Origin: Christensenella sp. UBA3770
GTDB lineage: Bacteria; Bacillota; Clostridia; Christensenellales; CAG-1252
Assembly: GCA_002371075.1 (NCBI GenBank)
Contig: DFFS01000040.1
Span: 1-16,379 of the forward strand
Direction: 5' to 3'
Length of the DNA stretch: 16,379 nt
Part shown: piece after piece, positions 1 to 16,379 of the stretch
Layout of the letters: each line of letters opens with the position of its first letter
Position numbering within the stretch: the first letter of the stretch is position 1
The notes under the pieces: model-generated
Seen by the model: only the letters and a program-made list of their open reading frames with translations
Told to the model about the DNA's origin: nothing
The model's database searches: none
Made by a program: the position numbers and the translations under genes

Positions 1-787
<787 letters not shown>

Positions 788-791
<4 letters not shown>

Positions 792-1216
792 TGATCTCCA
801 CGCGCGGTAGATACGCCTTGCGGGTCATGGCTGACCTTGCAAATACGGGAGGAGAAAAATTCGTTCCCTTAAAAGAGATCGCCGAAAGGCAAGAGATCTC
901 GCTGAAGTACCTTGAAAGCATCGTGACCGACCTTGTCAAGGCGGGGCTTTTGGAGGGCAGGCACGGCAAAGGCGGCGGCTACCGCTTGCTCCGCGCGCCC
1001 GAGGATTACACCGTCGGCGAGGTGCTGCGTACGATCGAGGGGGACCTTGCTCCCGTGGCTTGTCTTGGCAAAAACGCCGCGCCGTGCGAGCGCGCTTCGA
1101 TTTGTCCCACCATAAAGATGTGGACGGGGCTGTACGACGTGGTCATCAAGTATTTCGACGGCATCACCGTGCGCGATCTGACAACCCTCCCCGACGTTCC
1201 CGATTACGTCATTTGA
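788..1216 (+). CDS. Rrf2-family transcriptional regulator (IscR/CymR-like) with three C-terminal Cys, possibly Fe-S or thiol sensing
   Basis: The N-terminus '[18 protein letters not shown]' is the canonical Rrf2 wHTH start. There is a Cys triad '[16 protein letters not shown]'. The start ATG at 788 overlaps the cysK stop (ATGATGA), which indicates translational coupling. Confidence 0.85.
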
Positions 1217-1229
1217 GGTCGTTTCCCAT

Positions 1230-1262
1230 GTCCCTCCGGTCTTCGGAGGGACTTTTTTTTTA
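1230..1262 (+). terminator. Rho-independent terminator after the cysK-Rrf2 operon
   Basis: A 9-bp perfect stem gtccctccg (1230-1238) pairs with cggagggac (1244-1252). It has a 5-nt loop and is followed by a T10 run. Confidence 0.75.
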
Positions 1263-1280
1263 TAAAAAACTCAAAAACCG

Positions 1281-1309
1281 TTGACGAAATAACGGCGCTG
1301 TCGTATAAT
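1281..1309 (+). promoter_or_regulatory. Sigma-A type promoter for the metal-resistance operon
   Basis: The -35 TTGACG is at 1281-1286 and the -10 TATAAT is at 1304-1309. The spacer is exactly 17 bp. Confidence 0.6.
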
Positions 1310-1316
1310 GATAACA

Positions 1317-1343
1317 GTTGAACAAGTATTCAACCGTTCAACC
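1317..1343 (+). promoter_or_regulatory. ArsR/SmtB-type operator dyad between the -10 and the RBS
   Basis: A TGAACA-AG-TATTCA imperfect inverted repeat sits at 1319-1332. It is nested in an outer dyad, GTTGAAC (1317-1323) and GTTCAAC (1336-1342). The TGAA..TTCA core is characteristic of SmtB/CzrA/CadC-family operators. The position is consistent with autorepression. Confidence 0.5.
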
Positions 1344-1356
1344 TTGGAGGTGTGAT

Positions 1357-1722
1357 ATGAAAAAGATCGTTTCCGACCTTTGCGAAGACGACGTTATCCA
1401 CGTGGGCGTGGTTGAAAAAGTGCGTGCCGCCATCCCCGACGAGGACGTTCTCGTTGACGTGGCGGAGCTTTTTAAGGTGTTTGGCGACAGCACGCGCACC
1501 CGTATTCTTTCGGCGCTTTTCGTGTCGGAGCTTTGCGTTTGCGACATCGCCAGTTTGTTAAATATGACAAAATCCGCCGTTTCCCATCAGCTTCGCATCT
1601 TGCGTCAAACCAAGATCGTAAAAAACCGCAAGCAGGGGAAGGAAGTGTATTATTCGCTTGATGACGAGCATATCTCGCGTATTTATAAAATGGCTCTTGA
1701 ACATTTATCGGAGGAAAAATAG
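1357..1722 (+). CDS. cadC: ArsR/SmtB-family metalloregulatory repressor (CadC-like; Cd/Pb/Zn-sensing type)
   Basis: The RBS GGAGG at 1346-1350 lies 6 nt before the ATG at 1357. The upstream TTG at 1318 (track start) lies inside the operator and has no RBS. The protein has the HTH 'KSAVSHQLRILRQTKIV', the alpha3 metal motif 'ELCVCDIA' (CVC), and an N-terminal Cys in 'DLCEDD', as in alpha3N-site sensors. The stop TAG at 1720-1722 abuts the next ATG. Confidence 0.85.
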   Translation: MKKIVSDLCEDDVIHVGVVEKVRAAIPDEDVLVDVAELFKVFGDSTRTRILSALFVSELCVCDIASLLNMTKSAVSHQLRILRQTKIVKNRKQGKEVYYSLDDEHISRIYKMALEHLSEEK

Positions 1723-1950
1723 ATGAAAAAGGTTTATGAATTAACAGATCTGTGCTGCGCCGCTTGCGCCGCCGAGATCGAGCGTGACGTGAAAAAGATA
1801 GAGGGCGTTGCTTTTTGCAGCGTAAACTTCATTATGCAAAAGATGACCGTCGACTACAAAGACGAGGCGGACGTTCCCTCCGTTTACAAGGCGCTTGTCA
1901 AAGCGGTGCGCCGCGTGGAAGCCGATTGCGAGGTAATCGAGGTAAAGTGA
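1723..1950 (+). CDS. Stand-alone heavy-metal-associated (HMA) domain protein, homologous to the CadA N-terminal metal-binding domain
   Basis: The 75-aa product contains 'LCCAACAAEIERDVKKIEGV', a CxxC metal-binding loop in a ferredoxin-like HMA context. This resembles the CANC motif of CadA N-termini. The ATG directly follows the cadC stop. Confidence 0.8.
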   Translation: MKKVYELTDLCCAACAAEIERDVKKIEGVAFCSVNFIMQKMTVDYKDEADVPSVYKALVKAVRRVEADCEVIEVK

Positions 1951-1951
1951 C

Positions 1952-3835
1952 GTGAAACGCGACAAAAAGCTGTTGATCCGCATCATCGTGGCGTTTGCGG
2001 TGTTTGCCGCCGCCCTGATCCTGTTCAAATTGACGCCGCTACGCAGTTTCGGCGCCGTTGCGGAAGGGTGGAACCTAAGCGATTTCCGTTTCTATTTGTA
2101 CGTTTTGCCGTTTTTGATCGCCTATTTGATCGTCGGATACGACGTCATATACAAAGCGGGCAGAAACCTTGTTTCCGGCAGGCTTCTTGACGAAAACTTT
2201 TTGATGGTGGTGGCGACCTTTGGCGCCGTGGCGCTTTTGGACCTGCCCGAAGCGTGCGGCGTGATGCTGTTTTATCAGATCGGCGAGTTGTTTCAGCGCT
2301 ATGCCGTCGGCAAATCGCGCCGTTCCATTGCCGCGCTGATGAACATTCGTCCCGACGTGGCGCGCGTTTTGCGTGACGGCGAAGAGGTTTTTCTTTCCCC
2401 TGAGGAAGTTGCGGTTGGCGACGTGCTTGTTTTGCGCGCCGGAGAGCGCGTTCCCGTGGACGCCGTCCTTATGGATGGAGCAGGGAGCTTTGACGTGTCT
2501 TCCCTGACGGGTGAGAGCTTGCCTCGTGATGTCGCAGCGGGGGACGAGGTGCTCAGCGGCTCCATAAACCTCGGCGGAGAGATCAAACTGCGCGCGGTAA
2601 AACCCTATGGGGAATCCACCGTGCAAAAGATCCTTGATCTTGTGGAAAACGCCGCCGCCAAAAAGGCGCAGGCGGAGAACTTTATCACAAAATTCGCGCG
2701 CTATTATACGCCCGTCGTCGTTGTCGCGGCGCTCTTGATCGGGCTTGTCCCGCCCCTCTTTTTGGGAAATTGGGGCGGGTGGATCAAAAAGGCGCTGACC
2801 TTCCTTGTGGTCTCCTGTCCTTGCGCGCTTGTCATCTCGGTGCCGCTCTCCTTCTTCGGTGGGATCGGCGGCGCGTCCAAAAAGGGCATTCTTGTCAAAG
2901 GGGGCGCGGCGCTTGAGCGCTTGGCAAAAGCGAACGTCTTTTTGTTTGATAAAACGGGGACCATCACCGAGGGCAAATTTTCCGTCGTGGAGGTGTTTCC
3001 GTCCGAGCGTGCTTCGGAGGTGCTGACGGCGGCAGCCATTGCCGAAAGCGCGTCCAATCACCCGATCGCACGGTCCGTCGTTGCGTTTGCTCCGGCGGTG
3101 GATCACGCGGGTTATACGATTCGGGAAATCGTCGGACGCGGGGTCAAAGCCGTCAAAGAGGGTGACGAGATCCTTGTCGGCAACGCGGCGCTCCTTTCGG
3201 AGGAAGGCGTCGATTTTGAACCTTGTAAGCGGGGCGGCACGACCCTTTACGTGGCGAGAAACGGCGCGTTTATCGGGTGGTTGACGGTTTCCGACACGCC
3301 CAAAGAAAACGCCGCAGAGGTCGTTGCGGCGCTGAAAAAAGAGGGTTGTATGACCGTTATGCTGACGGGCGATCACAGGGGCGCGGCAAAAGAGGTTGCC
3401 GAACGGGTGGGCGTGGATGCTTACGTTGCGGAATTGTTGCCGCAAGATAAGGCGGCGTATATGGAAAAGATCCTTAGGGAGCAGGCGGGAAAGACCGTTT
3501 GCTTTGTCGGCGACGGCATCAACGACGCTCCCGTCCTTGCCATGGCGGACGTGGGCGTTTCTATGGGCGGCATCGGCAGCGACGCTGCGATCGAGGCTTC
3601 CGACGTGGTGTTGATGCGGGATGACCTTGCCTCCATAAAAGAGGGCAGAGGCATCGCCAAAAAGACGATGCGCATCGTGCGCGAAAACATTGCCGTCGCG
3701 CTTGGCGTCAAGGTGGGGGTTCTCCTTTTGACGGCGGTTGGGCTGATGGGGGCTTTTGCCATGTGGCTTGCGGTGTTTGCGGACGTCGGCGTGGCGATGC
3801 TTGCGATCCTAAACGCGATGAGAACGCTTCGCTGA
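1952..3835 (+). CDS. cadA: P1B-type heavy-metal (Cd2+/Zn2+/Pb2+) translocating ATPase lacking an N-terminal HMA domain
   Basis: The TM6 motif is 'SCPCALVIS' (CPC). The phosphorylation site is 'FDKTGTIT' and the HP motif is 'SNHPIA'. The protein also has 'MLTGDH', the hinge 'VGDGINDAP', and 8 predicted TM helices. A GTG start at 1952 is preceded by GAGGTAA, 6 nt upstream. Confidence 0.9.
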   Translation: MKRDKKLLIRIIVAFAVFAAALILFKLTPLRSFGAVAEGWNLSDFRFYLYVLPFLIAYLIVGYDVIYKAGRNLVSGRLLDENFLMVVATFGAVALLDLPEACGVMLFYQIGELFQRYAVGKSRRSIAALMNIRPDVARVLRDGEEVFLSPEEVAVGDVLVLRAGERVPVDAVLMDGAGSFDVSSLTGESLPRDVAAGDEVLSGSINLGGEIKLRAVKPYGESTVQKILDLVENAAAKKAQAENFITKFARYYTPVVVVAALLIGLVPPLFLGNWGGWIKKALTFLVVSCPCALVISVPLSFFGGIGGASKKGILVKGGAALERLAKANVFLFDKTGTITEGKFSVVEVFPSERASEVLTAAAIAESASNHPIARSVVAFAPAVDHAGYTIREIVGRGVKAVKEGDEILVGNAALLSEEGVDFEPCKRGGTTLYVARNGAFIGWLTVSDTPKENAAEVVAALKKEGCMTVMLTGDHRGAAKEVAERVGVDAYVAELLPQDKAAYMEKILREQAGKTVCFVGDGINDAPVLAMADVGVSMGGIGSDAAIEASDVVLMRDDLASIKEGRGIAKKTMRIVRENIAVALGVKVGVLLLTAVGLMGAFAMWLAVFADVGVAMLAILNAMRTLR

Positions 3836-3838
3836 AAA

Positions 3839-3862
3839 AACCGCCGTTCGGGCGGTTTTGTT
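3839..3862. terminator. Probable bidirectional rho-independent terminator between the convergent cadA and lipoprotein genes
   Basis: The stem aaccgcc (3839-3845) pairs with ggcggtt (3851-3857) and is followed by TTTGTTG. On the opposite strand it is preceded by an A-run, so it is usable in both directions. Confidence 0.55.
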
Positions 3863-3899
3863 GTAAAAGTAGATTATTCCACTTGTTTTATAAAAATCT

Positions 3900-5615
3900 T
3901 TATTCTTCGTCTTTGGGTAGGATCAAGCCCTCAAGCTCGATGCCGATCACGTCGATGGTCATGCGGACCTTTTCCGTATCTCCCTCTTTCGTGTAAGTAT
4001 AGCGGATATACGATTCGCCTTTTCCGACGGCGTTGTTGACGTAGATCGCCGTATAGGTCTTATCGCCCGCCGTGACGGTCTCCAGCGTGTAGGTCCCCAC
4101 GCATTCAATGCCGATCACGTCGTCAAATGCGTCGGGGTCGTCAACGATCAGTTGTCCCGTTTGGGCATATCGCGCGAAGATGGCTTGCAGGTGCGGGTTG
4201 TCGTAATCCAACCCGATGATCCTGATCCCATAGTATTCCTCAATGGCTTTGAGCACGCCGGCAAGGTCGGTCTCTTCCACGCCCGGGGCAATGTCGGAGA
4301 AGTAGTAGGACGCAAGCCCGAAAGCAAATTCCGAATTCAGATTAAAACCGCTTTTTTTGACCGTATCTTTCAAGATGCCGGTCACCAGTTCCAACAGCGG
4401 AACGGTCAGCTTGTACGTTCCGTCTTTTTCAAACGTGATGCTCGCTTGTTTTTTGTCGATCGCACCGGTGTACTCATCTCCGAATACGGCAAAGTACGAA
4501 ACGTCAAAACGCTTTGTGACGTCAAAGGTCCTGCCCGATCTGACCGCCTTATAAACGGTGGGAAGGACGCCGTTTGTCCCGTCAAAGTAAGCTTTGCTTA
4601 CTTCGCCAAAGGTTGCGGCGCGCATGATGGCTTTTTTGATGCTTTCTTTGTTTTCAATGTCGCCGTACAGGCGGTTTAACTGGCTGACCTTTTGCTTTTT
4701 GTATTGATACAGCGCGTTGGGAGCGGCAAGCCCGTGCGACGCAAGTTTGTCTTGCAACAGTTCCGCAAGGATGGCGTGGCCTTCCGAGGAGGGGTGCACG
4801 CCGTCTGAGCAAAACAGGCGTTGCCAACGATCGTTGTCTTTTTCGTAGATGCTTTCAAACGCCGAGTACACGTCGATCAGTTCAAAGGGCTTGACGGTGT
4901 TTCCGTCTTCGTCAACGTAGGTATGCTCTTCCGCGTAGTCTATGAGGGTTTGGTTGATCGTGCGGATCAACTTGTCCATAACCGCGTGATATTTTTGGGG
5001 CCCGATACCCTTTGAGGCAAGCACGCTGCGTGCATAAGAGGGAACGAGCGGGCTGTCTTCTCCGGCGGGGTTATACAGCGTTTGCACAAAGATCAGGGCG
5101 TTTGGATTGAGACGCTTGAGGGTCGCAAAGGTGTTTTCAAAGTTTGCTTTCGCCGTCTCCTGACGGGGGGTGATGCGATCGTAAACGTCGTTTGAAAGGT
5201 CGATCATCAGCTGATTGTGGCTGGAGTTCAAAAAGTCGTTGCCGATGTTGGAGATGTGAATGATGTCGGCGGTGGAAATATAGGTGCGCACGAGGTTGAT
5301 ACCGTCGTCCTCTCGCTCGACAAAATGCATCAGGTCTTCCGTCGTATAGGCGGTCACGGCGCGATTGTGAAACGAAAAGTCGTTGATCGTGCCGACAATG
5401 CCGTAGTAGCCGTAGTTTTCGCGCTCCGTCAACGGGCAGGGACCGGCAAGCGCTTCGCCGATGGAGTCGCCGAGGAAAAGGATCTCCGTTTTTTTCTCTG
5501 TCGTAACGGCAGCTGTCTCTTGCGTTTCTTCGCGCTTTTGCACGCAGGCAAAAAGCGCCGTGAACGTCACGACAAGCACAAGCAATATGGCGGTAAGCAA
5601 AAATATCCTTTTCAT
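3900..5615 (-). CDS. Secreted lipoprotein with an N-terminal SGNH/GDSL-family hydrolase (lipase/esterase) domain and a ~250-aa C-terminal domain of unknown function
   Basis: A lipoprotein signal 'MKRIFLLTAILLVLVVTFTALFAC' is present, with lipobox L-F-A-C. The SGNH block I is 'ILFLGDSIGE' and block V is 'CSDGVHPSSEGH', of the DxxH type. The start was chosen at 5615, because the upstream ATG at 5648 lies inside the -10 hexamer of the promoter. Confidence 0.75.
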   Translation of the reverse strand: MKRIFLLTAILLVLVVTFTALFACVQKREETQETAAVTTEKKTEILFLGDSIGEALAGPCPLTERENYGYYGIVGTINDFSFHNRAVTAYTTEDLMHFVEREDDGINLVRTYISTADIIHISNIGNDFLNSSHNQLMIDLSNDVYDRITPRQETAKANFENTFATLKRLNPNALIFVQTLYNPAGEDSPLVPSYARSVLASKGIGPQKYHAVMDKLIRTINQTLIDYAEEHTYVDEDGNTVKPFELIDVYSAFESIYEKDNDRWQRLFCSDGVHPSSEGHAILAELLQDKLASHGLAAPNALYQYKKQKVSQLNRLYGDIENKESIKKAIMRAATFGEVSKAYFDGTNGVLPTVYKAVRSGRTFDVTKRFDVSYFAVFGDEYTGAIDKKQASITFEKDGTYKLTVPLLELVTGILKDTVKKSGFNLNSEFAFGLASYYFSDIAPGVEETDLAGVLKAIEEYYGIRIIGLDYDNPHLQAIFARYAQTGQLIVDDPDAFDDVIGIECVGTYTLETVTAGDKTYTAIYVNNAVGKGESYIRYTYTKEGDTEKVRMTIDVIGIELEGLILPKDEE

Positions 5616-5646
5616 TGTTCTCTCGTCAAATATCTTTGACAACAGC

Positions 5647-5675
5647 ATTATAAAGCATAACGCCTTTTATTGCAA
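5647..5675 (-). promoter_or_regulatory. Sigma-A promoter for the lipoprotein gene (minus strand)
   Basis: Read on the minus strand, the promoter is TTGCAA (5670-5675), a 17-nt spacer, and a perfect TATAAT (5647-5652). It sits ~25 nt upstream of the ATG at 5615. Confidence 0.55.
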
Positions 5676-5864
5676 GCGGCGCAAGACGGTTGCCCGTTTT
5701 CTCCGATCGGCTCCGCCGTTTTTCTTAGAAAAACCCATCGGTATCGAATGGTGAAAAATCGCGAAGAAAGGACAGTTTTTTTTGATGTGAAAAATTATTA
5801 TTTATATGTAATTTTTGCCAAAATCTTTTTAAATATATAATTTATCGCAATTTGTAAACATTTA

Positions 5865-5893
5865 TTGACAAAATTTAACAATTAAGTTAAAAT
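5865..5893 (+). promoter_or_regulatory. Sigma-A promoter for the seven-gene operon, within an AT-rich intergenic region
   Basis: A consensus TTGACA at 5865-5870 is followed by a 17-nt spacer and TAAAAT at 5888-5893, which extends to TAAAATATAT. It lies ~60 nt upstream of the ATG at 5953. The region 5760-5900 is ~25% GC, against ~57% for the window. Confidence 0.5.
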
Positions 5894-5952
5894 ATATATT
5901 AAGACTACAGTTTTAGTACGTCGAAATTCAAAAGAGCGGGGATGCTTGCCTA

Positions 5953-8649
5953 ATGAGCCAAAACGCAGCGGATCACATCAGTTTTTCCATCATAAACGAC
6001 AAGACGGTCGGCGCTCTCACGATCCACGTTACAAGTGTTCCCGATTATAAGGTTTTCGATACCGAAGACGACGTTGCCGCCGCCGGCGCCATCAAGCAGG
6101 TTTTTACCGCCATCATCAACGAGTTTTCACATTTTGCGTCGCAATCCTCCGTTTCTGCGGAGCTGATGTTGTCGTGCAAATCCGCCGAGAATCAGTTGTT
6201 CCGTTCCTTTGTGGATATCCACGTCGTTTTGCGCGCCGTGGACGTTGATTACGCCGCGTGTCTCAACAACCTGATCCATTGCGGTACGTTGTTTGTGGAG
6301 ACGCTTGGCAACTCCAAAATCGTTTGTGAATATTGCGATTTCAAAGAGTACGCGCAGATCGTTTCCGATTTGAACATGGACGAGGTTTTGACCATTCGTC
6401 GCCCCGATGAATACATCGGTTTCCAAAACGCCTTTTTCCCGTTTTGTTACAACTACGACGCCGTGGAACCCAACGATAAGGACATCGACGCCATCATCAA
6501 CGCGATGATCGCAGAGAAGGATTGTGCCGTGGTCTTATCCATCATTCCCACTTCCTTTACCTATGCGGAGCAAAGCTTCCTTTCCGTCAATTACAATTCG
6601 TTAAACAGGCTTTGCACCGGCATCATGATGCCGCGCATGGGCATGTACAAGGAGGCACGCGCCGAGATCCCGATGCGTACCTACAAAAAGTATTCCGCTT
6701 TTTGCGCCGAGCCCGTTTGTTTGTTTAACATGCAGGTGTGCGGCGATCGCTTGGGGGCAAGAAACATCGCGTCCAAATTCCTGTCCGTTTTGACGGATGA
6801 AAAGGCGCAGTTCTCCACCCGCTTTGAAATTTGCGAAACCAATCATTTCGCCGATCTGTTAAGAAGCATTTACGCTTCGCCCTGGGCGGTTTCGGACGCG
6901 ATCATGCAGTACAACCGCGTCGCATCGCCGTATCCCCAAATGCAAAACGCCTGTTGGCGCTTGGCGTATCTGTATTTGCCCGCCGAGATCGCGCAGGTCT
7001 TCCGCGTTCCGATCGGCACCAAAAAGATCACGGACGGCATCGATATCCATTACATCAACAAGCGTAACAAAAAGTTTGGTCAAGACGTCATCAATTCCGC
7101 GGCGTTCACGATCGGTAAATTGCAAAACGTGATCGGCGATCAGTCGTATATCGGCGTCGGCAAAAAGGATCTGACCAAGCATATGCTCGTCGTGGGTACG
7201 CCGGGTTCCGGTAAATCCACCTTTTTGGTGGGGCTCATGGACCGGTTGTGGAAGCAGGGCATCCCCTTTTTGGTCATTGAACCCGCCAAGACGGAGTATC
7301 GCGGGCTGATCGATTCCATTCCCGATCTGCAGGTGTTCTCTCCCGGCAACAACGAGGTCTCGCCTTACGTGATCAATCCGTTCGTTCCCCCCAAGGGCGT
7401 TTCGGTGGAAAAACACAAATCCATCGTCAAAGCGGCGTTTTCCGCCGCGTTTGAGATGTGGACGCCGCTTGATCAACTTTTTGACGAGACGCTCAACATT
7501 TGTTACAGCGAGCAGGGCTGGCTGGACAGCGACGTCGTGGAAGAGGGAGCGGATTGCTTCTCGCTGATCGATTTTGTAAAGACCTATCGCGAGGTGGTTG
7601 CTTCCAAGGGTTACAGCGGGGAGTATAAAAAGCAGATCGAAGCCGCCGGCGTACTGCGCCTCAACGGTTTGTTGGAGCAAAACATCAACATCTTCGACAC
7701 GCGTTATTCCGTGCCCATCGAGGACATCTTAAAGGCGCCCACCGTCATTGAGCTTTCCAACGTAAAGGACATCAAGCAAAAGTCCTTTATCATCGCTTAT
7801 CTTTTGAACAACATTTACGCTTACGTCGAGGCAAACAACAGCAACGACGGCAATTTGAAAAACGTGATCCTTTTGGAGGAAGCGCACGTCCTTTTGGACG
7901 CCGGCTCCGTGGTGGGGGACGAGGGTCCCAACGCAAACGCCGCCGCCGTCAAGTTGCTTACCGATATGCTTGCGGAGATCCGCTCGCGCGGCGTGGGCAT
8001 CGTCGTGGCGGATCAGTCGCCAAAAAAGGTCACCTCGCCCGTGATCTCCAACACCAACGTCAAAGTGATGTTCCGTTTGGTGGAAAAGGCGGATAAGGAG
8101 ATCGTAAAGAACTCCACCGGCATGACCGACTTGCAGGAGGAGAGGCTCTCGCGCTTGTCCACCGGCGAGGCGCTTTTGTATTTTGACAAATTGGACGAAG
8201 TGGAAGAGATCCGTATGGACGACTACCGCTTGTCGGCGGGCATCGCCACCGATCTCAGAGACGCCGACGTCAAGGCGCGCATCACCTATTGGCAAAAGCA
8301 CGCCTATCTTTTGAAGCCGTTCCCCGATTGCGATTGCATCGGCTCCTGCAGCGGCGGTTGCGACCCGTTGAAGAGAAACAGGGCGCGCATCATTGCGGAT
8401 AGGATCTTCCGCAAAAATTACCCCAAAAACTTCCACGATTTTGAAACGTTTAAAGCCTTCTATCGGCAGATGAACCTTGCCGTTAAGGAGGAGACCCTTG
8501 CCGTGTTTAAGGGCGCTGTGGACCCCGCCGACGTGTTGGATTGCGCAAAGGTGCATTTCCTCAGAAAGGTAAACTATTTCACCAACATCGAGGTCAACTT
8601 CACACTCAGAAAAAACACGTACGCACGTGCGAAGAAACCCTTGCAATAA
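5953..8649 (+). CDS. HerA/FtsK-clade (DUF87-like) P-loop ATPase, with a ~340-aa uncharacterised N-terminal domain and a Cys-rich C-terminal tail
   Basis: Walker A is 'MLVVGTPGSGKST' (K421). 'VIEPAKTEY' is HerA 'DPxGEY'-like. Walker B is 'VILLEEAHVLL', the EEAH type, at 639-645. 'GVGIVVADQSPKKV...NVKVMFRL..KAD' corresponds to the HerA 'TQRP' arginine-finger region. The pre-ATPase segment 'IGTKKITDGIDIH...IGKLQNVIGDQSYIGVGKKDL' resembles the HerA N-terminal barrel. The C-terminus carries 'CDCIGSCSGGCD'. Confidence 0.8.
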   Translation: MSQNAADHISFSIINDKTVGALTIHVTSVPDYKVFDTEDDVAAAGAIKQVFTAIINEFSHFASQSSVSAELMLSCKSAENQLFRSFVDIHVVLRAVDVDYAACLNNLIHCGTLFVETLGNSKIVCEYCDFKEYAQIVSDLNMDEVLTIRRPDEYIGFQNAFFPFCYNYDAVEPNDKDIDAIINAMIAEKDCAVVLSIIPTSFTYAEQSFLSVNYNSLNRLCTGIMMPRMGMYKEARAEIPMRTYKKYSAFCAEPVCLFNMQVCGDRLGARNIASKFLSVLTDEKAQFSTRFEICETNHFADLLRSIYASPWAVSDAIMQYNRVASPYPQMQNACWRLAYLYLPAEIAQVFRVPIGTKKITDGIDIHYINKRNKKFGQDVINSAAFTIGKLQNVIGDQSYIGVGKKDLTKHMLVVGTPGSGKSTFLVGLMDRLWKQGIPFLVIEPAKTEYRGLIDSIPDLQVFSPGNNEVSPYVINPFVPPKGVSVEKHKSIVKAAFSAAFEMWTPLDQLFDETLNICYSEQGWLDSDVVEEGADCFSLIDFVKTYREVVASKGYSGEYKKQIEAAGVLRLNGLLEQNINIFDTRYSVPIEDILKAPTVIELSNVKDIKQKSFIIAYLLNNIYAYVEANNSNDGNLKNVILLEEAHVLLDAGSVVGDEGPNANAAAVKLLTDMLAEIRSRGVGIVVADQSPKKVTSPVISNTNVKVMFRLVEKADKEIVKNSTGMTDLQEERLSRLSTGEALLYFDKLDEVEEIRMDDYRLSAGIATDLRDADVKARITYWQKHAYLLKPFPDCDCIGSCSGGCDPLKRNRARIIADRIFRKNYPKNFHDFETFKAFYRQMNLAVKEETLAVFKGAVDPADVLDCAKVHFLRKVNYFTNIEVNFTLRKNTYARAKKPLQ

Positions 8650-8681
8650 AGGGAGAATAAAAAACCAAGGAGGAAAGTGCA

Positions 8682-10349
8682 ATGGCAGATGATTTCAATG
8701 ATTCGTTTGACGGCAGTTCGGTAGAGGAGTTTTCTTCGGATTCCTATACGGATTTCTCAAGTGAAGAGACCTACGAACAATCGTCGGACGCATTCATCAG
8801 CGATTATGACGACACGATTTCCGCCACGGACTATGAGACAACCGAGGATGACAGTGGGTTGGAGGAAAACGACTATGATGACTCTTATAACGATTACGTG
8901 TCGGAAGAGGAGCAAGAGGAAGAGTATATCGTAGAGAATGACGATTTTGAAGAGACCGTAACGGAGCCTTCGGCTGACCCCGAAGACGCTTTTATTTCCG
9001 ATCTCGATGAAGTGATCCAAGAGGAGGACGAAGGTTTATCCGATGAGGAACAAAGCGAACTCTACTTGGAGGAGGATGAGGAAGAACCGCAAGAGGTTGA
9101 ACTGCAAGAAGAAGAGAGCCAAGAAGAGTATTTGGCGGACGAGGACGACGAGCAGATCGCGGAGTCGGAAGAAACCGATCCCGATGCTTCCGAGTTTGTT
9201 GCCGACACGGATAATATCCAGCCGCAATACGGCACCCTCGCAGAGTATTTGAACGGGCACAACTACGGGCAGGAGGATTATGACGTTTATTCACAAGATC
9301 CCGAGTGGAGAAGATTGTATTCAATTGAGTACCCCGATGCGGAATTGCCCCCGCTTACGTCGGAAAGTATTGACAACATTCTTGCGCCGTACGAAGGGAA
9401 AACGTATGATTCCTTGGGTGAGTACTTAAGTGATCACAACTTCGGACAGGCAGATTATGAGATCTATTCCCAAGACCCCGAATGGCGCAGATTGTATTAT
9501 GAGCAATATCCCGATGCCACGCTTCCGCCCCTCAGTCAGGAAAGGATCGATGACATTCTCGCCCCGTACGAGGGAAAAACGTACGATACGGTGGAGGACT
9601 ACCTCAACGACCACAACTTCGGGCAAGGAGATTACGATATCTATTCAAGGGATCCCGAATGGCAACGCCTTACAGGAAACGATGCTCCGAGGATTTTAGA
9701 TGATTTCGAACAAGGGTATACGGCAGAGCATCCCGATTTTAAAGATTATTATCAATCGGGGCGCTTTTATGATCAAGGTGCTAATGAATATGGTTTTAAC
9801 GGAACGTGCGGACCAACTTCTCAAGCCAACGCAGTTAATTATTTGTTAGGAACCAATGAATACACGGAGAACAAGGTCTTAAAAATTGCCGTTGAAAACA
9901 ATTTATGTACCTTAACCGGGCCTTCCGGTGATCAAGGAGGAACAACAACGCAACAGTTTATGGACCTGTATGATCGGGTCAATGAGCAGACCGGTGGTCA
10001 GCTTAATGTTGAGTTGCACGATTTTGACAAGGCACTAAGCATTGAAGAAATGGCTTCGAAAATCGAAGAGGGAAGCGTGTTGAACGTAGCTGTTGACAGT
10101 AGCGCCTTGTGGGATAAAGAACGTGAATTCAGTCCATTCGGATACAATGAAAGTTTTTATACCGATCATTGGATAACGGTGACCGGAGTCGATAGGGATG
10201 AATCAGGTGAAATCCAAGGTTTTAAAATTATTGATTCCGGCGGTGGAGTCGACTATGTTGACGTAGATAAATATGATAGAATGTGTTTTGGCACCGATCA
10301 GCACAGAGTCAACGATCCAACGATGATCGTTGTTTCCAAAAAAGGTTAA
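8682..10349 (+). CDS. Tripartite protein: polyacidic low-complexity N-terminus, three 59-aa tandem repeats, and a C-terminal papain-like cysteine peptidase domain (C39-like)
   Basis: The RBS AAGGAGGAAAG lies before the ATG at 8682. Residues 1-180 are >40% D/E. The repeat unit is 'Y(G/D)xLxEYLxxHN(Y/F)GQxDY(D/E)(V/I)YSQDPEWRRLY...YPDAxLPPL(T/S)xExIDxILAPYEGKT', present three times. The C-terminal domain has 'NGTCGPTSQANAVNYLLG' (Cys376), then 'TDHWITVTGVD' (His496), then 'FKIIDSGGG'. This is the Cys...His...Asp order and spacing of papain-fold peptidases. Confidence 0.75.
   Translation: MADDFNDSFDGSSVEEFSSDSYTDFSSEETYEQSSDAFISDYDDTISATDYETTEDDSGLEENDYDDSYNDYVSEEEQEEEYIVENDDFEETVTEPSADPEDAFISDLDEVIQEEDEGLSDEEQSELYLEEDEEEPQEVELQEEESQEEYLADEDDEQIAESEETDPDASEFVADTDNIQPQYGTLAEYLNGHNYGQEDYDVYSQDPEWRRLYSIEYPDAELPPLTSESIDNILAPYEGKTYDSLGEYLSDHNFGQADYEIYSQDPEWRRLYYEQYPDATLPPLSQERIDDILAPYEGKTYDTVEDYLNDHNFGQGDYDIYSRDPEWQRLTGNDAPRILDDFEQGYTAEHPDFKDYYQSGRFYDQGANEYGFNGTCGPTSQANAVNYLLGTNEYTENKVLKIAVENNLCTLTGPSGDQGGTTTQQFMDLYDRVNEQTGGQLNVELHDFDKALSIEEMASKIEEGSVLNVAVDSSALWDKEREFSPFGYNESFYTDHWITVTGVDRDESGEIQGFKIIDSGGGVDYVDVDKYDRMCFGTDQHRVNDPTMIVVSKKG
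9228..9716 (+). repeat. In-frame tandem repeat with a 177-nt period, ~2.75 copies (9228-9404, 9405-9581, 9582-~9716), inside the peptidase gene
   Basis: The unit boundaries fall exactly 177 nt apart (9228, 9405, 9582). Protein identity between copies is ~65-70%, but the nucleotide sequences differ at many synonymous positions. This points to an old, selected repeat rather than a recent duplication. Confidence 0.8.
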
Positions 10350-10361
10350 GGAGGATTAAAA

Positions 10362-10835
10362 ATGAAAGCATTATCAGCTGTAATGAAGGATTTGGATTTT
10401 AGTTTGTTTGGAGGAGCAAAGGTCCCCCATGGGTTATCTCATCCGATTGTCAGATATGAAAACGGGGAGTTCTATTTTGCTGTTTTCGCTTTTGGATTGT
10501 CTGCCGAAAAGGTCAGAACCAATCAGCTTGGGAAACCTTCTAAATGGGCTTTGGCGGATTTGGAATCAGGGGAAATTAAGTTCACTTTTTCTTGTATGGA
10601 AAAGGATTTTTCACCTGCTTCGGAAGATATCCTTTATGATATGAGCACATTTGCGGGAGATCGTCCGACTCAAAAAGATGTGGAAAAGGTTTACGAACAA
10701 TTTGAGGCGATCAGAAGCACATACGTAAGCAATAAAGATGCTGTTTTGCCGCTAATAAAAGAATATATGGAAGCTTTATCCAAAGTCGTGCCTACAGCAT
10801 ATTTTAAATTTTATAAAGATCTTTCGAACATTTAA
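10362..10835 (+). CDS. Hypothetical 157-aa cytoplasmic protein encoded immediately downstream of the peptidase gene; immunity or inhibitor candidate
   Basis: The RBS GGAGGA lies 8 nt before the ATG. The protein has no TM segment and no recognisable motifs. It shares the low-GC composition (~40-45%) of the upstream gene. Confidence 0.7.
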   Translation: MKALSAVMKDLDFSLFGGAKVPHGLSHPIVRYENGEFYFAVFAFGLSAEKVRTNQLGKPSKWALADLESGEIKFTFSCMEKDFSPASEDILYDMSTFAGDRPTQKDVEKVYEQFEAIRSTYVSNKDAVLPLIKEYMEALSKVVPTAYFKFYKDLSNI

Positions 10836-10855
10836 CGAAAAGGGAGGATAGAAAA

Positions 10856-12079
10856 ATGCCAATTGTAGAAACCATTAAATATGAAGGACCGCAAGACGCC
10901 CTTGTCTGGAGAAATTCAGGCAAGGAATACACCATCGGAAAAGATGGCAGCATTAACATGGGATCGCAGCTGATCGTCGACGAGTTTTACGAGGCGATCC
11001 TGTTTGCCAACGGCAACGCGCTTGACTTGTTTAAGCCCGGGCGCCACACCTTGATCACGCAAAATATTCCGATGCTCAAGGAACAGTTTGAAAGGCTGAC
11101 CACCTCTACGCCGTTCCCCGTCAAAGTGTACTTTATCAACAAAGTGCATCAGTTGGAACTCAAGTGGGGAACGCAGGGACCCATCATGGTGGACGATCCC
11201 GTTTACAGCATTTTCCTGCACGTCGGTTGCTGCGGAACGATGGCAATCAGGATCTCCGATTCGAGAAAGTTCCTTTTGAAGTTTGTCGGAAACAAAGAAT
11301 CCTACACAAACAACGATCTCGTCGGTAATTTGAGAGGCATCATTTCCTCTAAGGTCAAGGAGTATATCTCCAAGATCATGATCGAGGGCAGGGTCAGCTT
11401 CTTTGTAATGAATGCAAAGATCGCCGACATAGCAGAGCTGGTGAAACAACAGTTGCAACCCATTTTCGATTCGTACGGCTTGGAGATCCAGTTTTTTAAC
11501 ATCGAGACCATCGACGTTCCCAAGGAAGATTATCAAATGTTGCAAGACGCCAAGAATAACAGGGCGTATTACGACATCAACGCCGAAAAGTGGGAGAAAG
11601 AAAAGATGTTTGAAGTTCTCAGAACCGCTGCCGGCAACGAGGGCATGGCAGGCAACATGATGGGTGCCGGCATGGGACTCGGCATGGGCATCGGCTTCGG
11701 CGCTCCGATGGGACAGGCGATGGGCAACATCACCAATTCCGTCTTCGGATCCGCGCAAATGGGCGGCGGCGCAGGCGCATCGCCTCGTCAAAATGAGGCG
11801 CCCAAAAACATATACAATCAAAACAGCGGTTTGGGTATGAACGTCAATGACTTTTTGAATAAAAACATGGCAAACGCCGCTCCCGCCGCCCCCGCAGGCG
11901 CAGCAGGGCAACCCGCCCCCGCGTTCTGCCCGCAGTGCGGCGCGCCGTTGATGCCCGGCGCAAGGTTCTGCTCAACCTGCGGCGCAAAAATCGAACAGAA
12001 AAACGTGTGTCCCGCTTGCGGCGCGGAAGTTCCGCCCAACGCAATGTTCTGCGGCATGTGCGGACAAAAGCTTAAGTAA
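10856..12079 (+). CDS. SPFH/band-7 (stomatin/prohibitin-like) domain protein with a Gly/Met-rich linker and a C-terminal double zinc ribbon (COG4260/YdjI-like)
   Basis: The RBS AAGGGAGGA is present. The N-terminal ~250 aa has an alternating beta/alpha SPFH-like pattern ('LVWRNSGKEYTIGKDGSI..GSQLIVDEFYEAILFANGNALDLFKPGRHTL'), consistent with the YdjI-type SPFH family. A low-complexity linker 'GNEGMAGNMMGAGMGLGMGIGFGAPMGQAMGN' follows. Two zinc-ribbon motifs follow, 'FCPQCGAPLMPGARFCSTCGA' and 'VCPACGAEVPPNAMFCGMCGQ'. Confidence 0.8.
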   Translation: MPIVETIKYEGPQDALVWRNSGKEYTIGKDGSINMGSQLIVDEFYEAILFANGNALDLFKPGRHTLITQNIPMLKEQFERLTTSTPFPVKVYFINKVHQLELKWGTQGPIMVDDPVYSIFLHVGCCGTMAIRISDSRKFLLKFVGNKESYTNNDLVGNLRGIISSKVKEYISKIMIEGRVSFFVMNAKIADIAELVKQQLQPIFDSYGLEIQFFNIETIDVPKEDYQMLQDAKNNRAYYDINAEKWEKEKMFEVLRTAAGNEGMAGNMMGAGMGLGMGIGFGAPMGQAMGNITNSVFGSAQMGGGAGASPRQNEAPKNIYNQNSGLGMNVNDFLNKNMANAAPAAPAGAAGQPAPAFCPQCGAPLMPGARFCSTCGAKIEQKNVCPACGAEVPPNAMFCGMCGQKLK

Positions 12080-12094
12080 AAGGAGGGTTTGACA

Positions 12095-12835
12095 ATGAAT
12101 GAAAATAAACAAATCGGTAAAAAAGCGTTCTCAGCCGGATTGATCATCTTTACCATCATTATCGCGGTTTTGAATTTGATCATCTTTACGATCTTTAAGC
12201 CCCTGAAACTGGAAACCAATCACTTAAAATTGATCTTCTGGTTCTCATACGGCTTTATGATGTTGGCGTACGTCTTGCAGGTGGTTTCCATCTTCACCGG
12301 CAGATATGAAAACGGGGTGGAATCCGTCTTCTTCAGCATTCCGATGTACAAGGTGGCCATTTTCTACTTTGCCGTTGCCGCTGTGCTCTCCTTGCTCTTT
12401 ATGATACTGGTCAGCTTTGGCGTCGCGGTGCCGTTTATGCTGATGTTCATTTTGGAGATCATCGTCTTGGCGGTGTTTGCCATCGCGTTCGTGCTTAGTT
12501 ACACGCACAAAAACGTCGTCCTTGACATTGACAAGAACATCAAAGCAAACGTCTTTAAGATCCGCACGCTCGTGACCGACGTGGAGGTGCTTGCCGAGGC
12601 GGTGAACGACAACGCCGCGCTCAAAGCAAAGCTCGCCCGTCTGGCGGAGGATATCCGTTATTCCGATCCGATGACCAACGATTCCGTCAAGGATCTTGAC
12701 CTTCAAATGAGGGATCTTGTCGCCGAGCTCGAGCTTGTCGTCAGCGAAAAGGACTACGCGCAAGCGGAGACCCTTATCAGACAAGCGACGTTGACGATGT
12801 CAAAGAGGAACAAGCGTTTGGCTGACGGAAAATAG
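12095..12835 (+). CDS. Integral membrane protein (~4 TM helices) with a C-terminal cytoplasmic coiled-coil region
   Basis: The RBS AAGGAGGG at 12080-12087 lies 7 nt before the ATG at 12095. The track's TTG at 12089 is less likely. The hydrophobic segments are 'GLIIFTIIIAVLNLIIFTIF', 'LIFWFSYGFMMLAYVLQVVSIF', 'VAIFYFAVAAVLSLLFMILVSFGV' and 'FMLMFILEIIVLAVFAIAFVL'. The tail 'EVLAEAVNDNAALKAKLARLAEDIRY...LQMRDLVAELELVV' is helical with heptad periodicity. Confidence 0.7.
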   Translation: MNENKQIGKKAFSAGLIIFTIIIAVLNLIIFTIFKPLKLETNHLKLIFWFSYGFMMLAYVLQVVSIFTGRYENGVESVFFSIPMYKVAIFYFAVAAVLSLLFMILVSFGVAVPFMLMFILEIIVLAVFAIAFVLSYTHKNVVLDIDKNIKANVFKIRTLVTDVEVLAEAVNDNAALKAKLARLAEDIRYSDPMTNDSVKDLDLQMRDLVAELELVVSEKDYAQAETLIRQATLTMSKRNKRLADGK

Positions 12836-12848
12836 GAGTTAGACAACT

Positions 12849-14822
12849 ATGGCAGAAAGATTTACCAGCCAAAGATGTCAGGACTGCCAGGGCGGTCTTG
12901 AATACAACAAGGCGGGGAAATATTGGGAGTGCCCGTATTGCGGCAAGATCTACGAGAGGGAACTACGTTTCAACAAGGTCCAAATCGACGGTCTTGCCGG
13001 CATCAACGACCTGGTGCGTTCCACCCTTTCAAAGGTGGTCAAGCTGGATTTTTCGGGTGCGGAAAGGGACTATTTGGAGTGTGAAAAGATCAACCACTTA
13101 AGCGTCGGCACCGCGATCGCGGGTATGGCGCTAAGCCTCTTCAAGGCGTTTACCACAAAGGACAGACAGGCGGAGATCGCCAAGCTAAATAGCTTGGCGC
13201 AAAAGTTTTCAAAGGACTTTCCCACGATAGAAGACGAGGAGGAGATCCTGTACGAATATATTGCGTCGCAAGACATCTACGCCATGCTCGTCGTGCTTTA
13301 CAGTACGATCAAACAGACAAAGCGCTTGGAGCAAATGTATTTGTTGCTTGATTGCAAAGAAGTGTACGAGCAAAGCATCTCCAAATTTCTCCTAAACGTG
13401 CTTTTGAAGGATGGGAAGGTGGAGGACGCGGACGTCATCATCGGCAATCTGTCCGAGGCAAACAGCCGCTTTGGCATCATGTCGGTGCTCAAGGACTATC
13501 CTGGCAACGACAAAAAGGTCCAACATATCCAAATCCTTTTGAAAAGGTACAAATCCGAGTTCAGCCTTGCTAAAACCTTCGAAGATTATTTTGACGCCAC
13601 CGAGGATCCTTCCGACGTGGTGATCGGCATCTTCCTCGCGGCAATCGAAAAAGGGGTCCAATTTAACGTGGACAGCACGTTGGAAATGGTGCTTGAGAAC
13701 TGCACGGACGAGGACGCCGCAAACAGAGTTTTCGGCGCGCTTTCGCACGTGCGCTTTTCCGATCAGGCGGCGGAGACGATCGTCAACTGGTGCCTTTTGG
13801 AAGCGGAGAGCGCGGAAATCTGCGCGATCGGCATAAAATCGTTGTTTGAAAGCAACACGATCTTTGAGCTCACCTACGATATGTGCGTTCTGCTGTTCGA
13901 TTCCGATCAAGACCCCGATCTGATCATCGGAAAGTTTAAGGTGCTTTTAAGCACGTTGCGCGCTCCGAGTAGGTGCTTGGACAGGTTGATCTCATACGTT
14001 CTCCTTGAAACGGACGGCGAAACGAGAGGAGAGCTGTTTGACGAACTGTTCTCTCGCGTAAACAGCGTGTCGCTCAGCGTTCTTAACGATTACGTTTTGA
14101 AAGTGTACGACGATGGGGAAGAGAAACGGGACATCTTGCAAAAGGTCCTGGAAAAGTCCAAGACCTCTTTCGACTACTCGCTTTTGTCAAATTATCTGAG
14201 GACGGATATCGATGAGTCGGAGACCCGCGAAGGGGTGATCGAAACTTTGCTTGAAGCAAAGTTGATCCCCGATTGCGAGTCGTATACATATTATCTTGTC
14301 AACGAAGACGAGTTACATTCCGACGAAATGTTGGATCTTTTGGATCAAAAGAACATTCGTCCCTCGTCTTCCGCCTTGGATCAGTATTTCCGAAACGTTG
14401 ACCCCGACGAGTTTAACCCCAAGATCGCTTACCTTGCCACAAAAGCCTCCTATCGCTTGAGCGCGGAGGCGTATGCGCGCTATATCCTTGAAATCAGCGA
14501 ACCGCAAAACCGCAAAGCGCACAGCGCGGTCGTGTATTTGGAACAAACGGACGTTTCGGCGCTGCGTAACGCGCAGTTTTCCGCAACGGTCGCAGGCAAA
14601 AAGGTCACCGGCAATCTTGCGGAGATATATATTTTCGTCACCGGCGACGAAGCTTTCGTCGTGCAGGAAGTTCTCGGCTGCTTGAAAAAGCAAAAAATCA
14701 GGATCGACGAGACCATCGAAGTGGAGGGGGAGAAAAAGAGCGTGAAGATGAAGAAATTCATCGAGGAAAATCCCACCGCCGTCCCCGCTTCCATCAAGAG
14801 CGCCGTCGTTCAATTTTTATAA
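12849..14822 (+). CDS. 657-aa protein with an N-terminal Cys4 zinc ribbon followed by a large acidic alpha-helical domain of unknown function
   Basis: The RBS TAGGAG overlaps the upstream stop. 'CQDCQGGLEYNKAGKYWECPYCGKIY' has the form CxxC-x15-CxxC. The rest is predicted to be helical and D/E-rich, with no enzymatic motifs. Confidence 0.75.
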   Translation: MAERFTSQRCQDCQGGLEYNKAGKYWECPYCGKIYERELRFNKVQIDGLAGINDLVRSTLSKVVKLDFSGAERDYLECEKINHLSVGTAIAGMALSLFKAFTTKDRQAEIAKLNSLAQKFSKDFPTIEDEEEILYEYIASQDIYAMLVVLYSTIKQTKRLEQMYLLLDCKEVYEQSISKFLLNVLLKDGKVEDADVIIGNLSEANSRFGIMSVLKDYPGNDKKVQHIQILLKRYKSEFSLAKTFEDYFDATEDPSDVVIGIFLAAIEKGVQFNVDSTLEMVLENCTDEDAANRVFGALSHVRFSDQAAETIVNWCLLEAESAEICAIGIKSLFESNTIFELTYDMCVLLFDSDQDPDLIIGKFKVLLSTLRAPSRCLDRLISYVLLETDGETRGELFDELFSRVNSVSLSVLNDYVLKVYDDGEEKRDILQKVLEKSKTSFDYSLLSNYLRTDIDESETREGVIETLLEAKLIPDCESYTYYLVNEDELHSDEMLDLLDQKNIRPSSSALDQYFRNVDPDEFNPKIAYLATKASYRLSAEAYARYILEISEPQNRKAHSAVVYLEQTDVSALRNAQFSATVAGKKVTGNLAEIYIFVTGDEAFVVQEVLGCLKKQKIRIDETIEVEGEKKSVKMKKFIEENPTAVPASIKSAVVQFL

Positions 14823-14845
14823 AAATCTAAACAAAGGAGGGAGGT

Positions 14846-16379
14846 ATGACTCAGGAAGAATATGATCGTTATATGGCCGAGCAAGAACGGTTGATCAATG
14901 AGTACAACGCGTTGGTCGCAAGAAAAAGCCGGTTGATCGATGAGTACAACATGCTTGTCGAAGAACTGACTTATGCGATCGAAGCGACCGTCAGCGTGAT
15001 CAATCAGACGAACAAGGTCAAAAACCACATCGTTCCGAGGCTTACGGAGTCGGAAGCGGCGGTAACGGTAGTCAACGGCATGGTCAAAGACGTCCAGCGC
15101 GAAATAGAGCAACTGGCGGAAAAGTATTTCTTGATGAAAAACATTTCCACGGCGTCCAAGAAGATGATGCAGCTCAACAACGAGTATCAACAAAAATTCG
15201 GGCTGTACAACATGCTGCGCAGGGTCACGCTCGGTTACGTTGTCGGTGTTGACAGCAACATCATCAGCAACGAGTCGTTGCGCAAAACCGTGGAGAAAAA
15301 CTACCTGCAAAACGCCGATTACTGGATCTCGCACTGCATTATGGCAACGATGCTGTGGGTCAGCGACGAAAAGGAGGCGGCGTACCGCGCGCTCAACAAA
15401 GCGCTCAGCATCGACCGCAAAAAGGCATCGCTGTTTTTCTTACTTTTGAACTTGCGTTTCGGCCGCAACGAGGAGGCGGGAAGGTGGTTTGAATTTTACA
15501 TTCAGGACATCGACGTCAACAACGTCGGCGACGAGATCATCATCTTGTTCCAAGCTTATCTTTACAACGTTTGCGGCAACGAACCGGAGATCAAGGGACG
15601 TATCCGTGAAAAGTTGGACGGTTTGCTTGCGGAAATTCGCCAAAACACGCGCGATTATGACGAGGACATCAAGGTGTCGCTGTTAAAACACATTTCCGCT
15701 TACGTGCACAAGACCAGAGAAGAGTTTGAGAAGATGGAGGATTTCTGCAAGGATTACAAGACGATGATCCAAGCGTTGGAAAGCGCCGAAAAGAACGGTG
15801 ATTTCGCCAAATTCTACAACGAGCTCTACGTCAGCGACGACAATGCGCCCAAGGATCTTTTGACCCGTATAGAAAACGTGTTGTACGACCTTATCAACAC
15901 CTATGACGAGGTGGAAAAGATCATCATCCGCGATATGAATTACAACGAGATGATCCTCAAGGCAAACGGCGACATTGCGGCGGCGCAAAAGATGTATCAA
16001 GCCAAATACAACGAGGGCAAGCCCCAGACGCTGGGCGAACTGATGATCAGGCTTTCGCTTCCGACGGTGGGCGACGACGTGGATATCCGCGTCAAAAAGT
16101 TTGCCATTTCCTTCTTGGTGGAGAGCATCAAAAAAGCCTTTGAAGCTTATCAACAGGAATATCGCAAAACCGCAGTTGACGTCCACGAGGTGGTCATCGA
16201 TTCCTTTACCATCAAGGTGGACGAGAAAGAGCCGCGCAAAGCCGCCGAAGACCTTAAGCAAACGTACAAGAAAAACAAAAATAAGCTTGTCAACAAGGAT
16301 AGGGGCGTAAAAGCCTTTACGGGGCTCAGTGTCTTCTTCTGCATCGCGTTTGCCATCATGGTCGCGCTGGTGTGCGTGC
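14846..16379 (+). CDS. Large coiled-coil protein (>511 aa, 3'-truncated by window end) with a hydrophobic TM segment at the window edge
   Basis: A strong RBS AAAGGAGGGAGG lies 6 nt before the ATG at 14846. My manual translation of 14846-16379 found no in-frame stop. It begins 'MTQEEYDRYMAEQERLINEYNALVARKSRLIDEYNMLVEEL' and ends 'GLSVFFCIAFAIMVALVCV'. It is absent from the supplied ORF track because no stop codon falls in the window. The two minus-strand track ORFs here are antisense artefacts. Confidence 0.7.
   Translation, partial: MTQEEYDRYMAEQERLINEYNALVARKSRLIDEYNMLVEELTYAIEATVSVINQTNKVKNHIVPRLTESEAAVTVVNGMVKDVQREIEQLAEKYFLMKNISTASKKMMQLNNEYQQKFGLYNMLRRVTLGYVVGVDSNIISNESLRKTVEKNYLQNADYWISHCIMATMLWVSDEKEAAYRALNKALSIDRKKASLFFLLLNLRFGRNEEAGRWFEFYIQDIDVNNVGDEIIILFQAYLYNVCGNEPEIKGRIREKLDGLLAEIRQNTRDYDEDIKVSLLKHISAYVHKTREEFEKMEDFCKDYKTMIQALESAEKNGDFAKFYNELYVSDDNAPKDLLTRIENVLYDLINTYDEVEKIIIRDMNYNEMILKANGDIAAAQKMYQAKYNEGKPQTLGELMIRLSLPTVGDDVDIRVKKFAISFLVESIKKAFEAYQQEYRKTAVDVHEVVIDSFTIKVDEKEPRKAAEDLKQTYKKNKNKLVNKDRGVKAFTGLSVFFCIAFAIMVALVCV

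Follow-up and report, generated by a model that had tools for sequence, protein, structure and literature searches.

The window, which is the whole 16,379-nt stretch of DNA analyzed here, sits between housekeeping genes and contains the seven plus-strand open reading frames (ORFs; g1–g7) of the operon at the positions given in the initial annotation of this sequence. The genes and features of the locus are as follows.

5865..5893, plus strand: sigma-70-type promoter-like site, TTGACA-17-TAAAAT (11 of 12 matches; the top site in the scanned region)
5953..8649, plus strand: g1, an 898-aa P-loop ATPase of the HerA/VirB4 clade
8682..10349, plus strand: g2, a 555-aa predicted polymorphic toxin
8682..9221, plus strand: g2 leader (aa 1–180), a conserved N-terminal motif, MADDFNDSFD, followed by a polyacidic low-complexity region (43% D/E, 0% K/R)
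9222..9660, plus strand: g2 middle region, approximately three 59-aa repeats (YGTLAEYLNGHNYGQEDYDVYSQDPEWRRLY...), with a 177-nt direct repeat at 9243–9596
9661..10837, plus strand: exchangeable cassette, the g2 C-terminal domain and the whole of g3 (GC content 0.41, versus approximately 0.50 in the flanks)
10362..10835, plus strand: g3, a 157-aa cytoplasmic protein, predicted to be the cognate immunity protein from its pairing with the papain-like domain
10856..12079, plus strand: g4, a 407-aa soluble SPFH protein (Band_7_1, 3e-38; DZR, 1e-12)
12095..12835, plus strand: g5, a 246-aa protein with four transmembrane (TM) segments, seen as four hydrophobic segments, and a helical C-terminal tail
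12849..14822, plus strand: g6, a 657-aa protein whose N-terminus carries a zinc ribbon (CxxC...CxxC) and whose large remaining part is helical
14846..16379, plus strand, cut by the window end: g7, at least 511 aa in the window and 602 aa on the parent contig

The promoter-like site lies in the AT-rich gap 5' of g1 (5651–5952; 33% GC) and the gaps between g1 and g7 are 9–32 nt, both as originally described. The ribosome-binding sites assigned to every gene were found as AGGAGG-type sites 5' of g2–g7, but the site 5' of g1 is weaker. No convincing internal terminator was detected in the scan of the operon, and g1–g7 are almost certainly carried on one transcript. The operon does not end after seven genes, as had been proposed: the window cuts it, and the parent contig shows 12 genes, with five more co-directional ones 3' of g7. 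These genes constitute two separable modules, each of which was also found apart from the other. Module A (g1–g3) comprises the ATPase, the predicted toxin, and the predicted immunity gene, and module B (g4–g12) encodes the SPFH/zinc-ribbon, 4-TM, and zinc-ribbon proteins, three coiled-coil/TPR/2-TM paralogues, two small proteins, and a CDC48-like AAA+ ATPase. Versions of module B standing alone, without the ATPase and toxin, occur in Roseburia hominis and at locus L061, and also carry a zinc-ribbon Peptidase_M48 (HtpX-like) protein. The complete set of genes is present in Blautia wexlerae.

The g1 protein contains one P-loop domain and lacks TM segments. Its alpha/beta N-domain (approximately aa 1–345) is exclusive to the g1 family, and is followed by the ATPase core (approximately aa 385–760), in which both the Walker A (GTPGSGKS, 415–422) and Walker B (LLEEAH, 640–645) motifs are intact, and by a helical C-domain with four invariant cysteines. 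The fold is of the HerA/VirB4 type, which places g1 in this P-loop clade and agrees with the initial description of a HerA-type ATPase fused to an N-domain of 340 aa. At the equivalog level, g1 did not match HerA (31–45 bits with the NCBIfam HerA models, versus cut-offs of 800–970), and no NurA nuclease is encoded in the operon, so the locus does not correspond to a HerA–NurA repair helicase. A structural similarity between g1 and TrwK is suggestive only. VirB4, TrwB, and EccC, which are relatives of g1, power secretion.

The gene in the slot after the ATPase, g2, encodes a modular protein. A polyacidic, K/R-poor N-terminus like that of g2 was found in this slot in 32 of 44 loci, versus one of 588 other ORFs, and this type of leader is present in 108 of 114 g2 relatives; at the remaining 12 of the 44 loci, the slot proteins are less acidic or short. 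The repeat region is shared with toxins that have other C-terminal domains: Gln_amidase (7e-10) or Endonuclea_NS_2 (4e-28) was found at the C-terminus of relatives in which the g2 repeats are present. The C-terminal domain of g2 itself (codons 327–555) aligned with positions 11–141 of the 143 positions of the Peptidase_C39_2 model below the threshold (E 0.011; 16.7 bits, cut-off 24), and contains the motifs GTCGPTS, DHWITVTG, and IIDSGGG, with invariant Cys41, His161, and Asp183. No sequence relatives of this domain were found in the PDB. Based on the motifs and the sub-threshold Pfam match, it is predicted to be a papain-like peptidase. The polyacidic region and the repeats noted previously are present, and the peptidase assigned to g2 is predicted here too; it is not a fixed subunit of the system but one interchangeable C-terminal domain. 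The toxin families found in the slot include TNT (two loci), Endonuclea_NS_2, WHH, Colicin-DNase, DUF6782 (three loci), and SprT-like. According to the Pfam and hydrophobicity analyses, g2 has no signal peptide, hydrophobic N-terminus, or known trafficking domain, and no domain of a known export route (signal peptide, LXG/WXG, PAAR/Rhs, TPS, MuF, and others) was detected in g2 or in 47 slot proteins.

This exchange is seen in a sister strain. Positions 1–9660 and 10838–16379 of the window are 91% identical to the sister contigs L056 and L057, in the same chromosomal context, whereas positions 9661–10837 have no match there, and a different cassette of approximately 1 kb occupies their place. 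This replacement encodes a DUF6782-like metallopeptidase-type domain with an HExxH motif and is followed by a 98-aa gene. Consistently, g2 and the sister-strain toxin (P0149) share 90% identity over aa 1–330 and are unrelated beyond this point. The g3 protein has no TM segment and matched no known family in the profile libraries; however, a gene of the g3 family follows the papain-like C-terminal domain in all five other loci with this domain, and the 98-aa family is paired with the DUF6782-like C-terminal domain in six of six loci, with L056 counted. Such one-to-one covariation of toxin domain and small gene, together with their joint swap between strains, is a signature of interbacterial toxins. 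Among the features that define polymorphic toxins (PMC3482391), swapped C-terminal domains, a co-varying small downstream gene, and recognized toxin families were all found, and an N-terminal domain assigning g2 to a known export route was not. Judged from these sequence features, g2 and g3 are a polymorphic toxin and its cognate immunity protein, with toxicity and neutralization predicted. The small partner protein, whose anomalous GC content had already been noticed, is therefore better read as the immunity gene of the toxin, swapped jointly with it.

The proteins of module B largely correspond to the initial descriptions: an SPFH protein with a double zinc ribbon (g4), a 4-TM protein (g5), a zinc-ribbon protein (g6), and a coiled-coil TM protein (g7). 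In g4, a linker rich in Gly, Met, and Ala connects the Band_7_1 domain to a double zinc ribbon at the C-terminus, and there is no TM segment. This architecture (Band_7_1, low-complexity region, zinc finger, no TM) is that described for YdjI (PMC8581546). The gene g5, which could also start at a TTG codon at 12089 (248 aa), belongs to a family (F2) that is always encoded 3' of the SPFH gene and matched no Pfam family. The zinc-ribbon cysteines of g6 (C10, C13, C28, and C31) are invariant, its Pfam matches are all weak, and the zinc ribbon is the sole part that it has in common with the proteins at the same position in other phyla. The g7 protein, which has two paralogues further along the operon (g8 and g12), consists of a coiled-coil hairpin, a TPR-like repeat, a helical domain, two TM helices, and a long C-terminal helix, and its model had no ESCRT-III-like match. 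Beyond the window, g11 is a CDC48/VCP-type unfoldase that has neither a protease domain nor a TM segment.

The order ATPase, variable acidic-leader toxin, SPFH protein, and TM protein is conserved across Clostridia, Bacteroidales, Kiritimatiellia, Planctomycetes, Opitutaceae, and Synergistota. Of the 28 related loci that were sufficiently long, 27 have an SPFH gene no more than 8 kb from the ATPase and 25 encode the TM protein, so the adjacency, which might have been accidental, is not. At the loci of several phyla, the SPFH and TM proteins accompany the ATPase, with no other part of module B. No outer-membrane component was recognizable in the loci from diderm bacteria. On this basis, we regard it as highly probable that the toxin–immunity cassette is linked to the g1-type ATPase and the SPFH/TM pair.

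The locus shares features with several known systems. The type VIIb system, with its LXG toxins and EssC, has modular toxins with a constant N-terminus, swappable C-termini, and an adjacent immunity gene, and places an FtsK/HerA-superfamily ATPase beside the toxin in Bacillota hosts, all as in g1–g3. In contrast, g1–g12 include no LXG, WXG100, EssA, EssB, or EsaA; g1 is a single-P-loop protein of the HerA/VirB4 clade without a TM segment or FHA domain, unlike EssC, and scored 11 bits with TIGR03928 (E 0.052; cut-off 778); the g2 leader is polyacidic and disordered, not a helical bundle; and the g1-type system also occurs in diderm phyla. The VirB4 ATPases of type IV secretion systems (T4SSs) have the same two-domain build as g1 (N-domain and C-terminal ATPase) and resemble it in fold, and T4SSs, such as the X-T4SS, can deliver antibacterial effectors with immunity proteins. 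However, no other T4SS component was detected in the g1 operon, and its toxin has an N-terminal acidic leader, whereas the T4SS signal is C-terminal. In HflK/C–FtsH, an SPFH cage surrounds an AAA+ protease, and module B likewise encodes an SPFH protein with a classical-clade AAA+ ATPase, although g11 lacks a protease domain and a TM segment, and the three coiled-coil/TPR/2-TM paralogues have no counterpart. The proposed affiliation with PspA-type modules holds only for the resemblance in architecture between g4 and Bacillus subtilis YdjI: none of the 12 proteins matched the PspA family, and neither g5 nor g6 matched a Pfam or NCBIfam family, so these profile searches revealed no YdjH- or YdjG-like family. 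Unlike PspA–YdjGHI (PMC8581546), the module has no PspA and is joined to an ATPase and a toxin cassette.

One alternative to toxin export is intracellular abortive infection or defense, in which a HerA-type hexamer would sense invading DNA or a phage protein and free or activate an attached toxin in the producer, with the acidic leader acting as a DNA-mimic tether that parks the toxin on the motor. Sir2–HerA and DUF4297–HerA do place a HerA-fold hexameric ATPase beside a toxic effector, as g1 stands beside g2, for which toxicity is predicted. However, these systems differ from the present locus in its polymorphic effectors, immunity genes, acidic leader, different N-domain, and conserved SPFH/membrane neighbors, and HerA defense systems are not known to swap C-terminal cassettes or to carry dedicated immunity genes matched one-to-one to the toxin domain. 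With PADLOC, only g1 (HerA, mad8) and g11 (generic AAA, IetA) produced matches in the operon, and no partner profile of the HerA antiphage systems (Sir2–HerA, DUF4297–HerA, and MADS) matched the partner genes; moreover, the window lies among housekeeping genes. We consider this explanation unlikely. A conjugative or type IV secretion remnant or variant, with g1 as its VirB4 or coupling ATPase, is far less probable still, because Pfam and NCBIfam searches of the 12 genes revealed no relaxase, VirD4, VirB6, VirB8, or hydrolase family, the curated scores were all far under the cut-offs, and the genes conserved nearby encode toxins and SPFH proteins rather than transfer functions.

The locus might also combine two independent systems, an SPFH/AAA+ module for envelope stress or membrane quality control, analogous to PspA–YdjGHI or HflKC–FtsH, and an ATPase–toxin–immunity cassette inserted next to it. 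The stand-alone forms of module B, the two different positions that the trio takes relative to module B among the loci, and the YdjI architecture of g4 are consistent with this, and the occurrence of module B without the ATPase and toxin means that g6–g12 may serve another purpose. Nevertheless, the 12 genes encode no PspA or ESCRT-III-like protein, and the recurrence of the SPFH protein and its TM partner beside the ATPase across phyla, at loci that lack the other module B genes, is difficult to account for unless g4 and g5, at least, are functionally linked to module A. Full independence of the two modules is therefore about as improbable as a defense function.

We tentatively favor, at somewhat less than an even chance, the interpretation that the locus is a polymorphic toxin–immunity system of an apparently undescribed type with a membrane module, including ATPase-driven export. 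The hexameric ATPase would recognize the acidic leader, a polyanion resembling the nucleic acid pumped by relatives of the g1 motor, and would thread this leader or hand it over, thereby driving the toxin, free of its immunity protein, out of the producer. The exit may be a membrane site that the SPFH protein organizes together with its 4-TM partner and the zinc-ribbon protein, and in the Clostridia lineage of the host, this site would be extended by the three coiled-coil/TPR/2-TM paralogues and the CDC48-like AAA+ unfoldase; g7–g12 could unfold the cargo or remodel or repair the membrane. The exported toxin would act on competitors without g3. We counted in favor of export the report that a known toxin secretion system is missing from most toxin-positive gut Bacillota (PMC13556189). 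Weighed against it were the absence of a TM segment in g1, the diderm loci without an outer-membrane part, the 12 of 44 slots with less acidic or short proteins, and the fact that HerA-family ATPases also drive intracellular antiphage systems.

The observation made in the initial annotation is thus confirmed and its interpretation partly supported: an apparently undescribed, membrane-associated conflict locus was borne out as a conserved one, which no profile library assigns to a named system, including a T4SS module or a PspA–YdjGHI variant (Pfam and NCBIfam), and of which no description was found in the literature, whereas the suggested sensing role found no support. If the export interpretation is true, the combination of the ATPase and the SPFH module may be a new toxin delivery route in gut bacteria.

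The seven co-directional ORFs of the window (g1–g7) lie exactly where the initial annotation had placed them, and the gaps between them are, as it had claimed, 9–32 nt. The promoter proposed in the AT-rich gap was also recovered (TTGACA-17-TAAAAT, 11 of 12 matches, positions 5865–5893; 33% GC in the gap), and no convincing terminator interrupting the seven-gene run was found. AGGAGG-type ribosome-binding sites precede g2–g7, whereas that ahead of g1 is weaker. The seven ORFs are real, but the run does not end with them: the parent contig (L001), a 48.6-kb metagenome scaffold recovered by an exact match to g6, carries five more genes on the same strand after g7 (g8–g12), and a xanthine/uracil permease gene comes next.

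Features flanking g1–g6 in the window and on the parent contig
Window 15–791: cysK, preceding the metal-resistance operon
Window 788–1216: Rrf2 regulator, preceding the metal-resistance operon
Window 1318–1722: ArsR-family regulator, metal-resistance operon
Window 1723–1950: HMA metallochaperone (75 aa), metal-resistance operon
Window 1952–3835: P-type heavy-metal ATPase, metal-resistance operon
Window 3900–5648, minus strand: 582-aa protein carrying a hydrophobic segment at the N-terminus and a GDSL-like lipase/acylhydrolase domain
Parent contig: g7, full length 602 aa
Beyond the window, same strand: g8, 542 aa
Beyond the window, same strand: g9, 52 aa, acidic
Beyond the window, same strand: g10, 140 aa
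Beyond the window, same strand: g11, 502 aa
Beyond the window, same strand: g12, 575 aa

The GDSL-like gene is divergent from the operon across the AT-rich gap, and the metal-resistance operon (1318–3835) lies farther upstream. With their housekeeping and metal-resistance functions, these upstream genes resemble a normal stretch of chromosome, and no defence or mobile island is therefore evident around the toxin operon in this genome.

Two sister-strain contigs (L056 and L057) share the chromosomal context of the window and are 91% identical to it at the nucleotide level over positions 1–9660 and 10838–16379. Positions 9661–10837 have no similar sequence in either contig, and a different cassette of ~1 kb is found there instead. 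The breakpoints of this swap are codon 326 of g2 and a point two bases past the stop codon of g3; at the protein level, residues 1–330 of g2 are 90% identical to the sister toxin, whereas the remainder is unrelated. The GC content of the exchanged region is 41%, against about 50% in the flanks, which explains the GC anomaly originally noted at the small partner gene and confirms that it is real. In L056, the sister toxin instead ends in a DUF6782-like HExxH domain, and a 98-aa gene comes after it. Each type of C-terminal domain keeps its own partner: a g3-family gene comes after the papain-like domain in 5 of 5 other loci, and a gene of the 98-aa family after the HExxH domain in L056 and five further loci.

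The description of g2 as polyacidic and repeat-bearing was borne out. Its repeats appeared in a direct-repeat search and were missed by Tandem Repeats Finder because they are too diverged at the DNA level. The papain-like peptidase assignment is putative: Cys, His, and Asp residues are invariant in the C-terminal domain, but the match to Peptidase_C39_2 is weak; a PDB sequence search with this domain, as a single sequence or as a profile, returned nothing. In other proteins with the g2 repeat region, the C-terminal domain is a papain-fold glutamine deamidase (7e-10) or Endonuclea_NS_2 (4e-28). The comparison of loci shows that g2 and g3 constitute a polymorphic toxin–immunity pair, of which the toxicity and its neutralisation are predicted, and at this genetic level the locus fits the definition of a polymorphic toxin system.

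Scanning species-representative genomes for the g1 family yielded 51 loci, from Clostridia, Bacteroidales, Kiritimatiellia, Planctomycetes, Opitutaceae, and Fretibacterium (Synergistota), and the cultured species carrying the locus include Blautia wexlerae and Bengtsoniella intestinalis. Identity to g1 is 33–39% for most of these loci whatever their phylum, a pattern that suggests horizontal spread. When the ORFs of all loci were called and clustered to compare gene order, a recurrent arrangement emerged, in which the ATPase is followed by one to three highly variable genes (67 to 1,374 aa), then by an SPFH gene (g4 family) and a transmembrane (TM) gene (g5 family). The gene order is thus conserved beyond this genome: in the 28 loci with at least 6 kb 3' of the ATPase, the SPFH gene was present in 27 and the TM gene in 25. 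Among 47 proteins from the variable slot after the ATPase, a Pfam scan identified TNT (two), Endonuclea_NS_2, WHH, Colicin-DNase, DUF6782 (three), and SprT-like domains; such domains are classic for polymorphic toxins (PMC3482391).

Some loci contain more than one toxin cassette (e.g., L036 12655–17390 and L027 5621–9500); in L036, a DUF6782-type toxin and its 105-aa partner precede another acidic-leader toxin, 1,144 aa long. Three extra genes, which the window lacks, lie near the ATPase in many loci across several phyla, usually just upstream (e.g., L002 8129–9905 and L036 8041–9932); they encode a protein with a zinc ribbon and TPR (~198 aa), one with two TM segments (~235 aa), and a TM protein (~160 aa) bearing a domain of the membrane-insertion factor YidD. 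A zinc-ribbon protein also follows the TM gene in many loci, but profile comparison showed only the ribbon to be shared with g6 (~50% probability).

The toxins share an N-terminal motif, M-(D/S/G)-(D/E)-(D/E)-(F/Y)...S.DTS.D, followed by a long acidic, low-complexity stretch. When a polyacidic, K/R-poor N-terminus was defined as at least 25% D/E and at most 5% K/R in the first 100 residues, it occurred in the slot after the ATPase in 32 of 44 loci, against 1 of 588 among all other ORFs in those loci; it was also present in 108 of the 114 g2 relatives that are 300 aa or longer. In g2 itself, D/E make up 43% of residues 1–180, and K and R are absent from them; the protein showed no TM segment, signal peptide, or trafficking domain of a known type. 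Among distant ATPase homologues from Actinomycetota and other phyla, only 1 of 6 loci had an acidic neighbour, and the leader rule is therefore not extended to them. Separately, from plasmid collections, the mobilizable plasmid pN447-3.1 of Priestia megaterium, a cultured Bacillus relative, encodes a full-length g1 homologue of 963 aa, which is 30% identical over 88% of g1; the next gene specifies a 1,135-aa protein consisting largely of acidic tandem repeats (L060 8809–15282), and no SPFH gene is nearby.

The HerA-type call for g1 held: it is a HerA/DUF87 ATPase preceded by ~345 residues matching no family. The protein database contains ~2,000 full-length members of the g1 family, about 893 aa in length. 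Walker A and Walker B motifs are invariant, and g1 has no TM segment. In phage collections g1 gave two partial matches and is not a common phage gene. The N-domain had only 80 representatives among 1.84 billion proteins and, with one exception (P0386), was N-terminal, in proteins of ~870–918 aa or shorter fragments. The AlphaFold2 model of g1 was confident (pLDDT 85.8) and, in structural comparison, scored 26.8 against HerA, 25.5 against the DptH/DndH C-domain, 24.7 against HerA-DUF4297, 24.6 against VirB4, 19.3 against TrwB, 18.3 against FtsK, and 18.2 against EccC. The best Foldseek matches were full-length TrwK/VirB4 chains, with alignments that span all of g1 (E 5.6e-17), which hints at a VirB4-like two-domain build, although the TM-scores were low (0.36–0.40). 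Four cysteines in the helical C-terminal domain (C793, C799, C803, and C864; window 8329–8544) are invariant across 61 family members and could form a metal-binding site.

The features originally assigned to the membrane-associated genes held up: g4 has a Band_7_1 domain and a double zinc ribbon, g5 has four hydrophobic segments, g6 begins with a four-cysteine ribbon, and g7 combines a coiled coil with C-terminal TM helices. The model of g7 (pLDDT 83.7), a paralogue of g8 and g12, is built from a coiled-coil hairpin, a TPR-like repeat, a helical domain, two TM helices, and a long C-terminal helix; structural comparison of this model gave no specific relative and nothing resembling PspA/ESCRT-III, and a PDB sequence search with the family returned only coiled-coil noise. 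About 300 members of this family were found, with Clostridia as the source in each of the few cases where a name was listed. g11 belongs to the classical AAA+ ATPases (PF00004, 1.5e-30), with VCP/CDC48-type unfoldases as its closest solved relatives (2e-46). Every full module has two small conserved proteins, the acidic g9 and the larger g10 (L001 15454–16119), after the second paralogue and ahead of the AAA+ gene; neither matched a family.

Full 12-gene sets also occur in another order (SPFH, TM, zinc-ribbon, ATPase, toxin, immunity, and the rest) in L041, L059, L062, and Blautia wexlerae. Furthermore, g4–g12 equivalents stand without the HerA-like ATPase, toxin, and immunity genes in Roseburia hominis CP159990 (L058 5921–18526) and in L061 (5966–19643), as an SPFH gene, a TM gene, one or more zinc-ribbon genes, two coiled-coil/TM paralogues, two small proteins, the AAA+ gene, and the third paralogue. 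In both, a zinc-ribbon Peptidase_M48 and a lectin-like protein are encoded alongside, and a Fic-domain gene lies farther upstream; L058 also has an Amidase_3 gene. This stand-alone version may be a separate SPFH/AAA+ membrane system of gut Clostridia. Because both arrangements occur, the ATPase–toxin–immunity trio is, in gene-content terms, a separable unit, associated broadly with the SPFH and TM genes and with g6–g12 only in some Clostridia.

Profile searches of all 12 proteins (PADLOC, PHROGs, and NCBIfam) returned generic ATPase matches only, in agreement with the initial annotation, which had recognised no named system, and full-text searches of the literature outside subscription journals turned up no account of this system. 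By their membership tests, the locus falls outside the HerA–NurA repair helicases, type VIIb secretion, and PspA–YdjGHI, the 12 genes including no PspA. [quoted passage not shown]

The conserved linkage of toxin, leader, ATPase, SPFH, and TM genes is shown by these genomic comparisons. HerA and FtsK act on nucleic acid, and VirB4, VirD4, and EccC, which are relatives of g1, act on proteins; by analogy with both, the g1 ATPase would engage the polyanionic leader of the toxin and thereby drive its export at an SPFH-organised membrane site, with the AAA+ unfoldase and the three TM paralogues as lineage-specific helpers. We tentatively propose, as a possible reading still short of probable, an unrecognised protein secretion or toxin-delivery system shared horizontally by monoderm and diderm gut bacteria, in which a HerA/VirB4-type motor threads a nucleic-acid-like polyacidic leader and exports polymorphic toxins via an SPFH platform.

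An intracellular HerA-type defence system, to which the structural proximity of g1 to HerA and HerA-DUF4297 would be congenial, is unlikely, the locus failing the membership test for HerA-based defence systems and carrying exchangeable toxin–immunity cassettes. Similarly improbable is the presence of two independent systems in one locus; the stand-alone g4–g12 sets fit it, but the SPFH gene accompanies the ATPase in nearly all sufficiently long loci, which speaks against it. That the locus is a type IV secretion remnant we regard as very improbable: the VirB4-like matches of g1 are no more than suggestive, and the membership test for type IV secretion placed the locus outside.

HerA/VirB4-type translocases are otherwise known to pump nucleic acid. 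If the export reading is true, the system would be categorically new, and if the ATPase handles a polyacidic peptide, this would be a new mode of substrate recognition for FtsK/HerA-type motors. The leader motif also provides an easy sequence tag with which to search metagenomes for new families of toxins and immunity proteins. Since the locus is present in cultured species, the idea is directly testable. Most toxin-positive gut Bacillota are without a known toxin secretion system (PMC13556189, a 2026 paper). Polymorphic toxins shape strain competition in the gut, and the locus, with its leader, dedicated ATPase, and conserved membrane partners, is a concrete candidate for their export.

Follow-up and report, generated by a model that had tools for sequence, protein, structure and literature searches.

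Why should a gene for a papain-like peptidase open with a long and extremely acidic arm, and what is the small gene that follows it so closely? This question is raised by a locus of Christensenella sp. UBA3770, for which the whole stretch of DNA analysed (16,379 nucleotides) is referred to here as the window. The gene, which we call the effector gene in keeping with the reading developed below, occupies positions 8682–10349 of the + strand, starts with an ATG 8 nt downstream of an AGGAGG Shine–Dalgarno sequence and encodes 555 aa arranged as a leader, a set of repeats and a papain-like, putative toxin domain. Pfam, NCBIfam and PADLOC scans of the effector gave a sub-threshold match to C39_2 as their sole result, and a PDB sequence search with the protein produced no meaningful match.

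The leader (aa 1–179; 8682–9218, +) is polyacidic, lacks Lys and Arg, and is predicted to be disordered. Across aa 1–180, 43.3% of residues are Asp or Glu, Lys and Arg are absent, the net charge is -78 and the hydrophobic residues ILVMFWC account for only 16.7%. Mean hydropathy on the Uversky charge–hydropathy plot is 0.352 relative to a boundary of 0.569, and AlphaFold2, run with an alignment of 30 sequences, assigned aa 1–179 a pLDDT of 33–41 and no secondary structure. The Uversky plot was clear for aa 1–180 but non-discriminating for the folded peptidase domain, for which AlphaFold2 confidence was used. These values agree with the original prediction of a disordered arm composed of more than 40% Asp and Glu. 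The first Lys or Arg of the window effector is at aa 209, as compared with a family median of aa 126 for 84 non-redundant effectors. Positional counts over the same 84 proteins revealed a conserved signature at the extreme N-terminus, MADDFNDSFDGSSVE in the window (8682–8726, +), with the family consensus M-[DGSCA]-[DE]-[ED]-[FYM]-[DGN]-[ED]-[SD]-x-D or, in short form, M-x-D-E-F-D.

Behind the leader are Tyr/Trp-rich repeats with a period of 177 nt (59 aa), recognized from this period, from alignment and from AlphaFold2. Repeat 1 (aa 183–241; 9228–9404, +) is a helical module, and repeat 2 (aa 242–300; 9405–9581, +) is identical to it at 42 of 59 residues and 122 of 177 nucleotides. What had been taken for a third full copy is only a half repeat (aa 301 to approximately 331; 9582–9674, +), with 20–21 of 31 residues matching repeats 1 and 2, such that the predicted 59-aa period stands while the total is 2.5 copies. 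The core motif is L-x-E-Y-L-x-x-H-N-[YF]-G-x-x-D-Y-x-x-Y-S-x-D-P-E-W-x-x-L. AlphaFold2 predicts that the repeats are folded (pLDDT 80–91), each full copy forming three short helices and a connecting helix. Repeats 1 and 2 use different codons at 21 of their 42 identical residues, which upholds the view that they are conserved at the protein level but diverged at synonymous sites, as would be expected of old and selected repeats. The 177-nt period was detected with find_repeats but escaped Tandem Repeats Finder, for which the copies have diverged too far.

The C-terminal domain (aa 335–555; 9684–10346, +) is a papain-like domain related to C39_2 peptidases. Both the papain-like fold of clan CA and its set of Gln (oxyanion), Cys, His and Asp/Asn residues are present, with predicted catalytic codons for Q365 at 9774–9776, C376 at 9807–9809, H496 at 10167–10169 and D518 at 10233–10235. 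Comparison of the fold and active site, together with the structural neighbours, supports the papain/C39-like fold and the Cys376/His496 pair proposed from the sequence. Against Peptidase_C39_2 (PF13529), the isolated domain scored 20.8 bits and the full protein 16.7 bits, below the gathering cut-off of 24, while six distant relatives exceeded this threshold (best 1e-11); kinship to C39_2 is thus transitive and applies at the superfamily level. A PDB search with a profile of the domain found nothing meaningful, and a lyase and an isopeptidase are among its top structural neighbours. Judged by its fold and Gln-Cys-His-Asp site, the domain is most likely a cysteine peptidase with proteolysis as its predicted activity, and it belongs to a papain-like toxin subfamily that lacks a curated model. 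The same domain was found behind Sec or lipoprotein signal peptides and within RTX proteins, a spread over varied export routes that is as expected of a mobile toxin domain. It is the last domain of the window effector and of most close relatives; in 12 genome loci (about a third), and often among the best-scoring representatives of the family, it is internal and lies upstream of a further toxin domain. Tails following the internal peptidase include Endonuclea_NS_2, RelA_SpoT-like, barnase-like and other domains, with NADase, ART, TNT and RNase domains in distant relatives.

Comparison of the window with a syntenic locus, L001, defined an exchangeable unit. By blastn, the two loci are 91% identical over window positions 1–9660 and 10838–16379, with no similarity between these blocks. 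The unrelated interval (9661–10837, +) consists of exactly the C-terminal domain and the 157-aa ORF behind it, and instead of this cassette of toxin C-terminus and candidate immunity gene L001 has a C-terminal domain of another kind (224 aa) and an ORF of 98 aa. Similarity to L001 stops at nt 9660, and the DPEW motif of half repeat 3 marks the boundary between constant and variable parts. Another relative, P0028, is 90% identical to aa 1–332 of the window effector and then diverges. A metagenome survey anchored on the gene for the adjacent ATPase alone yielded 73 downstream ORFs, 68 of which encode acidic-leader proteins but only 11 the peptidase. Among 77 effectors, the C-terminal regions comprise at least 21 sequence types. 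The Pfam toxin families TNT, Gln_amidase, Endonuclea_NS_2, WHH, ADPrib_exo_Tox and Colicin-DNase were detected on acidic-leader effectors, and barnase-like and RelA/SpoT-like domains also occur in the family.

The protein encoded by the downstream gene (157 aa; 10362–10835, +) has no signal peptide and no TM segment, and the position of its homologues after the peptidase makes it a candidate cognate immunity or inhibitor protein. Of 32 genome loci, 31 have such a homologue behind the peptidase domain (E 5e-30 to 2e-22), an association that favours the original suggestion of a functional partner. Where the toxin has a second domain, the homologue is fused to a second immunity domain, and effectors with an extra C-terminal domain are accompanied by an extra or fused downstream protein. 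A barnase-like Ribonuclease tail (3e-11) is paired with Barstar (7e-12), RelA_SpoT-like tails with an HD_4 domain (6e-9) and the unclassified tail of locus L033 with Imm74 (5e-13); the downstream gene therefore co-varies with the toxin for three of the extra tail types. The 157-aa protein had no match in Pfam, NCBIfam or PDB, and a PDB search with the immunity profile was also empty; by these searches it is a new family. The features of polymorphic toxins are thus present, namely a constant N-terminus with unrelated C-terminal toxins, joint replacement of the C-terminus and partner, and an adjacent, co-varying partner gene. The joint swap, the partner linkage and the diversity of toxin domains with matching partners indicate a polymorphic toxin/immunity locus.

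The effector gene is embedded in a wider cluster. Immediately upstream (5953–8649, +) is a gene for a soluble 898-aa ATPase of the HerA/FtsK superfamily with a C-terminal Cys cluster (DUF87/HerA Pfam match, 7e-10; top PDB sequence match HerA 4d2i, 2.5e-8). The effector directly follows this ATPase in most genome loci that have both on the contig, and follows an AAA+ ATPase instead in two variant loci. Downstream of the 157-aa gene are genes for an SPFH (Band_7_1) protein with a Gly-rich linker and a double zinc ribbon (10856–12079, +; Pfam 3e-38), for a 248-aa membrane protein with four TM segments in a hydropathy scan and a C-terminal coiled coil (12089–12835, +), which comes after the SPFH gene in related loci as well, and for a 657-aa protein with an N-terminal zinc ribbon that is otherwise unannotated (12849–14822, +). 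The last gene (14846–16379, +) runs past the window end and encodes the first of three paralogues of approximately 550–600 aa with a coiled coil and a C-terminal TM hairpin; by tblastn its product is 97% identical to a 602-aa protein of L001. Beyond the window, the contig encodes 542-aa, 52-aa and 140-aa proteins and an AAA ATPase, and in the lineage of the window the three paralogous membrane proteins and a Cdc48-like AAA+ ATPase also form part of the cluster. A PDB profile search with the 567-aa membrane paralogue returned coiled-coil noise only.

This cluster is conserved between unrelated flanks and widespread among anaerobic Clostridia of gut and rumen, for which metagenomes yielded at least 575 loci. 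Cultivable carriers include isolates of Blautia wexlerae that encode the effectors P0008, P0011 or P0012 (GCA_009883115.1). The SPFH gene lies downstream of the HerA-like ATPase and effector genes in 42 of the 48 metagenome loci with enough sequence. Within 7 kb, the constant members of the HerA-anchored metagenome sample are only the HerA-like ATPase, the effector, the SPFH protein and the 4-TM protein; no copies of the three paralogues or the AAA+ ATPase were found within this distance in that subfamily. A plasmid of Priestia megaterium carries a full-length homologue of the ATPase followed by a 1136-aa tandem-repeat protein, and there the SPFH gene is absent. A phage origin was considered and rejected: 2.9 million viral contigs contained just one full-length relative of the ATPase, and deposited phages gave only two partial matches.

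We propose that the gene encodes a polymorphic-toxin-type effector, that the 157-aa protein is its cognate immunity protein and that the effector is exported with the adjacent ATPase, SPFH and membrane-protein module, a reading to which we assign a probability of roughly 60%. It draws on the computed architecture and fold, the joint replacement of C-terminus and immunity gene, the co-occurrence of the peptidase with the 157-aa protein and the linkage of the HerA-like ATPase, SPFH and 4-TM genes.

An alternative role for the peptidase is that of an auto-processing or 'releasing' enzyme whose cleavage of the effector would accompany or follow export, with the 157-aa protein blocking premature cleavage in the producer. 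Enzymes of the C39 family are classical processors of leader peptides, and the domain lies upstream of other toxin tails in the 12 genome loci described above and in distant relatives. Internal positions are typical of releasing peptidases according to Zhang et al. 2012 (PMC3482391), and this function has been proposed for internal Tox-PL1, HINT and caspase-like domains. However, in the window and most close relatives the domain is terminal and nothing is left to release, yet the catalytic residues and partner gene are conserved. The peptidase also appears dispensable for export, being carried by only 11 of the 73 effectors of the system, and it is swapped jointly with its partner like other toxin/immunity pairs. 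We therefore consider release as the main function to be unlikely; a dual role as toxin and releasing peptidase is possible.

Somewhat less probable again is a role in intracellular conflict, such as abortive infection, in which the HerA-type ATPase would sense phage infection and free the toxin inside the producer, the small proteins acting as antitoxins. Pairing of HerA with effectors is a recognized theme in defence systems, signal peptides are absent from all effectors, and the AAA+ ATPase weakly matches the anti-phage protein IteA. PADLOC mad8 (1.4e-19) and defence-type HerA models (1e-15 or weaker for those of PADLOC) match the HerA-type ATPase below threshold, but the mad8 and HerA matches span the ATPase core only, and all scores are far under the curated cut-offs (NCBIfam). 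Sir2, DUF4297 or MADS genes are the characteristic partners in such defence systems, and PADLOC models match no other gene of the cluster. Moreover, the constant partners are membrane proteins and an SPFH scaffold, Barstar, Imm74, TNT, Colicin-DNase, WHH, ADPrib_exo_Tox and Gln_amidase are families of secreted inter-bacterial toxins or their partners, and the occurrence of the same peptidase domain with Sec signals and RTX export modules also argues against a purely internal function.

The original prediction had placed the protein in the cytoplasm for want of a signal peptide, and had suggested that the acidic arm could be a pro-peptide or a DNA/polycation mimic, regulating the enzyme or binding a partner in the producer. 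The missing Sec signal, the extreme polyanionic character of the arm and the tightly coupled downstream gene are compatible with this idea. We nevertheless regard it as very improbable: the arm is constant across effectors whose unrelated C-terminal domains, nucleases and NADases among them, fall into at least 21 types, it carries its own conserved signature at the extreme N-terminus that is unrelated to the peptidase, and the peptidase domain is wholly replaced in the 91%-identical relative. Because the arm is family-defining, is common to unrelated C-terminal domains and has a conserved signature, it fits a trafficking or recognition leader better than a pro-peptide. Polymorphic toxins typically leave the cell through dedicated non-Sec systems, and the genomic hallmarks of the locus, those of a polymorphic toxin with a cognate immunity gene, speak against a cytoplasmic protein. 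Finally, a double-glycine bacteriocin-leader C39 peptidase detached from its ABC transporter is scarcely credible, since neither an ABC transporter nor a double-glycine peptide gene was found in the window or related loci (in line with the earlier remark that this is not an ABC-transporter C39 layout), the closest structural neighbours are other than C39 transporter domains and in genomes the domain behaves like a toxin cassette.

Under the polymorphic-toxin reading, the effector would be made in complex with its 157-aa inhibitor, and the adjacent HerA/FtsK-type ATPase would recognize it by its N-terminal signature and polyanionic leader. The effector would then leave the cell through, or together with, the SPFH/membrane-protein module, possibly helped in the window lineage by the three paralogous membrane-anchored proteins and by the Cdc48-like unfoldase, which may strip the immunity protein off the effector. 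In a recipient without the immunity protein, the peptidase domain would damage a target, which we place in the cytoplasm because the immunity protein has no signal peptide. The last half repeat marks the recombination junction, behind which lies the exchangeable C-terminal toxin. Pfam, NCBIfam, PADLOC and PDB searches detected no kinship of the apparatus proteins to known secretion-system components, and 'export machine' is consequently guilt by association: we infer export through the cluster from the genomic association of the effector with ATPase and membrane genes. No description of the cluster was found among curated families, solved structures or the literature. More tentatively, and with somewhat less than even confidence, the effector may be a substrate of a previously undescribed protein-export or toxin-delivery system with a HerA/FtsK-type ATPase, an SPFH scaffold and a 4-TM protein as its core, to which some lineages add the three paralogues and the Cdc48-like unfoldase, and in which the signature is recognized and the polyanionic leader threaded. 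If so, the leader would in effect resemble a nucleic acid, as a polyanion on which a motor of the DNA-pump superfamily works, and the system would fill the 'unknown secretion mechanism' of polymorphic toxins in gut Bacillota that have no T7SS.

Gut Clostridia (Lachnospiraceae, Oscillospiraceae and Ruminococcus) dominate the human and ruminant microbiota, and to our knowledge their delivery of antibacterial toxins is largely unknown. The locus ties a diverse arsenal of peptidase, nuclease, NADase, ADP-ribosyltransferase and alarmone-synthetase-like domains to one leader and one ATPase/SPFH/membrane module, offering a concrete candidate export route and a sequence signature for finding substrates. 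It also yields two families without a curated model, the papain-like toxin subfamily and the putative 157-aa inhibitor. The presence of a polyanionic leader beside a HerA/FtsK-type motor raises the mechanistic question of how DNA-pump-type ATPases may have been adapted to moving proteins.

Several known systems resemble the locus in part. Like eCIS and the Photorhabdus virulence cassette, it has a Cdc48-like AAA+ ATPase and cargo toxins that lack a Sec signal and are disordered in their N-terminal region, where eCIS/PVC cargo has its packaging signals; eCIS/PVC sheath, tube, baseplate and spike families were absent from the scanned cluster genes. The Bacillus subtilis pspA-ydjGHI module (YdjI, YdjH, YdjG) likewise places Band_7_1 SPFH, small multi-TM and zinc-ribbon proteins side by side, a likeness in domain content only; in the present locus the trio has an ATPase and toxins linked to it, and no scanned cluster gene matched a PspA family in Pfam or NCBIfam. 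Relative to C39 and C39_2 domains, whether in ABC exporters of the PCAT/ComA type or in C39-like proteins that stand alone (PDB 3erv, 8vp3, 5xe8, 6mpz), the peptidase has approximately 40 extra helical residues at its N-terminus, scores below the Pfam threshold and forms a mobile toxin cassette with an inhibitor, with neither a fused or adjacent ABC transporter nor a GG-leader gene. Li et al. 2022 described a 'novel Gram-positive polymorphic toxin system', but this is an unrelated S8-peptidase/BetaH system.

The T7SSb/LXG system (Whitney et al. 2017, PMC5555719) shares with the locus a Gram-positive setting, Sec-less substrates, polymorphic C-terminal toxins and downstream immunity genes, and its EssC is, like the ATPase here, a motor of the FtsK/HerA superfamily encoded beside the substrates. 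In contrast to T7SSb, the ATPase of the locus is a single soluble HerA-type unit without EssC architecture (TIGR03928 match, E 0.05), and the leader is disordered and acidic whereas the LXG leader is a helical hairpin. The Pfam scan detected no WXG100/LXG domain in the window effector, and the EsaA, EssA, EssB, YukD and WXG100 families had no match among the scanned cluster genes (Pfam, NCBIfam).

The polymorphic toxins of the Zhang survey (PMC3482391), in particular those with the Tox-PL-C39 papain-like domain, provide a further close comparison. The N-terminal module and linked genes match no trafficking mode in the PVC, T7SS and TcdB/TcaC rows of the export table, and Tox-PL-C39 was reported with Imm-SuFu, whereas the partner here belongs to a 157-aa family without a Pfam model. 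Nevertheless, Tox-PL-C39 is similarly a C39-related papain-fold domain used as a toxin module, and both sets include the toxins TNT, WHH, Colicin-DNase, Endonuclea_NS_2, Gln_amidase/Tox-PL1 and ART and the immunity families Imm74 and Barstar. In both, a constant N-terminal trafficking region (putative at this locus) precedes an exchangeable C-terminal toxin with an adjacent downstream immunity gene, and the C-terminal domain and immunity gene are replaced together between strains.

Comparison of the window with a metagenomic relative whose flanking genes are the same on both sides (L001-L003) gave 91% blastn identity over 1-9660 and 10838-16379, and nothing aligned between 9660 and 10838. The non-aligning stretch is exactly residues ~327-555 of the effector (8682-10349, plus strand) and the 157-aa ORF directly 3' of it (10362-10835, plus strand); in the relative, a C-terminal domain of 224 aa without relation to it and an ORF of 98 aa stand there instead. 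The upstream junction (9660) lies at the DPEW motif of the third, half-length repeat (9582-9674), and similarity breaks downstream 3 nt past the stop codon of the 157-aa ORF. A related protein, P0028, is 90% identical to the effector over residues 1-332 and divergent beyond; in some relatives the repeats lead into a Gln_amidase (Tox-PL1) domain, and in some an Endonuclea_NS_2 domain lies C-terminal to the peptidase. These patterns indicate that the C-terminal domain and the next gene form a replaceable cassette. In CdiA, the VENN motif is a homologous anchor for cassette exchange, and by analogy the half-repeat may serve as such an anchor here. We favour a toxin/immunity reading of the locus, with a probability of about 0.85.

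The effector ORF encodes 555 aa from an ATG with AGGAGG upstream. More than 40% Asp/Glu had been claimed for the first ~180 residues, and residues 1-180 hold 78 Asp/Glu (43%) and no Lys/Arg, for a net charge of -78. Disorder prediction agreed with the proposed disordered arm: residues 1-179 have a pLDDT of 33-41 and no secondary structure in a full-length AlphaFold2 model (30 homologues), and the acidic region lies far on the disordered side of charge-hydropathy values. A direct repeat with a period of 177 nt (59 aa) follows. Between its two full copies (aa 183-241, 242-300), 42/59 residues are identical, against only 122/177 nucleotides, and codons differ for half of the matching residues, so the copies are old and have been kept by selection on the protein. 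The original prediction of three old, selected repeats thus stands for age and selection and needs amending for number, to 2.5, as the third copy comprises only the first ~31 residues. AlphaFold2 predicts folded repeats (pLDDT 80-91), each full copy having three short helices and a connecting helix. Sub-threshold Pfam matches to PF20854 'LED repeat' occur in the acidic leaders of some relatives (P0004, P0111), and the window effector had no match to this family. Long minus-strand ORFs at 7729-8682 and 8757-9324 run antisense to the ATPase and effector genes; a Pfam scan gave no match for the one of 317 aa, and such ORFs most probably arise as artefacts from the plus strand's GA-rich acidic codons.

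In the peptidase domain, Gln365, Cys376, His496 and Asp518 are near-invariant (at least 98% among 113 homologues). The anticipated papain-like fold with Cys376/His496 was borne out by this conservation and by the predicted structure, in which the active-site residues are canonically placed, the Cys at the N-terminal end of a helix and the His and Asp on adjacent strands. The only Pfam match of the effector is a sub-threshold one to Peptidase_C39_2, and more distant relatives of the domain pass the threshold. A C39 peptidase acting on bacteriocin leaders is improbable, as neither a transporter nor a GG-peptide gene is present in the window or related loci. Computational analysis demonstrated that this Gln/Cys/His/Asp domain is the exchangeable unit of the window allele, within a modular effector consisting of a signature, a disordered polyanionic leader, helical repeats and an exchangeable toxin, and followed by a cognate protein encoded downstream.

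A scan for the peptidase domain in one genome per species yielded 32 loci, Clostridia-named apart from one unclassified bin and three labelled Anaerolinea. In 31 of these, the downstream sequence encodes, on the same strand, a homologue of the 157-aa protein (pairwise E 5e-30 to 2e-22, identity ~30%), in agreement with the proposed role of that protein as a functional partner. Effectors with a domain beyond the peptidase have a matching extra piece in the downstream region: a barnase-family Ribonuclease tail is paired with a Barstar domain fused to a 157-aa-like domain; RelA_SpoT-like tails have as their counterpart an HD_4 domain of the alarmone-hydrolase type, likewise fused; another tail has a separate Imm74 gene ahead of the 157-aa-like gene; and a further one is accompanied by an independent ORF of 160 aa. 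Members of the 157-aa family lack signal peptides and TM segments, and have no relative in Pfam, NCBIfam or PDB. The co-occurrence argues that the 157-aa protein is the partner of the peptidase. The same 'PEDSxEAxELQ' motif ends Endonuclea_NS_2 tails (L006, L019) and RelA_SpoT-like tails (L023-L027), and the fused immunity proteins of these two sets of loci have homologous HD_4-like N-terminal parts (31-43% identity), apparently what is left of a domain replacement in an older cassette.

The peptidase might instead be a releasing enzyme rather than a warhead, since roughly one in three genome loci, and many of the family representatives with the best scores, have it at an internal position. 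Against this, it is terminal in the window and close relatives, has its own conserved partner and is missing from most effectors of the system. We lean moderately towards the peptidase being itself the toxin, and a dual role, toxic and releasing, is possible. About 20 distant relatives of the domain (P0187-P0233) are proteins of 250-335 aa that carry a classical signal peptide, Sec or lipoprotein, and four more sit within RTX (HemolysinCabind) proteins, suggesting that the same domain is served by at least three export routes. These contexts, and toxin and immunity families that are those of secreted antibacterial toxins, weigh against an intracellular defence or abortive-infection system, for which the locus offers weak defence-type HerA matches.

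The acidic leader is linked to a HerA-like ATPase (898 aa; 5953-8649, plus strand). Among genome loci with both genes on the contig, the start of the effector mostly lies a few dozen bases or less from the stop codon of this ~900-aa HerA/FtsK-superfamily ATPase. A metagenome search with the ATPase alone detected at least 575 relatives; of 80 loci kept, 73 have an ORF directly 3' of the ATPase, which is acidic over its first 100 residues in 68/73 and contains the peptidase in only 11. Sorted by their last 230 residues, 77 effectors make up at least 21 sequence types, with representatives matching the Pfam families TNT, Gln_amidase, Endonuclea_NS_2, WHH, ADPrib_exo_Tox and Colicin-DNase. In 84 non-redundant effectors the N-terminal consensus is M-[DGSCA]-[DE]-[ED]-[FYM]-[DGN]-[ED]-[SD]-x-D, and the first Lys/Arg is at a median residue of 126 (595 in one protein). 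The leader is the constant part of the family, marking the gene that adjoins the ATPase. The original prediction, a cytoplasmic peptidase possibly controlled by an acidic pro-peptide, explains neither an arm common to unrelated toxins nor a peptidase swapped in a near-identical strain; it was half right, correct in fold and partner and not supported in location and in the role of the arm.

Four cysteines near the ATPase C-terminus (C793, C799, C803 and C864; window 8329-8544) do not vary among 21 homologues, pointing to a zinc-binding module, unlike canonical HerA. A second leader type has a conserved 'D[FY]GDGDGVNDFD' motif near its N-terminus (L029, L033, L035; P0144-P0155, P0166, P0170-P0172) and belongs to a variant cluster in which the HerA-like ATPase is shorter and the effector lies 3' of the AAA+ ATPase. 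A Bacillus-group plasmid, from Priestia megaterium (L121; NZ_CP064271.1, 13809-20282) encodes a full-length ATPase homologue (30% identity over 88% of length) followed by a 1136-aa protein of tandem acidic/Lys-containing repeats, with no SPFH gene at the locus, and may be a distant two-gene relative.

In peptidase-selected genome loci with unrelated flanks, the usual order is an SPFH + zinc-ribbon protein, a 4-TM protein, a ~660-aa zinc-ribbon protein, the HerA-like ATPase, effector, immunity gene, three paralogous ~540-600-aa proteins and a Cdc48/VCP-like AAA+ ATPase, the paralogue run being interrupted by a ~55-aa acidic and a ~140-aa protein. Nearly all loci are metagenome-assembled, and ORFs of related loci were called by a simple ATG rule. 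This gene set recurs in the window, headed by the ATPase-effector pair, and continues on its contig with the remaining genes. In the ATPase-anchored metagenome subfamily the cluster is only partly constant. Of 48 such loci with enough sequence, 42 have an SPFH gene after the effector, usually with the 4-TM protein next; the paralogues and AAA+ ATPase were not found within 7 kb. Computation links the effector constantly to the HerA-like ATPase, SPFH protein and 4-TM protein.

The three paralogues (about 600, 540 and 570 aa; 21-27% identical; L001 15982-19408, L004 18075-19778, partial in the window at 14846-16379) each have an N-terminal coiled coil, a conserved centre (W..S.C..A..W ... LFF.L.NLRFGR) and a C-terminal TM hairpin, and have no relative in Pfam, NCBIfam or PDB; a PDB profile search with the 567-aa membrane paralogue found nothing meaningful. 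Nearly all genome loci keep, between paralogues and AAA+ ATPase, an acidic protein of 52 aa whose C-terminal part bears a conserved 'LPKWSLEPP..FL' motif (L001 19438-19596). Outside the system, housekeeping genes of the window at 15-3835 (PALP-family enzyme, Rrf2 regulator, and an ArsR regulator, HMA metallochaperone and P-type ATPase forming a heavy-metal efflux operon) are syntenic in the closest relatives only. A divergent 582-aa GDSL-like lipase/acylhydrolase gene (3900-5648, minus strand), just upstream of the ATPase gene, occurs in syntenic relatives and is absent from other loci.

Association suggests that the linked cluster may be a new export system, and we give roughly even odds to export of the effector by it. 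The 157-aa inhibitor would bind the effector from synthesis, and the adjoining ATPase would read the N-terminal signature and engage the unstructured polyanion. Export would proceed through the SPFH/membrane module, to which the window lineage would add the three paralogues and a Cdc48-like unfoldase, which may remove the immunity protein. Where a cell lacks immunity protein, the peptidase would attack a cytoplasmic target.

Against curated families of known secretion and defence systems, the apparatus genes gave only generic ATPase-core matches far below cut-off, and viral contigs are essentially free of the system. According to a 2026 paper, the majority of gut Bacillota that carry polymorphic nuclease toxins, Ruminococcus MAGs for example, have no associated dedicated secretion system and may export by an unknown mechanism. 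PVC/eCIS loci have a Cdc48-like ATPase in common with this system, which is without tail-like genes. The SPFH/multi-TM/zinc-ribbon trio resembles the YdjI/H/G partners of PspA in B. subtilis in domain content only. T7SSb/LXG is alike in logic, with an FtsK/HerA-superfamily motor adjoining signal-less polymorphic toxins, although the window locus lacks every defining T7SS feature tested. Its trafficking module and linked genes match none of the export routes listed in PMC3482391. Judged by that paper, the locus falls within the genomic definition of polymorphic toxin systems, and its warhead is the same in kind as the 'Tox-PL-C39' class; this papain-like warhead subfamily lies outside curated models, and the leader and repeat module and the immunity family appear, from sequence comparison, to be new.

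Follow-up and report, generated by a model that had tools for sequence, protein, structure and literature searches.

The window (the whole 16,379-nt stretch of DNA that was analysed) very probably carries, at 9661-10837, a two-part cassette that can be exchanged and that occupies the variable slot of a polymorphic-effector locus, and we regard this as the best explanation of the observations as a whole. The slot encodes a 555-aa protein (Table 1) whose conserved N-terminus, made up of the MADDF start, a polyacidic tract and YSQDPEW repeats, would probably be the part recognized by the operon machinery: a HerA/FtsK-like ATPase, an SPFH-zinc-ribbon protein, membrane proteins and a Cdc48-like AAA ATPase. 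The warhead at the C-terminus of the protein would be replaceable, here taking the form of a predicted papain-like cysteine peptidase, and the product of the 157-aa gene would be its cognate partner, neutralizing the peptidase in the cytoplasm of the producer. The pair probably entered as one unit, through homologous recombination at two conserved anchors, namely the last DPEW repeat motif and the ribosome-binding site together with the 5' end of the SPFH gene, and probably still shows the AT-rich synonymous sites of a donor pool with lower GC. Such a pool is conceivable because the system is also present in lineages of 29-42% GC. Among the relatives found, none could be identified as the donor, the nearest being only ~63% identical in the peptidase and only ~44% identical in the 157-aa protein.

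Table 1. Features of the operon and of its variable slot, with GC content and GC at third codon positions (GC3) where determined
Feature	Position	Strand	GC	GC3	Description
Promoter-like site	5865-5893	+			TTGACA-17-TAAAAT; consensus match only, 11/12, best in 5500-12200
898-aa soluble ATPase gene	5953-8649	+	0.523	0.720	HerA/FtsK-superfamily P-loop ATPase; conserved left neighbour of slot
555-aa gene	8682-10349	+	0.462	0.495	Slot protein, putative effector
N-terminal part of 555-aa protein	8682-9233	+			Conserved MADDF start, then polyacidic low-complexity region
Tandem repeats	9243-9660	+			177-nt (59-aa) units, about 2.4 copies, each with YSQDPEW motif
Peptidase domain	9660-10349	+			Predicted papain-like (clan CA) cysteine peptidase, residues 327-555; AF2 model and homolog conservation
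Swapped low-GC cassette	9661-10837	+	0.409		1177 bp; C-terminal peptidase domain and whole 157-aa gene
C-terminal part of 555-aa gene	9699-10349	+	0.421		
Gln365	9774-9776	+			Invariant in 14 diverse homologs
Cys376	9807-9809	+			Invariant in 14 diverse homologs
His496	10167-10169	+			Invariant in 14 diverse homologs
Asp518	10233-10235	+			Invariant in 14 diverse homologs
157-aa gene	10362-10835	+	0.384		Cytosolic partner; candidate immunity protein or inhibitor of peptidase domain
Right-hand conserved flank	10838-10921	+			Shine-Dalgarno GGAGG and first ~22 SPFH codons; homology with L003 resumes
407-aa SPFH gene	10856-12079	+	0.519	0.674	Band_7_1 protein ending in a double zinc ribbon; conserved right neighbour of slot
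248-aa gene	12089-12835	+			Polytopic membrane protein, TM-like segments
657-aa gene	12849-14822	+			N-terminal zinc ribbon

Breaks in homology and composition

That recombination has replaced the cassette between loci which are otherwise nearly identical can be seen directly when the window is compared with the same syntenic locus from other metagenomes, represented by four independent assemblies (L003-L006). These align with positions 1-9660 and 10838-16379 at 91% identity overall and 94-99% beside the break, and the ATPase is 98.6% identical to its L003 ortholog, whereas the alignment shows no DNA similarity to 9661-10837 (L003 counterpart 10974-11967). The breakpoints, 9660/9661 and 10837/10838, are identical in all four assemblies, so that misassembly is unlikely. 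In this sister lineage, the slot protein P0002 is 90% identical to the 555-aa protein over residues 1-357 and then runs into an unrelated HExxH domain, followed by a small gene of 98 aa; the toxin C-termini of the two lineages share no similarity. The initial annotation had proposed a swapped module, recognizable in orthologous operons by an alternative C-terminal domain and an alternative small gene, and this is what the comparison reveals: instead of keeping the same two genes, the closest lineage carries another pair.

Both junctions fall on conserved sequence. On the left, homology with L003 stops at 9660, right after the codons of the last DPEW/DPEY motif, and the N-terminal part of the gene (8682-9233) lies outside the swap because it is 94-99% identical to L003 at the nucleotide level. 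On the right, identity across lineages of 29-52% GC amounts to 77-83% over the initial 66 nt of the SPFH gene, compared with 66-76% in the next 300 nt. No flanking repeats or mobile-element ends were found at the cassette edges, which are formed by the conserved coding motifs themselves.

The composition of the DNA breaks at nearly the same places. The GC content is 0.509 for the whole window, 0.513 upstream of the cassette and 0.499 downstream, against 0.409 within it. A GC discontinuity had been noted before, and over the C-terminal domain and the 157-aa gene it is indeed sharp and highly significant, but both the baseline and the left edge given for it have to be revised. The operon lies at ~50-52% GC rather than 58-62% (the 60-nt line at 7201 has 60%, but its gene averages 52%), and the sharp fall begins at ~9640-9660 rather than at 8682, the stretch 8682-9660 being only mildly low and outside the swapped segment. 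Since GC at the first two codon positions stays flat near 0.42 all along the operon while GC3 falls, the drop is synonymous. For an unchanged protein sequence under host codon usage, the expected GC3 is 0.700 in the peptidase domain, where 0.389 is observed (z = -10.8), and 0.697 in the 157-aa gene, where 0.350 is observed (z = -10.0); in the plain per-gene counts, GC3 is 0.387 for 9699-10349 and 0.348 for the 157-aa gene. Amino-acid composition as the cause of the low GC, which the initial annotation had already thought unlikely, is ruled out by the flat first and second positions and by this miss of ~10 standard deviations.

An unbiased change-point search over the 2922 codons of the operon placed the low-GC3 segment at 9626-10918, with 0.37 inside and 0.68 outside (log-likelihood ratio 73.5, the highest value among 200 permutations being 13.1; chi-square p = 3e-31). 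These edges lie within about 80 nt of those of the homology loss, and the right-hand flank at 10838-10921 has a GC3 of 0.33 against an expected 0.74. The acidic and repeat-bearing N-terminal two thirds of the 555-aa gene (8682-9660) reach a GC3 of 0.56-0.585 where 0.67-0.69 would be expected (z about -3), a mild deficit in a non-swapped part that the cassette-swap model does not account for. The HExxH and 98-aa cassette of L003-L006 is low in GC as well (0.415), with GC3 values of 0.44/0.455 against 0.65-0.71 in its own operon, which fits the swap.

Could resident genes have drifted to low GC with no transfer at all, through a local mutational or selective bias such as low expression, relaxed codon selection or acidic composition? 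Toxin and partner genes lie below their own operon in GC3 in several lineages (L007, L009 and L011), a trend that the swap shares, and the mildly low N-terminal part would suit such a bias as well. We nevertheless consider this extremely improbable, as GC at the first two positions is unchanged, the amino-acid-matched expectation is missed by ten standard deviations, and the composition edges coincide to ~80 nt with the points where homology is lost completely, even though the flanks of the two loci are 94-99% identical.

The predicted peptidase and its partner

The 555-aa protein begins with 150 residues of which 43% are D or E and none K or R. Its start, of the form M-x-[DE]-[DE]-[FMY], recurs together with the acidic tract in most of 60 distinct slot proteins, and neither a signal peptide nor a TM segment was found in the 555-aa protein. 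The D1 repeat copies at 9243-9419 and 9420-9596 are 70% identical; a word-indexed search with the repeat region alone returned two weak matches.

For the C-terminal domain, the AF2 model (pLDDT 88, pTM 0.86) adopts a papain-like fold of the clan CA type. Its best matches in the PDB are staphopains C and A (E 7.7e-6, target TM 0.65), followed by Lpg2622, IdeS and cathepsins (L/S), although sequence identity to the staphopains is only 11-14%. The Cys and His that characterize clan CA, along with the Asp and the putative oxyanion Gln, are conserved among the homologs, and Cys376, His496 and Asp518 are the predicted catalytic triad. Sequence profiles are less telling: the isolated domain reaches 20.5 bits (E 7.4e-4) with Pfam Peptidase_C39_2 (PF13529), under the 24-bit gathering threshold, the full-length protein has no Pfam match, neither it nor the 157-aa protein gave a usable match in Pfam, NCBIfam or PADLOC, and a PDB sequence search with the domain profile gave none. 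One weak promoter site (9/12 consensus) is located inside the cassette at 10249-10277.

For the 157-aa protein, a word-indexed search returned only the query itself, and its homologs were found by a full HMMER scan. Its model consists of a helix, a five-stranded sheet and a three-helix bundle, for which Foldseek found no fold relative in the PDB, staphostatins included (best E 0.22), so that it is not staphostatin-like and resembles no solved immunity fold. The protein most likely binds and neutralizes the peptidase in the cytoplasm of the producer, as an immunity protein or inhibitor.

Variable C-termini with matched small genes

We surveyed 66 loci for what lies between the HerA/FtsK-like ATPase gene and the SPFH gene, and found the slot occupied in 65 related loci. 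Its content falls into 26 clusters of C-terminal domains and 28 clusters of small genes, which pair consistently, each recurring C-terminal type having a small-gene type of its own. Domains above the Pfam cut-off are ADPrib_exo_Tox (44 bits), Endonuclea_NS_2 (103 bits), Gln_amidase (40 bits) and HD (24.5 bits), with TNT (25.9 bits) and SprT-like (24 bits) below theirs. The peptidase domain is followed by a gene of the 157-aa family in every locus that has it, across varied gene orders and 40-52% GC; behind the HExxH domain comes the 98-aa family (12/12 loci), behind Gln_amidase a 73-78-aa family (4/4) and behind the T05 C-terminal type DUF7675 (4/4). Close relatives thus share a conserved N-terminus that continues into alternative, unrelated enzymatic domains, and the downstream small gene co-varies with the C-terminal type, both of which are defining traits of polymorphic toxins (PMC3482391). 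Partner modules also occur fused: in L011, the two-domain toxin P0058 (peptidase, then endonuclease) is followed by a 388-aa fused protein containing the 157-aa module, and P0143 is an apparent fusion of the 157-aa and 98-aa families, the 98-aa part judged by eye. The homolog P0075 is a protein from an Oscillospiraceae MAG.

The peptidase is by far the commonest C-terminus of the family, present in 118 of the 120 homologs listed, and this raises the question of whether it is a warhead. Because an endonuclease domain comes after it in L011, it could instead be a processing or release peptidase. It would then mature the acidic protein itself, the 157-aa protein would be a chaperone or regulator, and the horizontally replaced module would not be a toxin/immunity pair. 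Its prevalence, its place ahead of a bona fide endonuclease toxin domain in P0058, the short conserved tail that follows it in the 728-aa and 770-aa forms, and the papain-like release peptidases known in polymorphic toxins (PMC3482391) all fit this idea. In the window, however, the peptidase is terminal with nothing left to release, the sister lineage swaps in an unrelated domain exactly where other loci hold ART, deamidase and nuclease domains, and a processing enzyme has no need for a co-varying partner that also fuses to other partner-type modules. We therefore judge a maturation protease quite improbable, and keep to a replaceable effector domain with a cognate partner.

Conserved neighbours and related systems

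What surrounds the slot is well conserved. The ATPase has a single P-loop domain, matched by Pfam DUF87 (HerA central) with 39.8 bits, a 380-aa N-terminal domain without assignment and no convincing TM helix, only one isolated hydrophobic 19-mer being present at residue 180. Its closest solved relative is HerA (4d2i, E 2.5e-8), and among the HerA/CedD-type models all NCBIfam matches remain below the family cut-offs. At least 528 relatives occur in gut and other metagenomes, and a scan of a genome collection gave one locus, in a Bacilli MAG (49% identity). The SPFH protein (Band_7_1, 131.9 bits; also DZR and Zn_Ribbon_1) adjoins the slot in loci of this gene order, the 248-aa and 657-aa genes are conserved in L003, L007, L008, L009 and L011, and the operon of L001 continues with 602-, 542-, 52- and 140-aa genes and a Cdc48/VAT-like AAA ATPase. 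The promoter-like site falls in the AT-rich divergent intergenic region ahead of the operon. A literature search found no published description of this HerA/FtsK-like ATPase-SPFH slot system.

It is tempting to go further, if tentatively: the locus might encode a hitherto undescribed machine by which gut Firmicutes (Clostridia and relatives) deliver proteins, with the cassette as its payload slot, a possibility that we put forward with some reserve. In it, a soluble pump of the HerA/FtsK type would act with a Cdc48-like unfoldase, an SPFH-zinc-ribbon scaffold and coiled-coil membrane proteins; effectors would be recognized through the MxDEF start and the long polyanionic tract, possibly a nucleic-acid mimic, and would be exported, or loaded into vesicles, to kill other bacteria. 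The fold of the 157-aa protein would then be new among immunity proteins, and the papain-like toxins that it counters would be a new family. Features that touch on export are the shared N-terminal motif, the lack of a signal peptide or TM segment, and the membrane-associated conserved neighbours. If there is such a pathway, it would give gut Firmicutes a new means of antagonizing other bacteria and would come with a ready catalogue of effector/partner pairs, including a new papain-like domain and a partner without known fold relative.

Alternatively, nothing may be exported and the locus may serve in intracellular conflict, as an anti-phage system of the abortive-infection type in which suicide effectors are restrained by cognate antitoxins and released on infection by the HerA-like and AAA ATPases; the swap and the low GC would be unchanged, and only the role would differ. 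The ATPase matches generic HerA/mad8 models of PADLOC-DB 2.0 (E 1e-19 to 1e-5; PADLOC has no curated cut-offs, and the NCBIfam anti-phage HerA matches fall far below theirs), distant relatives have tyrosine integrases and HTH genes beside them, an arrangement known from mobile or defence islands, NADase-like, ART, HD and nuclease effectors occur in defence systems too, and there is no signal peptide or known secretion domain. Yet PADLOC-DB 2.0 has no match for the other five operon proteins. A domain-specific downstream small gene and fused multi-partner proteins are a signature of delivered polymorphic toxins (PMC3482391) and atypical of sensor-gated defence effectors. Moreover, the shared N-terminal motif and the membrane-associated partners suit export better, and we hold an anti-phage role to be rather unlikely.

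Finally, we would like to place the cassette, read as an effector domain with its partner, among known systems. In Staphylococcus aureus, staphostatin protects the cytoplasm of the producer. The staphopain/staphostatin operons (1cv8, 8oig, 1pxv, 1y4h) likewise pair a papain-like protease with a small, protease-specific cytoplasmic partner that is encoded directly downstream and co-transcribed, but staphopains are Sec-secreted zymogens whereas the peptidase here is the C-terminal domain of a polyacidic protein. Type VIIb/LXG systems (EssC; PMC9436818, PMC10801868) share the Gram-positive setting, polymorphic toxins without signal peptide beside an FtsK/HerA-superfamily ATPase, and downstream immunity genes. 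Unlike the FtsK/SpoIIIE ATPase EssC, however, the ATPase of this operon contains one P-loop domain and lacks TM and FHA regions, and its partners are SPFH, zinc-ribbon and coiled-coil membrane proteins and a Cdc48-like AAA ATPase. Pfam detected no WXG100, LXG, EsaA, EssA, EssB or YukD in the operon proteins scanned (all but the 52-aa gene product), and with neither substrate nor partner domains and a single DUF87-type P-loop, membership in type VIIb was rejected. The S8-PTS of Gram-positive bacteria (PMC9424270), also found by comparative genomics, resembles the locus in having a toxin/immunity-style variable region beside a conserved accessory gene; it is a different system, as its toxins possess both a signal peptide and a BetaH domain and are associated with a subtilase, none of which is seen here. 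As leads rather than classifications, the neighbours recall B. subtilis YdjG/YdjH/YdjI (SamGHI) with PspA (PMC8581546), which combine a Band_7_1-type SPFH, a small polytopic membrane protein and a zinc-ribbon protein, and the archaeal ESCRT-linked SPFH-zinc-ribbon proteins found near Vps4/Cdc48-type AAA ATPases (PMC10936438). For those systems no toxin slot has been reported, and no PspA or ESCRT-III protein was detected here.

The classic cases of C-terminal toxin/immunity modules are CdiA-CT/CdiI and Rhs-CT/RhsI. Polymorphic toxin systems, with their cassettes of C-terminal toxin and downstream immunity gene (PMC3482391; Zhang, de Souza, Anantharaman, Iyer and Aravind 2012), differ from our locus in trafficking: none of their domains for this purpose was detected (signal peptide, WXG/LXG, PAAR, RHS, TPS, MuF), and in their stead stand the MxDEF start, the polyacidic tract and a fixed place between a soluble HerA/FtsK-like ATPase gene and an SPFH-zinc-ribbon gene. 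They are alike in the conserved N-terminus, the hypervariable C-terminal enzymatic domain, the co-varying cognate small gene downstream and the fused multi-partner proteins, and in the repertoire of ART, Gln deamidase (Tox-PL1), Endonuclease_NS_2, HD, metallopeptidase-like and papain-like domains. Recombination also occurs at a short motif in each, YSQDPEW here, VENN in CdiA and PxxxxDPxGL in Rhs. The swap logic, by which a toxin tip and its partner gene are exchanged as a unit, is already known. What sets the present example apart is how clean it is: divergence between the two lineages is 1-6% next to the slot and complete within it, and the scar left in the base composition points to the recombination junctions with nearly codon precision.

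Breaks in composition and homology around an alternative cassette

The initial annotation had placed a sharp GC drop over the C-terminal domain of the 555-aa protein and the small gene behind it, inside an operon of 58-62% GC. The drop was recovered, but the baseline was not: the operon lies at about 51%, and the window as a whole at 50.9%. In in-frame sliding windows, GC3 falls from ~0.55 to 0.35 at ~9640 and reaches 0.72 again by 10916, while GC at codon positions 1+2 stays near 0.42 throughout. An unbiased two-breakpoint search over 2922 codons arrived at 9626-10918, with a GC3 of 0.37 inside versus 0.68 outside (LLR 73.5 vs at most 13.1 in 200 permutations). With the protein sequence fixed and host codon usage applied, the expected GC3 is 0.700 for the peptidase domain and 0.697 for the 157-aa gene, against 0.389 and 0.350 observed. 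By these three results, the discontinuity is real and synonymous, and amino-acid composition, which the initial annotation had already judged an unlikely explanation, is not its cause. The low GC had been assigned to the entire peptidase gene; this holds for its C-terminal part. Over 8682-9660, where the acidic and repeat sequence lies, the decrease is slight (z about -3).

Operon features and their composition
Feature	Position	Strand	GC	GC3
Promoter-like site TTGACA-17-TAAAAT, ahead of operon; best of the divergent intergenic region	5865-5893	+		
898-aa HerA/FtsK-like ATPase	5953-8649	+	0.523	0.720
555-aa protein	8682-10349	+	0.462	0.495
555-aa gene, C-terminal third			0.421	0.387
157-aa protein	10362-10835	+	0.384	0.348
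407-aa SPFH + double zinc ribbon	10856-12079	+	0.519	0.674
248-aa membrane protein	12089-12835	+		0.703
657-aa zinc-ribbon protein	12849-14822	+		0.670

Elsewhere in the window, the first ~21 SPFH codons (10856-10918) have a GC3 of 0.33 versus 0.74 expected, and the ArsR-family gene (1318-1722), located before the HMA/P-type ATPase genes, is a second, milder outlier (0.58 vs 0.70 expected, z = -3). The deepest GC dip (0.32-0.43, at 5551-6150) separates the divergent GDSL-lipase (- strand) and ATPase genes, and this intergenic stretch is also the least conserved relative to the related assembly L003 (72-76%).

The window has an identical counterpart in ENA contig ERZ12302850 NODE_191 (L001), and its synteny (cysK, Rrf2, ArsR, HMA, P-type ATPase, GDSL, whole operon) is common to four other assemblies (L003-L006). 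In BLASTN against L003, window 1-9660 and 10838-16379 align at 91% identity, with 94-99% on both sides close to the gap and no alignment between 9660 and 10838; the ATPase proteins are 98.6% identical. The replaced stretch measures 1177 bp in the window (GC 0.409) and 994 bp in L003 (GC 0.415). On the left, the junction comes immediately behind the codons for DPEW/DPEY in the third of the 59-aa repeats; on the right, it lies 2 nt past the small-gene stop codon, before a shared GGAGG and the SPFH start. Residues 1-357 of the L003 protein (P0002, 549 aa) are 90% identical to the 555-aa protein; beyond them it switches to an unrelated domain that contains HELWH, and the next gene encodes 98 aa. 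The swapped cassette suspected from composition is thus directly visible, enclosed by near-identical flanks, and the compositional and homology edges agree within about 80 nt. A low GC acquired without transfer is contradicted by this loss of homology between conserved flanks, by the confinement of the GC3 drop in the breakpoint search and by the deficit against the protein-fixed expectation.

Identity to L003 also falls to 78-87% at 11138-11838 in the SPFH gene and 13138-13800 in the 657-aa gene (neighbours 94-99%), and the SPFH protein is 87.5% identical, compared to the near-identical ATPase. From these dips, the operon looks mosaic beyond the toxin slot.

Co-variation of C-terminal domains and small genes

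A metagenome scan with the ATPase alignment returned at least 528 relatives; 80 loci were fetched, and in 66 the variable slot, bounded by the ATPase gene and the core gene that follows, was compared for its ORFs. One slot is empty, with the ATPase directly followed by SPFH (L060). The slot contents form 26 C-terminal and 28 small-gene clusters, and each recurrent C-terminal type, T02 excepted, comes with a small-gene type of its own, so the alternative domains and partners predicted for related operons are indeed found, in pairs: peptidase with 133-163 aa (15/15 loci), HExxH with 98-99 aa (12/12), and Gln_amidase with 73-78 aa, T05 with 66-67 aa (DUF7675) and T04 with 66-70 aa (4/4 each). The TNT-like T02 (6 loci) is followed by no small gene of at least 45 aa, save one 61-aa ORF in L035. 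Other slot proteins match ADPrib_exo_Tox (44 bits) and HD (24.5 bits) or, below threshold, TNT (25.9 bits) and SprT-like (24 bits). Most of the 331 homologs of the 555-aa protein keep the peptidase C terminus; P0062 carries Gln_amidase (PF15644) instead, and P0058 adds Endonuclea_NS_2 after the peptidase.

Some slots hold more: L007 (5937-9482) carries a tandem of two acidic, repeat-bearing proteins, and several termite-gut loci stack extra toxin-like and small genes behind the first pair (slots L042, L023, L025). Distant relatives adjoin a tyrosine integrase, HTH gene, TPR protein and YidD-domain protein, others an integrase fragment or IS66 TnpB (L058 2318-5736; L009 1-353; L011 495-725); these neighbours suggest that the whole system is sometimes borne on mobile islands.

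The peptidase, its partner and the acidic linker

The model of the peptidase domain (residues 327-555; pLDDT 88, pTM 0.86) shows a predicted protease fold, with staphopain C and A as best PDB matches (E 7.7e-6, target TM 0.65), followed by Lpg2622, IdeS/Mac-1 and cathepsins. Gln365, Cys376, His496 and Asp518 are invariant among 14 diverse homologs. Pfam gave only a sub-threshold C39_2 match, and a PDB sequence search with the domain gave none. A role as a processing peptidase is possible, yet hard to reconcile with a domain that is terminal, is replaced elsewhere by unrelated ones and has a dedicated partner.

Genes behind the peptidase in L007, L009 and L011 share 43%, 32% and 30% identity with the 157-aa protein, and small genes after divergent peptidase variants match its family profile (hhalign probability 90%, E 1.5e-6, 134 columns). 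In L011, the gene after a two-domain toxin encodes a fusion of 388 aa with the 157-aa module at its end. Such fusions to other sequence account for 77 of 136 near-full-length matches, drawn from the best 150 of 190 clusters; one of them, P0143, seems on visual inspection to contain the 98-aa family as well.

Most of the 60 distinct slot proteins start with M-x-[DE]-[DE]-[FMY]; in 41, D+E make up 30% or more of the first 150 residues and K/R are nearly absent, and only one protein has a TM-like segment. Even where two loci share a toxin domain and their ATPases are 99-100% identical, acidic low-complexity length differs greatly (L015/L058 784/625 aa; L063/L066 793/650; L077/L079 942/906; L053/L087 534/628); judging from these sequences, the linker expands and contracts quickly.

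Cassette origin, operon context and known systems

The lineages carrying the system range from 29% to 52% GC. Toxin/partner GC3 is below that of the operon in three other lineages: 0.31/0.26 vs 0.40-0.48 in L007, 0.35/0.37 vs 0.41-0.53 in L009 and 0.60/0.58 vs 0.58-0.70 in L011. In the window as in L003, the cassette is AT-rich at third positions. Most simply, cassettes would circulate among lineages, and the one in the window would have entered its high-GC3 host from an AT-richer pool so recently that its composition has not yet equilibrated. The homologs found included no donor, the best being 63% (peptidase) and 44% (157-aa) identical. Homologous recombination may bring about the exchange, with the DPEW motif on one side and the 5' end of the SPFH gene on the other. 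The latter keeps 77-83% DNA identity across the 29-52% GC lineages, versus 66-76% in the next 300 nt, and could be a recombination anchor or reflect a translation-initiation constraint.

The operon comprises at least 12 genes (window 5953-14822 and L001 16165-21668). Behind the 657-aa gene lie two paralogous coiled-coil proteins (602 and 542 aa) with C-terminal TM helices, 52-aa and 140-aa genes, a 502-aa Cdc48/VAT-like AAA ATPase (E 1e-46) and, visible in L003, a 575-aa paralog. L009 and L011 keep the gene set in different order, and the components other than the ATPases are accounted for by no Pfam family. The C-terminal region of the 898-aa ATPase (8329-8361, residues 793-803) contains cysteines invariant in six orthologs (C793, C799 and C803 in CDCIGSCSGGCD; also C864), which may form a metal-binding site outside all Pfam models.

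For the swapped cassette, we propose that the conserved N-terminal part would be the handle for the conserved machinery and the peptidase the toxic warhead, which the 157-aa protein would neutralise inside the producer, on the model of immunity proteins and staphostatins. Since the AAA protein is Cdc48/VAT-like and the 898-aa ATPase HerA-like, one may speculate that the two unfold and pump the toxin out. The main alternative, an intracellular defence or abortive-infection role, leaves the cassette conclusion unchanged.

How does this locus relate to known systems? A T7SS/LXG system, S8-PTS (PMC9424270) and, beyond the shared protease fold, a homologous staphopain/staphostatin pair were rejected. 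In the full-text literature searched, whose coverage is incomplete, no description was found of a toxin slot flanked by genes for a HerA/FtsK-like ATPase and an SPFH-zinc-ribbon protein. The trio of SPFH (Band_7_1) and zinc ribbon, small polytopic membrane and zinc-ribbon proteins (10856-14822) recalls YdjI/YdjH/YdjG of B. subtilis (PMC8581546) and archaeal ESCRT-linked SPFH-zinc-ribbon proteins (PMC10936438). Overall, the locus appears to behave like a polymorphic toxin locus, the sequence-level defining features of those systems (PMC3482391) being present in it.

Follow-up and report, generated by a model that had tools for sequence, protein, structure and literature searches.

An SPFH, four-TM and zinc-ribbon/alpha-solenoid triad as a possible membrane platform of a toxin-bearing conflict system in gut Clostridia

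The triad compared with the Bacillus YdjGHI module

In Bacillus subtilis, the SPFH protein YdjI (SamI) comprises an SPFH domain, a low-complexity linker and a C-terminal zinc ribbon, and has no membrane anchor (PMC8581546; bioRxiv 10.64898/2026.02.06.704340). Its partners in the PspA-YdjGHI (SamGHI) module include YdjH, a TPM-domain membrane protein, and YdjG, which has two zinc ribbons, an NTF2-like domain and a TM segment (PMC11237479). We analyzed a 16,379-nt stretch of Christensenella sp. UBA3770 DNA (the window) containing a SPFH gene that a preliminary description had tentatively assigned to a rearranged relative of this module, and that belongs to a large gene cluster occurring in gut Clostridia. 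No published description of this cluster was found in the literature searched.

The proposed YdjI-like, three-part architecture of the SPFH protein was borne out. Residues 31-232 match Pfam Band_7_1 (PF13421, E 3.1e-38; 131.9 bits, cut-off 24), the same family as YdjI, and are followed by a low-complexity Gly/Met-rich linker (residues ~260-355) and a double zinc ribbon at residues 357-405 (four CxxC, with eight cysteines at 358-402) that matches DZR (PF12773, E 1.3e-12) and, twice, Zn_Ribbon_1. As in YdjI there is no membrane anchor, no hydrophobic segment being found in the 407 residues. Orthologues with 40-72% identity occupy the same position at ten loci (L002, L004-L011 and L022).

Both genes proposed to follow the SPFH gene are real, and the three triad reading frames are exact at the coordinates in Table 1. 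The first neighbor encodes a 4-TM protein (246 aa if started at the ATG at 12095) that matches no Pfam, NCBIfam or PADLOC family and whose cytoplasmic C-terminal tail (~105 aa) appears helical from its sequence. Its gene lies directly 3′ of the SPFH gene in L002, L004-L013 and L022-L024, and a 4-TM gene comes next at every examined locus with a SPFH gene, including a compact type of the cluster whose 4-TM proteins share 21% identity (E 1e-9 to 1e-10). The second neighbor, which follows the 4-TM gene in all expanded loci, encodes a protein with a zinc ribbon at residues 4-35 (CxxC...CxxC at 10-32), modeled by AF2 (mean pLDDT 88) as three-stranded over residues 4-27, then a conserved motif, LRFNKVQIDGLAGINDLVRSTLSK, at residues 39-62, helical repeats over ~43-570 that form an alpha-solenoid of ~500 aa, and a small alpha/beta C-terminal domain. 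Because the SPFH gene adjoins membrane-protein and zinc-ribbon genes, as in PspA-YdjGHI, recruitment of the SPFH protein to the membrane by its partners is plausible; presumably the 4-TM protein is its membrane anchor and the zinc-ribbon/solenoid protein an adaptor or scaffold.

A divergent PspA/YdjGHI envelope-stress or membrane-repair module, as the preliminary description had it, would use the SPFH protein and its partners to bring an ESCRT-III-like coiled-coil protein to damaged membrane, where the AAA ATPase would remodel it in the manner of Vps4. The family and architecture of the SPFH protein agree with such a module, as do its membrane and zinc-ribbon partners, the classical AAA ATPase in the operon, and the retention of these parts without the toxin in Roseburia hominis. 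A coiled-coil protein does follow the 657-aa gene (602 aa in full), and it and its two paralogues all open with a long helical hairpin (~2 x 65 residues). However, no operon protein matched PspA_IM30 or Snf7, profile searches against PDB sequences gave coiled-coil noise only, and the cluster lacks PspA. The 4-TM protein has no TPM domain and so is no YdjH-type partner, and the 657-aa protein, taken for an enlarged YdjG, is a soluble alpha-solenoid with one zinc ribbon, in which neither a TM segment nor an NTF2 fold was found. Gene order is also reversed, with the SPFH gene first, and the genes are embedded in a toxin/ATPase operon. Given that the partners differ from YdjG and YdjH and that PspA/Snf7 matches are absent, the interpretation as a Bacillus-type module fails, leaving the preliminary description partly supported. 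The repair module also leaves the toxin cassettes, TIR fusions and mobile-element carriage unexplained, and these features point to a conflict system rather than envelope repair; we regard a repair module as very improbable.

The operon and its toxin cassette

Within an operon comprising 12 or more genes, the triad keeps strict synteny and forms one sub-module (B), which confirms its proposed HerA/peptidase context. The order is HerA-type ATPase, polymorphic toxin and immunity-like gene (sub-module C), then SPFH, 4-TM and zinc-ribbon/solenoid genes, then the genes of sub-module A, which encode a trio of coiled-coil/TM paralogues, a pair of small proteins and an AAA ATPase resembling Cdc48. Sub-module A begins at 14846, and its two further paralogues, the 52- and 167-aa proteins and the AAA protein, a classical Cdc48/VAT/Msp1-type ATPase, lie beyond the window. 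The operon combines a pair of ATP-driven motors with toxin and immunity genes that are interchangeable between loci. Intergenic gaps of 9-32 nt indicate that the genes are probably co-transcribed. Terminator-like matches inside the cluster have stems of only 5-9 pairs and, being so short, were not read as real terminators. The promoter-like site sits in an AT-rich gap 5′ of the first gene.

Table 1. Features of the window and the evidence for each
Feature	Coordinates	Strand	Evidence
Promoter-like site, TTGACA-17-TAAAAT	5865..5893	+	11/12 consensus matches; consensus match only
HerA/FtsK-superfamily P-loop ATPase, 898 aa	5953..8649	+	Pfam DUF87, E 7e-10
Polymorphic-toxin-like protein, 555 aa	8682..10349	+	weak Pfam Peptidase_C39_2 match, E 0.011
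Immunity-like protein, 157 aa, cytoplasmic	10362..10835	+	35% identity (E 2e-42) to L011 157-aa protein
Cytosolic SPFH protein, 407 aa	10856..12079	+	Band_7_1 and DZR Pfam matches
4-TM membrane protein, 248 aa	12089..12835	+	four hydrophobic segments within residues 9-144
Zinc-ribbon/alpha-solenoid protein, 657 aa	12849..14822	+	CxxC...CxxC and AF2 model
Coiled-coil/TPR-like/TM-hairpin protein, first of three paralogues	14846..16379	+	cut by window end

The motor of sub-module C is the HerA/FtsK-superfamily ATPase, which has a Walker A motif (GTPGSGKST, residues 415-423), a conserved C-terminal Cys cluster (CDCIGSCSGGC, residues 793-803) and an N-terminal ~390 aa without any family match. It gives partial matches to NCBIfam CedD/HerA and PADLOC HerA/mad8 and has at least 1989 relatives of ~893 aa. 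The toxin begins with an acidic region (43% Asp+Glu and no Lys or Arg over residues 1-180), continues with ~2.7 copies of a 59-aa repeat carrying a YSQDPEWRRL motif (residues 182-338), and ends in a papain-like domain (~345-555) with putative Cys376, His496 and Asp518; neither a signal peptide nor a TM segment was found in it. Across loci the acidic N-terminus of the gene after HerA is constant, with the repeats also kept in the window, L006 and L012, and the C-terminal domain varies. The papain-like domain is common to the window and L011, and is replaced elsewhere by an LHH nuclease (E 9e-26), a glutamine deamidase (Gln_amidase), an ADP-ribosyltransferase (ADPrib_exo_Tox, E 5e-26) or TNT plus Gln_amidase. 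The small gene 3′ of the toxin co-varies with this domain: the 157-aa immunity-like gene is restricted to loci with the papain-like domain, its L011 counterpart coming after that same domain, and unrelated proteins of 47-81 aa follow the other domains. GC content falls to 0.37-0.44 over ~9650-10850, spanning the toxin C-terminus and the immunity gene.

Swapping of LHH, Gln_amidase/papain fold toxin 1, ADP-ribosyltransferase and TNT domains on a constant N-terminus, with immunity genes immediately 3′ of the toxin, also characterizes the polymorphic toxins catalogued by Zhang et al. 2012 (PMC3482391), where HerA/FtsK-family ATPases are the motors of the T7SS and T4SS; a term search of that paper found no trafficking mode with a SPFH protein or such a HerA ATPase. 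The cluster resembles type VIIb secretion with its LXG toxins and EssC motor in its Gram-positive hosts, in a HerA/FtsK-superfamily ATPase beside polymorphic toxins with cognate immunity genes but no signal peptides, and in the small accessory proteins and membrane components of the operon. In contrast to type VIIb, a single HerA-like P-loop domain stands in place of the three FtsK domains of EssC, the toxin begins with an acidic low-complexity tail followed by 59-aa repeats, and the SPFH, Cdc48-like and coiled-coil/TM proteins lack T7SS counterparts. WXG100 and LXG domains were not found in the cluster, nor were homologues of EssA, EssB or EsaA.

A possible membrane platform for toxin deployment

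Our favored but tentative interpretation is that the triad may be the membrane-platform sub-module of a membrane-anchored, multi-gene conflict system whose toxins are deployed and probably exported. The 4-TM protein would tether a scaffold of SPFH oligomers to the membrane's inner face, by analogy with YdjG/YdjH holding YdjI and HflK/C corralling FtsH, and the zinc-ribbon/solenoid protein would dock other machines on this platform. Sub-module C would supply the weapon: a cognate immunity protein would keep the toxin harmless inside the producer, and the HerA-type hexamer would recognize and thread the polyanionic, Lys/Arg-free tail, driving the toxin through or into the membrane at the platform. 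Sub-module A would contribute membrane-embedded partners and the unfoldase, which could strip the immunity protein, unfold cargo or recycle the assembly.

This interpretation draws support from the toxin without signal peptide, its acidic tail, the domain swapping, the co-varying small gene and the GC drop, and also from the SPFH/linker/DZR protein without TM segment, the SPFH to 4-TM to solenoid synteny, the role of B as common partner, the motor function of HerA/FtsK-family ATPases in the T7SS and T4SS, and the Cdc48/VAT-type AAA protein. Several observations count against it: the LHH nuclease toxin of L002 has no obvious adjoining immunity gene, A and B occur in Roseburia hominis without HerA or toxin in the cluster, no component has a sizeable extracytoplasmic domain, and cell-wall-crossing elements are not conserved.

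Recombination of sub-modules and alternative functions

Sub-modules A, B and C recombine and travel on mobile elements. The C block sits elsewhere in L011, is missing from the Roseburia hominis cluster, and in the compact type is paired with SPFH and 4-TM genes alone, without AAA and coiled-coil genes; B is thus the common partner. The Roseburia hominis arrangement also indicates that A and B need a function independent of this toxin. A further alternative would be a membrane-protein quality-control or exclusion machine in which, by analogy with HflK/C-FtsH, the Cdc48-like AAA protein extracts or unfolds membrane-inserted proteins within a SPFH enclosure, substrates are presented by TPR/TM-hairpin adaptors, and the HerA/toxin block is an independent passenger. 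Pairs of SPFH protein and AAA ATPase recur (the discussion of bioRxiv 10.64898/2026.02.06.704340 cites HflK/C-FtsH), and as in HflK/C-FtsH and other SPFH enclosures the cluster co-encodes a SPFH scaffold with a classical-clade AAA ATPase, here of Cdc48/VAT/Msp1 type, and membrane proteins. A and B also exist without C, and A alone. Unlike HflK/C-FtsH, the SPFH protein lacks a TM anchor, TM segments and a protease domain are missing from the AAA protein (no protease domain was found in any operon protein), and the SPFH-AAA association is known from the operon only. Because HerA/toxin is repeatedly and specifically paired with SPFH/4-TM even without AAA and coiled-coil genes, a passenger role is unlikely, and we consider a quality-control machine improbable.

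The main rival, which we judge unlikely but less so than the quality-control machine, is an abortive-infection or anti-phage immune system in which a membrane-anchored coiled-coil/SPFH assembly senses infection, for example through membrane perturbation or a phage protein, and the ATPases release an effector that acts inside the infected cell to arrest it. That role would fall to the acidic toxin, once freed from an antitoxin-like partner, or to a solenoid-fused TIR NADase in other variants. Swapping effectors and shuffling sub-modules are typical of defense systems, in which HerA and classical AAA ATPases recur (PADLOC HerA and IetA match in part). The cluster shares with SIR2-HerA, DUF4297-HerA and Gao_Iet such ATPases, TIR in some variants, variable effectors and mobile-element carriage. 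In contrast to these systems, SIR2, DUF4297 and IetS partners are absent, PADLOC models cover the ATPase domains only in part, and the effectors come with cognate immunity genes. A long, shared, trafficking-like N-terminus combined with dedicated immunity genes that vary in step with the C-terminal toxin domain is the signature of exported polymorphic toxins and not of abortive-infection effectors, and such co-variation is seen here. Moreover, no complete PADLOC system was matched, and the expanded loci, including the window, are surrounded by housekeeping genes rather than defense islands.

TIR fusions and carriage of A alone on a phage satellite and proteobacterial plasmids are more usual in systems of intracellular anti-phage immunity than in export systems. 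TIR_2 (E 1e-11 to 6e-16) lies between zinc ribbon and solenoid in ~10 close homologues of the zinc-ribbon/solenoid protein, one of them immediately 5′ of an orthologue of the 602-aa coiled-coil protein. The compact type is found in mobilizable elements, adjoining integrase, relaxase and a NACHT protein. A stand-alone cassette of coiled-coil, small, ~160-aa and AAA proteins is found in the accessory end of Streptococcus satellite phage Javan368 and on Komagataeibacter and Comamonas plasmids, and the same cassette is also present in a 2.1 Mb Fusobacterium vincentii replicon filed as a plasmid.

The SPFH, 4-TM and zinc-ribbon proteins

The preliminary description of this DNA had read the three genes that follow the toxin/immunity pair as an SPFH protein with a linker and double zinc ribbon, a 4-TM protein and a 657-aa protein led by a zinc ribbon, and had placed them in a divergent module of the Bacillus pspA-ydjGHI type. 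Because profile matches, topology and the AF2 model agree, its description of the sequence itself is correct. The 407-aa protein matches Pfam Band_7_1 (PF13421) over residues 31-232 with 131.9 bits (E 3.1e-38), far above the gathering score of 24 that we used as the criterion for SPFH family membership. A Gly/Met-rich low-complexity stretch (residues 260-355) separates this domain from a DZR match (48.1 bits, cut-off 27.3; E 1.3e-12; residues 358-403), the protein has four CxxC motifs, and no hydrophobic segment or intrinsic membrane anchor was found in it. Both features of YdjI/SamI-type proteins, the Band_7_1 match and an anchorless architecture with linker and C-terminal zinc ribbon, are thus present, and the SPFH protein is a further member of a known family. 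A PDB sequence search with it gave no matches.

In the 248-aa protein, four hydrophobic segments precede a C-terminal tail judged helical from sequence; the protein matched no family, its one Pfam match at E <= 0.1 being spurious. The 657-aa protein, which lacks a TM segment, begins CxxC-12-CxxC; its AF2 model (mean pLDDT 88.1) has a zinc ribbon, a stretch of helical repeats ~500 residues long and, at the end, a small alpha/beta part. Its family is tiny, with 28 clusters in a word-indexed search; 4 out of 185,579 species genomes carry a member, and a set of 1.84 billion proteins held 154 representatives.

In Bacillus, YdjG and YdjH bring YdjI to the membrane, and PspA depends on YdjI for its localisation (PMC8581546; bioRxiv 10.64898/2026.02.06.704340). 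YdjH bears a TPM_phosphatase domain, and YdjG combines two zinc ribbons with a YpeB-related NTF2-like domain and a TM segment (PMC11237479). Set against these published descriptions, the 248-aa protein has no TPM match, and the 657-aa protein has a single zinc ribbon and an alpha-solenoid, with neither an NTF2-like domain nor a TM segment. The gene from 14846, for which the preliminary description had suggested a test for a PspA/ESCRT-III fold, does not fill the remaining place: no operon protein gave a Pfam match to PspA_IM30 or Snf7, so that no PspA/IM30 (ESCRT-III superfamily) gene was found there, and a profile search of PDB sequences gave coiled-coil noise only, for which reason we rejected this identity for the coiled-coil proteins. 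Because the neighbours fit neither YdjG, YdjH nor PspA, homology with the Psp module is refuted by the very comparison on which the preliminary description had staked it, but the likeness in architecture stands, since a cytosolic SPFH-zinc-ribbon protein does lie beside a membrane protein and a zinc-ribbon protein. A Psp-like role in membrane repair is very improbable. With sigma-W-type envelope-stress regulation in question, the only consensus seen upstream of the HerA gene was sigma-70-like.

The genes of the operon lie in one run with gaps of 9-32 nt, and terminator-like matches within the run are short stems that we did not take as real terminators. The genes on the other side of the promoter-like site are housekeeping genes unrelated to the operon, and no mobile-element or defence-island genes were found among them. 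We also considered WXG100-like small proteins upstream of HerA. These were rejected: the 97-aa ORFs at three loci are mutually unrelated and that of the window overlaps the lipase gene; they are chance ORFs.

Coordinates of features in the window and in the related loci compared with it
Sequence	Feature	Coordinates	Strand	Remarks
Window	PALP enzyme, cysteine-synthase type (cut by window start); Rrf2 regulator; ArsR regulator; HMA protein; P-type metal ATPase; GDSL lipase (minus strand)	15-5648		Flanking genes
Window	Promoter-like site, strong, sigma-70-like	5865-5893		AT-rich gap upstream of HerA gene; consensus match only
Window	898-aa HerA-type ATPase	5953-8649	+	
Window	HerA Cys cluster	8329-8361	+	Residues 793-803
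Window	555-aa putative toxin	8682-10349	+	
Window	59-aa repeats of toxin	9225-9695	+	Residues 182-338
Window	Low-GC segment	9650-10850		Toxin C-terminal domain and 157-aa gene
Window	157-aa immunity-like protein	10362-10835	+	
Window	407-aa SPFH protein	10856-12079	+	
Window	248-aa 4-TM protein	12089-12835	+	
Window	657-aa zinc-ribbon/solenoid protein	12849-14822	+	
Window	602-aa coiled-coil protein (CC602)	14846 onward	+	Cut by window end
L005	Second acidic protein	4908-6443		Between toxin/immunity pair and SPFH gene
L007	Second acidic protein	1-861		Upstream of toxin
L009	Split solenoid gene	7887-9889		Roseburia hominis CP159990
L010	Intact solenoid gene	2583-4586		Logan contig
L012	Genes upstream of compact-type HerA	8129-9905		Equivalents in L013, L023, L024
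L016	TIR-bearing solenoid variant	956-3808		
L018 (MK448457.1)	Lone coiled-coil/AAA cassette	9674-14257		
L019	Lone coiled-coil/AAA cassette	1106-5629		
L020	Lone coiled-coil/AAA cassette	7468-12003		
L021	Lone coiled-coil/AAA cassette	7926-12399		

A HerA-type ATPase with an exchangeable toxin cassette

The 898-aa HerA-type ATPase has a single P-loop domain and matched the EssC model with just 11 bits. Near its C-terminus lies a cysteine cluster, CDCIGSCSGGC, which may be a metal site; the orthologues that we inspected (L002, L004, L005 and L006) retain its first and last two cysteines. With this cluster and the zinc ribbons of the SPFH and solenoid proteins, Cys4 motifs are unusually abundant in the system.

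The putative toxin opens with a strongly acidic region (residues 1-180; 43% Asp+Glu, no Lys or Arg) and continues with ~2.7 copies of a 59-aa repeat, Y..HN[YF]G..D[YF]..YSQDPEWRRL...PD..LPP, which is common to the toxins of the window, L006 and Bengtsoniella (L012) and has no Pfam family. The repeats exist at the protein level only, no tandem repeats having been found in the DNA of the gene. Residues ~345-555 form a papain-like domain with a weak Peptidase_C39_2 match and the candidate residues Cys376, His496 and Asp518; a PDB sequence search with this domain gave no matches. The toxin carries no recognised trafficking signal (Sec signal, LXG/WXG, PAAR etc.) and has no signal peptide, TM segment or Pfam N-terminal domain.

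Across orthologous loci, the acidic N-terminus is kept while the C-terminal domain differs. The papain-like domain of the window recurs in L011, and its place is taken by an LHH HNH-type nuclease in L002 (E 9e-26), by Gln_amidase ('papain fold toxin 1') in L004-L007, by an ADP-ribosyltransferase exoenzyme (ADPrib_exo_Tox) in L013 (E 5e-26) and by TNT plus Gln_amidase in L023 and L024. The gene downstream changes with it. A homologue of the 157-aa protein of the window (35% identity, E 2e-42) was found only after the papain-like domain of the distant L011, and behind the Gln_amidase toxins stands another conserved small protein, 73-81 aa long (121 aa in L007); L002, with no obvious immunity candidate beside its LHH toxin, is the exception to this co-variation. 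Both patterns expected of polymorphic toxins, a constant N-terminus with swapped C-termini and a co-varying downstream immunity gene, are thus seen in the sequences, and we conclude that the variable cassette is a predicted polymorphic toxin with its immunity gene. The segment that spans the toxin C-terminal domain and the 157-aa gene has a GC content of 0.37-0.44, compared with ~0.50 on both sides, which fits horizontal exchange of the cassette. A second acidic protein was observed in L005 and L007; that of L005 has 511 aa, a hydrophobic N-terminal segment and a D/S-rich 'SFDSGSDGG' C-terminus.

The coiled-coil/AAA cassette and recombination of sub-modules

The operon continues beyond the window end on L001, a 96-kb metagenomic contig that carries the exact 407-aa protein. 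There, CC602 is followed in order by a 542-aa paralogue, a 52-aa acidic protein, a ~167-aa protein, a 502-aa classical AAA ATPase (Pfam AAA E 1.5e-30; VAT/Cdc48/p97 E 2e-46) and a 575-aa third paralogue, the three coiled-coil paralogues being mutually related with E values of 1e-12 to 1e-46. In a model of CC602 from a 48-sequence alignment (pLDDT 83.5), a long helical hairpin at the N-terminus leads into a TPR/Sel1-like helical domain, which is followed by a beta-hairpin, a TM hairpin of two helices (residues 487-543) and a C-terminal helix. The best Foldseek matches of a coiled-coil model (P0029, 97% identical to window 14846-16378), none of them significant, include MakA (E 0.09), AhlB, PaxB and YaxA, ClyA-family alpha-pore-forming toxins that the model loosely recalls in its long helical hairpin and hydrophobic hairpin; as these matches are weak, we do not rely on kinship with that family.

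Most loci with enough flanking DNA share a common order: HerA (~900 aa), variable cassette, SPFH protein with double zinc ribbon, 4-TM protein, zinc-ribbon/solenoid protein, two coiled-coil proteins, a small protein of ~52 aa, a protein of ~165 aa, the AAA ATPase and a further coiled-coil protein. This order was seen in L002, L004-L008 and L022; departures from it occur in L008, L011, the Roseburia loci and the TIR variant L016. As hosts we found gut and rumen MAGs of uncultured Clostridia and Bacilli, and more distant versions occur in MAGs of Oscillospiraceae and Ruminococcaceae as well as in Roseburia hominis. Three sub-modules can be told apart: A, the coiled-coil and small proteins with the Cdc48-like AAA ATPase; B, the SPFH, 4-TM and solenoid proteins; and C, the HerA ATPase with toxin and immunity gene. 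All three occur together in the window and also in L011, where C is shifted to after the solenoid gene; Roseburia hominis has A and B without C. In L008, a stomatin-like SPFH gene precedes the SPFH gene, no HerA or toxin gene lies within 7.7 kb upstream of the latter, and the contig cuts the downstream end.

A compact type, found in Bengtsoniella intestinalis and many Oscillospiraceae contigs, consists of HerA, toxin, a small gene, a Band_7_1-SHOCT protein and a 4-TM protein. Upstream of HerA, every compact-type locus examined encodes a 197-aa zinc-ribbon/TPR protein, a ~210-aa protein that matches no family and a 145-161-aa YidD-domain protein, YidD being a membrane-insertion efficiency factor. 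Homology of the 197-aa protein to the 657-aa protein is not supported (hhalign probability 8%, with the zinc ribbon alone aligning). In L023 and L024 the compact cluster lies between integrase and relaxase/MobC genes and is adjoined by genes for 1526-aa NACHT and 3044-aa MutS_I/SNF2 proteins.

In another variant, a TIR-bearing solenoid gene is directly followed by a CC602 orthologue; in L016 this gene comes after an HTH gene that is transcribed divergently, and neither an SPFH nor a 4-TM gene was found upstream of it. TIR_2 (plus TPR) is inserted between zinc ribbon and solenoid in ~10 of the 154 representatives of the 657-aa family (P0269, P0324, P0342, P0350, P0365 and others). The solenoid gene of the complete Roseburia hominis genome is split into ORFs of 292 and 372 aa, which may reflect a frameshift, a pseudogene or an assembly error; a Logan contig whose coiled-coil gene is identical to that downstream in L009 carries an intact 667-aa version.

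Sub-module A also occurs alone, on plasmids of Komagataeibacter and Comamonas and in Fusobacterium vincentii, as a set of four to five genes for an optional ~160-aa protein, a coiled-coil/TPR/TM-hairpin protein of ~570 aa, proteins of ~61 and ~185 aa and a Cdc48-like AAA ATPase of ~515 aa; in the Streptococcus satellite phage Javan368, a coiled-coil protein, a 154-aa protein and the AAA ATPase stand at the accessory end. PADLOC matched the AAA domain of this cassette only (IetA), and we regard it as a candidate uncatalogued defence or exclusion system. The SPFH and 4-TM proteins are the partner common to C and A, and we conclude that A, B and C are three recombining sub-modules. The TIR fusions and the carriage on a satellite, on plasmids and on a mobilisable element would suit an abortive-infection immune system, the main rival to toxin export; we consider it somewhat unlikely, as the immunity genes co-vary with the toxin domains and the toxins share a long N-terminal region.

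Relation to known systems and a possible mechanism

The operon resembles T7SSb in having an ATPase of the same superfamily and polymorphic toxins without signal peptides, but it lacks the T7SS (T7SSa/b) hallmarks, namely a multi-domain FtsK-type ATPase (EssC/EccC), WXG100 substrates and EssA/EssB/EsaA or EccB/D/E; among the operon proteins, Pfam reported none that matches WXG100, LXG, YukD or EssB. The occurrence of an SPFH protein together with an AAA ATPase recalls HflK/C-FtsH. We hold a quality-control role to be improbable. The ATPase classes recall HerA-based and Iet defence systems, and the toxin domains the polymorphic-toxin catalogue. The operon thus shares single parts with each of these systems and fails to show the defining features of any. 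With all components at full length, PADLOC v2 identified no catalogued system, giving partial matches to HerA/mad8 (the 898-aa ATPase) and, over the AAA domain only, IetA/TRIP13, and nothing for 9 other proteins. In PHROGs the ATPases matched and nothing else did. A literature search of incomplete coverage found no description of this gene set, which may have been described elsewhere. We rate the operon as a polymorphic-toxin or conflict system with an undescribed apparatus, and consider the chance substantial that the machine is of a new kind, for export or for immunity.

What the analysis establishes are the domains, the predicted topologies, the conserved gene order, the swapping of cassettes and the shuffling of modules; the mechanism is inferred as follows. 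The SPFH protein would form an oligomeric scaffold anchored by the 4-TM protein, for which YdjG/H-YdjI and SPFH enclosures of the HflK/C-FtsH kind serve as analogies. The zinc-ribbon/solenoid protein would serve as a protein-protein adaptor, with docking possibly through the zinc ribbons of the SPFH, solenoid and compact-type TPR proteins, to which HerA adds its cysteine cluster. HerA/FtsK relatives are DNA pumps, and in T7SS protein pumps; here a HerA-type hexamer would engage the polyanionic toxin leader and drive it into or across the membrane. The Cdc48-like AAA ATPase could unfold cargo, strip off the immunity protein or recycle assemblies.

That the operon exports its toxin is our leading reading, held at slightly less than even odds; no component has a sizeable extracytoplasmic domain, which is the main weakness of the export model. 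More tentative still is the full proposal, which is rather less probable: a new Gram-positive protein-export, or broader membrane conflict, machine in which a HerA hexamer threads the DNA-like polyanionic leader of the polymorphic toxins across the membrane at a site that the cytosolic SPFH scaffold organises, helped by a Cdc48-like unfoldase and the coiled-coil/TM-hairpin trio; the coiled-coil/AAA cassette that stands alone on phage satellites and plasmids in different phyla would be an independent uncatalogued immune or exclusion module, recruited by this machine.

If the leading model is true, gut Clostridia (Oscillospiraceae, Lachnospiraceae and uncultured relatives) have a toxin-delivery apparatus with no described counterpart, which would bear on competition among dominant gut anaerobes. 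The widespread cytosolic Band_7_1 (YdjI-type) SPFH proteins would gain their first concrete cellular job outside Bacillus, as a docking platform for ATP-driven machines, and the pairing of acidic leader and HerA ATPase points to a testable route from a DNA-pump family to a protein pump. Independently of the model, the four-gene cassette (coiled-coil, small, ~160-aa and AAA proteins) that a phage satellite and plasmids carry may prove to be a new system of defence or exclusion. Experiments are possible because there are cultured carriers, Bengtsoniella intestinalis and Roseburia hominis among them, as well as Komagataeibacter nataicola with its plasmids.
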